In this document: positions 1 through 48,655 of the stretch, piece by piece | Numbering within the stretch: the stretch's first letter is position 1 | How the letters are laid out: each line of letters begins with the position of its first letter | NCBI GenBank assembly: GCA_040290225.1 | Contig: PSMS01000001.1 | Coordinates: 1-48,655 of the forward strand | Source: Patescibacteria group bacterium | GTDB lineage: Bacteria > Patescibacteriota > Minisyncoccia > UBA6257 > HR35 | DNA length: 48,655 nt | Direction of reading: 5' to 3' | Translations under genes and position numbers: made by a program | Notes under the pieces: generated by a model | Database searches by the model: none | Told to the model about the DNA's origin: nothing | The model's input: the letters and a program-made list of their open reading frames with translations, nothing else

Positions 1-405
1 AGTTGTAGCATCTCCAGATGAAACAAAAAATCTTATAACATCCCCTAAATTTGAAGGATTGGGAGATACAGAAAGTTGAACTTCATTAGTATTACATTGT
101 GGCCTTGGATTAATAGTAAAACTTACGGTTTTTCTACATTCTTCAGAACAATTATCAAAATTTCCTTCACAATGTCTCCATATTCTTGTCCAAGTAAAAG
201 TTCCTGGTTTATTAGCTCTACATTGTGTTTCCCAACCAAATCTTGTTTCATTACAATTAATAACTGCATTAGGATCAGAAAATTCATTTCTCCACCAAGT
301 TGAAGCATCTCCAGATGAAACAAAAAATCTTATAACATCTCCTAAATTTGAATGATTGGGAGATATAGAAAGTTGAACTTCATTAGTATTACATTGTGGC
401 CTTGT
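1..405. repeat. Direct repeat of about 108 nt (1-108 and 298-405) with a 297-nt period; in-frame domain repeat of the minus-strand CDS
   Basis: The two copies differ at only about 4-5 positions. The period of 297 nt equals 99 codons. Confidence 0.85.
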
Positions 406-479
406 TCCTCCAAATCCAAAAACTTGACCTAAATTAAGAAAAAGATAAAAAAGAAAGAAAGATAAAAATAATTTTTTCA
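1..479 (-). CDS. Secreted Cys-rich tandem-repeat protein, N-terminal part only (gene runs off the left edge; missing from the ORF track because no stop lies in the window)
   Basis: ATG at 479-477, and the reverse-strand frame stays open to the window edge. My translation is MKKLFLSFFLFYLFLNLGQVFG (signal peptide), then RPQCNTNEVQLSISPNHSNLGDVIRFFVSSGDASTWW...CRANKPGTFTWTRIWRHCEGNFDNCSEECRKTVSFTINP. The unit then restarts as RPQCNTNEVQLSVSPNPSNLGDVIRFFVSSGDATT. Confidence 0.6.
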
Positions 480-535
480 TTTTTGGTTTTTAAAAATTTA
501 ATTATCGCTCAATTACAATTTTATTATAAATATTA

Positions 536-1363
536 TTATTTGTCAATACCTAAAATAAGTCTTATTTTTCGCTTAATTTCTTCTATTTCCTCTATTTTTA
601 AATTTGAAATCTTTCTCAAATAAGAATTTTCTTTTGATAAAAAATCTGAAATTAAAACAATATCGTATTTGAAAAGATCTTGGAGTACTTTATTAGAAAG
701 AAAATCAAAAATTGTTAAAGGGTAAGCTTTCTTTTCATCGATTAATTTTGCTAAACTTCTTTCTTCTGGAAAATTCCAAGACAAAAGCTCAATAAAATAA
801 CAATTAGAAAATTTAATAGCCTCTTGGGTAAATTTTGTATTAGTTATAACTAAACAAATTGAGTTTTCTTTAAATTTTTCCTTAATATCTAAATATCTTC
901 CATAAACATAGAGGATCGTTTTAACATCACTTTTCTTCCATGGTTGTTGATGAAATTTACATTCAGCAATATAAAAAAAATTATCTTTTTTTAATAATAA
1001 ATCAATTTCGTATTTTAGACATTTGCCGTCCAAAAATAAATTATGATGAGCCTCGAATCCATAAAGTTTGTAAAGATGAGCCATAAATTTTTCAAAAGGA
1101 TAACCCGATGGTCCTAATTTCAAAATTGCATTTTTTAAATTAAAACTATAAGCCTCTTTTCTTTCCTTAATTTTCAAATAATCAAAAATAAATTTAAAAA
1201 TATCCCTTGTTCTGACTTTTTCTTGGGGAAAATTTTTTTTAATTAATTCCAAAATTTCATTTATTTCCTCTTCATTTATTTTTAATCGAAGCAATGTATT
1301 TTTGATCTTACTTTCTTTATAGGGTTCTATTCTTTTATCACTTTTTATAACATAATTAGGCAT
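536..1363 (-). CDS. ATP-cone domain fused to a PD-(D/E)xK (Mrr/restriction-endonuclease-like) domain
   Basis: The N-terminus (YVIKSDKRIEPYKESKIKNTLLRL...) follows the ATP-cone pattern. The C-terminal half has GYPFEKFMAHLYKLYGF and EID-x12-ECK. TAATG overlap with the ppa stop at 1363. Confidence 0.65.
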   Translation of the reverse strand: MPNYVIKSDKRIEPYKESKIKNTLLRLKINEEEINEILELIKKNFPQEKVRTRDIFKFIFDYLKIKERKEAYSFNLKNAILKLGPSGYPFEKFMAHLYKLYGFEAHHNLFLDGKCLKYEIDLLLKKDNFFYIAECKFHQQPWKKSDVKTILYVYGRYLDIKEKFKENSICLVITNTKFTQEAIKFSNCYFIELLSWNFPEERSLAKLIDEKKAYPLTIFDFLSNKVLQDLFKYDIVLISDFLSKENSYLRKISNLKIEEIEEIKRKIRLILGIDK

Positions 1364-1887
1364 TAATCTTTGTAATTTTTGTAAGCTTTTTCTATTAACT
1401 CAATTGCTTTATTTTTTCCAAACCAATCCTTAACCCTAACCCATTTTCCTGGCTCCAGGCTTTTGTAATTTTCAAAAAAGTGTTTAATTTTATTTTTAAT
1501 AGCTTCGGGAAGTTGATCAATATCTTCATAAGATCCCTCAATTGGATCAATTTTTTTAACAGGAACAGCTATAATTTTTTCATCAAAGCCTCCTTCATCT
1601 TCCATCAGTAAAACTCCTATTGGTTTAGTTTTAATTACTGAACCTGGAAAAACAGAAAAATCACAAATAATTAAAACATCAACAGGATCTCCATCATCAG
1701 CTAATGTTCGTGGAATAAAACCATAATTGAAAGGATAAACCATAGCTGTGTGTAAAAATCTATCAACAAAAATTATTCCCAATTCTTTATCTAATTCATA
1801 TTTAACGCCTGTATCTTTAGGTATTTCGACAACTACATAAAATTCTTCAAAATTTTTTAAATCCTTATTAATTTCTGAATATTTCAT
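1363..1887 (-). CDS. ppa: Inorganic pyrophosphatase (family I)
   Basis: [33 protein letters not shown] and a 174-aa length are typical of family I PPases. Confidence 0.93.
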
Positions 1888-1916
1888 TTTTTAAAAATTT
1901 TTTAATTAAGACCTTT

Positions 1917-3020
1917 TTATTGCTTAGTTTCTGGTTCAGCTGTTCCTCCTTCAATAAATTCTTCTGGCTTGTTTGCTAATCTTACTTCTATTTTCCAGCC
2001 AGTCAATTTAGCAGCTAATTTGATATTTTGTCCTTTTGTTCCAATAGCTAAAGGTAAATTAGCTTCGTCAACTAAAACAAGCATAGTCCTTTTAAGCATT
2101 TGTCTAACCTCAATTACTTTAGCTGGAAGTAAGGCATTAGCTACATATTTTGTTGGCTCTTCATCCCAAGGAATTATATCTATTTTTTCATTATTAAGCT
2201 CATTCATTATCGAAATAATTCTAGCACCCTTAGCTCCTATACAAACACCAACTGGATCAATATTTGGCGAATTCGAATAAACAGCCATTTTTGTTCTTAC
2301 ACCCGGTTCTCGAGCTACTCCTTTAATTTCAACAATTCCTTCAGCTATTTCAGGAACTTCAAAGGTAAAAATAGCTGGAATAAAAAAAGGATGAGCCCTT
2401 GAAAGAAAAATTTTTACTCCTTGAGGAGTATTTTCAACAGCATAAACATAAAATCTCATTTTTTGACCATTTCGATAGTTTTCACCAGGAATTGTTTCAT
2501 TCTTATACATAATTCCTAAAATTTTTCCTAAATTAACTAAAATATTTCCTTGAGGATCTTTTTTTTCAATTGTTCCTGAAACAATTTTTCCTTCTTTATT
2601 TTTAAATTCATCGTATAAAGTCATTTTTTCTGCTTCTCTTATTTTTTGAATGACAACTTGTTTAGCTACTTGGGCAGCTATTCGACTAAAAGATTCAATT
2701 GGAGGTAAATCAAAAAATATTTCTTCTCCACATTTAACATTTGGATTAATTTTTTGAGCTTCTTCAAGCATAATATGTTTTTGGGAATCAAATTTTACTT
2801 CTTGAAGTTCTTCTGGACAAACAACTGTTTTAACTAAATAAAACTTTATTTCACCTGTTGGTGTTTTCTTAGCTTTTACAACAGAATCTTTTAAATTATT
2901 ATCTCGTCGATAAGCACTGGCTAAAGCATTCAAAAAGACCTCTTCAACTGTTTCTAAGGAAAGATTATGAATTTCAGCTATTTGTTGAAGAAAGTTTTGA
3001 ACTTGTTTTATGTTAATCAT
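1917..3020 (-). CDS. nusA: Transcription termination/antitermination factor NusA
   Basis: N-terminal domain, S1 domain (GKIVSGTIEKKD...) and two KH domains (DPVGVCIGAKGARI, LAIGTKGQNIKLAAKLTGWKIEV). Confidence 0.93.
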   Translation of the reverse strand: MINIKQVQNFLQQIAEIHNLSLETVEEVFLNALASAYRRDNNLKDSVVKAKKTPTGEIKFYLVKTVVCPEELQEVKFDSQKHIMLEEAQKINPNVKCGEEIFFDLPPIESFSRIAAQVAKQVVIQKIREAEKMTLYDEFKNKEGKIVSGTIEKKDPQGNILVNLGKILGIMYKNETIPGENYRNGQKMRFYVYAVENTPQGVKIFLSRAHPFFIPAIFTFEVPEIAEGIVEIKGVAREPGVRTKMAVYSNSPNIDPVGVCIGAKGARIISIMNELNNEKIDIIPWDEEPTKYVANALLPAKVIEVRQMLKRTMLVLVDEANLPLAIGTKGQNIKLAAKLTGWKIEVRLANKPEEFIEGGTAEPETKQ

Positions 3021-3285
3021 TTTTGTAAAATTATATCATAAAATGTGGCTTATTAAAAACATAAAAGATTTTTTAAATTCTTTTTTATTGTTTTTACCAA
3101 AAATTTTAGGAAAGTTAATTATTATTTTGTTTATCTTATTTTCAATCTTTTTATACTCTCAATTAAAATATAAATATTTGCCAGTTGAAAAAAGAAATTA
3201 TCAAGAAATTAAAAATCCTCTTAATCCTTTTGATGTTTTCAAATTAAAAATCCCTAATCTAAAAAAGGATTACGAGATCCTCTAA
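3010..3285 (+). CDS. Possible small membrane protein (a start at the internal ATG at 3043 is more likely)
   Basis: One hydrophobic helix (FLLFLPKILGKLIIILFILFSIFLY) in the otherwise empty 233-nt gap between nusA and the M23 peptidase gene. No recognisable family. Confidence 0.25.
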   Translation: MLIIFVKLYHKMWLIKNIKDFLNSFLLFLPKILGKLIIILFILFSIFLYSQLKYKYLPVEKRNYQEIKNPLNPFDVFKLKIPNLKKDYEIL

Positions 3286-4021
3286 CCTCAAAATGTAAAT
3301 GGCAACCAGTTAAACCCTTAACATAACCAGTATTACCAACATAACCAATCAAATCTCCTTTTTCTACATATTCACCCTCCTCAACAGTTCTCAAACTTAA
3401 ATGAGCATAAACTGTATAAACATTATTTTCATGATAAATAATTATATAATTTCCGTAACCACTATTCCAACCATCTTGAGAAACAACTACATAACCATTT
3501 TGAGCAGAATAAACAGGTTCACCACAGGGAGCAGCAATATCAACAGCATTATTACCATGTTTTTCTCCCCAACTATAACCACTTACTGGAACAACAAAAC
3601 CCTTCATTGAAGCTAAAGCGGAAATATAACCCCTGAAACCGTAATTTTTTGTAGAAATACTTCTTTCAACAATTTTCGGTTTTAAACCAGGAATTTTAAT
3701 TTTCATTCCTATTTTCAAATCTTTCTCACTTGAAAGATTGTTAATTAATAAAAGATCTTCAATTTTTACTTTAAATTTTTTACTAAGAGACCAAAGGGTA
3801 TCTCCTTTTTTAACTTTATATTCCCAAGAAGGTGTATTTTTGATTTTTTCTTCAAGTCCAACAAAAAAATCATTATCAAGACTAACTTCAAAATTTGTTA
3901 AATTAGCTAAAGTAATTTCATAATAATTTGTTTCAAAATTATTTTTTCTAGAAAGATCAAAAGATCTCGGCGAAATAAATTCTTCTGAAGCTTCAACAAA
4001 ATTATTAAAAATAAAAAACAA
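3254..4021 (-). CDS. LysM-domain M23 family peptidoglycan metalloendopeptidase (start may be further upstream at 4063)
   Basis: LysM segment YKVKKGDTLWSLSKKFKVKIEDLLLINNL. M23 motifs HGNNAVDIAAPCGEPVYSA and GNTGYVKGLTGCHLHFEV. The track start at 4021 is TTG. Confidence 0.85.
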   Translation of the reverse strand: MFFIFNNFVEASEEFISPRSFDLSRKNNFETNYYEITLANLTNFEVSLDNDFFVGLEEKIKNTPSWEYKVKKGDTLWSLSKKFKVKIEDLLLINNLSSEKDLKIGMKIKIPGLKPKIVERSISTKNYGFRGYISALASMKGFVVPVSGYSWGEKHGNNAVDIAAPCGEPVYSAQNGYVVVSQDGWNSGYGNYIIIYHENNVYTVYAHLSLRTVEEGEYVEKGDLIGYVGNTGYVKGLTGCHLHFEVRGSRNPFLD

Positions 4022-4133
4022 GCTAATTAATAAAATTAATCTTAATAAAAAATTAGTACTAATTTTTTCTTAAAAATTTATTTTCGAACCTTAAAGTAAA
4101 ATAAATTATAACTCAAAAAAGAAAAATATCAAA

Positions 4134-4844
4134 ATGAAAAATTTGGGACAAAATTTCTTAAAAAATAAGCATTTTTTAAAGAAAATTGCTCAAGCTTTAG
4201 AAATTAATGAAAATGATACCATTGTAGAAATTGGAGGTGGTCATGGAGAGTTAAGTCAATTTTTAACCAAAGCAAAAAATTTAATAATTTTAGAATTAGA
4301 TCGGGATTTATTTTATCATTTAAAAGAAAAATTTAAAAATTTTAATAATATTAAAGTTATCAATGAAGACTTTTTGAAATTTGATTTAAGTGTTTTTAAA
4401 AATAATTACAAACTTGTTGGTAATATACCTTACTCGATTACTGGAAAAATTTTTAGAAAGGTTTTAAAAAGAGAAAATTTTCCAAAATTGTTAGTTTTTA
4501 CTCTTCAAAAAGAGGTTGGTTATAAATTTTTAGAGAAAGAAAAAAATAATTTTTGGAATACTTGGATAAAAATTTGGGGAGAAGTAAAAAATTTAGGAAT
4601 AATTAAAAAAAACAATTTTTATCCAGTTCCCAAGGTTGATTCAATTATTATAAAAATCAAATTTTTCGAAAAACCAAAAATTAAAGATGAAGAAAATTTT
4701 GCTAAGTTTTTAAAATTCATTTTTCGAGAACCTAATAAAAAATTAAAAAACAAAATAGATAAAGAATTAGGTGAATTAAAAGAAAAAAGAATTTTTGAGT
4801 TAAGTTTTGAAGAAATTATCAATTTATGGGGAAAATTAAAATAA
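4134..4844 (+). CDS. rsmA: 16S rRNA (adenine1518/1519-N6)-dimethyltransferase RsmA/KsgA
   Basis: LGQNFL, VEIGGGHGELSQ SAM motif and GNIPYSITG. Confidence 0.9.
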   Translation: MKNLGQNFLKNKHFLKKIAQALEINENDTIVEIGGGHGELSQFLTKAKNLIILELDRDLFYHLKEKFKNFNNIKVINEDFLKFDLSVFKNNYKLVGNIPYSITGKIFRKVLKRENFPKLLVFTLQKEVGYKFLEKEKNNFWNTWIKIWGEVKNLGIIKKNNFYPVPKVDSIIIKIKFFEKPKIKDEENFAKFLKFIFREPNKKLKNKIDKELGELKEKRIFELSFEEIINLWGKLK

Positions 4845-4855
4845 AATTAAAATAA

Positions 4856-7300
4856 ATGGAAATTTTAGAAAAAATCAAAAAATTATCAGAAAAAAACCTT
4901 GAAGAACTATTTAAAGAATTAAATTTTAGCTTTGATGGCTTAAGCGAAAAAGAAGTAGAAAAAAGATTAAAAATTTATGGAAAAAATATTATTGAAAGTT
5001 ATCAAATTCAGTTTTTAGAAATTTTTAAAAGAAATTTTTTTAATTTTTTCAATCTTCTTTTACTATTTTCAATTTTAATTTCTTTTATTTTAGAGAGAGG
5101 ATTAGAAACTTTTTTTATATTTTTATTTTTTATTTTCTCTTTAATTGTAGGCGTTTATCAAGATTATAAATCAAATGATCTTTTAAGAAAGCTTTTAAAA
5201 TTTTTTAAAAAGTATTCTTTGGTTAAAAGAAACGGAAATTGGGAAAAAATTGAAAGCGAATTTATTGTGCCTGGTGACTATATTAAAATAAAAAGCGGTG
5301 AACAGGTACCCGCTGATATAAGAATTATTAAAGCTGAAAATGTTTTAGTTGATGAATCAATTTTAACTGGAGAAAGTGAACCTATAACTAAAACCGAAAA
5401 AATTATTAAAGAATTTTCTAATATCCTTTTTTCTGGAACTTATTTATTAAAAGGAGAAGCTGAAGGAATTGTTATTTTAACAGGAAAAGAAAGTTATTTA
5501 GGAAATTTGGCTAAAGGAACAATTGAAATAAAAAAAGAAACCGCTTATGAAAAAATTTTAGATGATTTTGCTAAAAAAATTACTTATTTAGGATTCTTTT
5601 TAGGAATTTTGATTGTCTTTTTAAATTTTTTTAAGCCTCAACCAATTCCTTTAAAAGAAATTTTAATTTTTATAATTGTTTTAATCGTTGCTATTGTACC
5701 CGAGTTTTTACCAGCAATGACAGTTCTAACTTTAAGTCTTGCTGCTTTCAGGTTATCAAAAAAAGGAGGATTAATAAAAAGACTTTCAGCAATAGAAGAT
5801 TTGGGATCAGTTGAAATTTTATGTACTGATAAAACTGGAACGATTACTACCAATGAACTAAAATTAAATAAAATTATTTCTGAAAATGAAAAAGATTTTA
5901 TTAAATATTTCTTATTGGATTATTATTTTTTAAAAGATTTAACACCTTACGAAAAAGCAATTTTAGAAAAATATGGTTTACCTAATTATGATGAGTTTGA
6001 ATTAATAGAAAATTTGCCTTTTGATCCAATTTTAAGAATAGAAAAATTAATTGTTAAAGAAAAAAATATTAATCAAACTTTAGAAATAATAAAAGGAGCT
6101 CCTGAAGAAATAATAAAAATTTGTTTTCCAAACGGAAATAAAGAGAAATTAGAAGAATTTGAAAAAGAAGATAAAAGTGGTTTTAGAACCTTAGCCCTTG
6201 CTTTAAAAAAAGAAAATGATTTTATTTATTTAGGTTTAGCTTCTTTTGAAGATCCACTAAAAGAAAGTTCTTTTGAGGCCATAAATTTAGCTAAAAAATT
6301 AAATTTAGAAATAAAAATTTTAACAGGAGATAGTCCGTTTGTAGCTAAAAAAGTAGCTTTAGAACTTGGATTAATAAAAGAAAATGATGATGTAATTTTA
6401 GGAGAAAAATTAAGAAATTTGGAAAAAGAAAAATTAAAAGAGATCATAAAAAATAATAAAGTTTTTGCCAGGGTTTTGCCTGAAGATAAATTAAAAATAA
6501 TTGAAATCTTACAAGAAGAAAAATTTGTTGCTTTTTTAGGAGAAGGTATTAATGATGCTTTAGCTTTAAAAAAAGTTAATGTTGCTTTGGTTGTTGATTC
6601 AGCTTCAGATATTACTAAACAAGAGGCTGATATTGTTTTGCTGAAAAAAGATCTAAAAACAATTGTTGATACTATTTATGAAGGAAGAAAATCGATAGAA
6701 AATATAGGAAAATACATAAAACATACAATGAGTGATAATTTTGGTAATGTCTTTTCTGTTTCTCTTTTAACTCTTTATTTACCTTTTGTTCCTTTATTAC
6801 CTATCCAAATTCTTTTAACTAATTTTTTAACTGATATTCCTTTAATCTCTTTTGCTAATGATAATGTAGAAACAAAGGAAATTAAAAAACCTGTTAAATT
6901 TTCCAATAGAGAATTGATTATTCTTCTTTTAGGTTTAGGATTAGTTGCTGGTTTAAGTAATATTTTGGGCTATTTATTAGTAAAAAACGAATCTCCTGAA
7001 ATAATAAGAACAACAATTTTTACAATTACTACTTTTACAGGACTTTTAGTTTCTTATTCAATCAGAACAAAAAGTTTTTTCTTAAAATCGAAACCATCTA
7101 AAAGTTTTTTTATTTTTACTTTAATGGGTTTTGTTTTAGCTTTTTTATTTTTAAATTTATCTTATTTCCAAAAAATTTTTGGTTTTGTTAATTTACCACC
7201 AACTATTTTATTAAAAACTTCATTTATCTTAATTTTCTTTATTCTTTTTACAGAAGTTTTTAAAATTTATTTCTACAAAAAATATCCCCAATCAATTTAA
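4856..7300 (+). CDS. Cation-transporting P-type ATPase (P2/P3-like, Mg2+/Ca2+-type)
   Basis: LTGESEP actuator motif, CTDKTGTITTN phosphorylation site, PEFLPAMTV in M4, ILTGDS, GEGINDALAL hinge and multiple TM helices. Confidence 0.88.
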   Translation: MEILEKIKKLSEKNLEELFKELNFSFDGLSEKEVEKRLKIYGKNIIESYQIQFLEIFKRNFFNFFNLLLLFSILISFILERGLETFFIFLFFIFSLIVGVYQDYKSNDLLRKLLKFFKKYSLVKRNGNWEKIESEFIVPGDYIKIKSGEQVPADIRIIKAENVLVDESILTGESEPITKTEKIIKEFSNILFSGTYLLKGEAEGIVILTGKESYLGNLAKGTIEIKKETAYEKILDDFAKKITYLGFFLGILIVFLNFFKPQPIPLKEILIFIIVLIVAIVPEFLPAMTVLTLSLAAFRLSKKGGLIKRLSAIEDLGSVEILCTDKTGTITTNELKLNKIISENEKDFIKYFLLDYYFLKDLTPYEKAILEKYGLPNYDEFELIENLPFDPILRIEKLIVKEKNINQTLEIIKGAPEEIIKICFPNGNKEKLEEFEKEDKSGFRTLALALKKENDFIYLGLASFEDPLKESSFEAINLAKKLNLEIKILTGDSPFVAKKVALELGLIKENDDVILGEKLRNLEKEKLKEIIKNNKVFARVLPEDKLKIIEILQEEKFVAFLGEGINDALALKKVNVALVVDSASDITKQEADIVLLKKDLKTIVDTIYEGRKSIENIGKYIKHTMSDNFGNVFSVSLLTLYLPFVPLLPIQILLTNFLTDIPLISFANDNVETKEIKKPVKFSNRELIILLLGLGLVAGLSNILGYLLVKNESPEIIRTTIFTITTFTGLLVSYSIRTKSFFLKSKPSKSFFIFTLMGFVLAFLFLNLSYFQKIFGFVNLPPTILLKTSFILIFFILFTEVFKIYFYKKYPQSI

Positions 7301-8118
7301 ATTACTTTTTTAGATTCTAAAAGTTTAAAAAAGTTTTCAAATAATTTAGCTACTAAAATTGGACCGGTTCCACCAGGTGTTGGAGTAATTAAAGAAGCTT
7401 TGTTTTTTAGTTTTTCGAAATTAATATCCCCATAAATATTTTTTTCTTCAAAATAATAACCAAAGTCTATTAAAATAGCATTTTCTTTACAATCATTAAT
7501 CAAATTGGCTTTTCCGACTCCACTTACAATTATGTCAGCTTCTTTTAAAAATTCATTCAAATTTGTATGAGAATTAGCGATAATAATTGTTGATTTATTA
7601 TTGGCAAAATAATGAACAAGCGGTTTACCAATTAATCTTCCATAACCAACAATTAAAACTTTTTTTCCTTCAAAATTTAAAAAAAATCTTTTTTTCAAAA
7701 AATCAACAACCTCAACAGCTGGTGGTCTAATTACATAAGTATCAGTATAATATTTTCCTAAAAGCCCAGAAGATAAACAATCAATATCTTTTTTAGGAGG
7801 AATAGAATTAAGAAGATATTGAACAGGAAATTTTTCTGGTAAAGGAAGTTGAACAATTCCTCCTTGAATTGTTTTTGATTTAATTACCTGATGAATATAT
7901 TTTCTTATTTTCTTTTTTGTTAAATTTTCTGGAATTTTGTAAATTCTAAAATCTATATTCAATTTCTCAGCAAATTTTTGTTTAACCTTTAAAAAACTTT
8001 CTTTCTCTTTATCTTCACCAATTAAAAAAGCAGCTATTTTTAACTCTCCAAAATTTTTTCTTTTTTCTTTTAAATCTTCTAAAATTTCCTCAGCTAATTT
8101 ATTTCCTTCAACAATCAT
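7297..8118 (-). CDS. folD: Bifunctional methylenetetrahydrofolate dehydrogenase/methenyl-THF cyclohydrolase
   Basis: GGIVQLPLP, KDIDC, VGYGRLIGKPL and PTPGGTGPIL. Confidence 0.88.
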   Translation of the reverse strand: MIVEGNKLAEEILEDLKEKRKNFGELKIAAFLIGEDKEKESFLKVKQKFAEKLNIDFRIYKIPENLTKKKIRKYIHQVIKSKTIQGGIVQLPLPEKFPVQYLLNSIPPKKDIDCLSSGLLGKYYTDTYVIRPPAVEVVDFLKKRFFLNFEGKKVLIVGYGRLIGKPLVHYFANNKSTIIIANSHTNLNEFLKEADIIVSGVGKANLINDCKENAILIDFGYYFEEKNIYGDINFEKLKNKASLITPTPGGTGPILVAKLFENFFKLLESKKVI

Positions 8119-8122
8119 TAGT

Positions 8123-10972
8123 TTAACCTTTTATGACTCCTATTGGAACCAATTTAACTATTTTTTTAGCAATACCAATTTGATGAACAACTTCGACAAC
8201 TTCACTAACATCTTTATAAGCAACTGGAGCTTCTTCCGCTAATCCTGACATTGAACCCGCAGCCACCGAAATTCCTCTTGCCTCTAATTCTTTTTTCAAT
8301 TCACTTCCTTTTATTTTCTTTTTAGCTTCTGTTCTTGACATCATTCTTCCAGCACCATGGGGCGAAGAACCAAAACTAATTTCCATAGCTTTTTCTTGTC
8401 CAATTAAAACATAACTTGAAGTTCCCATTGATCCAGGAATTAATGTTGGTTGACCAATTTCTTTATATCTTGAAACTAATTCAGGATGATTTTTAGGAAA
8501 ACTTCTTGTTGCTCCTTTTCGATGAACTAATAATTTTTTCTTATCATATTCTTCAATTTTAACAATATTATGAGCAACATCATAAATTTGTCTCAATTCA
8601 ATATCTCTGCCAAAAACTTTTTTAAAAGCTTTTCTAATTTCATAAACAATAAGTTGTCTATTGGCAAAAGCAAAATTAGCTGCAGCTTTCATTGCCTCAA
8701 AATAATCTTGACCTTCAGGAGAATTAAAATCAAAATAAGCCAATTCCCGATCAACCAAATCAACACCTTTTCTGTCTAAATATCTTAAGGCTTCTCGAAT
8801 ATAATCAGTTGCCACCTGATGACCTAAACCACGAGAACCACAATGAATTAAAACACAAACTTTACCTTTTTCTAAATCCAATTTTTTAGCAATTTCTTCA
8901 TCAAAAATTTCTTGAACTCTTTGAATTTCAACAAAATGATTACCAGCACCAATTGTTCCTAATTGATCTCTTCCTCTATCTTTGGCATTTTTTGAAACTT
9001 TATCTGGATTAGCTCCTTCTAATTTTCCATTTGATTCAGTTGCTTCAATATCTTCTTTTGTTGCGTAACCAATCTCAAAAAGCCACTTTGCTCCTTCGCT
9101 TAAAACTTTATTCATTTCATCATTATTCAATTTCCAAAATCCTCCTTCACCTACTCCTGAAGGAACTTGTTTATAAATTTCTTCTGTTAATTTAGGAATT
9201 TTATCTTTAATCTCATCATAAAAGAATGGAGAAACTAATAATCGAACACCACAATTAGAAACAACAAAATTATCAGCAATAAAATTATGATCTTTGTCAT
9301 TTAAGCTTAAATCATAAACATAACCTTGATAATTTTCTTTTTCAATTTTTTCTATTTCATCAATAATAAAGCCTTCATTACCAAAAGAATATTTTTTTAC
9401 AAACTCATCAAATTTCAAAGAATTTTTCATAATTTTGGACTGAGCATAAATTTCCCATATCGATTTTTCACTCAATTCAGGCTGGTAATTTTTCAATAGA
9501 ACTTTTGCTAGAGCATTTTGGCTATAAAAAATTTTCGATTTCAATCTTAGGTTTTCTATTTCTTTCTTTTTATATTTAAGATAAGCCAAGGCCAAATTAG
9601 CCAATTTTCTTTTTTCTTGATGATACTCAAAATTAATTAAATTTAAAAATCTCTCTAAATTATTTAAATTCAGCTTTATTTGAAAGTTCAAACTTATTGT
9701 TTTATCTTCATCTTCAGAATTTTTAAAAATTTTTATTTTTGAAACTTCTATTTCAAATTCTTTTAATAAACTTTTTATTTCTTGAAAAAATTTTATTGCC
9801 TCTTTTAATTTTGTTTTATCAATCTTGAGTCTTAAAGTTACTAAACCGCTTTTGTTTTTATTATGAATTCTAATCGAGTTTAATTTTGCACCAAAAAATG
9901 AAGCTAAAAATAGTCTTTTTTGCCATAAAGGAGAGAATTTTAAAAATTTAAGTAAAGAAATTGATTTTTGATTTTTATTTTCTAAAGGATAACCAAGTAC
10001 AACTAAAAGAATTAAAAAAGGAAAACAAAAAACTCTTAAATAATTATTTTTAAGAATACTTTTAATTCCAATTTTTTCTAAATCTTCTTTTATTAACTTC
10101 AAATTTTCTTTTTCTCCCCAAATTGTTAAATTCGATATTTTTTTATTTTTATTTAAAACAATATTACCGTTGGCAAGAGTATAACCAAAAATTTTAATAA
10201 GATAAGAAAATTCTTCTGAATCAATATATAATGGCAAAAGATGTATTTTTTTTAAAAATTCAATTAGGTGAAAAATTGTATTTTCTTTATCATTCAATCC
10301 CAATTGTTTTACTTTTTCGATAAATTCCTTTTCATCGATTATTTTTATATGTTTTGGTTTTTCATATTTTATCCCTTGAAATGGATAAATAACAACTTTT
10401 TCTCCAATCAAAAGATTTTTTGCCTCTTTCATACCATTAATCGTTAAAACCGGATGATCTTCTGTCAGTTTTAGGGTATAGCCAAGTTTGGTGGTAATTT
10501 TCAACAAATAATTATTTTCTTTTCTTTTTAAAAACAACATAATTTTTGAAATTTTTAATTTTTTTCTCTTTAAAGAAATTGAAATAACTTTTTTATTTTC
10601 CAAAATATCTTTAATTTCAATATAAGTTCCGAATGGTAAACTAATTTTACTTTCTGGCGGAAGACAATTAATATCGTAACCGACAGCACCAGGAGAAATT
10701 ATCCCATCTTTAATATCAATCGCCATAATTCCGCCAACTAACGCACCATATCCTTCATGGGCATCAGGCATTGCTAAGGCATATTTATAAACTCCAGGCA
10801 GGGTTGTCATATTAACCAATTGCCACAAACTTCTGTCTTTGAACAATTCATCCAACATCTTTTCAGAAGCAAAAATACGAGCAGGAACTCTCATATCTTC
10901 TCGAAAACTTTTGGGAATTTCCCAAATATAATCTGAAATTTTTATTAAATCTTCTTTTTTAGGTATTTTCAT
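8123..10972 (-). CDS. rtcB: RNA-splicing ligase RtcB interrupted by an in-frame intein (precursor 949 aa; spliced product 478 aa)
   Basis: Exteins: AMPDAHEGYG...GAVGYDIN | CGVRLL...GAGNHFVE...HCGSRGLGHQ...PGSMGTSSY...SPHGAGR. The intervening 471 aa are unrelated to RtcB and carry intein blocks. Confidence 0.92.
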   Translation of the reverse strand: MKIPKKEDLIKISDYIWEIPKSFREDMRVPARIFASEKMLDELFKDRSLWQLVNMTTLPGVYKYALAMPDAHEGYGALVGGIMAIDIKDGIISPGAVGYDINCLPPESKISLPFGTYIEIKDILENKKVISISLKRKKLKISKIMLFLKRKENNYLLKITTKLGYTLKLTEDHPVLTINGMKEAKNLLIGEKVVIYPFQGIKYEKPKHIKIIDEKEFIEKVKQLGLNDKENTIFHLIEFLKKIHLLPLYIDSEEFSYLIKIFGYTLANGNIVLNKNKKISNLTIWGEKENLKLIKEDLEKIGIKSILKNNYLRVFCFPFLILLVVLGYPLENKNQKSISLLKFLKFSPLWQKRLFLASFFGAKLNSIRIHNKNKSGLVTLRLKIDKTKLKEAIKFFQEIKSLLKEFEIEVSKIKIFKNSEDEDKTISLNFQIKLNLNNLERFLNLINFEYHQEKRKLANLALAYLKYKKKEIENLRLKSKIFYSQNALAKVLLKNYQPELSEKSIWEIYAQSKIMKNSLKFDEFVKKYSFGNEGFIIDEIEKIEKENYQGYVYDLSLNDKDHNFIADNFVVSNCGVRLLVSPFFYDEIKDKIPKLTEEIYKQVPSGVGEGGFWKLNNDEMNKVLSEGAKWLFEIGYATKEDIEATESNGKLEGANPDKVSKNAKDRGRDQLGTIGAGNHFVEIQRVQEIFDEEIAKKLDLEKGKVCVLIHCGSRGLGHQVATDYIREALRYLDRKGVDLVDRELAYFDFNSPEGQDYFEAMKAAANFAFANRQLIVYEIRKAFKKVFGRDIELRQIYDVAHNIVKIEEYDKKKLLVHRKGATRSFPKNHPELVSRYKEIGQPTLIPGSMGTSSYVLIGQEKAMEISFGSSPHGAGRMMSRTEAKKKIKGSELKKELEARGISVAAGSMSGLAEEAPVAYKDVSEVVEVVHQIGIAKKIVKLVPIGVIKG
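9254..10666 (-). mobile_element. Intein (471 aa) with a degenerate LAGLIDADG-type homing-endonuclease domain, inserted in the RtcB DIN/CGVR active-site motif
   Basis: Starts with Cys (CLPPESKISL; TGT at 10666-10664). Block B is LKLTEDHPVLT. LAGLIDADG-like segments are LIKIFGYTLANGNI and LFLASFFGAKLNS. Blocks F/G are YVYDLSLNDKDHNFIADNFVVSN, followed by the +1 Cys (TGT at 9253-9251). Confidence 0.88.
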
Positions 10973-10988
10973 TCTAAATAATATTATA

Positions 10989-11639
10989 CTATTTTTGGAG
11001 TTCTTCTTGAATGCTTTTTTCTAAATCTTCAAATCTTTTAATCTCTATTAATTTTCCATTAACAAAAAAACTTGGAGTTCCTCTAAGCCCTAAGGCTAAA
11101 GATTCGTTTCTTTGTTCTAAAATTTTTTTAGTTGTTGTTTCAGAATTAAAATCTTCTTCAAATTTTTTAATATCTAAATCAAGTTCTTTAGCGTAACTAA
11201 TAAACCTTTCTTTGGGATTTTTGTCGTTTTTCCAATCATCTTGTCTTTCAAAAAGCATATCATGCATTTGCCAAAATTTATTTTGATTACCAGCAGCTTC
11301 AGCTGCTTTAGCTGCTAAAATGGCGTTAGAATGAATTTCAATTAAAGGAAAATGTCTATAAACAAATAAAATTTCATCATTATATTTTTTCTTTAAATCT
11401 TTAATAATTGGGAAAAATGCTCGACAAGCAGGACATTGAAAATCGCTGTATTCAATAACAATTACTTTAGCCTTTGTTTTATCTCCTAAAAACCAATCAT
11501 TTTCTCTTAAGCTAGTAGTTATTTCTTTTTTAGAAGAAAAACGAAAACTATTTAAAAAACCTGTGAAAATAAGAGAAAAAACGACTATCCCAACAATAAC
11601 AAAAAGCAAAATGGTGTTTTGATTTTTCTTTTTTGACAT
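10989..11639 (-). CDS. Membrane-anchored DsbA-like thiol:disulfide oxidoreductase (thioredoxin fold)
   Basis: N-terminal TM (ILLFVIVGIVVFSLIFTGF), CPAC active site (DFQCPACRAF) and GTPSFFVNG. Confidence 0.8.
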   Translation of the reverse strand: MSKKKNQNTILLFVIVGIVVFSLIFTGFLNSFRFSSKKEITTSLRENDWFLGDKTKAKVIVIEYSDFQCPACRAFFPIIKDLKKKYNDEILFVYRHFPLIEIHSNAILAAKAAEAAGNQNKFWQMHDMLFERQDDWKNDKNPKERFISYAKELDLDIKKFEEDFNSETTTKKILEQRNESLALGLRGTPSFFVNGKLIEIKRFEDLEKSIQEELQK

Positions 11640-11705
11640 TTTTTTATTATAAACTAAAATTAAGAAAAAAACAGTTTTGAAAAATTCTTTCTTAAAATAA
11701 AAATT

Positions 11706-12956
11706 ATGGATAGGGTTTTATGGAAAATAATTGAAAAAGAAATAAAAAGACAAGAAGAAACAGTTGAACTGATACCTTCAGAAAATTTTGTTGATTTAGA
11801 AACCTTATTTATTGTAGGTTCTCCTTTAATGAATAAATACGCTGAGGGTTATCCAGGAAAAAGATATTATCCAGGAAATAAATTTATTGATGAAATAGAA
11901 ATTTTAGCCCAGGAAAGAGCCTTAAAAGCTTTTAAACTAAACAAAGAAGAATGGAGTGTGAATGTTCAACCTTATTCTGGTTCGCCAGCAAATTTGGCAG
12001 TTTATTTAAGTTTAATTAATCCTGGAGAAACAATTATGGGATTAAATTTGTTTCACGGAGGTCATTTAACTCATGGACATAAAGTAAGTTATACAGGGAA
12101 ATTATTTAATTCAATTCAATATGGTATCAATCCTGAAAAAGAAGAAATTGATTATGAAGAACTTGAAAGATTAGCCGAAAAACATAAACCAAGAATAATA
12201 ATTTCAGGAACAACTGCTTATCCAAAAAAAATTGACTTTGAAAGAATTTATCAAATTGCTAAAAAAATTAATGCTTATCATGTTGCTGATATTGCTCATA
12301 TTGCTGGTTTAGTTATTGCTAATTTACATCCTTCACCTTTCCCTTTTGCTGATGTAATAACAATGACAACTCACAAAACTCTTAAAGGACCAAGAGGAGC
12401 TGTTATTTTTATGAAAAAAGAATTAGAAGAAAAAATAAACAAATCTGTTTTTCCAGGACTTCAGGGTGGACCCCATATGCAGACAATTGCTGGTATTGCT
12501 TATGCTTTTGGTCAAGCTTTAAAAAAAGATTTTATTAATTATCAAAAACAAATTATCAAAAATTCACAAAAATTAGCTGAAGAACTTAAAAAAAGAGGTT
12601 TTAAACTTTATACTAATGGAACAGGCAATCATTTAATGATGATTGATCTTAGACCATTAAATTTAGATGGAAAAACTGCAGAATCTTTATTGGAAAAAGC
12701 AAACATAATCGCTAATAGAAACTCATTACCTCAAGATACTTCTCCTTTTAATCCTTCAGGAATAAGATTAGGAACACCAGCTGTTACTAGTAGAAAAATG
12801 AAAGAAAAAGAAATGGTTATTATAGCAAGTTGGCTTGAAAGAATTTTAATAAAAAAAGAAAAACCAGAAAAAATTAAAAAAGAAGTTATTAATTTAACAA
12901 AAAGATTTCCTTTGCCCTATATTAAGTGGCTAAAAAAAATAAAAAATTTAATCTAA
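11706..12956 (+). CDS. glyA: Serine hydroxymethyltransferase
   Basis: [30 protein letters not shown] (PLP lysine) and a 416-aa length. Confidence 0.94.
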
Positions 12957-13229
12957 GGGAATTACATGAACTATTTTTTTCCAGATTTTTTTACCAGTAA
13001 AAGCAGTTTTTCTGAATGTTTTAAATTTTACCCTTCCAGCTTTAAGAGCATATAAAGTGTCATCACTTCCCCGAGCTACATTTTTACCAGGCAAAAATTT
13101 AGTACCTCTTTGACGAACAATAACTTCACCTGGCAAAACAATTTGACCATCAAAAACTTTAACTCCTAAATATTTTGGATTTGAATCTCTACCTGTTTTA
13201 ACTGAACCGCCTGCTTTTTTCTGAGCCAT
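12948..13229 (-). CDS. rpmA: 50S ribosomal protein L27
   Basis: [24 protein letters not shown]...IVRQRGTKF. Mature-type N-terminus with no propeptide. Confidence 0.94.
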
Positions 13230-13243
13230 ATTTTAATTATAAA

Positions 13244-16200
13244 CTAAATTAAACCTTGACTATAAAGTTTTCTAAATTCTTCCCCGATTATAGGTTTTCT
13301 TCCAATAATTATATTTTCTTTAATCCCTCTTAAATAATCTTCTCGGCACTCTAAAGATGCTCTTACTAAAGCTCTAGCAGATTCTTGAAAAGAAGTAACT
13401 GAAAGAAAACTATAAGCTGATCGGGCAATATCTTTTATACCTCTTAATAAAAGAATTCCTTTTGCTGGTTTTAATCCTTGTTTTTTTAATTCTCGATTTT
13501 TCTCCAAAAACATATCTTTTTCAACTATTTCACCAATAATAAAATCACTATCACCAGGATCTTTTACTTTTACTATTGAAAACATTTTTCGAACAACAAC
13601 TTCTACATATTTTTCGTGAACATCCGCTGACTGATCAGTATAAATTTTCATTACTTCACTGACAATATGTTTAAAAGTGTTCATTACACCTCGAGTTCTA
13701 TATAGCGCTTGTGGATAAATAACACCGTTATTTAAAGGATCTCCTCTTTCAATAATTTGTCCTTGTTTAACAATTAATTTAGATGTTTTGGGAATTTTAA
13801 GTTTTATTTCTTTTTTCTTTTCATCAACAATAGTTATAAGATAATATTTAGGTAATTCTTCAATCTTAGAAATTTTTCCATTAACAGGACTTAAAATAGC
13901 TTCTTCTTTTGGTTTGATAAGTTCAAAAATTTCTTCGAGCTTAGGTAAATGCCGAGTAATATCTTTTGCGGCAACAACACCACCAGTATGAAACGATCTT
14001 AAAGTAAATTGAGTTAATCTTTCTCCTAATGATTGGGCAGTAATTATTCCGATAGCCTCACCTAATTTAATTGGTTGATGAGTGCTTAAATCCAATCCAT
14101 AACATCTTTGACAAACTCCAAATAAAGTTTTACAAGTAAATGGAGATCTTACTTTAACTTCAGTAATTGATTGATCTTTATCTATTAACTGAGCTAATTT
14201 ATAAGTAATAAAATCACCTTTTTTAACTAAAATATTTCCTTTTGAATCAATAATATCTTCTAAAGCTACTCTTGAAAAAATTGTGTCCGAAAACTTAATT
14301 TCTCGATCTTTAACTTCTTCTCTTTTAATAACAATTCCTTCACTAGTTCCACAATCAATTTCTCTAATAATTACATCATGTAAAGCATCAACAAGTCTTC
14401 GGTGAAGATATCCTGATTTGGGTGTTTTAATAGCTTTATCAGCAACACCCTTTCGGGCACCATGAGTAGAACTAAAGTATTCTAAAGGAGTTAATCCCTC
14501 TTTATAAGAATGAGTAATTACTAAATCTATAGGTTCATTATTTGGTTTTCGAACAACCCCCTTGAAAACCATCATTTGCATTAACTGAGAATAACCACCT
14601 CGAGCTCCGGCATCAACCATCATTCGGGTATTATTAGAAAAAGGAATTTCTTTTTTAATAGCCTCTTCAGCTTTTTGAGAAGCTTTAGTCCAGATTTCTG
14701 TTATTTTTAATATCTTTTCAGTTTTATTTAAAAATCCTTCATTATAAGCATTTAAAACAGCATTATGTTCTTGAAGAGCTTCTTGAAGTATTTTCTCTTT
14801 AGCTTGAGGCGTTACTAAATCACTTATGCTTAAAGTAATTCCTGATTGACTTACATATTTTGATCCTAATTCTTTTAATTCATCCAAGATTAAAGATAAT
14901 CTTTCTAAACCATATTTTTCTAAAATTTCCAACAAAATATCACCTAAAGATTTTTTTTGAATTGGATAATTAACATAAGGAAAGTCAATAGGTAATATTT
15001 GGTTAAAAATAATTCTTCCAACAGTTGTTTCAATATCTTTTTCATTTTTTACATATTTAACTTTTATTTTTGTATGAAGATCTATTAATTTATTTTCATA
15101 AGCCAAAATAGCATCATTTTCATCATAAAATTTTCTCTTTTCTTCTTTACTTTCTTCTAATTCTAAAGTTAAATAATATAAACCTAAAATAAAATCTTTG
15201 TCGGGCCGAGCTTCTATTGTTCCAGTACCAGGTCTTAAAACATTATAAAAAGCATTCATAATTTCTCTCGCTTCTCTTTGAGCTTCTTCTGATAAAGGCA
15301 AATAAACAGCCATTGTATCTCCATCAAAATCAGCATTGTAACCTGCACAAACTAATGGTGGTATTCTAATTGCTAAACCCTCAACTAAAATTGGTTTAAA
15401 AGCTAAAAGACCAAGTTTGTGAAGAGTTGGTTGTCTATTAAGTAAAATATATTTATTTTTAATCACTCTTTCTAGGGCTGCTAAGGCTTCAGGGTCCATT
15501 ATTTCAATAAGTTCTTTTGCTTTTTTAGTTGTTTGAGCTAAGCCTTCTTTTAAAAGTTCATGAATAATAAATGGTTTGAAAATTTCTAAAGCCATTTTTT
15601 TAGGCAAACCACATTCGTTAATCCTTAATTTTGGATCAACAACAATTACTGATCTTCCAGAATAATCAACTCTTTTACCTAAAAGATTTTGTCTAAATCT
15701 TCCTTCTTTTCCTTTAAGAAAATCAGCTAATGATTTTAGAACTTTTCTTTGCCCGACGATTATTTTTTCATGTCTAAGACTAATATCAATCAAAGCATCA
15801 ACTGATTCTTGAAGCATTCTTTTTTCATTTCTCAAAATAATCTCAGGAGCCTTCATTTCAATTAACTTTTTAAGTCGATTATTTCTATTAATAATTCTTC
15901 GATAAAGTTCGTTTAAATCAGAAGAAGCTAATTTCCCTCCTTGAAGTTGAACAATTGGTCTTATGTCTGGTGGAACAACTGGTAAAACTGTAAGAATCAT
16001 CCATTCAGGTCTTCGGTTGTATTTTAAAAATGCTTCAATAAATTTAAGTTTCAAATAAAGCTTTTTTCTTTGAATAGAGTCTGCTTTTTTAATTTGGTTA
16101 AGGGTTTCTTTTTTTAATTTTTCTAAATCTATTTCTTCTAAAAATTTTCTAATTGGTTCAGCTCCCATATCAACCTCAAAAACACCAGGAAACTTTCTAG

Positions 16201-16810
16201 AATATTTAAAGAATTCATTATCAGAAAGAACTTTTTTAACCTTTAAAGATTCTAATTCTTCTTTAATTTCTTTAAATGTTTGCGTTTTTTTTCTTTTTTC
16301 TTCTCTTGATTCTGCCTGAGAAATGAATTCCTTATATTCTTTTTCTATTTCTTTTAATATTTCTTGCTTCTTTTTTTCATCAACATAAGTAACAATATAA
16401 GCAGAGTAATAAATAACTCTTTCTAAATCTCTTTGAGGAATATTTAAAAAAAGAGAAATAGGGTAAGGATAAACTTTAAGAAACCAAATATGAGCCACAG
16501 GAGTCATTAAAGTAATATGACCCATTCTTTCTTTTCTAACTGAAGAACTAGTAACCTCAACTCCGCATCTTTCGCAAACAATTCCTCGAACTTGGGGTCT
16601 TTTATATTTACCGCAAGAACATTCGTAATCTTTCATTGGACCAAAAATTACTTCAGAAAACAATCCATAACGATCAGCTTTTCCTGTTCGATAATTAATA
16701 GTTTCAGGTTTTAAAACCTCTCCGTAACTCCAAGAAAGAATTTCTTCCGGAGAAGATAATTTTAAAACTATCTTTTCTATTTCAGAAAGCTGTTTTTTAA
16801 TTAGACTCAT
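13244..16810 (-). CDS. rpoC: DNA-directed RNA polymerase subunit beta'
   Basis: Zn-binding CSCGKY...CERCGVEV, catalytic NADFDGD, and trigger loop/bridge helix regions. 1188 aa. The ATG overlaps the rpoB stop region by 14 nt. Confidence 0.96.
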   Translation of the reverse strand: MSLIKKQLSEIEKIVLKLSSPEEILSWSYGEVLKPETINYRTGKADRYGLFSEVIFGPMKDYECSCGKYKRPQVRGIVCERCGVEVTSSSVRKERMGHITLMTPVAHIWFLKVYPYPISLFLNIPQRDLERVIYYSAYIVTYVDEKKKQEILKEIEKEYKEFISQAESREEKRKKTQTFKEIKEELESLKVKKVLSDNEFFKYSRKFPGVFEVDMGAEPIRKFLEEIDLEKLKKETLNQIKKADSIQRKKLYLKLKFIEAFLKYNRRPEWMILTVLPVVPPDIRPIVQLQGGKLASSDLNELYRRIINRNNRLKKLIEMKAPEIILRNEKRMLQESVDALIDISLRHEKIIVGQRKVLKSLADFLKGKEGRFRQNLLGKRVDYSGRSVIVVDPKLRINECGLPKKMALEIFKPFIIHELLKEGLAQTTKKAKELIEIMDPEALAALERVIKNKYILLNRQPTLHKLGLLAFKPILVEGLAIRIPPLVCAGYNADFDGDTMAVYLPLSEEAQREAREIMNAFYNVLRPGTGTIEARPDKDFILGLYYLTLELEESKEEKRKFYDENDAILAYENKLIDLHTKIKVKYVKNEKDIETTVGRIIFNQILPIDFPYVNYPIQKKSLGDILLEILEKYGLERLSLILDELKELGSKYVSQSGITLSISDLVTPQAKEKILQEALQEHNAVLNAYNEGFLNKTEKILKITEIWTKASQKAEEAIKKEIPFSNNTRMMVDAGARGGYSQLMQMMVFKGVVRKPNNEPIDLVITHSYKEGLTPLEYFSSTHGARKGVADKAIKTPKSGYLHRRLVDALHDVIIREIDCGTSEGIVIKREEVKDREIKFSDTIFSRVALEDIIDSKGNILVKKGDFITYKLAQLIDKDQSITEVKVRSPFTCKTLFGVCQRCYGLDLSTHQPIKLGEAIGIITAQSLGERLTQFTLRSFHTGGVVAAKDITRHLPKLEEIFELIKPKEEAILSPVNGKISKIEELPKYYLITIVDEKKKEIKLKIPKTSKLIVKQGQIIERGDPLNNGVIYPQALYRTRGVMNTFKHIVSEVMKIYTDQSADVHEKYVEVVVRKMFSIVKVKDPGDSDFIIGEIVEKDMFLEKNRELKKQGLKPAKGILLLRGIKDIARSAYSFLSVTSFQESARALVRASLECREDYLRGIKENIIIGRKPIIGEEFRKLYSQGLI

Positions 16811-19800
16811 TTTGAGCTTCTTCAGGTTTTAAAGGAACCTCGACCAATTTTTCTTCTAAAGTAGGAGGTTTTTCTTCTTTCTTTTCTTTATAATGAATCT
16901 CTACATTTAGACCTAATCCTTTTAATTCATTGATTAAAACTAAAAAGGCATTAGGAAAGGAAATATAATTAACCTCACCACCTTTAACAATATTTTCGTA
17001 GGCAATCATTCTTCCTTTAATATCATCTGATTTGATTGTTAAAACTTCCTGAATATTTTCAGTGGCTCCATGGGCTTCCAAGGCCCACATTTCCATTTCT
17101 CCTATTCTTTGACCACCAAATCTTGCTCTTCCTCCAAGTGGTTGCTGAGTAATAAGAGAATAAGGACCAACTGATCGAGCATGGAATTTATCTTCAACCA
17201 TATGAACTAATTTTATTATTGTCATATAACCTACTAAAACTTTTTCTTTAAATGGTTCTCCAGTTAAACCATCACATAAAATTGTTTTTCCATCTTCTGG
17301 TAAACCTGCTTTTTTAAGTTCTTCAGCTATTTCTTCAGGAGTTGGCCCAGAAAATGGTGGAACAATAGCATGATAACCTAAATTATTGGCGGCTGTTCCT
17401 AAAAGAAGTTCTAAAATTTGTCCAACATTCATTCGGGAAATAATTCCAAGTGGATTTAAAATAATATCCAATCTTCTTCCATCTGGTAAAAATGGCATAT
17501 CTTCTTCTTTTAAGATCAAGGAAATAACTCCTTTATTACCATGTCTATTAGCTAATTTATCTCCTACTTGAATTTTTCTTAATTTAGCAATTCTTACAAA
17601 AATTCTTTTAATAACTCCAATTTCAGAAATCTCTCCTTTACTTCTTTCTAAAATTTTTACACCTATCACTCTTCCCTCTTTTCCTGGTTCAAGGTTTAAG
17701 GAAGTATCTTTAAATTCTTCAACTTTTTCTCCAAAAATAGTTTTAAGTAATTTTTCTTCAGGTGTTAATTCTTCTGCCTTTTTAGGAGTAATTTTACCAA
17801 CCAAAATATCACCAGCCTTAACATAAGTTCCAATTCTAACAATTCCATCTATATCTAAATTAGCTAATTTTTCTTCTCTAACTCCTGGAATATCATTTGT
17901 TGTAGTTTCTGGACCTAATTTAGTATCAACAACATCAACCATAAAATCTTCAATATAAATCGAGGTGAAGATATCATCTTTTAATAATCTTTCAGAAATA
18001 ATAATAGCATCTTCAAAGTTATAACCATACCAAGGAAGAAAACCAACTAAAAGATTTTGACCTAAGGCTAAATAACCATCTTTTATAGCGGGGCCATCTG
18101 TAAGAACATCGCCCTTTTTAACTTTTTGTCCCAATTTAACTCTTGGTTTTTCATTATAACAAGTATATTTTGATGTCATATCAAATTTTCTTAACTTATA
18201 AATGACTCTTTTTTTATCTTCTGTCTCTATTGTTATATGATCCGCATCAACCTCAACAACTCTTCCATTAACTTCGCTGACAGTAATTCTTCCGGATTCT
18301 TTAGCAACCTTTGCTTCTAATCCTGTCATAACTAAAGGAATATCAGGTTTAATTAAAGGAACTGCTTGTTTTTGCATATTACTTCCCATCTGAAGTCTAT
18401 TAGCATCATCGTGATTACCAAATGGTATTAAAGAAGTAGAAAGAGAAAATATTTGAAATGGGCTAACTTCAATTAAAGTAATATCTTCAGCTTTGGCTAT
18501 TCCTGGTTCTCCTTTAATTCTGGCATCAACATAATCGTCTAAAATTTCTCCTTTTTCATTTATCCTAACTGTTTTAGTAGCAATAACTTCTTTCAATTCT
18601 TGATCATAAGTCAACCAAACAATTTCATCGGTTATTTTACGATTTTTAACTTTAAAGTAAGGAGTGATTAAAAATCCATATTCATTTAATTTAGCATACA
18701 AAGATTTATGAAGAGTTAAGCCAATACTTTGTCCTTCATGAGGAGTATGGATTGGACAAATTCTACCATAATGAGATGGATGAACATCTCTGACTTCTAA
18801 ACCCGCTCTTTCTTTGCTAACACCACCTGGCCCACTAGTTGTAATTCTTCTTTTAATTTCTATTTCTGAAAGGGGTGATGTTTGATCAACTAATTGAGAA
18901 AGTCTTGAAATATTAAAAAACTCAAGAATAGTATTAATAAATTTTCTTGAATAAACAATTTGTGAGGGTAAAAGTTGTTCATTTTTATCAACAGCTGTCA
19001 TTCTATCTTGAATATCCCTTTTAAGTCTTGATAAAGCTATTCTTAATTGATCTTCTAAAAGTTCATGGACATTTCTTATTCTTCGATTAAATAAAGAATC
19101 CATATCATCAGCGGTTGTTAAAGGATCTGATTGAAGTCTTAAAATTTCTTGAACAATAGCAATTAAATCTTCTTTTTCCAAAACTAAAGAATTCGAATCT
19201 CTATTTAATCTTCTATTTAAATGATATCTTCCAACAGGTGATAAATTATATCTTGAAGGATTTAAGAAGGTATTTTCGAAATAAAAAACAGCATTATCAT
19301 AATTATTAGGTTCAGTTGGCTTCATTTTTCTATGAATTTCCAACAAAGCTTCTTCTCTGTTTTCAGTAGAATCTTTTTTAAGGGTAAGAGTAATTATTGG
19401 ATTTTCTGGTGTCTCTAAATCTTTAAAAGTATTATAAATTTCTTCGTTGTTTTCAAAACCAAAAGCTTTTAATAATACAGTAACTGGAAATTTTTTTCTT
19501 CGATCAATTCTTACTTGAAGAACATTTAATAATTCAACCTGAAATTCTAACCAAGCTCCTTGTTTAGGTATTAACTTTGCTCCGAATTTTTTCTTATCAC
19601 CATAAAGAAGATAACTGAAATATATTCCTGGAGATCTTAAAAGTTGATTAACAATTACTCTTTCATTTCCATTAATAATAAAAGATCCCCTTTCAGTCAT
19701 TATCGGAATATCACCAAAATAAATTTTTTGTATCTTTTCTTCTTTAGTAACTAAATTAATGAGCTTCAAATTTACTTTTAAAGGGGCGCTATAATTGACC

Positions 19801-20051
19801 TTATAATATCTTGCTTCTTCTTCACTGTAACGTGGTTCTCCAATTTCGTAACCCAAAAATTCTAATTTTAATTCTTTTTCTGAATAATCGTAAATAGGGA
19901 AAAATTCCTCAAAAACTCTTTTAAGTCCTATTTTTAAAAAATCATCAAAAGACTTTTTAATATCCTCCAATAAATAAGGAGGTTCTAAAAAAGAATATTT
20001 TGAAAAATTTTTAAAATTAATCATTAAAGGAGGAAACAAGCCCCTTGTCAA
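16797..20051 (-). CDS. rpoB: DNA-directed RNA polymerase subunit beta (the track start is TTG; the ATG at 20024 is an alternative start)
   Basis: GDIPIMTERGSFIINGNERVIV, the rifampicin-region-like segment SQLVDQTSPLSEI, NRHGNKGV and GGQRIGEMEMWALEAHGA. Confidence 0.96.
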   Translation of the reverse strand: MTRGLFPPLMINFKNFSKYSFLEPPYLLEDIKKSFDDFLKIGLKRVFEEFFPIYDYSEKELKLEFLGYEIGEPRYSEEEARYYKVNYSAPLKVNLKLINLVTKEEKIQKIYFGDIPIMTERGSFIINGNERVIVNQLLRSPGIYFSYLLYGDKKKFGAKLIPKQGAWLEFQVELLNVLQVRIDRRKKFPVTVLLKAFGFENNEEIYNTFKDLETPENPIITLTLKKDSTENREEALLEIHRKMKPTEPNNYDNAVFYFENTFLNPSRYNLSPVGRYHLNRRLNRDSNSLVLEKEDLIAIVQEILRLQSDPLTTADDMDSLFNRRIRNVHELLEDQLRIALSRLKRDIQDRMTAVDKNEQLLPSQIVYSRKFINTILEFFNISRLSQLVDQTSPLSEIEIKRRITTSGPGGVSKERAGLEVRDVHPSHYGRICPIHTPHEGQSIGLTLHKSLYAKLNEYGFLITPYFKVKNRKITDEIVWLTYDQELKEVIATKTVRINEKGEILDDYVDARIKGEPGIAKAEDITLIEVSPFQIFSLSTSLIPFGNHDDANRLQMGSNMQKQAVPLIKPDIPLVMTGLEAKVAKESGRITVSEVNGRVVEVDADHITIETEDKKRVIYKLRKFDMTSKYTCYNEKPRVKLGQKVKKGDVLTDGPAIKDGYLALGQNLLVGFLPWYGYNFEDAIIISERLLKDDIFTSIYIEDFMVDVVDTKLGPETTTNDIPGVREEKLANLDIDGIVRIGTYVKAGDILVGKITPKKAEELTPEEKLLKTIFGEKVEEFKDTSLNLEPGKEGRVIGVKILERSKGEISEIGVIKRIFVRIAKLRKIQVGDKLANRHGNKGVISLILKEEDMPFLPDGRRLDIILNPLGIISRMNVGQILELLLGTAANNLGYHAIVPPFSGPTPEEIAEELKKAGLPEDGKTILCDGLTGEPFKEKVLVGYMTIIKLVHMVEDKFHARSVGPYSLITQQPLGGRARFGGQRIGEMEMWALEAHGATENIQEVLTIKSDDIKGRMIAYENIVKGGEVNYISFPNAFLVLINELKGLGLNVEIHYKEKKEEKPPTLEEKLVEVPLKPEEAQNESN

Positions 20052-20098
20052 ATATTTTAGTTTCTAAAATATTGTCATTTAAATTTTAATCTTTAAGC

Positions 20099-20128
20099 AT
20101 TATAACACACTTTTTTATTTTTTGTCAA
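20099..20128 (-). promoter_or_regulatory. Sigma70-type promoter candidate for rpoBC: TTGACA-18 nt-TATAAT with an extended -10 TG
   Basis: The reverse strand reads TTGACAaaaaataaaaaagtgTGtTATAAT. It lies between tRNA-Ser and the rpoB start, with the -10 about 45-70 nt upstream of the candidate starts. Confidence 0.5.
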
Positions 20129-20148
20129 CAATTTTTTTACTATTAAGG

Positions 20149-20233
20149 CGGAGGGGGTGGGACTCGAACCCACAAGGCCACATGGGCCACCGGTTTTCAA
20201 GACCGGCGCATTAGCCAATTCTGCCACCCCTCC
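20149..20233 (-). tRNA. tRNA-Ser (anticodon UGA), long variable arm
   Basis: The reverse complement GGAGGGGTGGCAGAATTGGCTAATGCGCCGGTCTTGAAAACCGGTGGCCCATGTGGCCTTGTGGGTTCGAGTCCCACCCCCTCCG folds as a cloverleaf. The anticodon loop is CT-TGA-AA. No CCA is encoded. Confidence 0.9.
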
Positions 20234-20235
20234 AT

Positions 20236-20307
20236 CGCCCCCAACCGGATTCGAACCGGTATTTCTGCCCTGAGAAGGCAGTGTCCTAACCATTAGACGA
20301 TGGGGGC
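20236..20307 (-). tRNA. tRNA-Glu (anticodon CUC)
   Basis: The reverse complement is GCCCCCATCGTCTAATGGTTAGGACACTGCCTTCTCAGGGCAGAAATACCGGTTCGAATCCGGTTGGGGGCG. The anticodon loop is TT-CTC-AG. Confidence 0.88.
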
Positions 20308-20310
20308 TTT

Positions 20311-20394
20311 TGCCCCGGGAGGGACTCGAACCCTCACAGCCAGATGGCTACTGGTCCCTAAAACCAGCGCGTCTTCCAATTCCGCCACCGGGGC
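20311..20394 (-). tRNA. tRNA-Leu (anticodon UAG), long variable arm
   Basis: The reverse complement is GCCCCGGTGGCGGAATTGGAAGACGCGCTGGTTTTAGGGACCAGTAGCCATCTGGCTGTGAGGGTTCGAGTCCCTCCCGGGGCA. The anticodon loop is TT-TAG-GG. Confidence 0.9.
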
Positions 20395-20399
20395 AAATT

Positions 20400-20648
20400 T
20401 TACTTAAAAATATTTCTAATCAACAAAGGTATAGTCAAGGAAAGAAAAACCAAAAGAATTCCTATTATTAAAGGTAAAAATCTTGAATGAACTTCTTTTG
20501 CCTCTCCTTTTATATATTTTATACCAAGCCAGATAATTAAACCAACTAAAAAAAATAAAATTAACTTAAAAGCTAAACTAAATACGTTTGACAAAAGATT
20601 TTCAAAGTCAGTAATAAGAATGCCTTGTCCTTGACCTTGTTGTTTCAT
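20400..20648 (-). CDS. Small 2-TM protein: minimal TM-loop-TM core of the pilin-like array (array member 6; no signal peptide, no Cys pair)
   Basis: FKLILFFLVGLIIWLGIKYI - KGEAKEVHSR - FLPLIIGILLVFLSLTIPLLI. The stop is 5 nt from tRNA-Leu. Confidence 0.6.
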   Translation of the reverse strand: MKQQGQGQGILITDFENLLSNVFSLAFKLILFFLVGLIIWLGIKYIKGEAKEVHSRFLPLIIGILLVFLSLTIPLLIRNIFK

Positions 20649-20689
20649 AAAAATATTATAAACTTCTTAACTTATAAAGAAAAGTTCAA

Positions 20690-21358
20690 TTATTTTAACA
20701 ATTGTTTTGAACTTCTAAAGAAAAGTTCAATTAATTTAACAATGGTAAAGGATAAAATAGCAACAACAACTCCAATAATTATATAAAGAATATTTTTATG
20801 AAGTTCTTTTGATTTTTCTGGATAATATATATAATTGTAACCTGTCCAAATTAGAAAAAAAACAGCTAAAAACAAAGCTAACCAATAAACAGCTTTTAAA
20901 ATTTGGGAAATTAGATAAAATAAACAAATTTTCCAAGCATCTTGAGGAAGTTCTGTTGTTATTAAAGATGACTTAATTGTAACTCCTCCGCAATTTATTG
21001 AAGTTGGTGGTTTAATTGTTGGTAATTGTTGAGCAAAAACATAATTAATTAAAAAAATTCCTTGCAAACTAACTTTTCCTTTGGTTATTATCTTTTCTAT
21101 AAAAACAATTAAAGAAAATGAAAGTAAAGCAATTACAAATCCAACAATAGCCCAAATTATTCTTTCATGTGTTTTTTTAGCTTCTTCTGGTTTCGAAGCA
21201 TATAAAATCCCTGCATAAATTAACATAAAAGTAGCAAATATCATAGAAAACCACATAGAAAATTTTAAAGCAAGTGTAACAAAACCCAAAATACATTCCC
21301 AAAAATTATCCACACATAAAATTGGAGGTAAAGGAGAAAAACTTGTAGCTAAACCCAT
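20690..21358 (-). CDS. Fusion of two pilin-like modules in one ORF (array member 5)
   Basis: Module A: CVDNFWEC, TM, ASKPEEAKKTHE, TM. The linker holds a relic signal-peptide-like segment, IFLINYVFAQQ. Module B: CGG...WKIC, TM, YYPEKSKELHK, TM. Confidence 0.65.
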   Translation of the reverse strand: MGLATSFSPLPPILCVDNFWECILGFVTLALKFSMWFSMIFATFMLIYAGILYASKPEEAKKTHERIIWAIVGFVIALLSFSLIVFIEKIITKGKVSLQGIFLINYVFAQQLPTIKPPTSINCGGVTIKSSLITTELPQDAWKICLFYLISQILKAVYWLALFLAVFFLIWTGYNYIYYPEKSKELHKNILYIIIGVVVAILSFTIVKLIELFFRSSKQLLK

Positions 21359-21371
21359 TTATTTTTTGTTT

Positions 21372-21752
21372 TTAGAATTGTCCTCTTCTAATAACACCTT
21401 CAAGAAATAGAATTATTGCCCAAGAAAGCAAAACAACTACAGCGCCAACAGCAGCATAAATTAATTTATTTTTAATTTTTTTTATCTTTTCAGGATCACC
21501 TCCGTGAGTAGCAAAACTAAAACCAGCTGAAGCTAAGTGATAAGCTACCCAAACCATCCCTGCAACTATTACAAATCTAAGAAAAATTGTTGCTAATCGA
21601 GCAAAACATTGACCTACAGTATCTCCTGGCTCACAAAATCTAAATAAAGGAATTTGAAAGTTTATTGGATTGGGAACTTCTGATTGTGAAAGCGACAAAT
21701 AAAAAGGAGAAAGTAATAATAAGACTAAAAGAAATATTGAAAATGTTTTCAT
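21372..21752 (-). CDS. Small exported protein with TrbC/VirB2-pilin-like layout (array member 4)
   Basis: Signal peptide MKTFSIFLLVLLLLSPFYLSLSQS, Cys pair CEPGDTVGQC, TM, loop THGGDPEKIKKIKNK, TM (LIYAAVGAVVVLLSWAIILFL). Confidence 0.65.
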   Translation of the reverse strand: MKTFSIFLLVLLLLSPFYLSLSQSEVPNPINFQIPLFRFCEPGDTVGQCFARLATIFLRFVIVAGMVWVAYHLASAGFSFATHGGDPEKIKKIKNKLIYAAVGAVVVLLSWAIILFLEGVIRRGQF

Positions 21753-21831
21753 TAATTAAATAAATATTTTAATTCGACCTTTTTATTTATTTTAAAAAAT
21801 TTTTTATATTTTTTCAAAAAATTGTTAATAA

Positions 21832-22233
21832 TTATGGACCGCCGATAATTGCTCTAATAAATGTAAAAATACCTGAAATTATTAGTAAAATTACATAACC
21901 TAAAATAGCTTCTTTAATATATCGCCAACCAACATCTCGAAAATCTGGTTTTAACCAAATTAAAAGAAAATAAAATCCTCCAATTATTATTAAAATCGTC
22001 AAAATAATTGGACTTATATCTAATATAAATTTCCAGATAGTTGCTATTAATTCAAGCAACGGAATGAAAGCACAAGAATCATCTTTAGGAGCAGTACCAA
22101 ATATTCCAGGAGGACAAACGCTAATTGTTGTCTTTGTCCAAGTCACTTTAACCTCACCAGGTGTTATTGTAGCTCCAAAAGCAAAATTAAATATTAATAA
22201 GAAAAATAAAACAAAAAAAATTATTTTTCTCAT
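21832..22233 (-). CDS. Small exported protein, pilin-like layout (array member 3)
   Basis: Signal peptide ending in FAFGA, Cys pair CPPGIFGTAPKDDSC, TM, loop KPDFRDVGWRY, TM. ATGA overlap with member 2. Confidence 0.6.
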   Translation of the reverse strand: MRKIIFFVLFFLLIFNFAFGATITPGEVKVTWTKTTISVCPPGIFGTAPKDDSCAFIPLLELIATIWKFILDISPIILTILIIIGGFYFLLIWLKPDFRDVGWRYIKEAILGYVILLIISGIFTFIRAIIGGP

Positions 22234-22625
22234 TTACCAAAAATTATCCTTTCTATCTGCGCCCTTATAAGATCTCCTAATAAAACAATAACTAAACCAA
22301 TTGGTGCCCAAATTAAAATTTTCCATGCTGTTGAAATTTGTTTAAGTCCAAAAAATGGTGTAGAAATTAAATAAATAGCTGCAGCTATAAAAGAAATAAC
22401 AAGTAAAATAATAGCTAAACTTTTTAGAAGTTTTAAAACATCAAAAATGCATCTTATTATCTTGTCAAGTGGACTATCCGCTCCTTCGCCGCATTTTAAT
22501 GCTTGGTAAATTGGAGAAGTAAAATAACCAATAACTTGATAAAAAGGATCGGAATCGTTTGTTTGCTGGGCTAAAACGAATTGAATTATTATAAAAATTG
22601 TTATAAATAAAAAAATTTTTTTCAT
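22230..22625 (-). CDS. Small exported protein, pilin-like layout (array member 2)
   Basis: Signal peptide ending in FVLAQQ, Cys pair CGEGADSPLDKIIRC, TM (LAIILLVISFIAAAIYLI), loop, TM (ILIWAPIGLVIVLLG). Confidence 0.6.
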   Translation of the reverse strand: MKKIFLFITIFIIIQFVLAQQTNDSDPFYQVIGYFTSPIYQALKCGEGADSPLDKIIRCIFDVLKLLKSLAIILLVISFIAAAIYLISTPFFGLKQISTAWKILIWAPIGLVIVLLGDLIRAQIERIIFGK

Positions 22626-22638
22626 TTAATTTTATATT

Positions 22639-23052
22639 TTAATTTTGCGGATATCTTAATTTCGGTGAAAATATATTTAAAACTGCTAAAAAAATAGCTG
22701 CTGAAGAAACAACTAATATAAAACCAATAATAGAAGTTTTTATCATATTCTTTCCTCTTTGGGCCAAATTTGGAAAAGGACCACCAAACATCCACAAAAA
22801 AGCACCAATAACTGAAATTATTAAAGCTGCCCAAAAGCTGATAAAAATTAAAAATTTCATAAATTCAGGAATAGAATTTAAAAGATCTTGAACAGTGCAT
22901 GGATCGTTTTGGCATTTTATAAATCCTCCAGCTAAACTTGGTCCAGATGATGTTTGACCTCCTCCTCCACCTGGCCCTGGTTCAACAGCAGCATAAGATA
23001 AAAGAAAGTTTGCAAGACTAAATAAAAACAATAAAAAAATTATTTTTTTCAT
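22639..23052 (-). CDS. Small exported protein, pilin-like layout (array member 1)
   Basis: Signal peptide ending in LSYAA, Gly-rich stretch PGPGGGGGQTSSGPS, Cys pair CQNDPC, TM, loop GGPFPNLAQRGKN, TM. ATGA overlap with the upstream gene. Confidence 0.6.
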   Translation of the reverse strand: MKKIIFLLFLFSLANFLLSYAAVEPGPGGGGGQTSSGPSLAGGFIKCQNDPCTVQDLLNSIPEFMKFLIFISFWAALIISVIGAFLWMFGGPFPNLAQRGKNMIKTSIIGFILVVSSAAIFLAVLNIFSPKLRYPQN

Positions 23053-24233
23053 CTTTCAATTAAATCTAATTTTAATCTAAAAATTTCATTTTTTGCTTCT
23101 TCAGGATTATTTTCCCAAATATCAAAAACTTTATCAAAATCTTGATATTGTGGTTGTAAAATAATGCTTTCATAAGTAGAACCGTATTTAGCTAAATCTA
23201 GTATTCTGATTTTTTCTTGAGATAAATTAGGTAAATTTTTATTAGGAATTAAATCATAATCTTCTGCTAATTGAAGATATTTTTTTTCAATTAAAGTTTT
23301 TAAAAATTCTAAAGCATATTTTTTATTTTTACTTTCATTAGGAATTACAAAATAATAAACCTTAACAAAGTTTTTAGCTTTTGGAGGAAAAGTATTAATT
23401 GGACTTGGATAAATTGAAAAATTTAATCTCGGATTAAGATCGGAAATTTCTTTTTTGTCTCTATAAAAACCAATATAAAAAACTAATTTTCCTTCGGCAA
23501 ACATATTAATATCTTGATTTTCTGGTTTAAAAGAAAAAAATTCATTTTGGGGGTTAGTATAAGAAAAGAATGTTTCTAAAATATCAGATGGAAACTTTTC
23601 TAAAATAGAATTCATTACTAAAACAATTTCCTTTTTATTTTTTACTTTACTACTTCCTAAACCAATCGCGTAATAATTTAAATAGCCTTTAGAATTAAAT
23701 TCTTTAATGAAGTTATTCAATTCTTCTAAAGTTTGTGGAGGTGATTTTCCTAAAAAATCTAAAATTTCTTTATTAGCAAAAAGAACTAAAGTATCTATAA
23801 ACAAAGGATAACCAAATTTTTCTTTTTCATCAACAAAAATTAAACCAGAAATTTTATAATCATTAGGTATTTGATAGAGAAAGTTATTATTTTTAGAAAC
23901 AAAAATATTATCAGCAAAAATAATATCAGGAACATTTTTTGAAGCTAAAGAATAAATAAAATCTTCGTTAATTTTATCTAAACTTTTTTCTTCAATATTA
24001 ATTTTTAAACAATAATATCTTTCAATTGGTTCAATAATTGAACTTAATTTTTCTTTTTCAAAAGGAAACCAAATAGTTAAATTAGCTCCAAAGCAGTGAG
24101 GAGGTTTTTTAGGTTTAGGAAAAAGAACATTTTTAAAAATAAAAAAGAAAAGGAATAAAAAAACTAAACTACCAATAATTAATTGAAATTTAACATCTGT
24201 TTTTATTTTTTCCTTTAGTTCTTCTAAATTCAT
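23049..24233 (-). CDS. Membrane-anchored protein resembling a family-1 extracellular solute-binding protein
   Basis: N-terminal TM (FQLIIGSLVFLFLFFFIF), then LTIWFPFE, VPDIIFADN, LFANKEILDFLGKSPPQTLEEL and GKLVFYIGF, which recall the MalE-type SBP fold. No permease or ATPase gene is adjacent. Confidence 0.45.
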   Translation of the reverse strand: MNLEELKEKIKTDVKFQLIIGSLVFLFLFFFIFKNVLFPKPKKPPHCFGANLTIWFPFEKEKLSSIIEPIERYYCLKINIEEKSLDKINEDFIYSLASKNVPDIIFADNIFVSKNNNFLYQIPNDYKISGLIFVDEKEKFGYPLFIDTLVLFANKEILDFLGKSPPQTLEELNNFIKEFNSKGYLNYYAIGLGSSKVKNKKEIVLVMNSILEKFPSDILETFFSYTNPQNEFFSFKPENQDINMFAEGKLVFYIGFYRDKKEISDLNPRLNFSIYPSPINTFPPKAKNFVKVYYFVIPNESKNKKYALEFLKTLIEKKYLQLAEDYDLIPNKNLPNLSQEKIRILDLAKYGSTYESIILQPQYQDFDKVFDIWENNPEEAKNEIFRLKLDLIER

Positions 24234-24751
24234 TTTTCAAAAATTAACAAAAAATAAGCACCCCAATCTCTATCTTCTATTATTTTAAAACCAATATTTT
24301 TACAAATTTCTTCAATTTTTTCTTGAGGATGAACATTTTGACCTGAAAAAAGAAAATTTGATTCTTTTGGTTCATAGATTATTAAAAGACCGTTATTTTT
24401 TAAAACTCTATAAGCTTCTTTTAATATTAATTCAGGGTTTTCAGATTGATATAAAACTTGAGAAATAAAAACAAAATCTACACTATTATTTTCTAAGCCG
24501 CTATTTTTTTCTAAATCCTGTTTTAAAAATCTTATATTTTTTATTTTGAAATTATTAGCGAATTCTTTAGCTTCATTTAAAACATCTTCTTGGATATCAA
24601 TAGCATAAATTAAACCTTGGGGTCCAACAATATTAGCCAAAAGAACAGAAAAATAACCAGAACCACAACCAAAGTCCGCTCCATTCATTCCTGAATGAAG
24701 ATAACCTTTTTCTTTTAAAAAATTAATAATTTCTCCTGGTCGAGTAAACAT
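24230..24751 (-). CDS. Class I SAM-dependent methyltransferase (substrate unknown)
   Basis: ADFGCGSGYFSVLLA (motif I), IYAIDIQ, VDFVFISQVL and LKNNGLLIIYEP. Confidence 0.8.
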   Translation of the reverse strand: MFTRPGEIINFLKEKGYLHSGMNGADFGCGSGYFSVLLANIVGPQGLIYAIDIQEDVLNEAKEFANNFKIKNIRFLKQDLEKNSGLENNSVDFVFISQVLYQSENPELILKEAYRVLKNNGLLIIYEPKESNFLFSGQNVHPQEKIEEICKNIGFKIIEDRDWGAYFLLIFEK

Positions 24752-27073
24752 TTAAAATAAAAACACATTTTTAATTTCATTAACACTTTCTAATTTTTTA
24801 GGAGCGTTAGTTCTTTTAATCAATGGAATATTTTTTAAATTAACTCTTTTGATTTCTCCATCACTAATTACAATCTCTTTTTCTTCTTCAATATCTTTAA
24901 CAAAAATTAAATTTCCATATTTTTCCTTTTCAAAAACAAAAATTCCTTTACCTCCTCTGTTTTGAATTTTGATTTCTTTTAGATCTATTAATTTAACAAA
25001 ACCCTTATTAAAAATAAATAACATTTTATTTCCTTTTTTAGAACCCGCAAAAATAATCTCTCCTTTCATCCCTCTAACTCCTCGAGCATTTCTTTTTTGT
25101 AAAGGCAAATTATCTTTAAAAATTAAAATATTTCCTTCCTGACTAATTAACCAAATTTCTTCGCCTCCTTTTAAATTAAATCCTGCAACAACTTCATCAT
25201 TTGTTTCTAATTTAATAGCTTGAACTCCTGTTTTTCTATTAGAAATAACATCTTCACAATTTATTTTTTTTATCAAGCCCTTTTTTGTTACTAAAATAAG
25301 ATTTTTAAACTTAACTGGAAATATATTAATTATTCTTTCATCTTTTTCTAAACTAATCGGCGTTTCTAAATATTTATTTTTAGAATTTAAGTAAAAATAA
25401 ACAGGTAAAGTATAAATTTTGCCCTTTTGAGAAATTGCTAAAATTTTTTCTTTGGTCGAGATTAAAAACAAATTCTTAGGAAACTCATCTTTATTTAATA
25501 ATTTATTAACATCTAATTTTTCTGGATCAATTAAAGAAACCTGGTTTTTCGAATTAACCCAAAAGAAAACAGTTTTTTCTATAATCTCTTCTTTTTTTGT
25601 TTCAATTTCTTCTTCAATTATTTTAGTTAATCTTTCAGAGGGATATTTTTTGATAATTTCATCAGCTTCTTGAATAATTATTTCTTCAATTTTTTTAGGA
25701 TTTTTCAAAATCATTTCTAATTCTTGGATTAAACTTTTTCTTTGTTTTAATTCTTCTAAAATTTTATGTCTTTCCATTTGAGTTAAGGTTCGAAGGGGCA
25801 TTTCCAAAATAGCATCAGCCTGCTTTTCTGTTAATTTAAATTTCTTCATCAAATTTTCTAAAGCTTCTTTTCTATCTTTTGACTTTTTAATTGTTTCAAT
25901 GACTCTATCTAAATTTTCTAAAGCTTTATCAAAACCTTCTAACAAATGAACTCTTTCTTTATTTTTTTCTAAATCAAATTTTGTTTTTCTTTTAATAACT
26001 TCTTTTCGATGTTCTATCCAAGAAACAAGAATTTCTTTCAAACTAAAAATTTTTGGTTGGATCCCGTTTTCTAAAGCAATAGAATTAAAATAATAAATTT
26101 TTTGTAAAGAAGTTAAACGATAAAGATCTTCTTTTAATTTTTCAATATTAGAATTTGGCTTTATTTCAATAACTACTCTAATACCTTCTTTGTTTGATTC
26201 ATCTCTTACATCTTTAATTTCTTCAATAACTTTTTCTAAAGCTAAATTAGCTATTTCTTTTACTAAATCAGCTTTATTAACTTGCCAAGGTATTGATTTA
26301 ATAACTAAATATTCTTTTCCTCTTTTTGTTTCTTCTAAATCAATCTCTCCTCTGACAATTATTCCTCCCCTACCATCTTCATAAGCTTTTTCTAATCTTT
26401 TTCCTCCATAAACAAGACCACCTGTAGGAAAATCGGGACCTTTAATAATTTTTAACAATTCTTTATTAGAAATTTTTGGGTTTTTAATAATTTCTTTAAC
26501 AGCCAATAAAACTTCTGTTAAATTATGAGGGGGAATATTAGTAGCCATTCCTACAGCAATCCCTACAGAACCATTAATAATTAAATTAGGAATTTTTGCT
26601 GGTAAAACAACTGGTTCTTTATGGGTATTATCATAATTTGGTCTGAAATCAACAGTTTCTTTATCAATATCAGCTAACATTTCTTCAGCAAATTTTGAAA
26701 GTTTAGCCTCAGTATAACGATAAGCTGCTGGCGGATCACCATCAACTGAACCGAAATTTCCTTGACCAATAACCAAAGGATATCTTAAAGAAAAATCTTG
26801 AGCCATTCTAACCAAAGCTTCATAAACAGCCATATCACCGTGAGGATGGTAGCGAGCTATTGTGTTTCCCACAATATTAGCACATTTAGTAAATTTTTCA
26901 TTAGACCATAAACCCAATTCTTTCATTACATATAAAATTCTTCTTTGAACTGGTTTTAAACCATCACGAACATCAGGTAGAGCCCGAGAAACAATAACAG
27001 AAACAGCATAATCAAGATAAGATCTTTTAAGTTCTTCTGAAATTTCTTGAACAATTATTTTTAAATTTTTCAT
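24752..27073 (-). CDS. gyrA: DNA gyrase subunit A
   Basis: [30 protein letters not shown] (catalytic Tyr) and the GyrA-box-like QNRGGKG at aa 704-710. 773 aa. Confidence 0.93.
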
Positions 27074-27276
27074 TATCTACCCAAAAAATCAGCTAAGGAA
27101 TTAAAAATCAAAGAAAGTCCTAATTGGAAATTTTTAAAAACAAAAGCTGTCACTTGGGCTATTGGAGCTGGTCCAGTATGAATACCATAAATTAAACTTC
27201 CACCACTAAGCCACCAAAGAAAAATTAAAAATGACATTAGCAAAGTTGCATAAATAAGAGGTTTTCTTTTTGTCAT
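27073..27276 (-). CDS. Small 2-TM membrane protein, unknown function
   Basis: Hydrophobic segments [17 protein letters not shown] and AQVTAFVF...LGLSLIF. TAATG overlap with the gyrA start. Confidence 0.4.
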
Positions 27277-27277
27277 T

Positions 27278-27784
27278 TTATTGAATGATTAATAATTGGT
27301 TTTCCGACCTTTTGATATTATTTATTTTAAACTTTGAATTTTTATTTTTTTGAAACTTCGGAAGATTAAGATCAAATAAAGAAATAATAACTTTAGGATG
27401 GAAATGGTTTATAATTTTTTCGATTGTAATTTTTTCTCCAAGAAAAATAATATCTATCTCTTTAGTTAAATTTTTTATTTTTTTAAGAGTTTCTTCGCTT
27501 GGAAAGGATTTTAAATAATAAAGCCAATTTTCTTCAAATTTAAACAAAAATGAAATGAATTTGTCATCTTTAAAAGCATAAATAAATACATTATCAACAT
27601 TATACTCGCCTGGAAAGTTAAAAATTCTATCAATATTTTTGTTCCTTGAAAAATCTGTTAAAATATAAACATATCCCTCTTTTTCTCTAATGTGAGGGGG
27701 ATCAAAAACAAAATTAAGGTTGTTTATTTTAAAAACTATATTAGAACCTTCTTTAAAAATTTCCATTATTTTTAATTTTATCAT
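27278..27784 (-). CDS. Hypothetical protein, possibly a degenerate metallo-beta-lactamase-like fold without the HxHxDH motif
   Basis: Only a weak resemblance (FPGEYNVDNVFIYAF). No catalytic motif seen. Confidence 0.35.
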   Translation of the reverse strand: MIKLKIMEIFKEGSNIVFKINNLNFVFDPPHIREKEGYVYILTDFSRNKNIDRIFNFPGEYNVDNVFIYAFKDDKFISFLFKFEENWLYYLKSFPSEETLKKIKNLTKEIDIIFLGEKITIEKIINHFHPKVIISLFDLNLPKFQKNKNSKFKINNIKRSENQLLIIQ

Positions 27785-27796
27785 AAAATTAAACTA

Positions 27797-28876
27797 ATGA
27801 AAACAATGATCAATCAACAAAATAAAATAAAAATTAATAATGTAAAAAATTTAAATTTTAATACTGTCTACGAAGGAGTTGTTATTAATAAGAAAAAGGG
27901 AGAACTTTATGTTGATTTAAGTCCTTTTGGTATTGGCCGTCTTTTTGGTATGTACTATCTTCAATGCCAAGATATTGCTCAAAAAGTAAATGTTGGTGAT
28001 AAAATTGGTGTTCAAATTATTGGTTTAGATGATAGCTATGGTAATTTAAAAATTATTCTTAAAGATATAAGACAAATAGATAAGTGGCAAAGAATTTTAG
28101 AGTGTCAACAAAGCAAAAAAATTTTAGAACTTGAACCAAAAGAAGCTAACAGAGGAGGATTAATAATTGAATTAGAAGGAATTCAAGGGTTTTTGCCTGT
28201 TTCCCAATTAACGCCAGAAAATTATCCTCGGGTAATTAGTAATAATAAAGATCAAATTCTAGATCATTTAAAAAAATTAATTGGTAAAAAACTTCAAGTA
28301 AGAATTTGGATTGCTGATCCGGTAAAAAATAAATTAGTATTTTCTGAAAAATTAGCTAAACAAGAAATTTACGAAAAAATTTTATCTCAATTTCAGGTTG
28401 GACAAATAATTGAGGTAAAAGTTGTCGGTTATGGTCCTTTTGGTCTTTTTGTTAGATTTCACGAAAATCCAGCTATGGATGGTTTAATTCATCTTTCAGA
28501 AATACCAAACGAATTAGCTTCAGATTTACAAACTAATTTCCCCTTAGGTAAAGTAATAAAAGCAAAGTTAGTTCAATTAAAAATCGATAAAGTTAATTTT
28601 ACTCTTAAAGACTTAAGACCAGATCCTTGGTTATTTATTGAAGACTACTTCAAAGAAAATAATGTTACTAAAGGAATCTTGAAAGAAAAAAATAATATTT
28701 TTGGTGTGGTAGAAGTAAAGGTTGCTGATATTGGAGAAATAAATGGTTTTGTTTTTGAAGGAATAGAAAATTTAGAAATAGGGAAAGAATATGATTTCTT
28801 AATTGAAAAAATTAATCCGAAAGAGAGAAACCTTATTTTAAAACCAGTAGAAAATGCTCAAATCAGACAAAATTAA
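27797..28876 (+). CDS. rpsA: S1 RNA-binding-domain repeat protein (short ribosomal protein S1-like)
   Basis: Four S1-like units, e.g. YEGVVINKKKGELYVDLSPFGIGRL, GLIIELEGIQGFLPVSQL, VGQIIEVKVVGYGPFGLFVRF...GLIHLSEI and TKGILKEKNNIFGVVEV. Confidence 0.75.
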   Translation: MKTMINQQNKIKINNVKNLNFNTVYEGVVINKKKGELYVDLSPFGIGRLFGMYYLQCQDIAQKVNVGDKIGVQIIGLDDSYGNLKIILKDIRQIDKWQRILECQQSKKILELEPKEANRGGLIIELEGIQGFLPVSQLTPENYPRVISNNKDQILDHLKKLIGKKLQVRIWIADPVKNKLVFSEKLAKQEIYEKILSQFQVGQIIEVKVVGYGPFGLFVRFHENPAMDGLIHLSEIPNELASDLQTNFPLGKVIKAKLVQLKIDKVNFTLKDLRPDPWLFIEDYFKENNVTKGILKEKNNIFGVVEVKVADIGEINGFVFEGIENLEIGKEYDFLIEKINPKERNLILKPVENAQIRQN

Positions 28877-30662
28877 ATATTTAGTTATCTTACTTTCTTT
28901 ATTTTTATTTTTGTTCATTTTACTTACCGGTGAAAGAAAAATAAATGAATCAAGAGAAATTTCTTTTGTTTATTTTTTAGAACAAGTAAAAAATAATCAA
29001 GTCAAAGAAATAAATTTAAAATCTGAAAATGAAATAATTTTTAAAACAAAAAATAATGAAATTTTTATAACCTCTAAAGATCCAAATTCAAGTTTATGGG
29101 AAATTTTTGATAAAGAAAAAATTCCTAAAGAAAATTATTTAAAAATAAAAATTTCAAAAATAGATGGAAGTGATTGGAAACAAATTTTAATAACTTTAAT
29201 TGTTAATTTTGTTCCTGTAATAATTATTGGTTGGCTTCTTTGGCAAATATTTAAACAAACACAAAGAGGCGCGAGTCAAATTCTATCCTTTGGTAAATCA
29301 GGAATAAAGGTTTATGACCCTAATGATCCAAATCGAGTTACTTTCAAAGATGTTGCTAATTTAGAAGAAGCAAAACAAGAATTACAAGAGGTTATTGAAT
29401 TTTTAAAAAATCCTGAAAAATTTCTAAAAATTGGAGCTAGAATTCCAAGAGGAGTTTTATTAGTAGGAGCGCCGGGAACCGGAAAAACGCTTTTAGCACG
29501 CGCTTGTGCTGCCGAAGCCGGTGTTTTATTTTTTTATATCTCTGGTTCTGAATTTGTTGAACTCTTTGCTGGAATTGGTGCAAGTAGAGTTCGCGATGCT
29601 TTTGCTGTTGCCAAAAAAAATCAACCTTGCATTTTATTCATTGATGAATTGGATGCTATTGGAAGAGTCAGAGGATCAGGAATTAGTGGTGTTCATGAAG
29701 AAAGAGAACAAACATTAAATCAAATTTTAGTTGAAATGGATGGATTTGAAAAAACAACAAAAGTGGTAGTTCTGGCAGCTACTAATCGTCCTGATGTTTT
29801 GGATCCAGCTCTTTTAAGACCAGGAAGGTTTGATCGAAAAATAGTTTTAGATTTACCTGATATTAAAGCCAGGGAAGAAATTTTGAAAATTCATTTAAAA
29901 GATAAAAAGGTAGGAAAAATTAATTTAAAACAAATTGCGCAAAGAACTCCTGGATTTTCAGGAGCAGATTTAGCTAATTTATGCAATGAGGCTGCAATTT
30001 TGGCTGCCCGAAGAAATAAAGAATATATCACTCAAAAAGAATTATTAGATGCTATTGAAAAAGTTTTATTAGGACCAGAAAGAAAAACAAAAGTTTATAC
30101 TAAAAAAGAAAAAGAAATTGCTGCTTATCATGAAGCTGGTCACGCTATTGTTGCTCATTATCTTCCTTATGCTAGTAAAGTTCAAAAAGTTTCAATTATT
30201 GCCCGTTCCCGTGCTGGTGGTTATACTCTCAAACTACCAACTGAAGAAAAGAACTTTTATTTCAAAAAAGAATTTTTAGATGAATTAGCTTCAATTTTGG
30301 GCGGTTATGCTGCTGAAAAATTAATTTTTAAAGATGTAACTACTGGAGCCCAAAATGACTTAGAAATTGCTACTAATTTAGCTAAACAATTAGTTATTCG
30401 TTTTGGAATGTCAGAAAAATTAGGACCAGTTTCTTTTACAAAATCTCAAACTCCTTTACTCGAATTTTATGAAAGAGAATTTTCAGAAAAAACAGCAGAA
30501 ATCATTGACGAAGAAGTTAGAAATTTAATCAATCAAGCTCTTGAAAGAGCAACTAAAGTTTTAGAAGAAAGAAAAGAAAAATTAGAAAAAGTTGCTCAAG
30601 TTTTGATCAAAAAAGAAGTCATCGAAAAAAAAGAATTTGAAAGACTCCTTGCCTCCAATTAA
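28854..30662 (+). CDS. ftsH: ATP-dependent zinc metalloprotease FtsH
   Basis: Two N-terminal TMs, Walker A GAPGTGKT, Walker B ILFIDELD, the second region of homology ATNRPDVLDPALLRPGRFDR, and HEAGHA. Confidence 0.95.
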   Translation: MLKSDKIKYLVILLSLFLFLFILLTGERKINESREISFVYFLEQVKNNQVKEINLKSENEIIFKTKNNEIFITSKDPNSSLWEIFDKEKIPKENYLKIKISKIDGSDWKQILITLIVNFVPVIIIGWLLWQIFKQTQRGASQILSFGKSGIKVYDPNDPNRVTFKDVANLEEAKQELQEVIEFLKNPEKFLKIGARIPRGVLLVGAPGTGKTLLARACAAEAGVLFFYISGSEFVELFAGIGASRVRDAFAVAKKNQPCILFIDELDAIGRVRGSGISGVHEEREQTLNQILVEMDGFEKTTKVVVLAATNRPDVLDPALLRPGRFDRKIVLDLPDIKAREEILKIHLKDKKVGKINLKQIAQRTPGFSGADLANLCNEAAILAARRNKEYITQKELLDAIEKVLLGPERKTKVYTKKEKEIAAYHEAGHAIVAHYLPYASKVQKVSIIARSRAGGYTLKLPTEEKNFYFKKEFLDELASILGGYAAEKLIFKDVTTGAQNDLEIATNLAKQLVIRFGMSEKLGPVSFTKSQTPLLEFYEREFSEKTAEIIDEEVRNLINQALERATKVLEERKEKLEKVAQVLIKKEVIEKKEFERLLASN

Positions 30663-30768
30663 TAACTATTTTAATTTTCTAATTTCCTCTTTAAGCCAGT
30701 TTATCTCTTTTTGTTGATTTTCTATTATCTTTTGTTATATAAGAGTCGTGTCAAACTTAACTTACTGG

Positions 30769-31554
30769 TTATTGATTACAACAAATCCTGGGATGACACC
30801 ATGTCCATGACGCATTGTAATCAGCCCCCTGAGTATAGGGACAAGTAGCTCCCCCTCCTCTGTCGTAAATATAACCACCCAGACCTTTATCTACCCAACC
30901 ATTAGGGCATGCATTAGCGAAGATGCAAAAAGGACCTTTCCCACCAGTAAATTTAAGTGTTCCATTAACCTCCAATCTTGCTGTAGGATTCGTCGTCCCG
31001 ATGCCAACGTTGCCAGTTGGTAAAATAGTCAATACTGAAACTATGTCTGGATACTTATAAAGGGAGAGTGAATTAGGTGGAACCCCCCATCCTCCACCAA
31101 CGGGTGCCGTCCACATTACCCATCTTATCGTACCCCCACCAGAACTTCTTGATTCCCATGCAAAACCAGCTAAACCTGGAGTATTATCATTAGCTGGGAA
31201 TGTTCTTGTTTTTATAACACCCTCTACATGTAATTTATCAGTGGGTGCCGTCGTCCCGATGCCAACGTTGCCGGAAATATAAAGATTATTTTGTCCTCTT
31301 ATATCACCAGCAACATCTAATCTATATTGTGGATTCGTCGTCCCGATGCCAACGTTGCCGTTTTGAACAACCAAATTTCCTGAATTAACAATCGTGCTTG
31401 TTGTTAAAATTAATGGGAAACTGCTTCCTGGTTGAGTTTGAATTAAGCCGCCACCAGAAGGAGGATTTGATGTTGGATTAACCCAAGCATACAAAAAATA
31501 ATAATTTAAAGAAACTAATATTCCTAATAAAAATCCAATTATCAATCCTCTCAT
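30769..31554 (-). CDS. Exported GNVGIGTT-repeat protein (tail-fibre-like repeats) with a Cys-rich C-terminal domain
   Basis: N-terminal hydrophobic anchor MRGLIIGFLLGILVSLNYYFLYA, then WVNPTSNPPSGG. Three repeats follow: GNVGIGTT(N/A)P...(K/R)L.V. The C-terminus CIFANACPNGW...CPYTQG...WCHPRICC has 6 Cys. GC content is visibly higher than in neighbouring genes. Confidence 0.7.
   Translation of the reverse strand: MRGLIIGFLLGILVSLNYYFLYAWVNPTSNPPSGGGLIQTQPGSSFPLILTTSTIVNSGNLVVQNGNVGIGTTNPQYRLDVAGDIRGQNNLYISGNVGIGTTAPTDKLHVEGVIKTRTFPANDNTPGLAGFAWESRSSGGGTIRWVMWTAPVGGGWGVPPNSLSLYKYPDIVSVLTILPTGNVGIGTTNPTARLEVNGTLKFTGGKGPFCIFANACPNGWVDKGLGGYIYDRGGGATCPYTQGADYNASWTWCHPRICCNQ
30986..31359. repeat. 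Three perfect copies of CGTCGTCCCGATGCCAACGTTGCC (30991-31014, 31249-31272, 31336-31359); copies 1 and 3 are identical over 29 nt
   Basis: Read directly. Spacings of 258 and 87 nt are both multiples of 3. On the coding strand the repeat is GGC AAC GTT GGC ATC GGG ACG ACG. Confidence 0.9.
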
Positions 31555-31689
31555 TTTTTACAATTATATAAAAAGACAATATTATTTCAAATATTTTATG
31601 TTGAAAAAATTTAAAAAATACCTCCTTAAAAATAGTCTAAAAATGTGGTAAAATTATTATTAATTTGATTTTTTTATTTTGGGACAAAA

Positions 31690-33609
31690 ATGATAAATAA
31701 AAGCTCATCTTATAAAGCAGAAGATATTCAAGTTTTAGAAGGAATAGAGGCTGTTAGAAAAAGACCAGGAATGTATATTGGAGGAACAGGTCTTGATGGC
31801 TTACATCATTTAATTTGGGAAGTAGTCAATAATTCTTTTGATGAAGCTTTAGCTGGTTATGTAAAAAATATTGAAGTAAGAATAGAAAAAGAAAATAGAG
31901 TTGTAGTTATTGATGATGGTCGCGGTATTCCTGTTGATATTCATCCTAAAACAAAAAAATCTGCTCTGGAAACTGTTTTAACAATGCTTCATGCTGGAGG
32001 AAAATTCAATCAAAAAACCTACAAGATATCAGGAGGTCTTCACGGAGTTGGTGTTTCAGTTGTTAATGCTTTATCTAAATATTTAAAAGCAATTATTAAA
32101 AGGGATGGTTATGAATGGAGACAAGAATATAAAAAGGGAAGACCAATAACAGCTCTAGAAAAAATAAGAAAGACAACTGAAACCGGAACAACTATTATTT
32201 TTGAACCTGATCCTGAAATTTTTCCAGAAATAAAATTTGATCGTCAAAAAATTTTAGAATATTTACGGCATCAAGCTTATTTAACTCCAGGAGTAAGAGT
32301 AAATTTTATTGATGAAAGAGATAAAGAACCATTTTATTATAGTTTTTATTTTGAAAAAGGTCTTCAAGTTTTTATTAAACATTTAGTTAATGGAAGACAT
32401 TTATTGTTTAACGATTTTATTGAAATTTATGATAAAAGTGAAAATTATGAACTTGGAATAATTTTTACTTATTTAGAGCACCAAGAAACAATTGAATATA
32501 CTTTTACCAATAATATTATTAATCCTGAAGGAGGAACTCATTTACAAGGATTTCGTTCTGGACTTTTAAAAGCTGTTTTAAAAGTTGGTGAAGAATTAAA
32601 TTTATTGAAAAATAAAAATAATGTTAATTTGACAATTGAAGATTTAAGAGGTGGTTTGGTTTTAATTTTGTCTTTAAAAATTCCTGAACCTCAATTTGAA
32701 GGACAAACAAAATCAAAACTGGGAAATCCTGAAGTAAAAAGTTTAGTTGAAAATATTGTTTTTTCAAAAACTGAAGAATGGTTTCATAAAAATCAAGATA
32801 AAGCAAAATTAATTATTAATAGAATCTTAACAAATTTTGAGGCAAGAAAAGCAGCTAAACAAGCAAAAGAAGCTGTTTTGAAAAAAAGAATTCAAAGTAA
32901 TTTAGTTTTATCAGGAAAATTAGCTGATTGTTCTTCAAAAGATCCAGAAAAAAGAGAATTATTTATTGTTGAAGGTGATTCAGCTGGTGGTTCAGCAAAG
33001 CAGGCAAGAGATCGAACCCTCCAAGCTGTTTTGCCTTTAAGAGGAAAAATTTTAAATGTTGAAAAAGCAAGTATGATAAAAATTTTACAATCTCAAGAAA
33101 TTAAAAATTTAATTATAGCTTTGGGAACTGGTTTTGGTAAAGATTTTAATTTAGAAAATTTAAGATATTCAAAAATAATTATTGCTACTGATGCGGACAC
33201 AGACGGTTCTCATATTAGAACTTTGCTTTTAACACTATTTTACAGATATTTTAGACCGATAATTGAAAATGGTCATCTTTTTATTGCTCAACCTCCACTT
33301 TACAAAATTAAAATCGGAAAAGAAACTTATTACGCCTATAATGATTCTGAAAAAGAAAAAATTGTTAATGAATTAAATAAGAAAAAACAAAATATTGAAA
33401 TTCAAAGATATAAAGGATTAGGAGAAATGAATCCTCAAGAACTTTGGGAAACAACTTTGAATCCTGAAAAAAGGGTTTTAAAACAAGTAACAATTAAAGA
33501 TGCTGAAGAAGCCGATAAATTATTTTCAATTTTAATGGGCCAAGATGTTGAACCTCGAAAAAAGTTTATCGAAAATTACGCCTCAGAAGTTCAAAATTTG
33601 GATATTTAA
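31690..33609 (+). CDS. gyrB: DNA gyrase subunit B
   Basis: LEGIEAVRKRPGMYIGG, HHLIWEVVNNSFDEA, GGLHGVG, the Toprim motif EGDSAGGSA, and DADTDGSHI. Confidence 0.96.
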   Translation: MINKSSSYKAEDIQVLEGIEAVRKRPGMYIGGTGLDGLHHLIWEVVNNSFDEALAGYVKNIEVRIEKENRVVVIDDGRGIPVDIHPKTKKSALETVLTMLHAGGKFNQKTYKISGGLHGVGVSVVNALSKYLKAIIKRDGYEWRQEYKKGRPITALEKIRKTTETGTTIIFEPDPEIFPEIKFDRQKILEYLRHQAYLTPGVRVNFIDERDKEPFYYSFYFEKGLQVFIKHLVNGRHLLFNDFIEIYDKSENYELGIIFTYLEHQETIEYTFTNNIINPEGGTHLQGFRSGLLKAVLKVGEELNLLKNKNNVNLTIEDLRGGLVLILSLKIPEPQFEGQTKSKLGNPEVKSLVENIVFSKTEEWFHKNQDKAKLIINRILTNFEARKAAKQAKEAVLKKRIQSNLVLSGKLADCSSKDPEKRELFIVEGDSAGGSAKQARDRTLQAVLPLRGKILNVEKASMIKILQSQEIKNLIIALGTGFGKDFNLENLRYSKIIIATDADTDGSHIRTLLLTLFYRYFRPIIENGHLFIAQPPLYKIKIGKETYYAYNDSEKEKIVNELNKKKQNIEIQRYKGLGEMNPQELWETTLNPEKRVLKQVTIKDAEEADKLFSILMGQDVEPRKKFIENYASEVQNLDI

Positions 33610-34171
33610 AGAATTTCCTTATTTTGCTTTTAGTTTTTTATTAGCTATTTTTTATTTATTAAAAATTATTTCTAATTGGTTCTTTTTTCTTCCCTTAATT
33701 TTATCCTTTTTTATTTCTTGGCACTTTAGAAGTTCGTTCTTTCAATCATTTTTGTTTTTTTCTTTTTATTTAATTCTTTATCTTCACCCAACAATTAATT
33801 TTTTTATTTTTTTCATTTTAGTTTTCTTTTCTTCTTATTTTTATTTTAAAAAATTAAAGTATTCTGATTTTTGCTTAGTTTTAATTAATAGTTTTTATTT
33901 AAATTATTTGTTATTTAAAGCTAATTTCAGTTTTAATCTAATCTTTTTAATTTTTCTTTTATTTTTAACTTATTATTTTTACTTTTTCGGAAATAAAAAA
34001 CTTGAAGAATCAATCATTTCGGTTATAATATTTTTAGAATTCTTTTTAATTTTTTATCTCAACAATTTTAATTTTTACCTTTTTACTTTTTTGATTTTTT
34101 TAATTCTTTATCTTTTACGATTTAAGCTAAATTTTATTATAATTAACAATAATGAAGGAAAGAAAAATTAA
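33545..34171 (+). CDS. Polytopic Phe/Leu-rich membrane protein, unknown function (start uncertain; the track start overlaps the gyrB 3' end by 65 nt)
   Basis: A 208-codon open frame in a very T-rich stretch. About 6 hydrophobic segments. No recognisable motif. Confidence 0.4.
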
Positions 34172-34766
34172 AAACCAACTAGTTCCAATTGTTATCGAAA
34201 AAACCCCTCAAGGTGAAAGAGCTTACGATATTTATTCAAGACTTTTGAAAGAAAGAATTGTTTTTTTAGGAACTCCAATCACTGATGAGATAGCTAATTT
34301 AATAATTGCTCAACTTTTATTTCTTGAACATGAAGATGCCGAAAAACCAATTTATTTTTACATCAATAGTCCAGGAGGAGATGTTAGTGCTGCTTTAGCT
34401 ATTTATGATACAATGCAATATATCAAATCAGAAGTTCATACTATTGGGATAGGTCTTGTTGCTTCAGCGGCAGCAATTTTAATGGCAGCCGGAGCTAAAG
34501 GAAAAAGATTTTCATTACCAAATACCGAATTTTTAATTCATCAAGTAATTGTTGCTCCTCCGGGAATATCTGGTCAAGTAAAAGATGTTGAAATTATGAC
34601 CAATCAATTAATTAAAATAAAAAACAAAGTAAATAATATTTTGGCTAAGCACACTGGGCAACCTTTAGAAAAAATAGAGAAAGATACTGATCGAGATTTT
34701 TGGATGTCAGCCCAAGAAGCTAAAGATTATGGTTTGATTGATAAAATTATTGAAAAAAGGGCTTAA
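34152..34766 (+). CDS. clpP: ATP-dependent Clp protease proteolytic subunit
   Basis: [41 protein letters not shown] (Ser nucleophile) and LIHQ. Confidence 0.95.
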
Positions 34767-34778
34767 ATATTAAATTTA

Positions 34779-34787
34779 TGTTATAAT
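34779..34787 (+). promoter_or_regulatory. Extended -10 element TGtTATAAT, 10 nt upstream of tRNA-Asp
   Basis: tatgTTATAATaattttgtt, then GCGGGCG. I see no good -35. Confidence 0.35.
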
Positions 34788-34796
34788 AATTTTGTT

Positions 34797-34870
34797 GCGG
34801 GCGTAGCTCAGTCGGTTAGAGCGCCGGCCTGTCACGCCGGAGGTCGCCGGTTCAAGTCCGGTCGCCCGCG
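34797..34870 (+). tRNA. tRNA-Asp (anticodon GUC)
   Basis: GCGGGCGTAGCTCAGTCGGTTAGAGCGCCGGCCTGTCACGCCGGAGGTCGCCGGTTCAAGTCCGGTCGCCCGCG. The anticodon loop is CT-GTC-AC. Confidence 0.9.
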
Positions 34871-34874
34871 CTTG

Positions 34875-34946
34875 GCGCGCGTAGCTCAGTGGTAGAGCGC
34901 GGTCCTGATAAGACCGAGGTCGGAGGTTCGATCCCTCCCGCGCGCA
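34875..34946 (+). tRNA. tRNA-Ile (anticodon GAU)
   Basis: GCGCGCGTAGCTCAGTGGTAGAGCGCGGTCCTGATAAGACCGAGGTCGGAGGTTCGATCCCTCCCGCGCGCA. The anticodon loop is CT-GAT-AA. Confidence 0.9.
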
Positions 34947-34947
34947 T

Positions 34948-35032
34948 GCCCGGGTGGCGGAATTGGCAGACGCAGCAGACTTAAAATCTGCTGGCCCTAT
35001 GGGCCGTGAGGGTTCGAGTCCCTCCCCGGGCA
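34948..35032 (+). tRNA. tRNA-Leu (anticodon UAA), long variable arm
   Basis: GCCCGGGTGGCGGAATTGGCAGACGCAGCAGACTTAAAATCTGCTGGCCCTATGGGCCGTGAGGGTTCGAGTCCCTCCCCGGGCA. The anticodon loop is CT-TAA-AA. Confidence 0.9.
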
Positions 35033-35045
35033 CATTCTAATTTAA

Positions 35046-35798
35046 ATGAAAAAATTTTTAATAATTTTATTTATTTTAATTGTTGTTTTGACTATAATAT
35101 TTTTGATTATTAATTTTAAAAGTAAAAAAATGGAGGTAAAGAAAATTGATTTTTTAACTTCAGATGGAGTAAAAATAGTTGCCAATTATTACCCAAATAA
35201 AAATGCTAAATTTGCTGGAATTTTAATTCATATGAGACCAAAAACAAAAGAAAGCTATGAAAAATTTGCTCGTTATTTACAAGAAAAAAATTTCAGTTTA
35301 CTAGCTTTAGATTTAAGAGGCCATGGAGAAAGTAGAGAATCTCCATGGGGCTATTTAGATTACAATCAATTTTCTGAAGATGAAGAAAAAAAATCAATTA
35401 AAGACCTAGAAGCAGCTAGTAATTTTTTAGAGAAAGAAGGTTTTTCTCAGGAAAGACAATTTTTAGTTGGTGCTAGCATCGGAGCTAATCTTTCCTTTCA
35501 ATTTATATCTGAAAACGAAAAAATAAAAGCAGCTGTTTTGCTTTCTCCTGGTTATAATTATCGAGGAATAATTTTAGACAATTTTTATAAAAAAGGTTTA
35601 GATAATAAATTAATGATTATTTCCTCGAAAGATGATCAAGAAATGGCTTTGAGGGGTTTTAACTGGTTTAAAGAAAAATATCCAAGCTCAACATTTATTT
35701 TTTTAGAAAAAGGTGGACATGGAACAAATTATTTTGATTTTTATCCAGAATTAATGGATAAAATTTATTCCTGGCTTTTAGAAAAACTATCTTTGTAA
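35046..35798 (+). CDS. Membrane-anchored alpha/beta-fold hydrolase
   Basis: N-terminal TM (FLIILFILIVVLTIIFLII), LDLRGHGES, nucleophile elbow GASIGAN, and a C-terminal GGHG. Confidence 0.7.
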   Translation: MKKFLIILFILIVVLTIIFLIINFKSKKMEVKKIDFLTSDGVKIVANYYPNKNAKFAGILIHMRPKTKESYEKFARYLQEKNFSLLALDLRGHGESRESPWGYLDYNQFSEDEEKKSIKDLEAASNFLEKEGFSQERQFLVGASIGANLSFQFISENEKIKAAVLLSPGYNYRGIILDNFYKKGLDNKLMIISSKDDQEMALRGFNWFKEKYPSSTFIFLEKGGHGTNYFDFYPELMDKIYSWLLEKLSL

Positions 35799-35821
35799 AA
35801 AATTAATTTCTATGTTATAAT
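35793..35821 (+). promoter_or_regulatory. Sigma70-type promoter candidate: TTGTAA-17 nt-TATAAT with an extended -10 TG
   Basis: cTTGTAAaaaattaatttctaTGtTATAATt. It lies about 90 nt upstream of the small zinc-ribbon ORF. Confidence 0.45.
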
Positions 35822-35840
35822 TTATTTAACCTCTTCAAAT

Positions 35841-35863
35841 CTCTCTAAAAATTTTTTAGAGAG
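35841..35863. promoter_or_regulatory. Perfect 11+1+11 palindrome CTCTCTAAAAA-T-TTTTTAGAGAG in the putative 5' UTR
   Basis: Read directly. It is not followed by a T-tract on either strand, so it is not a canonical intrinsic terminator. Confidence 0.4.
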
Positions 35864-35909
35864 AAATAATGGGGAGGAAGGTCGTAAAAGTAAAAAATAT
35901 GAGGGGAAA

Positions 35910-36068
35910 ATGAGACCAATGCAAAAAAGAAAAATGTATACTCCTAGGGAAGGAGAAACCTGGATTTGTGCTAAATGTGGGAAGCCCATTGATTCACTTC
36001 CTTTTGTTCCTTCCAAGGACAGGCCAGTCTATCACAGGGAATGCCTTCCTCCTCGGGAAAATAGATAG
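35910..36068 (+). CDS. Small (52 aa) basic zinc-ribbon protein, CxxC...HxxC (below the ORF track size cutoff)
   Basis: My translation is MRPMQKRKMYTPREGETWICAKCGKPIDSLPFVPSKDRPVYHRECLPPRENR. GAGGGG lies just upstream of the ATG, and local GC is elevated. The pattern CxxCGxxxxxLPFxPxxxRPVYxxxC recalls a stand-alone or helicase-appended zinc ribbon. Confidence 0.55.
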   Translation: MRPMQKRKMYTPREGETWICAKCGKPIDSLPFVPSKDRPVYHRECLPPRENR

Positions 36069-36761
36069 TTATTTAAAATAAATTTTTTTGGGAATTCGAA
36101 GATCTATTCTTTTTATTGATCCTAAAGATTTTTTCTTTTCATATTGGAGGAAAATATAAAGTTTTTTAATTTGTTCCTCAATGTCTTTATTTGGATCTAA
36201 AAGGTAAATTCTGTTGTTTTTGTCTAAAAAACTTAGATCAAAGTTTGAATAGATAGTAATTTCTTTTATAGGAAAATTATAAAAATTTGAAAACTCAAAT
36301 AGCAAACTGAAAAGTTTAGTTAATTTTGGATTGAGCAAAGAATTGTTTTTAATTGACTTGTAAGAAACAATTTTTATTTTTTTTCCATCATCAAAATTAA
36401 TATCTAAAATTCTTCCATAATTGTCTAAATAAAAAATTTTATTATTCCTTTTATCATAAATTTGAGCAATTATTTCGCTTTTTTTAATTTTTACTATCAA
36501 TTTTCTATTCCAAAAATCAGGAATTAATTCAGCACTTATAATTTCCTTATTTTCCTTTAAGAATTTTTTAAGATTTAAAATAACAATTAAGGGACTTTTA
36601 TTTAAAAAGTATTTTTCTGCTAATTTTTCTATTTCTGGAGGATCTACTTGAATTTTAGTGATTTTAAAAAATAATAAAGAGTATAATAAAATTATTGTTA
36701 GCGAAATATAGAATAAAAAATTAAAAATTTTTGAAAATTTATTTTTTCTTTTCTTTTTCAT
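36069..36761 (-). CDS. ftsQ: FtsQ/DivIB-like cell-division protein (TM + POTRA-like)
   Basis: Basic N-terminus, TM (IFNFLFYISLTIILLYSLLFF), then a beta-rich ectodomain (KITKIQVD..., YLDNYGRIL, RIDLRIPKKIYF). Confidence 0.55.
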   Translation of the reverse strand: MKKKRKNKFSKIFNFLFYISLTIILLYSLLFFKITKIQVDPPEIEKLAEKYFLNKSPLIVILNLKKFLKENKEIISAELIPDFWNRKLIVKIKKSEIIAQIYDKRNNKIFYLDNYGRILDINFDDGKKIKIVSYKSIKNNSLLNPKLTKLFSLLFEFSNFYNFPIKEITIYSNFDLSFLDKNNRIYLLDPNKDIEEQIKKLYIFLQYEKKKSLGSIKRIDLRIPKKIYFK

Positions 36762-36776
36762 TAATAAAATTTTACA

Positions 36777-38027
36777 ATGATAGATCTAAAAGATTTAATT
36801 AATAATCCTCAAAAATATAAAGAAGCTTTAATTTTAAGAGGTTGGCAGGATACAAGCATTATTGATGAAATTTTAAATCTCAAAGAAAGAATTAATCAGT
36901 TGATTAAAAAAAGAGATGATCTTAGATTTTTTATCAACAAACATTCAGAAACAAAACCATCAGAAGAAATTATCAAATTAATAAGAGAAAAAAAAGAAGA
37001 ATTAAAAAACTTAGAAGATGAAATAGGAAATTTAGAAAGAGAATTAGAAGAAAAATTGGATTTAATTCCTAATGTTCCTGCTCCTGATGTTCCTAAAGGA
37101 AAAGACGAAAATGATAATGTTGTTTTAAAAGTAGTTGGTGAAATTTTTAATTTTAATTTTCAACCAAAAGATCATTTAGAATTGGGAAAAGAATTCGATT
37201 TAATTGATACTGAAAAAGCAGGTGAAATTGCTGGTTCAAGATTTTACTATCTTAAAAACGAGGCAGTTTTATTAGAAATAGCTTTAATTAAATTTGTTTA
37301 TGATACTCTTTTACCTTATGGATTTACTCCAATAATTCCTCCTTATTTTATAAAAGAGAAATATTATCGAGGTATGGGAAGAATAACAGGAACTGATCGA
37401 GATGAAAGATATTATTTAGAAAAAGACGATTTATTTTTAATTGGAAGTGCTGAACATACTATCGGCCCTTATCATGCTAATGAAATTTTAGACGAAGATG
37501 AATTACCCAAAAGATATTTAGGTTTTTCTCCTTGTTTTCGAAGGGAAGCTGGAAGTTATGGAAAGGATGTTAAAGGAATTTTAAGAACTCATCAATTTGA
37601 AAAAGTAGAAATGTTTAGCTTCACTTTACCTGAAAAATCAGAAGAAGAACACCAATTTTTATTATCTATGGAAGAAAAAATTCTTCAAGCCCTAGAACTT
37701 CCTTATCGAGTTGTTTTTATTTGTACTGGTGATATGGGAAGAACAGATTACAAACAATATGATATCGAAGTTTGGCTTCCTGGTCAAAATAGATATCAGG
37801 AAACTCATTCTTGTTCTAATACAACTGATTATCAGGCTCGAGGAATAAATGCTCGGTTTCGAAGAAAAAATGGAAAAGTTGAGTATTTGCATATGCTTAA
37901 CGCAACCGCTTTAGCAATAGGTAGAGCGATTGTTGCTATTTTAGAAAATTATCAAAGAGAAAAATATATTGAAATACCTAAAGTTCTTGTTCCTTATTTA
38001 GGTTTTGATAGAATAGAAAAAAGATGA
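36777..38027 (+). CDS. serS: Seryl-tRNA synthetase
   Basis: N-terminal coiled coil. Class II motifs GSRFYYLKNE, FRREAGSYGKDVKGILRTHQFEKVE and NATALAIGRAIVAILEN. Confidence 0.94.
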   Translation: MIDLKDLINNPQKYKEALILRGWQDTSIIDEILNLKERINQLIKKRDDLRFFINKHSETKPSEEIIKLIREKKEELKNLEDEIGNLERELEEKLDLIPNVPAPDVPKGKDENDNVVLKVVGEIFNFNFQPKDHLELGKEFDLIDTEKAGEIAGSRFYYLKNEAVLLEIALIKFVYDTLLPYGFTPIIPPYFIKEKYYRGMGRITGTDRDERYYLEKDDLFLIGSAEHTIGPYHANEILDEDELPKRYLGFSPCFRREAGSYGKDVKGILRTHQFEKVEMFSFTLPEKSEEEHQFLLSMEEKILQALELPYRVVFICTGDMGRTDYKQYDIEVWLPGQNRYQETHSCSNTTDYQARGINARFRRKNGKVEYLHMLNATALAIGRAIVAILENYQREKYIEIPKVLVPYLGFDRIEKR

Positions 38028-38425
38028 AAAAATTTGAATTTTTATCTCATACGGCTGATCAGAAATTTAAGATTTATGGAAAAAATTTAAAAGAATTGAT
38101 TATTAATTCGCTTTTAGCTTTAAAAAGTTTTTTCAAACCAAAATTAACAAAAAGTAAAATAGAAAAAGAAATAAAAATAAAAAACGAAAAAACTGAAATT
38201 CTTTTAATAGATTTTCTTTCAGAAGTTTTAGCCCAAACTTATATTGAAAAAGCAATTTTTACTGATTTTCAAGAAAAAAACTTGAATTCAAAATTAATTG
38301 AAGGAAAAATTTTAGGTTTTTATTTTATCAAACTTACTAAAGACATTAAAGCAATTACTTATCATCAAGCTAAAATTGAAAAAATTAATAATTTATTTAC
38401 TTTCGAATTTATCGTCGATATTTAA
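38024..38425 (+). CDS. Archease (RtcB activator family)
   Basis: FEFLSHTADQKFKIYGKNLKEL, KAITYHQAKIE, and the C-terminal FIVDI. These match the archease hallmarks (HTAD, KAITYH, xDI end). ATGA overlap with serS. Confidence 0.85.
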   Translation: MKKFEFLSHTADQKFKIYGKNLKELIINSLLALKSFFKPKLTKSKIEKEIKIKNEKTEILLIDFLSEVLAQTYIEKAIFTDFQEKNLNSKLIEGKILGFYFIKLTKDIKAITYHQAKIEKINNLFTFEFIVDI

Positions 38426-38437
38426 ATTTAATAAATA

Positions 38438-39382
38438 ATGAAAAAAGTAATTACTTTGGGTTCAGCTGTTTTGGATATTATTTTGAAAACAAAAGAAACT
38501 AAAGATCCTGATTGGGGCGAAAAAATAGAAATTGATGATTTTGATTTTTCTTTAGGAGGAGGGGCTTTAAATGTAGCTGTTAGTCTTTCTAAACTTGGTT
38601 TAGATGTTTCTTCTTATTTTCATTTAGGAAAAGATTTTATAGGAAATATTTTGAAAACAAAATTGAAAAAGTTAAAAATTAAAAAAAATATTTTTTATCA
38701 TAAAAAAAGTACAAGTTTTTCAATAATTATTTTACCACCCCAAGGAGAAAGGATTATTTATGTTTTTAGAGGTAAAGAAACAAATTTTACGAAAAATGAA
38801 TTAAATAAAATTAAAAAATCTCAATATTATTATATTTCACCTGGAAAAACATTACCCCAAGATTTAACTTATTTTTTAAAAAAAATAAAAAAAGAATCAA
38901 AATTGATTGCAATTAATCCTTCAAAAGTTTTTTTGAAATCAAAAAATTTTATTAACTCTTTAAGACTTTGTGATTTAATTTTTGTTAATGAAGAAGAATT
39001 AAGAATAATTAAAAATAATAAAGTCGATACTCTTAATTTAGGAAAAGAAATTTTTAATTTAATTCAACCTAAGATTTTAGTTGTTACTTTAGGTCAAAGA
39101 GGTTCTTTGACTTATTTTCAAGACAAAATCTTTTTTGGAAGTATTTTTAAACCCAATCGAGTAATTGATAAAACTGGAGCCGGTGATGCTTTTGCTTCAG
39201 CATTTTTTGGTTGTTTAGTTTTAAATGACAAAGTTAATGAAGAAATAATAAAAAAAGCAATAATATGGGGATCAGCTAATTCTTCTTCAGTTATTCAAAA
39301 ATTGGGAGCTCAAAACGGAATTTTAGATAAAAAAGATTATTACAAATTCGAAAAAAAGAAATTTGAAATCAAAATTATATAA
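38438..39382 (+). CDS. PfkB-family carbohydrate/nucleoside kinase (ribokinase-like)
   Basis: GSAVLDI, GGGALNVA and the C-terminal DKTGAGDAFASAFF signature. Confidence 0.8.
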   Translation: MKKVITLGSAVLDIILKTKETKDPDWGEKIEIDDFDFSLGGGALNVAVSLSKLGLDVSSYFHLGKDFIGNILKTKLKKLKIKKNIFYHKKSTSFSIIILPPQGERIIYVFRGKETNFTKNELNKIKKSQYYYISPGKTLPQDLTYFLKKIKKESKLIAINPSKVFLKSKNFINSLRLCDLIFVNEEELRIIKNNKVDTLNLGKEIFNLIQPKILVVTLGQRGSLTYFQDKIFFGSIFKPNRVIDKTGAGDAFASAFFGCLVLNDKVNEEIIKKAIIWGSANSSSVIQKLGAQNGILDKKDYYKFEKKKFEIKII

Positions 39383-39388
39383 ATAAAA

Positions 39389-40687
39389 ATGATTGACATT
39401 TTAAAAGATTTAATTTTAAGGTTTTTTTATACTTATGAAAATTTTAAATCAACGATATGGCTTTATTTAACAGTTACTGTTTCTAATTTATTCTTTGTTA
39501 TTGCTTTTATTTACATTGCTCAATTTTATGAAGTTAAAGAATTTGGTCTTTTTAATTATTTATTTGCTTTTTTTAGTTTATTTTTTCTTCTTTCAGATTT
39601 TGGAACTCATGAAAATTTTGTTAGAGATTACCAATTAGTTAAAGATGAGAAAGAAAAAATAAAATTAATAAATAACGCTTTTATTTTTAAATTAACAATA
39701 AATATTTTTTTAATAATCCTGGCTTCGGCTATTTATTTTGTTTTAAAAGAATTTAAAAATAAAACCACTTATTTTTTAATTATTATCTATTTTATTTTAA
39801 GTAGCCTTAGAGGCTTTTTCCATAGTTTTTTCATTGCTCGTCAAGAAACAAAAAAACTATTTTTGCCAACTTTTTTCGAAGCTTTAATTTCACTTATTTT
39901 TCTAATAATTTTTTCAAGTTTTCAAAAAACTATTTTTTCTATTTTTTTAAGCCTTATTTTAGGAAACATTGTTTCAGTCATTTTTTTATTTTTCTTTTTT
40001 AAGAGATATTATTCTTTTAATTTAAATTTTTATGATAGAAATCAATTTATTTATTTTTTGAAAAATGGATTTCCCCTGGTTTTGTTTGGTAGTTTGACAT
40101 ATATTTTCTTTGAATCTGATAAAATTTTCTTAGCTCATTATCGGGAATTTGAAGATGTCGCCTATTTTAGCGCCGTTACTAGAATAATTTATGTAATTAT
40201 TAGTCTTATTTATGTTTTTTACACAGCTTTTTATCCTTTCCTTTCAAAAAATATAAATTCTTATAGATCAATGAAAAGAATATTTAAAAATATGATTTTT
40301 TTAAGCTTTCTTCTTGGTTCCCTTTTTTCTTTTTTAACTTTTATTCTTTCACCAATTTTAATAAAAATAATTTACGGACCAAATTATTTAGTTTCAATTT
40401 CAATTTTAAGATTATATTCATTAATTTTAATTCCTTTAGCAATTGTAATTTTCTTTGATAATTTTCTTGTAAGTACTAAAAACCAAATCCTTGATTTTTA
40501 TATAACTCTTATTCCTGCTTTTTTCAATATTTTTCTTAATTTTATTTTAATCCCTCGGTTTGGAATAAATGGTGCTATTGTTTCAAATTATTCAGCTCAA
40601 ATTTTAAACTTAATTTTAAGTTTTTTTGTTTCTTACTATGTTTTATTAAAATTAGAAAAAAATGAAAAATTTGCTTTTAAAGCTTAA
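39389..40687 (+). CDS. Wzx-like polysaccharide/lipid-linked oligosaccharide flippase (MOP superfamily), paralog 1
   Basis: About 12-14 TM helices. EFGLFNYLFAFFSLFFLLSDFG, and RFGINGAIVSNYSAQILN near the C-terminus. Confidence 0.7.
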   Translation: MIDILKDLILRFFYTYENFKSTIWLYLTVTVSNLFFVIAFIYIAQFYEVKEFGLFNYLFAFFSLFFLLSDFGTHENFVRDYQLVKDEKEKIKLINNAFIFKLTINIFLIILASAIYFVLKEFKNKTTYFLIIIYFILSSLRGFFHSFFIARQETKKLFLPTFFEALISLIFLIIFSSFQKTIFSIFLSLILGNIVSVIFLFFFFKRYYSFNLNFYDRNQFIYFLKNGFPLVLFGSLTYIFFESDKIFLAHYREFEDVAYFSAVTRIIYVIISLIYVFYTAFYPFLSKNINSYRSMKRIFKNMIFLSFLLGSLFSFLTFILSPILIKIIYGPNYLVSISILRLYSLILIPLAIVIFFDNFLVSTKNQILDFYITLIPAFFNIFLNFILIPRFGINGAIVSNYSAQILNLILSFFVSYYVLLKLEKNEKFAFKA

Positions 40688-41930
40688 AAATAATAAATTT
40701 CTTTTTCAAAATACATTTTGGTTTTATCTTTCAGAATTTGTTAGTAAAGCTTCCCGTTTTTTTGTTTTTATTATCATTGCTCGAATTTTGGGTAGGGAAG
40801 AATTTGGAGTTTTTAATTATGTCTTAGCTCTGCTTTCTTTATTTTTTTTATTTTCTGATTTTGGTTTAGGTGATATTTTGATTAGAGATTTTCAACAAAA
40901 AGAAAACAAAGAAAAAATTATTAAAGAAACATTTACTTTAAAATTTTATTTAAATATTGTAATTTTTTTGATCTCCTTTTTAGGATTATTTTTTTTAAAA
41001 GACTTTTCTAAATTATTTCTTCTTTATCTTATTTTAGGTCTTTATTTTATTTTTAATAATCTTCGTTTGCATTTTAATTCTTTGTTTTTAACTTCTTTTA
41101 AGGCTTTTAATATTTTTATTTTGAATTTGGTTGAGGGATTTCTTTTAATATTTTCTCTTTTAATATTTTCTTTATTTTTCAAATCAGCCTTAGCTATTGG
41201 TTTAGGTTATTTATTTAGCGCTTTTTTAATATTTTCATTTTCTTATTTTGTTTATCAAAAAAATTTTAAATTCAAACTGAAAGAAAAAATAAATCAAATA
41301 AATATTTTTTATTATTTTAAAAATGGTCTTCCTTTAGTTTTTTTTGGTTTGTTAGGTTATGTTTTTTTCACTACTGATCAGATAATCATAGGACATTTCA
41401 GGTCTTTTTCTGAGTTAGGTATTTATAGTGTGGCTTCTAAAATAATTTTATCTTTAGTTCCGATTGGTGCTCTTCTTTCTTCAGCTATTTTTCCTTATAT
41501 TTCTCGAAAAATTTATAATTATCAAGAAATTAAAAAATATTTTTTTATTTTTATTTACCTTGAATTAATTTTAGCATTTTTAACTGTTGTTTTTTGTTAT
41601 TTATTTTCTCCCTTTCTTATAGGCCTTGCTTTTGGAAAGGAATTTTTAGATTCTTTACCATTAATTTATATTCTTATTTGGATACTTGTTTTTATGTTTC
41701 CAGTTCAGTTTTTAGATAAACTTCTTTTTTCTTATAATAAACAATGGCTTGATTTTTGGTTAACACTAATTCCAGCAATTTTGAATTTGATTTTAAATAT
41801 TTATCTTGTTCCAATTTATGGAGTTTATGGAGCTATTTTTTCAAGTATTGTTTCCCAAATACTTAACTTTGTCTTAACCTTTTCTGCTTCTTATTATGTA
41901 ATTGAAAAATACTCTAAAAATTTGGTATAA
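40662..41930 (+). CDS. Wzx-like flippase (MOP superfamily), paralog 2
   Basis: Collinear with paralog 1: EFGVFNYVLALLSLFFLFSDFG...IYGVYGAIFSSIVSQILN. 26-nt overlap with paralog 1. Confidence 0.7.
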   Translation: MKNLLLKLKNNKFLFQNTFWFYLSEFVSKASRFFVFIIIARILGREEFGVFNYVLALLSLFFLFSDFGLGDILIRDFQQKENKEKIIKETFTLKFYLNIVIFLISFLGLFFLKDFSKLFLLYLILGLYFIFNNLRLHFNSLFLTSFKAFNIFILNLVEGFLLIFSLLIFSLFFKSALAIGLGYLFSAFLIFSFSYFVYQKNFKFKLKEKINQINIFYYFKNGLPLVFFGLLGYVFFTTDQIIIGHFRSFSELGIYSVASKIILSLVPIGALLSSAIFPYISRKIYNYQEIKKYFFIFIYLELILAFLTVVFCYLFSPFLIGLAFGKEFLDSLPLIYILIWILVFMFPVQFLDKLLFSYNKQWLDFWLTLIPAILNLILNIYLVPIYGVYGAIFSSIVSQILNFVLTFSASYYVIEKYSKNLV

Positions 41931-41938
41931 TTCATTTT

Positions 41939-42292
41939 ATGGAGAAAATAATTTTAGATGCTGAAAATAAATCTTTAGGTAGATTAGCTACTGAAATTTC
42001 TCGATATTTACAAGGCAAACATCGTGTTGATTATGATCCTAGTAAAGATTTTCCTGTATATGTTTATATTAAAAATTTAGAAAAAGCAAAATTTACAGGT
42101 AAAAAATTTGATCAAAAAGTTTTTTACAAGCACACTGGCTATATTGGCCACTTAAAAGAAATTCCTTTAAAATTATTATGGGATAAAAATAAATTAAAAG
42201 CTTTACAACTTATAGTTAGTCGGATGCTTCCCAAAAATAAATTAAGAAAAAGAAGAATTAAAAGAATTAAATTAGTTAATAACAATGAGTAA
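41939..42292 (+). CDS. rplM: 50S ribosomal protein L13 (short, 117 aa)
   Basis: LDAENKSLGRLATEISRYLQGKH, YKHTGYIGHLKE and VSRMLPKNKL. Confidence 0.9.
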   Translation: MEKIILDAENKSLGRLATEISRYLQGKHRVDYDPSKDFPVYVYIKNLEKAKFTGKKFDQKVFYKHTGYIGHLKEIPLKLLWDKNKLKALQLIVSRMLPKNKLRKRRIKRIKLVNNNE

Positions 42293-42788
42293 TCAAAAAG
42301 AAGTTCAAGTTTTAGAAGAAAAGTTGGAAAATATAACTGAAGAAACTGAAAAGACAAACCTTGTTTTTCCTAAAATTGGTAAGGATCGTTATCTTGAAGG
42401 AATTGGAAGAAGAAAAGAGGCAACTGCTCGAGTAAGAATTTATGATTCGCCAAGAAAAACAAAAGATTTTGATATTAAAATCAACGGTCTAGATTATGAA
42501 GAATATTTTAGCAATTTAATTGAATTTAGAAAAATTGTTAATGCTCCACTTAGAAAAATAAAAGCCTTAGGAGTTTATAAAGTAACTGTTTTAGTAAAAG
42601 GAGGAGGTTTAAGGGGTCAAGCTGAAGCTATAAGACTTGGTCTAGCTCGAGCTTTAGTAAAATTAAATCCTGAATGGAAACCTAAATTTAAAAAAGCTGG
42701 TTTTCTTACAAGAGATCCAAGAGAGGTTGAAAGAAAGAAATACGGATTGAAAAAAGCTAGAAAATCTCCTCAATGGCATAAAAGATAG
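42285..42788 (+). CDS. rpsI: 30S ribosomal protein S9 (with an acidic N-terminal extension of about 35 aa)
   Basis: GIGRRKEATARVRI, VKGGGLRGQAEAIRLGLARAL, LTRDPREVERKKYGLKKARKSPQWHKR. Confidence 0.93.
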   Translation: MSNQKEVQVLEEKLENITEETEKTNLVFPKIGKDRYLEGIGRRKEATARVRIYDSPRKTKDFDIKINGLDYEEYFSNLIEFRKIVNAPLRKIKALGVYKVTVLVKGGGLRGQAEAIRLGLARALVKLNPEWKPKFKKAGFLTRDPREVERKKYGLKKARKSPQWHKR

Positions 42789-42808
42789 ATTTTGTCGTAA
42801 AATTTTAT

Positions 42809-43915
42809 TTGATGAAATTAAAATCAATTTATATTGATAAATTCCTTTTAATAATTGTTATTATTCTTTCATTAATAGGTTTAATTAATTTTTTTAGCGC
42901 CTCTTCTTATTATTCTTTTGTTAAAACTGGTAATTCGTTTAAATATTTTTTTGATTTTTTTCTCAAAACAACGGTTTTAGGTTTTTTTGCTTTTTTTGTA
43001 GGAAATTTTTTAGGAAATAATTTTCAAAAATCAAAACCATTATTTTTAATTCTATTTATAATTAGTTATATAAGCTTATATTTAGTCTTTTTGCAGCCTT
43101 TTTCTGTTCAGGTTGGTGAAGCTCGAAGATGGGTAAAAATTGGACCAATAAATTTTCAACCAGCTGAAATTTTAAAACCTTTTGCTTTATTAATTTTTAT
43201 TTTTTTTCTCTCCTCTAACCCCCTATCTTCTTTTAAAGCCAAATTAGTTTTCATCTTTATTTTTTTTCTTATTATTGCTCTTCCAATTTTTAAACAACCA
43301 GCAATGACTAATCTTTTAATTATTCTATCTTCTTTAATTTTTGCTTCTTTTATTTTTTTAAAAAACATTAGAGAATATTTAAAAGTAATAATATTTTTTG
43401 GTATTTTGGGTTTAATTTTTGTTATTGTTGGAAGTTTTCTTTGGAGTTATCGAATTGAAAGAATCAAAGCTTTTTTTACTGGTGGTAAAGTTCATGAAGA
43501 AAAGATTTTTCAATTAAAGCAAACAACCATAGCAATTTCTTCTGGAGGATTATTAGGAAAAGGATTAGGAAAATCACAAATGAAGCTTTTAGATATACCA
43601 AGATTATTAGATGATTCAATTTTTGCTATTTTTGCTGAGGAATGGGGATTTGTTGGTTCAGTTTTTCTTTTATCTCTTTTTTTGCTTTTAATTTTTAGAA
43701 TAATAACCCTAGCGCATCAAACTAATAATTTAGAGAAAAAAGCATTTGCTTTAGGAGTGGCTGCTTGGATATTTTTACAAACTTTTATTCATATAATATC
43801 TAATATAGGCCTTTTTGTTCCCACCGGAGTTGTTTTGCCATTTTTTAGTTGGGGAGCTTCAAGTCAAATAGCAATTTATTTTAGCCTCGGTTTAATTAGT
43901 AGTTTTAAAACATGA
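42809..43915 (+). CDS. ftsW: SEDS-family peptidoglycan glycosyltransferase FtsW/RodA (the track start is TTG; the ATG at 42812 is likely)
   Basis: 10-TM profile, NFQPAEILKPF, DDSIFAIFAEEWGFVG and PFFSWGASSQIA. Confidence 0.85.
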   Translation: MMKLKSIYIDKFLLIIVIILSLIGLINFFSASSYYSFVKTGNSFKYFFDFFLKTTVLGFFAFFVGNFLGNNFQKSKPLFLILFIISYISLYLVFLQPFSVQVGEARRWVKIGPINFQPAEILKPFALLIFIFFLSSNPLSSFKAKLVFIFIFFLIIALPIFKQPAMTNLLIILSSLIFASFIFLKNIREYLKVIIFFGILGLIFVIVGSFLWSYRIERIKAFFTGGKVHEEKIFQLKQTTIAISSGGLLGKGLGKSQMKLLDIPRLLDDSIFAIFAEEWGFVGSVFLLSLFLLLIFRIITLAHQTNNLEKKAFALGVAAWIFLQTFIHIISNIGLFVPTGVVLPFFSWGASSQIAIYFSLGLISSFKT

Positions 43916-44901
43916 AAGTTTTAATTACTGGAGGAAGTGGTTATATTGGAAGTATGTTAGTTTCTGAATTAAAAGAAGATAAAAGAATTGAAAAGATTTA
44001 TGTAATTGATATAAAAAATCCTAAGTTTTTATGGAAACCAAATGAAAAAATAAAATTTATTAATAAAAATTTGGTTGAAAATTGGGAAGAGGAAATTCAA
44101 GAAAATATTGATGTTATTGTTCATTGTGCTTTTCATCTTCGAAGACCTTTTTGGCCCTGGCAACTAAAAAAACATCTTTTTGAAAATTACTTTGGTTTTG
44201 AAAAAGTTTTAGAATTTGCCAATAAAAATAATACTAAAAAAATCATTGTTTTGAGTTCAATTGCTGTTTATGGAGCTAACAAAGAAAACGATCTTACCAA
44301 ACCATTTAAAGAAGATGATGAGTTAAAAGAAAAAATTTATCTTTATGGAATTGAAAAAATAAAAATGGAAGAACAAGCAAAAAAGTTTTCTTTAAAAAGC
44401 AAAACAAAAATAATCATTTTAAGATTAGCTTCAGTTACCGGACCATTTGCTCAAAATATTTACAAAAAAGGAGGCTTATTAAAATTTTTAAAAAATATTT
44501 CTCCTTTTATTTTTTTAACTAATGAAAAATCTTTAAGGCAATATGTTCATGAAGATGATGTTGTTGAGGCTCTTAAATTTTTTGTTTTTAATGACCTTAA
44601 TGAAAATTTAGAGATTTTTAACATTGCTCCACCAACATTTATTTATTTTAAAGATATTGCTAAAATTTTAAAGAAAAAAACAATTTTTATTCCTTATGGA
44701 TTAGCTAAATTTTTATTTAAATTCTTTTGGTATATCTCTTTTGGTAAAATACCAACTTCTCCAGGCTCAATTAATTCTTATACTTTTCCAATTTTTGTTG
44801 ATGGTTCAAAAATTAAAAATTTAGGTTTTGAATATAAATATAACTCTTTAGATGCTTTTTTAGCTAATAAGGGAAAATATTTATTTACCCCAAAAAGTTA
44901 A
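43912..44901 (+). CDS. NAD-dependent nucleoside-diphosphate-sugar epimerase/dehydratase (SDR, extended)
   Basis: MKVLITGGSGYIGS Rossmann motif, SSIAVYG and YGIEK (YxxxK). Confidence 0.8.
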   Translation: MKVLITGGSGYIGSMLVSELKEDKRIEKIYVIDIKNPKFLWKPNEKIKFINKNLVENWEEEIQENIDVIVHCAFHLRRPFWPWQLKKHLFENYFGFEKVLEFANKNNTKKIIVLSSIAVYGANKENDLTKPFKEDDELKEKIYLYGIEKIKMEEQAKKFSLKSKTKIIILRLASVTGPFAQNIYKKGGLLKFLKNISPFIFLTNEKSLRQYVHEDDVVEALKFFVFNDLNENLEIFNIAPPTFIYFKDIAKILKKKTIFIPYGLAKFLFKFFWYISFGKIPTSPGSINSYTFPIFVDGSKIKNLGFEYKYNSLDAFLANKGKYLFTPKS

Positions 44902-46197
44902 AAATACTCTTAAGGTCTTTAAAATAATAATAAAATCTAAAACTAAATTTCTATTTTTTAAATAAAATAAATCATAAGCTAATCTTTCTTTGGCTTCTTC
45001 AAGAGTATCACCTGTTTTTTCATTTATTTGGGCCCAACCACTAATTCCTGGCTTAATTAATGTTCTCAAAGTGTAGTGAGGAATTTTCTTTTTTAAAAAT
45101 TCATAATATTTTAAAGAATCTGGTCGAGGCCCAATAAAGCTAATATCATTTTTTAAAACATTTATTACTTGAGGAATTTCGTCTAAATGAAACTTTCTTA
45201 AAATTTTTCCAAAAGGAAAAATTCTTTCATCTCCTTCTTTCACACCAAATATTTCTTCTTTTTGCGGATCTTTATAGTCTATTTCATGCATTGTTCTAAA
45301 CTTATAAAGAGTAAAAATTTTTTCTCGGTAGCCAACTCTTTTGTCTTTAAAGAAAATTGGTCCTTTTGAAGAAATTTTAATCCCTAAAATAATAAATGGT
45401 AGTAAGGGTAAAGAAAGAATAATAACAATTAAAGCTAAAATAATATCAATTCCTCTTTTTATTACTTCGTAAATTTGATCTTTAGTATATAAATTGTCTA
45501 AAACCCATTCTTCATTTACATAACCCACAGGAATTTTATTAATAAAAATTTCAACAAAACTTAGAGAACTAAGAACAAGTTTCCCTTTTAAAATTTCATT
45601 GACTAAATTAGAGGAAAAATCTTCATCTCTTAAAAGATCACTGGCAACAACATAATAATCGTAACTTTCTTGATTAATTAATTCATTAAAATTTCGATAA
45701 TGAGCTATTTCTTTAAAACCTAAAGATTTGTGATTTTCTAAATAATTTTTTATTTCTTCAATATCTTTTGTTTCTCCAATCAAAGCTATTTTTTTATAAC
45801 TTTCAAAAAGATATTTATTTAAAAGAAGGTTTCTAAATTCAATATTCAAAATAATGAAAATTATAATGAATAGAACTAATAAAGTTTTTGGAGAGATTTT
45901 GAAAATTGGTAAAGTATAAAAAACTAAAATTGTTAAAAAAAGTGAAATAAAAATTGCTCTTAAATAATTTTTTGAAAAATCAGAAAAAGAACTTATTTTT
46001 TTAATATTATATAAATCAAAGATATAAAATATTAAAAACCAAATAAAAAAAATAATTAAGAAAGGAAAAAAATGAATTTTATAAATTTCTAAGCTAAATT
46101 CAGGAAAATTTCTAATAAAGAGAGCTAAAAACAAAGAGAAAAAAAATGTAAAAAAATCAATTAAAATAAATATGAAGTCCTTTAATTTAATACTCAT
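44881..46197 (-). CDS. Polyprenyl-phosphate glycosyl-1-phosphate transferase (WbaP/CpsE-type bacterial sugar transferase)
   Basis: N-terminal TM bundle. The C-terminal catalytic domain has KRGIDIILALIV, FTLYKFRTM, DEIPQVINVLKNDISFIGPRP and KPGISGWAQIN. Confidence 0.85.
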   Translation of the reverse strand: MSIKLKDFIFILIDFFTFFFSLFLALFIRNFPEFSLEIYKIHFFPFLIIFFIWFLIFYIFDLYNIKKISSFSDFSKNYLRAIFISLFLTILVFYTLPIFKISPKTLLVLFIIIFIILNIEFRNLLLNKYLFESYKKIALIGETKDIEEIKNYLENHKSLGFKEIAHYRNFNELINQESYDYYVVASDLLRDEDFSSNLVNEILKGKLVLSSLSFVEIFINKIPVGYVNEEWVLDNLYTKDQIYEVIKRGIDIILALIVIILSLPLLPFIILGIKISSKGPIFFKDKRVGYREKIFTLYKFRTMHEIDYKDPQKEEIFGVKEGDERIFPFGKILRKFHLDEIPQVINVLKNDISFIGPRPDSLKYYEFLKKKIPHYTLRTLIKPGISGWAQINEKTGDTLEEAKERLAYDLFYLKNRNLVLDFIIILKTLRVFLTFWGK

Positions 46198-46240
46198 TCT
46201 TTTTTAATAATTATAAGCGAAAAATCTTATAATCAAAAAA

Positions 46241-47383
46241 ATGAAAAAATTAAGAATTTGTTTTACTGGAGGAGCAACCGGAGGACATTTTTTCCCACTT
46301 CTTTTTGTTTTAAGAGAGCTAAAAAAAATTGAAAAAGAAAAAAATGCTAAATTTGAATATTATTACATCGGTGTTAAACCTATGGATGAGAAATTATTAA
46401 AAGAAGAGGGAGTTAAAATTTATAAAATTGGTGAAGTTAAATTAAGAAGATATTTTGATTTTCAAAATTTTTTAGATTTTTTAAAAACTCCTTTGGTTTT
46501 TTTACAAAGTTTGTTTTATGTTTTTATTACAATGCCTGATGTTTTATTTTCTAAAGGTGGTCCTAGTTCATTTTTTGTCGTTTTAGCTGCTTGGATTTTC
46601 CGAATACCAATTTTAATTCATGATTCCGATTCAATTCCTGGTTTAGCTAATAAGATTTCTTCATTTTTTGCTAAAAAAATAGCTTTGGCTTTTGATGAAG
46701 CTCGAAACTTTTTTCCTAAAGAAAAAGTTATTGTTGTTGGTCAACCAATAGATGAAAGAATAATTTTTAATCCTATTTTTAAAGAAGATTATGAAAGATT
46801 TGATTTAAACTCCGATGAAAAAATAATTTTAGTTTTCGGTGGTTCTCAAGGATCAGAATTTTTAAATGATCTAATAGTTGAAATTTTACCTGAATTGTTA
46901 AATATTGCCCAGATAGTTCATCTTACTGGTCAAAATCTTTATAAAGATACTTATCTTTATGCTTTAAGTAAGATTAGACAAAAAAATCCACTCAAAGAAA
47001 AAAAATATAAAGCATTCCCATTTTTAAAAAATGAAGATTTTTTGATTTTAATGAAAATGGCTGATTTAATAATTTCTCGAGCTGGTTCAAGTTCAATTTT
47101 TGAAATTGCTGCTTTAGGAAAACCAAGTATTCTTATACCTTTAAGTAAATCAATTGTTGGGGATCATCAAAAAAGAAATGCTTTTATTTATTCTCAATAT
47201 GGTGCTTGTTTGTTTTTAGATGAACCAAATGCCAAACCCCATCTTCTTTTAAACATAATTAGAGACTTATTTAATCGACCCCAATATTTAGAAGAAATGA
47301 GCAAAAATGCAAAAAATTTTTATAAACCGGGCGCTGCTTACAAATTAGCTGAGGAGTTATTGTTTTTAGCTCAATGGACTTAA
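46241..47383 (+). CDS. murG: Undecaprenyldiphospho-muramoylpentapeptide beta-N-acetylglucosaminyltransferase
   Basis: FTGGATGGHFFP, HDSDSIPGLANK, FGGSQGSE and ISRAGSSSIFEIAALGKPSILIP. Confidence 0.88.
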   Translation: MKKLRICFTGGATGGHFFPLLFVLRELKKIEKEKNAKFEYYYIGVKPMDEKLLKEEGVKIYKIGEVKLRRYFDFQNFLDFLKTPLVFLQSLFYVFITMPDVLFSKGGPSSFFVVLAAWIFRIPILIHDSDSIPGLANKISSFFAKKIALAFDEARNFFPKEKVIVVGQPIDERIIFNPIFKEDYERFDLNSDEKIILVFGGSQGSEFLNDLIVEILPELLNIAQIVHLTGQNLYKDTYLYALSKIRQKNPLKEKKYKAFPFLKNEDFLILMKMADLIISRAGSSSIFEIAALGKPSILIPLSKSIVGDHQKRNAFIYSQYGACLFLDEPNAKPHLLLNIIRDLFNRPQYLEEMSKNAKNFYKPGAAYKLAEELLFLAQWT

Positions 47384-47697
47384 ACAATAAAATTTTTTAT
47401 TTTTTAAAAAGATTAACATTTTGGATTTATTTCTTTTCTCCTTTTATAGTTTGGCTTTTAATTTATTTTCAAGGACCAACCTATTTGGTTTTAGTAAAAA
47501 AAGAATCTTTTAGTTCTTCAATTGTAATTTTTAGTTCGTTTTTATGGCAATTAATTATTTTTTTAGGTTTTATTCAATTTATTAATATGTTTTTTTATCT
47601 TTTGTTGAAAAGGAAAATTTTTGTTATAATCAATATTATCTTTATTTTTTTTCATCTGATTTTTGCTTTAAAGGTCTTGTTTTTTAATTTTTACTAA
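47374..47697 (+). CDS. Small 3-TM membrane protein, unknown function
   Basis: Hydrophobic segments only. The frame overlaps the murG end by 10 nt. Confidence 0.4.
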   Translation: MDLNNKIFYFLKRLTFWIYFFSPFIVWLLIYFQGPTYLVLVKKESFSSSIVIFSSFLWQLIIFLGFIQFINMFFYLLLKRKIFVIINIIFIFFHLIFALKVLFFNFY

Positions 47698-47699
47698 AA

Positions 47700-48014
47700 A
47701 TGAAAATAGCAGTTATTCAAACAGGTGGGAAACAATATTTAGTTAAAGAAGGAGACAAGATAAAAATAAATAAAATTAAAAATCATAGTCAAAAAGAAAT
47801 TGTTTTTAATGATATTTTGTTTTATTCAGATAATGAAAAAACTTTGATTGGTCAGCCTAAATTAGATAATGTTGAGGTTATAGGTGAAGTTTTAGAAGAA
47901 AAAAAAGAAAAAATTTTAGTTTGGAAATATAAACCAAAAACAAGATACAGAAAAAAGAAGGGTTACAAAAATTATTTTTTTATTGTTAAAGTAAAAGAAA
48001 TAAAAGAAAAATGA
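47700..48014 (+). CDS. rplU: 50S ribosomal protein L21
   Basis: MKIAVIQTGGKQYLVKEGDKIKI...KYKPKTRYRKKKGY. Confidence 0.92.
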   Translation: MKIAVIQTGGKQYLVKEGDKIKINKIKNHSQKEIVFNDILFYSDNEKTLIGQPKLDNVEVIGEVLEEKKEKILVWKYKPKTRYRKKKGYKNYFFIVKVKEIKEK

Positions 48015-48271
48015 AACCAGAATTACCTTCTCAACCAAACGGACATAAATCAAAAAAAGAACTATTCAATAAAATATGGGCTTATATTGAATATGATCCC
48101 GAGACAGGGTTAGTTAAAAGAAAAGGAATTAGGTTTCCTTCAATGCACATCGATGATCTTTTAAAAATGTTAGAAGAATTAGAAAAAAAATATGGAGGAA
48201 ATAAAACAATAAAAGAAATTGTTGATGAGATATTTGATGAGATATTTAAATCACAATCATCGCAAAATTAA
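48011..48271 (+). CDS. Hypothetical 86-aa protein translationally coupled to rplU (ATGA overlap)
   Basis: Open frame with an acidic helical C-terminus ([16 protein letters not shown]...[11 protein letters not shown]). No recognised motif. Confidence 0.45.
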
Positions 48272-48288
48272 TTTTTAAACTAAAATTT

Positions 48289-48655
48289 ATGATTAAAAAG
48301 CTTCTTTCTTTTTTTCTTAAAGATTATGTTTCTGAATGGAAACCAATTGTTGAAAAAATAAATAGTTTAGAAAAAGATTTTGAGAAATTATCTGATGATC
48401 AATTAAAAGAGAAAACTTTTGAATTTAAAGAAAGATTAAAAAAAGGAGAAAAATTGGACGATTTATTACCTGAAGCTTTTGCTGTTGTCAGAGAAGCAGC
48501 AAAAAGAACTTTGGGGCAAAGACATTTTGATGTTCAGCTTTTAGGTGGAATTGGTTTGCATAAAGGAATGGTAATTGAAATGATGACTGGTGAAGGAAAA
48601 ACAATCACAGCAACTTTAGCTGCTTATTTAAATGCTCTAACCGGAGACGGAGTTC
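48289..48655 (+). CDS. secA: Preprotein translocase ATPase SecA, N-terminal 122 aa (runs off the right edge)
   Basis: My translation from the ATG at 48289 is ...[64 protein letters not shown] (Walker A region). Confidence 0.92.

Follow-up and report, generated by a model that had tools for sequence, protein, structure and literature searches.

A class-1 intein with a decayed homing endonuclease at the active-site cysteine of RtcB in a Patescibacteria bacterium

The window analyzed here, a stretch of 48,655 nucleotides from a Patescibacteria group bacterium, contains an rtcB gene whose predicted product is interrupted at an active-site motif by 471 residues. This raises the question of what the insertion is, whether the cell is left with an intact ligase, and which parts of the insertion are still maintained by selection.

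The rtcB precursor and its insertion site

In the list of open reading frames, the sole long frame at this locus extends from 8123 to 10972 on the minus strand and comprises 949 codons plus the stop codon. The RtcB profile PF01139 matched the 949-aa protein with 543 bits (cut-off, 27 bits) in a Pfam scan, and a search of the organism's own 482-kb genome revealed this one rtcB locus only. The first-pass annotation had proposed that removal of residues 103 to 573 yields a 478-aa protein with an unbroken GYDIN-CGVRLL motif; this excision could be reproduced, and the coordinates given for the insert, 9254 to 10666, were exact. The appropriate annotation is that of an RtcB precursor which contains an intein and has a mature product of 478 aa; the open reading frame should not be taken for an oversized RtcB or a fusion protein.

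The two exteins were delimited by alignment to the structure of P. horikoshii RtcB (PDB 1uc2). The N-extein (residues 1 to 102; 10667 to 10972, minus strand) ends in GYDIN and holds Asp100, the counterpart of Asp95 of the P. horikoshii enzyme, which is a ligand of metal M2. The C-extein (residues 574 to 949; 8126 to 9253, minus strand) opens with the +1 cysteine (9251 to 9253) and was 82 to 86% identical to the C-exteins of relatives. Its residues N678/H679, H710, H801, and H872 correspond to N202/H203, H234, H329, and H404 in P. horikoshii, the last of which is the GMP-accepting histidine. The RtcB metal ligands (one Asp, one Cys, and three His) and the GMP-accepting histidine are thus complete in D100, C574, H679, H710, H801, and H872, and the residue check showed that every catalytic residue of the ligase is retained. 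The GC content was 22.1% in the intein and 32.5% in the exteins. We do not take the low value as a sign of recent horizontal transfer, because relaxed constraint would account for it just as well in a genome rich in AT. An Rfam scan of positions 7000 to 12500 gave no match. A gene for archease, the usual activator of RtcB, lies within the window but does not adjoin rtcB (137-aa frame, 38033 to 38422, plus strand; PF01951, 94.6 bits, above the cut-off).

In the alignment to 1uc2, Cys103 and Cys574 both fall on Cys98 of P. horikoshii RtcB. The intein is placed between Asn102 and Cys574, directly before the Mn-bridging cysteine of the DINCGVR motif, so that its boundaries coincide with the conserved motif and Cys574 is both the +1 splice residue and an active-site metal ligand, as the first-pass annotation had assumed. 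Cys98 of P. horikoshii RtcB is itself a splice junction (PMC4150793); it bridges Mn1 and Mn2, its exchange in the C98A mutant kills the enzyme, and it is sensitive to oxidation (PMC9745838). The insertion point is therefore the canonical RtcB intein site, and the arrangement is not unusual. As a literature search for P. horikoshii RtcB together with an intein gave no match, the identity of the site was established from PMC4150793 and from the alignment to 1uc2. The extein structure of the P. horikoshii protein (PH1602) is given by 1uc2 and related entries, and the likeness seen here concerns the host protein and the insertion point. There, too, the intein sits between an asparagine (Asn97) and the cysteine (Cys98) of DINCGVR, and the +1 nucleophile becomes the Mn1/Mn2-bridging cysteine, but the host is a hyperthermophilic archaeon instead of a CPR bacterium. 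The unspliced precursor is probably inactive.

A conserved splicing domain

The insert (471 aa, precursor residues 103 to 573; 9254 to 10666, minus strand) is a class-1 intein with intact splicing blocks, as seen from Pfam and NCBIfam profiles, a structural model, and Foldseek matches. It opens with CLPPES, holds the sequence LTEDH, closes in HNFIADNFVVSN, and is followed by Cys574, in line with the junctions described before. The N-terminal part of the Hint domain (intein residues 1 to 104; 10355 to 10666, minus strand) matched the DnaB mini-intein 1mi8 and has kept its conserved columns. It includes Cys1 (Cys103 of the precursor, 10664 to 10666), which is invariant in the 94 sibling inteins used for all column statistics, and block B, T68-E-D-H71 (10454 to 10465), where the threonine is found in 90 and the histidine in all 94 siblings. 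The C-terminal part (intein residues 431 to 471; 9254 to 9376, minus strand) contains blocks F and G, VYDLSLNDKDHNFIADNFVVSN, with a penultimate serine and a terminal asparagine; D452, H460, N461, and N471 of the intein are invariant across the 94 siblings. The terminal Asn573, asparagine in 94 of 94 siblings, is directly followed by Cys574. The splicing residues C1, T68, H71, D452, H460, N471, and C+1 are thus complete, and of 36 Hint columns with a conservation of 85% or more in the siblings, 35 are kept.

The profile searches gave the same picture. Pfam Intein_splicing (PF14890) was matched with 80.6 bits (cut-off, 35.8 bits; E = 1.4e-22), TIGR01445 for the N-terminal intein region with 46.4 bits (cut-off, 24.5 bits), and TIGR01443 for the C-terminal region with 21.9 bits (cut-off, 15.6 bits). 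An AlphaFold model of the intein reached a pLDDT of 86.6, and its top Foldseek matches were PI-PkoII, TliVMA, PI-PfuI, and PI-SceI; mini-inteins were matched at an rmsd of 1.5 to 2 Å. This model is driven by the alignment of the siblings, and whether the eroded domain of this particular intein folds is beyond its reach.

A penultimate histidine (G:6) assists asparagine cyclization and is usual in inteins, but it is not obligatory. In the RtcB intein this position is occupied by Ser572 (S470 of the intein), a residue on which the first-pass annotation made no remark. The junction ...NFVVSN|CGVRL with this serine was present in 91 of the 94 siblings, showing that the penultimate serine is a lineage-wide trait and that the splice-junction residues are conserved across the family. 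Splicing without the penultimate histidine is documented for other inteins by Chen et al. 2000, as cited in PMC4031507. The serine could slow the C-terminal step, while its family-wide conservation argues that it works. The complete set of splicing residues suggests that splicing takes place; literature searches, none of them aimed specifically at RtcB inteins ending in ...VVSN, returned no experimental splicing paper on any member of this lineage. In one strain the gene appeared as two open reading frames (P0122 and P0123), which could be mistaken for a natural split intein or a broken gene; however, the two frames are separated by nothing but scaffold Ns.

Erosion of the endonuclease

The region between the two Hint parts (intein residues 105 to 430, borders approximate; 9377 to 10354, minus strand) is a decayed LAGLIDADG homing endonuclease, recognizable by lost conserved columns, deletions, and divergence. 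Its two motifs, KIFGYTLANG (10166 to 10195, minus strand) and LFLASFFGAKL (9881 to 9913, minus strand), align with the GDG and GAE motifs of the siblings and close predicted helices at residues 151 to 166 and 247 to 261 of the AlphaFold model. In motif 1, the catalytic aspartate is replaced by asparagine (N166) and the preceding glycine by alanine, while 89 of 94 siblings carry the aspartate and 92 the glycine. In motif 2, the catalytic glutamate, present in 86 of 94 siblings, is replaced by lysine (K261). Both acids occur together in 84 of the 94 siblings, in place of the Asn-Lys pair found here. These counts agree with the Asn and Lys substitutions reported in the first-pass annotation and bear out its view of a decayed endonuclease, which is probably catalytically dead.

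The damage extends beyond the two motifs. Of 61 conserved endonuclease columns, just 40 remain (21 lost, 34%), compared to a family median of 97%, and 36 residues have been deleted, among them some 20 aa that form a conserved basic hairpin in the family; the intein is 471 aa long compared to a sibling median of about 505 aa. The identity of the endonuclease to the outgroup was 0.322, compared to 0.407 to 0.436 for the sister inteins, whereas the identity of the Hint domain (0.457) lay inside the sister range of 0.451 to 0.478. In the endonuclease-specific divergence deficit, this intein ranked first, i.e., highest, among 94. No Pfam LAGLIDADG profile matched it at E values up to 1, whereas LAGLIDADG_3 (PF14528) was matched by 18 of 28 siblings. 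Pfam and NCBIfam scans of the middle part of the insert alone gave no LAGLIDADG family and only NF038162, and a search of the PDB with a sequence profile of the intein alignment found Hint domains but no endonuclease, so that a structural search was needed. The sequence-based checks proposed in the first-pass annotation all turned out in support of its interpretation, and none of the outcomes that it had named as contradicting it was observed.

The LAGLIDADG fold is still predicted in the sibling-driven AlphaFold model, with Foldseek matches to PI-PkoII, PI-PfuI, I-SceI, and I-LtrI and also to the non-nucleolytic WhiA and the bI3 maturase. PI-PkoII, PI-PfuI, and PI-SceI gave the strongest structural matches (E = 1e-16 to 1e-10) and share the two-part layout, in which a LAGLIDADG domain with two motifs is nested in a Hint domain. 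They are active homing endonucleases that retain the two catalytic acids and cleave DNA, whereas the RtcB intein has asparagine and lysine at these positions. A closer parallel is the PhoVMA intein (PDB 7qst; Foldseek E = 4.6e-14), likewise a large intein that has lost the catalytic aspartate and accumulated degenerative mutations and a deletion while keeping the fold. Experiments have shown its degenerated endonuclease, in which the catalytic Asp residues are missing, to be inactive; the intein is nevertheless competent for splicing and is a textbook case of degeneration in the homing cycle (PMC8966425). The PhoVMA host gene encodes V-ATPase A and the insertion site differs; the inactivity is experimental for PhoVMA and deduced from the sequence for the RtcB intein.

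Polymorphism among four 99%-identical strains, taken from separate assemblies, pointed in the same direction, albeit with small counts (41 variable codons in total). The endonuclease had 17 nonsynonymous and 4 synonymous variable codons (pN/pS 0.5 to 1.25), the Hint regions 3 and 6 (pN/pS 0 to 0.18), with no variable codon in the C-terminal Hint part (9254 to 9376), and the exteins had pN/pS values of 0.2 to 0.4. The difference between the endonuclease and the rest of the gene was significant (Fisher's exact test, p = 0.025), but that between the endonuclease and the extein alone was not (p = 0.21). The reading frame of the endonuclease was unbroken in all strains, as a stop codon there would kill RtcB. 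Selection on the endonuclease is thus relaxed, and the Hint regions and the exteins are under purifying selection, which lends indirect support to splicing; the endonuclease is specifically eroded and evolves near neutrally.

Family context and alternative explanations

The intein belongs to a family that has already been catalogued. Residues 9 to 949 of the precursor aligned end to end with positions 2 to 961 of NCBIfam NF038162 (RtcB_rel_intein, "intein-containing RtcB family protein"), and the insert alone matched positions 95 to 578 (E = 3e-83). With 972.4 bits the precursor stays below the curated cut-off of 1150 bits and was the lowest of eight proteins tested; siblings scored 1079 to 1226 bits, and those found with this intein as query passed the cut-off at 1175 to 1226 bits. 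The low score is consistent with the eroded and shortened endonuclease. A search found 220 database homologues, and relatives of the intein are spread over bacteria and archaea, with at least 340 species genomes from CPR bacteria, Omnitrophota, Planctomycetes, Chloroflexota, DPANN archaea, Methanosarcinales, and Desulfurococcales. Within the sibling set, homologous inteins occupy three cysteine positions of RtcB, all inside a stretch of 26 residues. A candidate mini-intein at a third site, an insert of 140 to 170 aa in the C-extein of two relatives (G006 and G014), proved to be a PF13366 domain (GxxExxY, PD-(D/E)xK-like) without Hint blocks and without an Rfam intron.

The intein was present in all four strains, and the nearest intein-free RtcB found was 82% identical, with none above this value. 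At the DNA level, 15 relatives of the same family or order had intein-free alleles in which the GYDIN|CGVRL site is uninterrupted, including cases within one genus, and rtcB was wholly absent in 15 of 41 related genomes. The presence of the intein is scattered on the extein tree; it is patchy and reflects several gains or losses across the taxonomic family. The description of the intein as old and fixed, made in the first-pass annotation, thus holds for the species-level lineage but not for the family as a whole.

We explain these observations, with a probability of roughly 90%, by a canonical class-1 intein at the standard RtcB site that is fixed in a species-level lineage and has reached the degeneration stage of the homing cycle. 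Translation would yield the 949-aa precursor, in which 471 residues split the active-site loop D-I-N / C-G-V-R. Cys103 would undergo an N-S acyl shift, Cys574 would attack the thioester, cyclization of Asn573 would free the intein, and an S-N shift would establish a normal peptide bond. In the resulting 478-aa RtcB the former +1 nucleophile would serve as a metal ligand, and the ligase would work together with archease, whose gene lies at another place in the window. The intein presumably arrived by homing and, now fixed, carries an endonuclease that has probably lost its function and is eroding; splicing would be maintained solely because the host depends on an RtcB with an undamaged active site.

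The first-pass annotation had also raised the possibility of a post-translational switch, for which we found nothing in support. Co-opted in this way, the intein would splice conditionally, with redox chemistry or metal binding at Cys1 and Cys+1 gating splicing and hence RtcB activation, and with the penultimate serine slowing the default reaction. Other inteins are known to splice conditionally in response to redox state or zinc. References on the inhibition of inteins by zinc are listed in PMC4031507. The +1 cysteine is a Mn-bridging ligand whose counterpart in P. horikoshii is sensitive to oxidation (PMC9745838), the serine is conserved in 91 of 94 siblings, and the intein is kept in four of four strains despite a presumably dead endonuclease. 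However, such retention is what the homing cycle ordinarily predicts, because precise deletion is rare. Moreover, 15 close relatives have an intein-free rtcB, even within one genus, and the intein is therefore dispensable; hundreds of siblings that spread selfishly and have an intact endonuclease share its junction residues, and no regulatory feature peculiar to this copy was found. We consider a switch very unlikely, and assign the same low likelihood to the broader idea that the whole RtcB intein lineage, with its invariant Cys1, Cys+1, and penultimate Ser, could be conditional and gated by redox or metal. If it were true, a retained intein with a dead endonuclease would act as a switch that couples RNA repair or ligation to stress.

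Less likely still is an endonuclease that is active despite its Asn and Lys residues or has acquired a DNA- or RNA-binding role resembling that of a maturase or WhiA. The high-confidence prediction of the LAGLIDADG fold, the intact frame in all strains, and the Foldseek matches to WhiA and the bI3 maturase would fit such a role. The frame is needed anyway for RtcB synthesis, though, both metal-binding acids and the conserved basic hairpin are gone, 34% of the conserved columns are lost, and a pN/pS of about 1 among strains is not what selection for a new function would leave behind. In PhoVMA, where the same Asp residues are missing, inactivity has been shown by experiment (PMC8966425). That the insert no longer splices and rtcB is a dying gene is the least likely explanation and close to negligible. 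The absence of rtcB from 15 of 41 related genomes indicates that the gene is dispensable in this order, and the penultimate histidine is missing, but serine is the family norm at this position. A dying gene is also at odds with purifying selection on the exteins (pN/pS 0.2 to 0.4) and even more so on the Hint regions, with the conservation of all ligase catalytic residues and of 35 of 36 Hint columns, with the similarity of the C-extein to those of relatives, and with the retention of archease.

The intein is thus an ordinary late-stage member of a large RtcB intein family, and its importance beyond annotation is small. The sibling set, with at least 340 genomes, a conserved penultimate Ser, and three Cys sites, may interest intein specialists, although these features lie outside the window. 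What the locus offers is a clean case, backed by numbers, of how an intein in an ultra-small CPR genome degenerates at the end of the homing cycle: it has become fixed in the species but is patchy among genera, and purifying selection acts on its splicing domain whereas the endonuclease nested in it shrinks and evolves near neutrally.

Insertion of the intein in RtcB

A listing of the open reading frames in the window gave a single long one in the rtcB region (8123..10972, minus strand), which encodes a 949-residue precursor with a Pfam RtcB match of 543 bits. The first-pass annotation had placed an intein at 9254-10666, and residue-to-window mapping showed these boundaries to be exact, corresponding to RtcB residues 103-573. 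In silico excision of these residues yielded a 478-residue RtcB with the contiguous host motif restored (...GAVGYDIN-CGVRLLV...). The insert begins with CLPPES, has TEDH as its block B, and ends in ...DHNFIADNFVVSN, followed by Cys574. Its assignment was borne out by profile searches: Pfam Intein_splicing scored 80.6 bits (cut-off, 35.8) with a domain reaching the final residue of the insert, and the NCBIfam models of the intein N-terminal and C-terminal regions both exceeded their thresholds. No further open reading frame of at least 100 amino acids was listed within the insert on either strand, and no Rfam family matched in window positions 7000-12500. The GC content was 22.1% in the intein (9254-10666) versus 32.5% in the exteins (8123-9253 and 10667-10972), the window mean being 26.6%.

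In a phmmer search against the PDB, query residues 11-103 and 573-949 aligned with residues 7-98 and 97-481, respectively, of RtcB from Pyrococcus horikoshii (PhoRtcB, 1uc2). Because of these ranges, both Cys103, the first intein residue, and Cys574, the +1 residue, fall on PhoRtcB Cys98, in agreement with the proposed insertion at the active-site cysteine. Cys98 is the ligand bridging Mn1 and Mn2, and its exchange for alanine abolishes every step of the reaction (PMC9745838). The remaining catalytic residues of the ligase were present in a residue check (D100, N678/H679, H710, H801, and H872, equivalent to D95, N202/H203, H234, H329, and H404 of PhoRtcB). RtcB is among the commonest intein hosts, with 27 inteins in bacteria and 10 in archaea (PMC4760082), and an intein at its active-site cysteine is an arrangement already known, not a new one.

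The gene is flanked by a DsbA-like thioredoxin gene (10989-11639, minus strand, 16-nt spacer) and by folD (7297-8118, minus strand, 4-nt spacer). This order (7297-11639) is conserved in three strain contigs, and rtcB is likely co-transcribed with these functionally unrelated neighbors. The gene for archease, the RtcB activator, lies ~27 kb away (38033-38422, plus strand) and is not adjacent to rtcB, unlike in some CPR genomes.

Splicing domain and endonuclease

We extracted and aligned 94 sibling inteins from the same insertion site, GYDIN/CGVRL (the slash marks the junction). C1, T68, D70, H71, D452, H460, N461, and N471 are among the residues with complete or near-complete conservation, and the junction ...NFVVSN/CGVRL is almost universal. 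The penultimate residue is Ser in 91 of the 94 siblings; the absence of histidine is therefore a lineage trait and not decay. Other inteins that splice without penultimate histidine appear in the reference list of PMC4031507. At Hint (splicing domain) columns with ≥85% conservation, the query retained 35 of 36. The conservation of the Hint residues and the purifying selection on them, the intact ligase, and the retention of rtcB (single-copy in a 482-kb genome) and of archease indicate that the query intein probably splices.

The canonical LAGLIDADG motifs of the siblings read K-I-M-G-Y-x-F-G-D-G and R-L-F-L-A-S-F-F-G-A-E-L, with the acidic residue present as D in 89/94 (motif 1), as E in 86/94 (motif 2), and in both motifs in 84/94. 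At these two catalytic positions the query has Asn166 and Lys261. It kept 40 of the 61 conserved endonuclease columns (family median, 97%), 21 being lost, and 36 residues were deleted, including a conserved basic hairpin of ~20 residues, and none inserted. Pfam LAGLIDADG_3 matched 18 of 28 siblings and gave no match on the query. In a relative-rate comparison, Hint identity to the outgroup was 0.457 for the query and 0.451-0.478 for its sisters, and endonuclease identity was 0.322 versus 0.407-0.436; the query ranked first among the 94 in endonuclease-specific deficit. The decay of the homing endonuclease suspected in the first-pass annotation is thus upheld. An AlphaFold model built from the sibling alignment was confident (pLDDT 86.6, pTM 0.87), and its best PDB matches were the intein homing endonucleases PI-PkoII, TliVMA, PI-PfuI, PhoVMA, and PI-SceI (E 1e-16 to 1e-10). 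The model matched free-standing LAGLIDADG enzymes as well.

The 90% cluster of the query contains four more sequences from three other assemblies, with DNA 99.1-99.4% identical to the window. The intein was present in all covered parts, and P0124 and P0122, the two sequences covering the LAGLIDADG motifs, have the same Asn and Lys. Among four strains, nonsynonymous and synonymous variable codons numbered 17 and 4 in the endonuclease (pairwise pN/pS 0.5-1.25), 3 and 6 in Hint (0-0.18), and 6 and 5 in the exteins (mostly 0.2-0.4). With these small counts, Fisher's exact test of the endonuclease versus the rest of the gene gave p = 0.025, and the polymorphism agreed in direction with the deep comparison. 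These substitution patterns point to near-neutral evolution of the endonuclease and constraint on the splicing domain and the ligase. An apparently split gene in one assembly (L115, GCA_040290265.1 PSMT01000014.1) was rejected as a split intein: the break consists of scaffold Ns (locus positions 2366-2500) inside the intein, and the two RtcB fragments called there, P0122 and P0123, are an annotation artefact. Searching with the spliced extein gave intein-free RtcB proteins of at most 82% identity; therefore, no intein-free allele of the query's species is on record.

Distribution among relatives and intein family

Within the same family or order, rtcB was found in 26 of 41 genomes. The GYDIN/CGVRL site was uninterrupted at the DNA level in 15 of these, so that intein-free alleles do exist among the relatives, and eight genomes including the query's carry the intein at this position, called site a, some with additional insertions. 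C-extein identity to the query reached 86% in intein-free relatives and was 83-86% in intein-bearing ones, whose inteins were only 46-51% identical. The intein is scattered on the C-extein tree: parsimony requires five changes, a minimum of two being imposed by branches with good support, presence did not cluster beyond shuffled labels, and genus g10 has both intein-bearing and intein-free members. The scatter and the mixed genus indicate repeated gain and loss, which is the expectation for a homing intein. The proposal that the intein acts as a switch is very improbable, as it has no specific support and close relatives manage without the intein.

A full rtcB match was missing in 15 of the 41 genomes (14 without any match, and G012 with a marginal Hint-like match only, E 8e-4). 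Members of this group can therefore do without the ligase; the genomes listed without full rtcB are G005, G007, G022, G025-G027, G030, and G033-G040. In genome G021, contig C26 stops at extein residue 99 (L112) and contig C27 begins at residue 102 (L008). This assembly break, exactly at the insertion site, could reflect a mixed intein-plus/intein-minus population or an unassembled AT-rich intein. Loci L109 (G006:C11) and L104 (G014:C22) have an in-frame insert of 140-170 residues in a variable RtcB loop between KIEEY and KLIVHRKGATR (query C-extein residues ~236-240, window ~8540-8550). It matches Pfam PF13366 (GxxExxY, PD-(D/E)xK-like nuclease), lacks Hint blocks, stop codons, and Rfam intron matches, and may represent either a nested nuclease domain or a mobile element. 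One protein of this kind is called 'GxxExxY protein' at NCBI.

NCBIfam NF038162 ('intein-containing RtcB family protein'; curated cut-off, 1150 bits) aligned end to end with the query at 972 bits, the lowest score among eight proteins tested (siblings, 1079-1226 bits), and the insert alone matched model positions 95-578 (E 3e-83). Searching with the insert retrieved 220 proteins, almost exclusively RtcB precursors with a length of ~970-1000 or ~1500 residues. When one genome was scanned for each species, relatives of the intein were encoded in at least 340 genomes, including Patescibacteria, Omnitrophota, Planctomycetes, Chloroflexota, Clostridia, and Atribacteria, and among archaea DPANN, Methanosarcinales, and Desulfurococcales. 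Homologous inteins in other genomes occupy two more cysteine sites in this RtcB region, within a span of 26 residues: HEGYG(F)/C-VGG (site b; P0003/L110 of G001, P0002, P0007) and ISPG(M)/C-GYDIN (site a'; P0052, P0053, P0076, P0080). These inteins show 37-38% identity and the common C-terminal end ...HNFIANNFVVSN, and certain RtcB proteins of ~1500 residues in total contain two or three insertions. This suggests one intein lineage with ectopic jumps between neighboring Cys codons.

Position in the homing cycle

In the homing-cycle model, an invading intein becomes fixed, its endonuclease then degenerates, and the element is eventually lost or reduced to a mini-intein (PMC1654191; PMC8966425). 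Of the inteins studied by experiment, PhoVMA comes closest to the query's state of decay. Its endonuclease, without the catalytic Asp residues and with degenerative mutations and a deletion, has kept its architecture but shows no activity in vitro (PMC8966425). All evidence on the query intein is consistent with this model. The original observation is confirmed and its interpretation supported: within a large known family, the RtcB intein is an ordinary member at a late stage.

Follow-up and report, generated by a model that had tools for sequence, protein, structure and literature searches.

An array of seven T4SS_pilin-family modules downstream of gyrA in a Patescibacteria genome

A 48.6-kb contig from a Patescibacteria MAG, analysed in its entirety and referred to here as the window (48,655 nucleotides), carries on its minus strand, at 20400–23052, six tightly packed genes that encode seven modules of a common plan, in which a short ectodomain holding a single Cys pair precedes two TM helices joined by a basic loop. 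These are probably VirB2/TrbC-like modules of the Patescibacteria T4SS_pilin family, assembled by a T4SS encoded elsewhere into a surface filament or conduit. A previous reading of the DNA, made from its sequence only, had put the array forward as an undescribed system. The family, however, has a Pfam model, and arrays of divergent VirB2-like pilins, including ones away from virB4, have been published from Patescibacteria (PMC12102498, PMC12857230); the locus therefore belongs to a family already described in this phylum and is no new kind of system. Modestly new are the occurrence of the array in a clade where it never lies within 10 kb of virB4, the colinear fusion of its paralogs in other lineages, and the existence of poly-pilin proteins with up to 17 modules. 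The same reading had guessed at a small-genome episymbiont, in agreement with the origin of the contig.

Seven modules in six genes

The earlier count of six same-strand genes and seven copies of one plan was borne out by ORFs, Cys counts, hydropathy, AlphaFold2 and a module profile, which finds two domains in the fifth gene. All are on the minus strand. The first gene, g1 (22639..23052), encodes a pilin-like protein of 137 aa with a signal peptide, a Gly-rich linker, the Cys pair CQNDPC and a TM-loop-TM segment. It is followed after 13 nt by g2 (22230..22625, 131 aa), also pilin-like, with a signal peptide (VLA/QQ, the slash marking the cleavage site), 13 residues between the two Cys, and TM-loop-TM; this is the best-conserved paralog, its orthologs P0003–P0009 being 57–91% identical. 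The stop of g2 overlaps by 4 nt with pilin-like g3 (21832..22233, 133 aa), whose ectodomain has the conserved motif VTWT..CPPGIFG, and which appears as the third module of the g1-g2-g3 fusions P0057 and P0062. Across a gap of 79 nt lies pilin-like g4 (21372..21752, 126 aa), the top single-module match to PF18895 and the paralog evolving fastest (dN/dS 0.26–0.30).

Thirteen nt further on, g5 (20690..21358, 222 aa) is, from its ORF and two profile domains, a fusion of two modules. Module a (aa 1–109, 21032..21358) lacks a signal peptide, carries the CVDNFWEC pair and TM-loop-TM, and ends in a linker; module b (aa 110–222, 20690..21031) has a CGG...WKIC pair around a small beta-hairpin, then TM-loop-TM. 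The last gene, g6 (20400..20648, 82 aa), 41 nt downstream, is a minimal pilin module with neither signal peptide nor Cys pair. There are thus two Cys each in g1–g4, four in g5 (one pair per module) and zero in g6. All relatives keep both the g5 fusion (216–238 aa) and a short g6 (76–78 aa).

Signal peptides had been claimed for every module except g6 and the first half of g5. On inspection the claim stood for g1–g4, whereas the second half of g5 is preceded only by a vestigial one (GIFLINYVFA/QQ), its c-region (FLINYVFA/QQ) forming the end of the module a linker, so that a full signal peptide is present in four modules and not five. The FVFA[QE] motif of this linker is conserved in five genomes and retained across the wider di-pilin subfamily. 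The inter-helix loops that had been listed do exist, and are Lys/Arg-rich as read from the sequences; the list gave them out of gene order and omitted that of g2.

The flanks were as first described, with gyrA, a methyltransferase and an SBP on one side and three tRNAs plus rpoBC on the other, by Pfam. The SBP-like gene (23049..24233, minus strand), whose membrane-anchored product matches SBP_bac_8 (33.2 bits), SBP_bac_1 (26.3 bits) and, weakly, a MalE-like entry, overlaps with its stop the start of g1 by 4 nt (ATGA). Preceding it on the same strand, two unknown ORFs (168 and 67 aa), gyrA and a SAM methyltransferase occupy 24230..27784, as judged by gaps and Pfam; these lie close-packed with the array, separated by ≤13 nt, and relatives keep the same order. 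A site scan of 20000–27900 found no terminator-like site, and these genes, the SBP-like gene and g1–g3 are probably one transcription unit. In the 79-nt g3–g4 gap, a promoter-like site (21789..21817, minus strand) matches 10 of 12 consensus positions and may, on weak evidence, be an internal promoter for g4–g6; the scan returned 48 sites in this AT-rich DNA against a chance expectation of 39.7 ± 6.8. Elsewhere in the window, a DsbA-like thioredoxin-fold protein (10989..11639, minus strand; Thioredoxin_4 103.9 bits, DSBA 64.8 bits) may be what forms the predicted disulfides of the ectodomains.

Family assignment and predicted fold

All six proteins match PF18895 (T4SS_pilin), and half of them reach its curated gathering cut-off of 26.6 bits: g4 (35.6 bits), g5 (53.8 bits, in two stretches) and g6 (26.8 bits). 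Scores for g1 (22.2 bits), g2 (19.5 bits) and g3 (15.7 bits) are below it, with E-values from 1.5e-4 (g1) to 1.6e-2, though PF18895 is the best match of each; these three were placed in the family via a seven-module profile and their orthologs. NF045849 (Mbov_0395 pilin-like conjugal transfer protein; cut-off 40 bits) is passed by g5 at 47.5 bits, again in two stretches, with g4 (37.3 bits) and g2 (10.9 bits) falling short. The cut-off of PF04956 (TrbC/VirB2; 27.9 bits) is reached by no protein of the window, the only match being g6, just under it at 25.3 bits (E 1.8e-5, profile positions 31–94 of 98). Among 32,185 cluster representatives retrieved by the seven-module profile, some match both T4SS_pilin and TrbC strongly, and poly-pilins and relatives pass TrbC (P0030 at 144.6 bits); the putative link of the window proteins to TrbC/VirB2 is a transitive one, not direct. 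Comparison of A2 and A1 by hhalign with four annotated VirB2/TrbC sequences (Agrobacterium-type) gave probabilities of 0.4–0.7% and E-values of 0.08–0.17, a weak negative in view of the narrow VirB2 profile (Neff 1.8). The TrbC/VirB2-type layout first proposed is upheld by these PF18895, g6 and NF045849 results, while similarity to pilin profiles stops short of the PF04956 cut-off and of hhalign to VirB2.

Hydropathy and AlphaFold2 predict an N-terminal hydrophobic signal-like segment in g1–g4 and two long helices per module. The model of mature g4 (pLDDT 84.3) has helices at 24–60 and 65–100, and that of g5 (pLDDT 77.6) two helical hairpins: module a has helices 19–55 and 57–92 before a disordered linker (96–110), and module b strands at 120–129, then helices 141–178 and 180–221. 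The models of g4 and g5 show the two-helix hairpin architecture that had been expected. A helical hairpin is not diagnostic; a Foldseek search of the hairpin model against the PDB returned nothing significant (best E 1.5, no pilin in the top 50), and a sequence-profile search of the PDB gave no match.

A further reading takes the proteins for small membrane proteins with two helices but no relation to pilins, or for spurious ORFs, that match pilin profiles through hydrophobic helices alone. The tendency of TM-helix profiles to pick up compositional matches is in its favour, as are the sub-cut-off scores of g1–g3 and the negative hhalign and Foldseek comparisons with bona fide pilins. However, the matches include family-specific motifs outside the TM helices, shared by the modules in register (G-x-x-Y, a polar turn and K-x-I/L-x-x-x-I/V-G), each of the seven modules aligns with the others, the array passes two independent curated models, and relatives sit in T4SS loci. 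Pfam E-values as low as 2e-14, together with conservation in more than 15 loci and low dN/dS, indicate real genes rather than chance ORFs; conservation and purifying selection rule out spurious ORFs, and the reading as a whole is extremely improbable.

Type IV pilins (T4P) were considered separately and do not fit. Their hallmarks are a basic leader, short and Gly-terminated, followed by F/M-T-L-I-E and one hydrophobic helix at the N-terminus, along with a prepilin peptidase and PilB/PilC. The N-termini here are ordinary Sec-type ones (MKK, a hydrophobic stretch, an A-x-A-like site, A/Q); the two C-terminal helices, the lack of any pilin_N-type Pfam match and the absence of PilB/PilC/PilD from the window also speak against a T4P identity.

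Conservation, selection and distance from VirB4

More than 15 related loci carry one-to-one orthologs of all six genes, the two-module fusion among them, in fixed order and always following gyrA-methyltransferase-SBP, which confirms the synteny of the array with its SBP-like neighbour. Within the array, paralogs are 13–28% identical, diverging most in the ectodomain and keeping the second helix conserved. The pilins evolve faster than gyrA, rpoB and rpoC (29–58% identity against 72–76%). Such features favour the earlier reading of conserved cores with hypervariable exposed parts, a surface family that diversifies rapidly or varies antigenically and whose ectodomains would be selected to evade or match hosts, as suggested for Bartonella and Anaplasma VirB2; the literature raises the same idea for Patescibacteria arrays. 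The orthology and fixed order of the genes argue otherwise, as do the ectodomain motifs and Cys spacing, which differ from paralog to paralog and are conserved within each. Across five genomes, orthologous ectodomains are on average 56% identical, against 67% for the helices, gene-wide dN/dS is 0.06–0.30 with dS unsaturated (g2 0.07–0.13, g3 0.08–0.17, g6 0.06–0.07), and neither recent duplicates nor gene-conversion tracts were seen. The paralogs are old, specialised and under purifying selection; diversification is largely refuted at the gene level, and as an account of the array it is very unlikely.

Divergent virB2 copies also lie side by side in the T4SS of Bartonella and Anaplasma, where the literature treats them as possible variants for host range or immune evasion. 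In contrast, the paralogs here are ancient one-to-one orthologs under purifying selection and are colinearly fused in other lineages, which argues for their joint rather than alternative use. The fusions found (g1-g2-g3, g1-g2 and g5a-g5b) hint at a fixed heteromeric assembly.

As the sequence-only reading had remarked, secretion machinery is missing from the window: Pfam searches of all ORFs of ≥100 aa and several smaller ones identified no VirB4, VirB6, VirD4 or type IV pilus machinery, and a local VirB4 HMM, run with a positive control, found no VirB4. This weighs little, since the window amounts to a single 48.6-kb contig from a fragmented MAG. In about 14 long related loci no T4SS component lies within 10 kb of the array, and in the relatives examined there is no T4SS gene within 10–28 kb. 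Other members of the family are physically linked to VirB4, VirB3 and VirB6; at locus L009 the pilins are ~5.5 kb from PrgI, a TraC-like gene and VirB4, and at L007 they adjoin two TrbL_3 (VirB6-like) genes. A VirB4 protein search gave at least 8,000 matches, with only Microgenomates among the matches listed. In Patescibacteria, 441 arrays of 2–11 divergent VirB2-like pilin genes (mean identity ~25%) have been reported, with pilins near virB4 in 1,135 of 1,948 assemblies, ~40% of pilin-bearing assemblies keeping them apart, and CPR-clade VirB4 in 2,407 of 3,026 assemblies, or ~80% (PMC12102498).

This separation could also mean that the hairpins, of pilin ancestry and with no need of VirB4, form a T4SS-independent envelope complex with the co-transcribed SBP-like protein, a surface or uptake structure such as a nutrient-capture channel or anchor. 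The SBP-like gene, besides overlapping g1, lies directly ahead of the array in all long related loci, L027 (gyrA only 66% identical) among them, and its product evolves at a pilin-like rate (38–41% identity against 72% for gyrA). The embedding of the array in a housekeeping operon after gyrA, the lack of virB4 within 10 kb of it throughout the clade examined, and the absence from the window of an ABC permease or ATPase for the SBP-like protein point the same way. However, arrays related to this one in other Patescibacteria lack an SBP neighbour and adjoin VirB4, VirB3 and VirB6, and the published frequencies of VirB4 and of pilins kept apart from it also count against this explanation. Synteny by itself is no proof of interaction; the SBP-like gene is a conserved neighbour with a putative functional link to the array, and the envelope-complex explanation is unlikely. 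It would be similarly doubtful that, in this Paceibacteria-like clade, an array uncoupled from the T4SS builds with the SBP-like protein a heteromeric envelope structure of fixed stoichiometry, as the g1-g2-g3 and g5a-g5b fusions of other lineages suggest, with the di-pilin perhaps cut at VFA/QQ, the signal-peptidase-like site retained inside it.

Proposed assembly and its relation to known pilins

In the preferred reading, assembly by a T4SS, each product would first be inserted into the cytoplasmic membrane, g1–g4 via Sec with a cleaved signal peptide, and g5 and g6 via short N-terminal tails. Each module would there adopt a helical hairpin with both ends and the disulfide-braced ectodomain outward and the Lys/Arg-rich loop cytoplasmic. 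A VirB4-powered, monoderm-type (MPF-FATA-like) T4SS, which we infer to be encoded elsewhere in the genome, would extract the modules from this membrane pool and assemble them into a surface filament or conduit contacting the host cell of the presumably epibiotic bacterium. The seven modules would act jointly, probably in a heteromeric structure, and not as interchangeable variants. A pilus has been seen for no member of the T4SS_pilin family, and reviews name pilus formation as a possibility.

The closest known counterparts, of the same family and phylum, are the PF18895 arrays of Patescibacteria (CPR), such as that of Ca. Southlakia epibionticum ML1 and the ‘Sec-secreted array’ of Ca. Nanosynbacter lyticus TM7x, which share the signal peptide, variable N-terminal part, helical hairpin and tandem divergent paralogs. 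The Southlakia array, of six pilins and essential (PMC12857230), lies inside a T4SS locus, whereas the one here is in a gyrA-methyltransferase-SBP operon and is distinguished by its conserved two-module fusion and by one conserved Cys pair per module, except in g6. TrbC/VirB2 of diderm T4SS (A. tumefaciens VirB2, RP4 TrbC) are likewise small, with a signal peptide, two hydrophobic helices and a short basic loop, and relatives of the window proteins match both PF18895 and PF04956; unlike them, the proteins here belong to a monoderm host, have predicted disulfide-braced N-terminal extensions and show no sign of cyclisation or of a pilus. The Mbov_0395 / MMCAP2_0565 proteins of mycoplasma ICEs and Firmicutes plasmids resemble the array through NF045849, which g5 passes and g4 nearly does, and tblastn with the family member P0010 found an NF045849-type gene on a Pontibacillus plasmid. 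This likeness agrees with the proposal that the Patescibacteria T4SS is of monoderm MPF-FATA descent. Those genes, however, are single-copy in mobile conjugative elements, whereas the array here is chromosomal, vertically inherited and of seven modules, with no relaxase or ICE context.

Few functions have been shown to be essential to the epibiotic way of life in Patescibacteria, and T4SS genes and VirB2-like pilin arrays are among them. The present locus adds a clean comparative case, in which seven modules persist one-to-one under purifying selection within a housekeeping operon, apart from the machinery, and the same paralogs are fused colinearly elsewhere. One-to-one retention, the housekeeping-operon setting and the colinear fusions together argue for paralogs that act as parts of a single heteromeric assembly rather than as alternative variants. 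This pattern constrains models of the Patescibacteria pilus or conduit, and directs attention to putative contacts between g1, g2 and g3 and between g5a and g5b, and to putative internal cleavage of the di-pilin. Were the array uncoupled from the T4SS, it would represent an apparatus derived from pilins that had gained a new partner and a new function.

Six genes encoding seven pilin-like modules

The array consists of six minus-strand genes, g1 (22639–23052, 137 aa), g2 (22230–22625, 131 aa), g3 (21832–22233, 133 aa), g4 (21372–21752, 126 aa), g5 (20690–21358, 222 aa) and g6 (20400–20648, 82 aa), spaced from g1 to g6 by 13, −4, 79, 13 and 41 nt, with the upstream gene for a solute-binding-protein-like (SBP-like) protein overlapping g1 by 4 nt. 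The g1–g4 proteins begin with MKK or MRK, a hydrophobic run and an A-x-A-like site (e.g. VLA↓QQ), typical of a Sec-type signal peptide, and have exactly two cysteines, both in a short N-terminal part, and a C-terminal pair of hydrophobic helices separated by a Lys/Arg-rich turn. The g5 protein comprises two modules (g5a and g5b) with one Cys pair apiece; its N-terminal signal peptide is absent, and the inter-module region retains a signal-peptide vestige (GIFLINYVFA↓QQ). The g6 protein is a bare hairpin, with neither signal peptide nor cysteines. All seven modules can be aligned with one another at 13–28% identity, the conserved register being the turn and the second helix. These data bear out an earlier, sequence-only reading of the locus as tightly packed copies of one plan. 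Its account of Cys pairs and signal peptides holds, although a full signal peptide is found in four modules only; the loop segments are present, but had been listed out of gene order, with that of g2 missing. In database records from a “Patescibacteria group bacterium” MAG, g4 is C4348_00105 and g1 is C4348_00120; an exact-sequence look-up of g5 returned no record, and a single-protein homology search with g4 matched only itself.

PF18895 (T4SS_pilin) is the best Pfam match for all six proteins, its cut-off of 26.6 bits being reached by g4 (35.6), g5 (53.8, over two stretches) and g6 (26.8), with g1–g3 below it (15.7–22.2 bits). Against TrbC/VirB2 (PF04956), g6 scores 25.3 bits, slightly under the cut-off of 27.9. 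With the NCBIfam model NF045849 (“Mbov_0395 family pilin-like conjugal transfer protein”), which comes from mycoplasma ICEs, g5 scores 47.5 bits and clears the cut-off of 40, whereas g4 narrowly misses it (37.3 bits). AlphaFold2 models mature g4 as a two-helix hairpin (pLDDT 84.3), and g5 as two hairpins with a disordered linker between them and a small β-hairpin between Cys123 and Cys145 (pLDDT 77.6). The pilin layout first recognised from the sequence alone was correctly read.

Other comparisons were less informative. A PDB sequence-profile search gave no match, and Foldseek, by which helical hairpins are not discriminated, found none below E 1.5 for the g4 model. Alignment by hhalign to four annotated VirB2/TrbC sequences, from Ti and other plasmids, was not significant (probability <1%); tblastn against plasmids yielded no match for g6, and for the family member P0010 one weak match that points to NF045849. 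The profile similarity anticipated for pilin families was therefore obtained with PF18895 and, for g5, NF045849, but neither at the PF04956 cut-off nor by hhalign. As the three direct comparisons with genuine conjugative pilins (PDB profile search, Foldseek and hhalign) gave negative or uninformative outcomes, the link of the window proteins to TrbC/VirB2 is transitive, through relatives that match both Pfam models. Pilins of the type IV pilus (T4P) were considered and rejected, both leader and architecture being wrong.

Surroundings of the array

The window is a complete contig from a fragmented assembly. Pfam scans of all its ORFs from 100 aa upwards, together with several shorter ORFs, revealed only housekeeping genes, including NusA, KsgA, a P-type ATPase, RtcB with an intein, a DsbA-like protein, SHMT, rpoBC, gyrA/gyrB, FtsH, ClpP, SerRS, cell-wall/polysaccharide genes and ribosomal proteins. 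VirB4, VirD4, VirB6, VirB3 and type IV pilus parts were not found by these scans, and a local VirB4 HMM detected nothing in the window (positive control, 857 bits), confirming that secretion machinery is absent from it, as had been stated. An M23-peptidase/LysM protein adjoins KsgA at 3254–4844, where virB4 is absent; KsgA is a frequent virB4 neighbour in Paceibacteria, and VirB1-like proteins with M23-peptidase/LysM domains have been noted (PMC12102498).

From a 168-aa ORF at 27784 through g3, all intergenic distances are ≤13 nt, and a promoter/terminator scan found no terminator-like sites; on this basis the array seems to share a transcript with gyrA, the SBP-like gene and a methyltransferase gene. 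Promoter-like sites in the same scan did not exceed chance for AT-rich DNA, and an internal start for g4, in the 79-nt gap ahead of it, is a weak possibility. A tRNA-Leu/Glu/Ser trio (20147–20395, minus strand) begins 4 nt past the g6 stop, so that transcription of the pilin genes may continue into it. Just upstream of rpoB lies a perfect (12/12) sigma-70-type promoter consensus with a TG extension (20099–20128, minus strand).

The SBP-like gene (23049–24233, minus strand) is an orphan, with ABC permease and ATPase genes absent from the whole contig. Directly upstream of gyrA, with gaps of 0–1 nt, are the 168-aa ORF and a 67-aa ORF with one TM helix (27073–27784, minus strand); neither matches Pfam or NCBIfam, and both are conserved in all relatives. 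The DsbA-like thioredoxin-fold protein identified by Pfam (10989–11639, minus strand) is a plausible candidate for making the pilins' conserved, extracytoplasmic Cys pairs. The intein-interrupted RtcB RNA ligase (949 aa; 8123–10972, minus strand) is encoded apart from an archease gene on the same contig (38024–38425, plus strand).

Conservation and mode of evolution

Six genes of the same order and sizes follow FtsH, S1, two small unknown ORFs, gyrA, the methyltransferase and the SBP-like gene in bacterium HR35 (GCA_002898235.1), a Candidatus Paceibacterota MAG (JAVVGJ01), a TPA Patescibacteria MAG (DAINRM01), ENA and Logan contigs, and at least 11 JGI metagenome contigs (one of 509 kb), the metagenomes having been scanned with a narrow di-pilin alignment (A6). 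The synteny of the array and its SBP-like neighbour is shared by all these loci. The downstream flank varies, with tRNAs and rpoBC in some relatives and FtsW and glycogen genes in others, and the conserved block is therefore gyrA–methyltransferase–SBP–array. The two-module gene is fused in every relative (216–238 aa), which rules out a gene-prediction artefact. At one locus (L027, gyrA 66% identical), g1 and g2 form one 245-aa protein (8402–9139), with the other genes unchanged. The FtsH neighbouring the HR35 locus (L001:1–3803) carries intein and LAGLIDADG insertions absent from the FtsH of the window.

The array pilins are fast-evolving: their identity to the counterparts in relatives is 29–58%, versus 72–76% for gyrA, rpoB and rpoC. 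The SBP-like gene, always directly upstream of the array in relatives, evolves at a similar speed (38–41% identity). Mean ortholog identity is 56% for ectodomains and 67% for hairpins, and the ectodomain motifs and Cys spacing peculiar to each paralog are retained. For the three closest genomes, where dS is unsaturated (0.3–0.98), dN/dS is 0.06–0.30 for the pilins and 0.06–0.10 for gyrA. The family had been proposed to be diversifying; these ratios and the retained paralog-specific motifs contradict this, and show instead old, specialised paralogs under purifying selection. Such selection, with one-to-one orthology, also led to the rejection of an antigenic-variation family.

Fusions, wider family and possible function

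A seven-module profile, with matches accepted at E 1e-3 or better, retrieved the representatives of 32,185 clusters built at 50% identity. With ranking by summed score, the best-ranked entries are all multi-module (2–17 modules), and all 147 listed representatives, window proteins and single-module homology-search matches excluded, have at least two. Among the matches listed, scores reach 302 bits for Pfam T4SS_pilin and 144.6 bits for TrbC. P0029 has 17 modules in 1,775 aa, and P0030 has 11. Together with P0032 and P0033, also from outside the window, these poly-pilins carry 6–17 tandem T4SS_pilin/TrbC modules per polypeptide; the Cys pair is present in most modules of P0029 and P0030, and mostly missing in those of P0032. 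In the literature searched, no paper on fused or poly-pilin modules was found.

BLAST of the window modules identified colinear g1–g2–g3 fusions (P0057, P0062, P0059, P0112), colinear g1–g2 fusions (P0100, P0111, P0139, P0169) and ~25 g5a–g5b di-pilins; L024:26–814 is another g1–g2 or g1–g2–g3 fusion, in the gene order of the window. As fusions recur in gene order, a Rosetta-stone argument suggests that the array paralogs act together. Linkers of the di-pilin subfamily retain [FL]-x-[FY]-A-[QED], a signal-peptide c-region left from earlier, and the g5 linker (21032–21080, aa 93–109), like its counterparts at four related loci (L001, L004, L010, L011), keeps this c-region (FVFA↓Q/E). Because in relatives this c-region continues straight from the preceding TM helix, the linker could be an internal signal-peptidase site, at which the protein would be split in two.

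The array was initially considered a candidate undescribed system, a claim overtaken by a published search of 3,026 Patescibacteria assemblies with PF04956 and PF18895, which reported VirB2-like pilins in 1,948 VirB4-containing assemblies, near virB4 in 1,135 of the 1,948, and 441 arrays whose 2–11 pilin genes average 25% identity; CPR-clade VirB4 is carried by 2,407 assemblies (PMC12102498). The array belongs to this already described kind. HR35 (GCA_002898235) did not appear in the paper supplements searched. Other arrays of the family occur in both contexts: PrgI, VirB4 and a TraC-like gene are ~5.5 kb away from one (L009), another (L007) adjoins two TrbL_3 genes, and T4SS genes are absent within 10 kb of a third (L008). 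A protein search with the L009 VirB4 fragment gave at least 8,000 matches, all from Microgenomates among those listed.

None of the gyrA–methyltransferase–SBP–array loci examined has VirB4 within 10 kb. The main rival explanation is a structure that does not depend on a T4SS and includes the SBP-like protein next to the array; with family members elsewhere linked to T4SS genes, this is considered improbable. The most likely reading, of moderate confidence, is a VirB2-like pilin set used by a T4SS whose genes would lie in another part of the genome. The modules would sit in the membrane, their two ends and a disulfide-braced N-terminal part facing outwards, and the T4SS would build from them a heteromeric surface filament or conduit serving host contact. 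The analysis establishes the genes, their family, the hairpin, the conservation and the linkage of other family members to T4SS genes; membrane topology, disulfides, assembly and a T4SS in this genome are inferred. A pilus or conduit is regarded as an attractive, unproven idea (PMC12857230), and what the T4SS does in Saccharibacteria has been called completely unknown (PMC11665869). To the described pilin arrays this locus and its relatives make modest additions: a constant separation from virB4 within the clade, colinear fusions, and poly-pilins.

What the first reader, a model, noticed from the sequence alone, without database searches (positions are those of the whole stretch)
30769..31554. 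Single-gene GC-rich island encoding a GNVGIGTT-repeat tail-fibre-like exported protein with perfectly conserved nucleotide repeats
This gene is visibly richer in G+C than everything around it except the tRNAs; I estimate about 45% against under 30% by eye. It sits alone between a convergent (ftsH) and a divergent (gyrB) intergenic region. The protein has an N-terminal anchor followed by WVNPTSNPPSGG and three GNVGIGTT(N/A)P..(K/R)L.V repeats. That motif is characteristic of phage tail-fibre and spike-like proteins. A C-terminal domain has 6 Cys. The 24-nt core of each repeat is identical in all three copies, including every synonymous site, and copies 1 and 3 are identical over 29 nt. The core uses GC-ending codons (GGC, ATC, GGG, ACG) that are atypical for this genome. 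This argues for recent horizontal acquisition, for ongoing intragenic gene conversion, or for selection at the nucleotide level. The repeats could also be a recombination substrate for length or phase variation.
Basis: partly seen in the sequence, partly recalled or inferred. Interest (0 to 1): 0.6.

Follow-up and report, generated by a model that had tools for sequence, protein, structure and literature searches.

The report
Surface fibre gene with shared DNA joints
A tiny bacterium's 261-residue surface fibre protein, related to phage tail fibres, carries three letter-identical copies of a 24-base GC-rich DNA word that also occurs in fibre genes of distant bacteria, archaea and viruses and that marks where fibre segments get swapped.

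Summary
ORF 30769-31554(-) encodes a 261-aa protein. It has 41.5% GC against 27.3% for the genome and lies between ftsH and gyrB. It contains three letter-identical 24-nt cores.

The "GC island" is mostly amino-acid composition: 76% of the excess comes from Gly/Thr/Pro richness. After correcting for composition, only the three cores are clearly abnormal (21 of 24 GC-ending codons, 2.9 expected).

The whole gene was not recently imported. Its N-terminal part uses native codons. The same front end lies next to gyrB in a 99.6%-identical strain and in another genus.

The protein is a small member of the MAT / phage-tail-fibre beta-helix superfamily (Bdellovibrio Bd2133, E=8e-8). The repeats are its "capping loops". 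It ends in a rare 6-Cys tip.

The 24-mer occurs in at least 240 loci of bacteria, archaea and viruses. In an unbiased sample, silent-site sameness is confined to these eight or nine codons. Near-identical sequences break at these units, including between this genome and its sister strain.

All copies here share a private C-to-T change, which points to short-tract gene conversion.

Most likely reading: an in-frame recombination joint for swapping adhesin modules.

The parts
30769..31554 (-). Complete fibre gene, 261 codons plus stop
   Evidence: It is the only member of its 90% cluster.
31563..31590 (-). Promoter-like site TTGAAA-16-TATAAT. The -10 box ends 8 nt before the ATG and no Shine-Dalgarno sequence is visible, which suggests a leaderless or near-leaderless mRNA.
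   Evidence: 11 of 12 consensus matches. The number of sites in the region is not above the shuffled expectation, so this is weak evidence.
31480..31551 (-). N-terminal hydrophobic helix, residues 2-25 (signal-anchor or signal peptide)
   Evidence: AlphaFold helix 2-25 with pLDDT about 82; sequence.
31447..31488 (-). Conserved leader motif A-W-V-N-P-T-S-N-P-P-S-G-G-G, residues 23-36
   Evidence: The same motif follows the helix in 21 of 120 homologues of similar length and in the gyrB-linked orthologue of genus G402.
31336..31359 (-). Core 1: 24-nt word GGCAACGTTGGCATCGGGACGACG (GNVGIGTT, residues 66-73)
31309..31359 (-). Capping-loop unit 1 (GNVGIGTTNPQYRLDVA). Identity with the sister strain ends at its 3' edge, window position 31309.
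   Evidence: L005 is 99.57% identical to window 36167..31309 and unrelated beyond; own-genome contig C24 ends on the same 27 nt.
31249..31272 (-). Core 2: the same 24-nt word (residues 95-102)
30967..31272 (-). Beta-helix module bounded by capping loops 2 and 3 (residues 95-196)
   Evidence: Aligns with Bd2133 residues 135-233, PDB 8OND. Many giant homologues match query residues 93-205 as one unit. pLDDT is 57-93.
30991..31014 (-). Core 3: the same 24-nt word (residues 181-188). Identical to copy 1 over 29 nt.
30772..30966 (-). C-terminal tip domain with six Cys (residues 197-261)
   Evidence: Found in only about 12 proteins. In each it directly follows a capping loop, on three kinds of stalk. 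pLDDT is 68-88. No Pfam, NCBIfam or PDB match specific to the tip.

Best explanation
The gene encodes a small fibre held in the membrane by an N-terminal helix. It belongs to the superfamily that includes Bdellovibrio MAT (mosaic adhesive trimer) fibres and S74-type phage tail fibres.

Protein layout:
- a leader;
- two short beta-helix modules bounded by three "capping-loop" motifs (GNVGIGTTxPxxKLxV);
- a rare 65-residue tip with six cysteines.

It most likely forms a trimer on the cell surface and binds a ligand on another cell (inferred).

The GC "island" is mainly Gly/Thr/Pro-rich composition plus the three cores.

Each core is the lineage's copy of a 24-nt spelling that fibre genes share widely across bacteria, archaea and viruses. 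The word is in frame and lies at a boundary where modules can be joined without breaking the fold. At 24-30 nt it is about the shortest identity that RecA-type recombination uses efficiently (my own knowledge of the E. coli minimal processing segment). RecA is present in this genome.

I read the word as a crossover and gene-conversion site. Modules are exchanged there between paralogues, strains and probably phages. Short conversion tracts keep the word identical and GC-rich inside an AT-rich gene.

Shown here:
- the word's identity and its wide distribution;
- silent-site sameness confined to the core;
- breakpoints at the units;
- a module swap between two strains;
- a private variant shared by all copies in this lineage.

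Inferred:
- that recombination actually starts at the word;
- that identity is kept by conversion or selection and not by repeated import;
- trimer formation and adhesion.
For: Protein:
- PDB sequence hits: Bd2133 (8OND, E=8.3e-8) and the Bd3182 fibre entries 8OJN/8ONB/8ONC (chain deposited as 'Cell wall surface anchor family protein', E=0.006). The capping loops align with each other.
- That motif is described as the capping loop of MAT fibres in PMC10769870.
- AlphaFold model with a 59-sequence alignment: mean pLDDT 76.5.
- The top 14 Foldseek PDB hits are all MAT fibres, best E=2.8e-6. BFVD gave 137 viral hits at E<=1e-3, mostly S74 tail fibres.

Not a whole-gene import:
- Composition-adjusted silent-site GC is native in the N-terminal and middle parts.
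- Synteny with gyrB in a 99.57%-identical strain and in genus G402.

The DNA word:
- The exact 24-mer (C or T at base 9) occurs in at least 120 genome loci (CPR, DPANN, Gammaproteobacteria, Planctomycetes, methanogens and others) and at least 120 viral contigs.
- In five other genera of this AT-rich family, cores have silent-site GC of 0.88-1.0 inside genes whose flanks have 0.16-0.27.
- Unbiased viral sample of any spelling (242 copies, 119 loci): core silent-site GC 0.38 against 0.26 expected from the same amino acids in the flanks (p=1e-6 per locus).
- Within genes, excess codon sharing occurs only at codon offsets 0-8. There is none at the conserved Pro(+9), Leu(+13) or Val(+15).

Breakpoints:
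- Identity between the window and L005 stops at the end of unit 1.
- L007 and L363 are 100% identical over the last 558 nt of the gene, starting at the first base of a core, and the match continues into the 3' flank with two small gaps (96.5% over 849 nt); upstream they are unrelated.
- 12 of 23 between-locus alignment endpoints lie within 30 nt of a core, against 11% expected (p=1.4e-6). For within-locus endpoints it is 21 of 30 against 20%.

Concerted evolution:
- All three copies here, and both copies in L005, carry GTT. Family relatives carry GTC.
- Only 10 of 374 canonical copies elsewhere have T, and they are scattered, mostly as single copies.
- None of the other 21 GC-ending sites in the three cores has changed.

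RecA is present.
Against: - No recombination event has been observed directly.
- The mosaic junctions come from metagenome assemblies. Contigs that end in these repeats (C1, C24 and C28 in this genome; L005; G402:C8) show that assemblers struggle here, so some junctions could be chimeric. The L005 junction follows a 51-nt shared unit.
- Breakpoints at module borders could reflect protein-level selection against misfolded hybrids, not a DNA-level preference for crossing over there.
- Many fibre genes use AT-rich spellings of the same motif. These include paralogues in this genome (C24, C28), genera G413, G417 and G408, and the Nanoarchaeales locus L006. The word is therefore not needed for function.
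- Selection for evolvability is weak in theory. GC-biased conversion or repeated import could maintain the word without any "purpose".
- Foldseek TM-scores are low (0.2-0.45), as expected for a monomer model of an intertwined trimer.
Confidence: 0.6

Rival explanations
1. Recent horizontal acquisition of the whole gene from a GC-richer donor (phage or another bacterium). On this reading the GC content and the odd codons are the donor's signature, not yet worn down.
For: - The gene is 0.415 GC in a 0.273 genome.
- Homologues are common in viral contigs.
- The C-terminal tip shows a modest silent-site GC excess (0.29 against 0.17 expected, z=3.1).
Against: - 76% of the GC excess is predicted from the amino-acid sequence with native codons (0.378 expected, 0.262 mean CDS).
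- The N-terminal 65 codons and residues 103-180 have native silent-site GC. Residues 74-94 are below expectation.
- The front of the gene is next to gyrB in a 99.57%-identical strain and in another genus.
- No mobility genes or phage genes are adjacent.
Confidence: 0.07
2. The word is kept for a translation or RNA-level reason. For example, a cluster of rare codons could slow the ribosome at each capping loop so that the beta-helix or trimer folds while being made. Recombination at the word would then be a side effect.
For: - In this genome, 7 of the 8 core codons are rare (2.8-12.9% of their families).
- The effect is confined to the eight or nine codons of the loop.
- Fibre folding is known to be demanding. 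S74 chaperone domains exist in this superfamily (PMC10769870).
Against: - The same spelling is used in loci of 40-60% GC, where these codons are not rare. The median GC of loci carrying the word is 0.44-0.47.
- Many functional-looking genes spell the motif with common AT-rich codons, including paralogues in this genome.
- A rare-codon need would be met by many spellings, yet one spelling dominates: 12 of 150 in the phylum sample against 0.48 expected under site independence.
- No Rfam match.
Confidence: 0.08
3. The word is spread and homogenised by a selfish element. Inteins or homing nucleases that target the GNVGIGTT junction would cut the word, and repair from an occupied copy would co-convert the flanking bases. 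Later loss of the element would leave the canonical GC-rich spelling behind.
For: - Earlier notes of this scan report inteins at exactly this repeat junction in giant fibre genes of other CPR and archaeal genomes. I did not verify them.
- The idea would explain a word of foreign composition with sharp edges that is shared across domains of life.
Against: - No intein or nuclease gene lies in or near this gene.
- None of the roughly 400 loci I held has a core interrupted after GNVGIG.
- A scan of 151 genomes of the same class gave one hit, and it was a chance match in an unrelated membrane protein.
- The insertion point relative to the word is unknown to me.
Confidence: 0.1
4. The spread of the word simply reflects a very large, fast-duplicating gene family plus GC-biased gene conversion among copies. 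The apparent breakpoints are assembly artefacts at repeats. The word has no role as a joint.
For: - The family is huge: 43,187 representative clusters at E<=1e-3, many with 20-56 repeats each.
- Core silent-site GC is raised generally, not only in the canonical spelling.
- Contigs often end at these repeats.
Against: - GC bias alone predicts dozens of equally likely all-GC spellings, but one dominates.
- The flanks of 344 distinct canonical copies carry almost no silent-site information (0.17 bit at the adjacent Pro codon), so these are not recent whole-module duplicates. This rests on an ascertained set; one search gives the unbiased version.
- L363 is a Logan contig. Logan assembles with k=31 (my own knowledge), and the repeat it shares with L007 upstream of the junction is only 25-27 nt, too short to cause a k-mer chimera.
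Confidence: 0.13

Closest known systems
Bdellovibrio bacteriovorus MAT (mosaic adhesive trimer) fibres: Bd2133 (8OND), Bd3182 (8OJN/8ONB/8ONC), Bd1334 (8OML), Bd2439 (Caulton et al. 2024, PMC10769870)
   Same: - Sequence homology of the module bounded by capping loops (E=8.3e-8).
- The same capping-loop motif.
- The top 14 Foldseek PDB hits.
- A mosaic design with exchangeable, non-homologous C-terminal tips.
- A chromosomal gene of a bacterium that lives on other bacteria, not a virion part.
   Different: - Size: 261 aa against roughly 1000 aa.
- Anchored by an N-terminal membrane helix with a CPR-typical A-W-x-x-P-x3-PP leader.
- The tip is a 65-residue six-Cys domain not among the described MAT tips (S74, two beta-sandwiches, TNF-like, C-type lectin).
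- In my term search the paper's only two uses of 'recombination' were in its methods, and I saw no mention of DNA-level conservation of the loop codons.
Conserved-motif recombination in T-even phage distal tail-fibre genes: His boxes of gp37 and glycine-rich motifs of gp38 (Tetart, Desplats & Krisch 1998, J Mol Biol; title found in 30 papers)
   Same: Short conserved motifs inside fibre or adhesin genes act as in-frame crossover points that swap receptor-binding segments. Here, breakpoints coincide with the motifs.
   Different: - That system operates among closely related phages.
- Here one exact 24-nt spelling recurs in cellular genes of bacteria and archaea and in viruses, in genomes from 28% to 65% GC.
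- It sits in a chromosomal gene between ftsH and gyrB.
S74-type phage tail fibres and spikes (K1F endosialidase 3GW6, T5 L-shaped fibre 4UW8; Pfam PF13884 Peptidase_S74)
   Same: - Beta-helix fibre fold with the same loop motif.
- Several sequence homologues carry PF13884.
- Many BFVD fold hits are S74 proteins.
- PHROG tail-fibre families are matched.
   Different: - No S74 chaperone or protease domain (no Pfam hit).
- No phage genes nearby.
- Membrane-anchored.
Cassette-based surface variation by gene conversion (Neisseria pilE/pilS, Borrelia vlsE) - analogy from my own knowledge
   Same: Short conserved DNA blocks flank variable segments of a surface protein and guide segmental conversion from other copies.
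   Different: No silent cassette array or dedicated machinery is seen here. The donors appear to be paralogues, other strains and possibly phages.

Membership tests
MAT / tail-fibre-like beta-helix fibre superfamily | Capping-loop motif (GNVGIGTTxPxxKLxV type) at the edges of beta-helix modules | tested here: met
   Three copies are present. They align with the loops of Bd2133 and Bd3182. The motif is described in PMC10769870.
MAT / tail-fibre-like beta-helix fibre superfamily | Significant sequence similarity to a solved member | tested here: met
   8OND_A E=8.3e-8; 8OJN_C E=0.006
MAT / tail-fibre-like beta-helix fibre superfamily | Fold similarity of the fibre region | tested here: met
   Foldseek PDB: the top 14 hits are all MAT fibres, probability 0.90-1.00, best E=2.8e-6. 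TM-scores are only 0.2-0.45 because a monomer model is compared with chains of an intertwined trimer.
MAT / tail-fibre-like beta-helix fibre superfamily | Homotrimeric fibre assembly | not testable with these tools
   Only a monomer prediction was possible.
MAT / tail-fibre-like beta-helix fibre superfamily | Exchangeable C-terminal tip (S74 or non-S74) | tested here: met
   This is a non-S74 tip. The same six-Cys tip follows three different stalk types in 12 proteins. No PF13884 hit.
Phage tail fibre (virion component of a phage or prophage) | Located among phage structural or assembly genes | tested here: not met
   The neighbours are ftsH and gyrB. The same locus is kept in relatives.
Phage tail fibre (virion component of a phage or prophage) | Match to tail-fibre protein families | tested here: met
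   phrog_9942 7.8e-14, phrog_3269 4e-13, phrog_18345 3.5e-10. All matches go through the roughly 30-residue repeat units only. Pfam Phage_T4_gp36 scored only E=0.16, below its cut-off.
Recently acquired genomic island | Atypical codon usage over the whole gene after allowing for amino-acid composition | tested here: not met
   Silent-site GC z-scores: 0.8 (residues 1-65), -1.0 (74-94), 1.3 (103-180), 3.1 (189-261). All non-core codons give z=2.6, which 7% of the genome's ORFs reach. Only the cores are extreme, z=11.4.
Recently acquired genomic island | Absent from the same locus in relatives; flanked by mobility genes or tRNA | tested here: not met
   A gyrB-linked orthologous front end is present in L005 and in G402. 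No mobility genes are adjacent.
Conserved-motif recombination joints of fibre genes (T-even type) | Motif conserved at the DNA level beyond what the protein requires | tested here: met
   Excess codon sharing occurs only at offsets 0-8 and not at the conserved Pro, Leu or Val codons nearby. P=1.6e-9 per copy under genome codon usage.
Conserved-motif recombination joints of fibre genes (T-even type) | Similarity breakpoints between related genes coincide with the motif | tested here: met
   Window against L005, and L007 against L363. 12 of 23 between-locus endpoints lie within 30 nt of a core, against 11% expected. Caveat: these are metagenome assemblies.
Conserved-motif recombination joints of fibre genes (T-even type) | Recombinants observed to arise at the motif | not testable with these tools
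No experiment was possible.
Contingency locus (phase variation by repeat slippage) | Tandem short repeats whose copy number shifts the reading frame or promoter spacing | tested here: not met
   The repeats are dispersed, with start-to-start spacings of 87 and 258 nt, both in frame. They are not tandem.

The most novel reading that the evidence does not exclude
The 24-nt word is a "public" in-frame junction standard for fibre genes, shared across bacteria, archaea, phages and giant viruses. It would be maintained actively, by selection for exchangeability, by biased short-tract conversion, or by junction-homing inteins or nucleases.

On this reading, ultra-small episymbiotic bacteria such as this one re-tool their attachment fibre by taking ready-made modules from neighbours and viruses at this word. 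This 261-aa gene, with a strain-level swap at its first joint and a private variant homogenised over all copies, would be a minimal and tractable example.
Probability: 0.3. Interest if true: 0.8.

Novelty: new variant of a known kind. Interest (0 to 1): 0.6.

Why it matters
How ultra-small, host-dependent Patescibacteria recognise and hold their hosts is largely unknown beyond type IV pili. A 261-residue, membrane-anchored fibre with a small disulfide-rich tip is a simple candidate adhesin that could be expressed and solved.

At the DNA level, one exact 24-base spelling is kept at silent sites in AT-rich genomes and recurs in cellular and viral fibre genes of all kinds. This suggests that module exchange in adhesins and tail fibres runs through a common, sequence-defined joint.

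If confirmed, it would explain how fibre mosaics arise across very distant hosts. It would also give a practical rule for finding module borders in the thousands of unannotated giant fibre genes.

I found no paper describing this DNA-level feature in the library I could search. Earlier notes of this scan report the same word in other genomes, so this window is a further, unusually compact case and not the first sighting.

Tried and rejected
- Pfam and NCBIfam gave nothing significant.
- A single-sequence AlphaFold run was useless (mean pLDDT 35). The 59-row alignment was needed.
- A full-text search for the motif strings found no paper.
- Rfam found no RNA family in the GC-rich stretch.
- A metagenome scan with an exact 30-mer from the conserved N-terminal coding part found nothing.
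- A degenerate pattern for the tip peptide WTWCHPRICC found only two JGI contigs, L404 (the L007 contig) and the 1791-nt contig L405, and no viral contig. The tip is rare and so far only cellular.
- I searched for intein-interrupted cores. None occurred in about 400 held loci. A scan of 151 same-class genomes gave one match, which was a chance hit in a membrane protein.
- I rejected whole-gene horizontal transfer, amino-acid composition or chance as the explanation of the cores, recent tandem duplication of whole repeat units (the flanks are unrelated and the adjacent Pro codons all differ), and frameshift-type phase variation.
- A site-independence null for the canonical spelling is too weak alone, because genomes differ in GC. 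I therefore added controls that use the same amino acids in the flanks of the same gene.
- One index slip (core 2 shifted by one codon) was corrected.
Full report
**1. What is in the sequence**

The minus-strand ORF 30769-31554 (261 aa, ATG start) is the only long ORF between ftsH (28854-30662,+) and gyrB (31690-33609,+). It is convergent with ftsH and divergent from gyrB.

A sigma-70-like TTGAAA-16-TATAAT site ends 8 nt before the ATG. No terminator-like site was found, and no Rfam family matches the region.

300-nt windows reach 0.44-0.45 GC inside the gene, against 0.20-0.31 around it. The whole assembly is 481,934 bases in 36 contigs, 27.3% GC and 99.6% complete. The record of a near-identical contig names it a Patescibacteria group bacterium.

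The core GGCAACGTTGGCATCGGGACGACG occurs three times without mismatch. None was found in 100 shuffles. Copies 1 and 3 agree over 29 nt.

**2. What the GC "island" is made of**

The gene is 0.415 GC. The mean for the genome's ORFs is 0.262. With native codon usage, the amino-acid sequence alone predicts 0.378. About three quarters of the excess is therefore composition: Gly 15.7% against 5.4%, Thr 9.6% against 3.9%, Pro 7.3% against 3.7%.

After correcting for amino acids, silent-site GC along the gene is as follows:

| Segment | Observed | Expected | z |
|---|---|---|---|
| Residues 1-65 | 0.18 | 0.15 | 0.8 |
| Residues 74-94 | 0.05 | 0.12 | -1.0 |
| Residues 103-180 | 0.23 | 0.18 | 1.3 |
| Tip, 189-261 | 0.29 | 0.17 | 3.1 |
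| Cores, 24 codons | 0.88 (21 GC-ending) | 0.12 (2.9) | 11.4 |

All non-core codons together give z=2.6, a value that 7% of the genome's ORFs reach.

Under genome codon usage, the probability of this spelling of GNVGIGTT is 1.6e-9 per copy.

Just outside the core, silent variation resumes. The next conserved residue, Pro, is CCA, CCC and CCT in the three copies.

So the odd feature is not the gene. It is three 24-nt words inside it.

**3. The gene is resident, its distal part is not fixed**

A contig of assembly GCA_040289145.1 (L005) is 99.57% identical to window 36167..31309 over 4860 nt. It covers gyrB and three further genes, and its fifth called gene (a 52-residue zinc-finger-like ORF) lies within the aligned stretch. 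The match ends at window position 31309. That is gene nt 246, the last base of the first capping-loop unit (GNVGIGTTNPQYRLDVA).

The next 219 nt of L005 have no match anywhere in this genome. The L005 contig then stops inside another copy of the same 24-mer.

In a different genus of the same family (G402), a homologous front end again lies divergently next to gyrB (75% identical GyrB). It reads MRKFLFGVLLGFFLSLAFSIFAWVNPPGNPPSGGG..., and its contig ends a few codons before the first core would begin.

The anchor and the locus are therefore inherited vertically, while what follows the first joint differs even between strains.

The own genome holds at least three more family members:
- C1 and C24 are cut by contig ends at or beside such units, and the reading frame on C28 also runs off its contig.
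- C24 ends on the same 27 nt (AATCCACAATATAGATTAGATGTTGCT) at which the window and L005 part.
- C24 and C28 spell the motif with AT-rich codons. C1 has a GC-rich variant.

**4. What the protein is**

The family is enormous. There are 43,187 representative clusters at E<=1e-3, many of them proteins of 2,000-7,700 residues with 20-56 matched stretches.

PHROG tail-fibre families match through the repeat units.

Against solved structures by sequence, the hits are Bdellovibrio Bd2133 (8OND, E=8.3e-8) and the Bd3182 fibre entries (8OJN and related entries, E=0.006). Query residues 94-206 align to Bd2133 135-233, loop on loop.

Caulton et al. (PMC10769870) describe these as "capping loops" on the edges of the beta-helix of mosaic adhesive trimeric (MAT) fibres. 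Those fibres have exchangeable tips: S74, beta-sandwiches, TNF-like, and C-type lectin.

With a 59-row alignment, AlphaFold gave mean pLDDT 76.5. The top 14 PDB fold hits are all MAT fibres. BFVD gave 137 hits at E<=1e-3, many of them S74 tail fibres of tailed phages, cyanophages and algal giant viruses.

Layout of the protein:
- helix, residues 2-25;
- a leader A-W-V-N-P-x3-P-P-x-G-G, shared by 21 of 120 similar-length homologues;
- loop 1, a 21-residue spacer, and loop 2;
- a beta-helix module of about 80 residues;
- loop 3;
- a 65-residue tip with Cys at 210, 216, 238, 253, 258 and 259.

The tip is rare. About 12 proteins carry it, two JGI contigs hold its signature peptide and no viral contig does. 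It always follows a capping loop directly, on beta-helix, coiled-coil or "INYQG"-type stalks. It matched nothing known.

The spacer segment YRLDVAGDIRGQNNLY[IV]SGNVGIGTT is shared with proteins of a Nanoarchaeales and a Thermoplasmata MAG. With the Nanoarchaeales locus the DNA is 74% identical over 152 nt.

**5. The word elsewhere**

The exact 24-mer (C or T at base 9) was found in at least 120 stretches of species-representative genomes and in at least 120 viral contigs, including giant-virus bins. The genomes include:
- many CPR lineages;
- Woese-, Pace-, Aenigm- and Nanoarchaeota;
- methanogens;
- Gammaproteobacteria, Planctomycetes, Elusimicrobia, Omnitrophica, Acidobacteria and Bacteroidia.

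The loci carrying the word span 28.5-65% GC, with medians of 0.47 and 0.44.

That set was chosen for the word, so I also made unbiased samples.

- **Phylum sample.** In 400 Patescibacteria genomes, 91 hold some spelling of GNVGIGTT. Of the 150 copies listed, from 49 genomes, the canonical 23-mer accounts for 12, in 9 genomes. Site independence predicts 0.48.
- **Viral sample.** A viral scan for any spelling gave 242 copies in 119 loci, with 202 distinct spellings.
  - Core silent-site GC is 0.38, against 0.26 expected from the same amino acids in the flanks of the same gene (per-locus Wilcoxon p=1.2e-6).
  - Pairs of cores in one gene share 5.5 of 8 third positions, against 3.3 expected (p=2e-11).
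- **Offset profile.** Excess codon sharing is present at codon offsets 0 to 8 only. At the equally conserved Pro(+9), Lys(+12), Leu(+13) and Val(+15) the observed value equals the expected one.
- **Family sample.** In this AT-rich family, five other genera (G401, G416, G432, G410, G411) carry the canonical spelling. Their cores have silent-site GC of 0.88-1.0, and the flanks have 0.16-0.27. Four genera use AT-rich spellings.

The phenomenon is therefore specific to the core, general to the family, and not obligatory.

**6. Breakpoints**

Besides the window/L005 case, L007 (a JGI contig, 40% GC) and L363 (a Logan contig from another sample) are 100% identical over the last 558 nt of the gene, starting at the first base of a core. 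The match continues into the 3' flank with two small gaps (96.5% over 849 nt in all). Upstream they are unrelated.

In an all-against-all comparison of the held loci (at least 150 nt and at least 93% identity), internal alignment endpoints were distributed as follows:

| Comparison | Endpoints within 30 nt of a core | Expected fraction | p |
|---|---|---|---|
| Between loci (13 pairs) | 12 of 23 | 11% | 1.4e-6 |
| Within loci | 21 of 30 | 20% | 4e-9 |

Several pairs belong to one related cluster of viral contigs, so the endpoints are not fully independent.

**7. Concerted evolution in this lineage**

Family relatives spell Val as GTC. All three copies here, and both copies in L005, have GTT.

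Among 374 canonical copies elsewhere, only 10 have T, and they are scattered, mostly as single copies.

None of the other 21 GC-ending sites of the three cores has changed. The flanks of the three copies are unrelated.

One change that then spread over the copies by short-tract conversion is the simplest account. Independent hits or duplication of whole units do not fit. RecA is encoded in the genome.

**8. Reading**

The best-supported account is this. It is a small MAT-type surface fibre, a probable adhesin of a host-dependent bacterium. Its module borders carry a widely shared DNA word that serves as an in-frame crossover and conversion site.

The protein identity is well supported. The recombination role rests on comparative patterns and on metagenome assemblies, and it remains an inference.

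Rivals, set out in their own sections:
- whole-gene import, largely refuted;
- translational pausing;
- spread by inteins or homing nucleases, a lead from earlier notes that I could not confirm;
- a null of GC-biased conversion plus assembly artefact.

**9. Relation to earlier notes of this scan**

Notes on other genomes describe the same 23-24-nt word and the same reading. I treated them as leads and repeated the key tests independently here.

This window adds four things:
- a very compact complete gene;
- a split of the GC signal into composition and cores;
- a strain-level swap at a chromosomal locus between two essential genes;
- the homogenised private variant.

**10. Limits**

- No trimer model could be made, and no separate model of the tip.
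- Statements about the minimal length for RecA-dependent recombination, and about Logan's k-mer size, are from my own knowledge.

Noticed in passing
G000 contigs C1:9603-9743, C24:1-105, C28:1610-2124: At least three more fibre-family genes exist in this 482-kb genome, and all three are truncated by contig ends. C1 stops about 60 nt after a core-like GC-rich word. C24 stops on the same 27 nt (…AATCCACAATATAGATTAGATGTTGCT) at which the window and its sister strain diverge. The true number and layout of paralogues is unknown.
   Followed up: partly
G000 C28:~1400-2124 (+): This paralogue has a signal-like N-terminus and two capping loops spelled with AT-rich codons. Its C-terminal part looks like an RCC1-type repeat (…GGDHTCALLSNGTVKCWGNN) before the contig ends. 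That would be a beta-propeller on a fibre stalk.
   Followed up: no
window 31555-31600 (-): A near-consensus promoter (TTGAAA-16-TATAAT) ends only 8 nt before the ATG, and no Shine-Dalgarno sequence is visible. The fibre mRNA may be leaderless.
   Followed up: no
window 31447-31488 (-); proteins P0005, P0010, P0013, P0020, P0042 and others: A conserved N-terminal leader (membrane helix, then A/F-W-[TV]-[NEA]-P-x3-P-P-x-G-[GN]) heads 21 of 120 homologues of similar length. It matches no library family. It may be a CPR-specific export or anchoring signal.
   Followed up: partly
L006:3834-3985 (Nanoarchaeales MAG) against window 31208-31359: The two-loop segment YRLDVAGDIRGQNNLY[IV]SGNVGIGTT is shared with proteins of a Nanoarchaeales and a Thermoplasmata MAG. 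With the Nanoarchaeales locus the DNA is 74% identical over 152 nt. The archaeal copy spells the cores with AT-rich codons.
   Followed up: partly
G000 C26:71-1429 (-): A 452-aa ORF at a contig start has GC 0.43 and silent-site GC 0.37 (z=14 against genome usage). Its sequence looks like a Ser/Thr protein kinase (HRDIKPSN, DFG) followed by membrane helices. It may be foreign DNA or a binning contaminant.
   Followed up: no
G000 C8:1-9636 and C9:83-461: ORFs with 50-53% GC and silent-site GC of 0.5-0.67 are far outside the genome's range. They are probably spurious frames over an rRNA operon. I did not check.
   Followed up: no
window 30991-31014, 31249-31272, 31336-31359: The lineage-specific C-to-T change turns part of the word into the 8-nt palindrome CAACGTTG. 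This is probably incidental, since GTT is the genome's preferred Val codon (72%).
   Followed up: no
L365:281-661: In one contig carrying a tip-domain homologue (P0005), the gene just upstream hits PF05635 (23S rRNA intervening-sequence protein). Earlier notes of this scan link that family to inteins in fibre genes.
   Followed up: no
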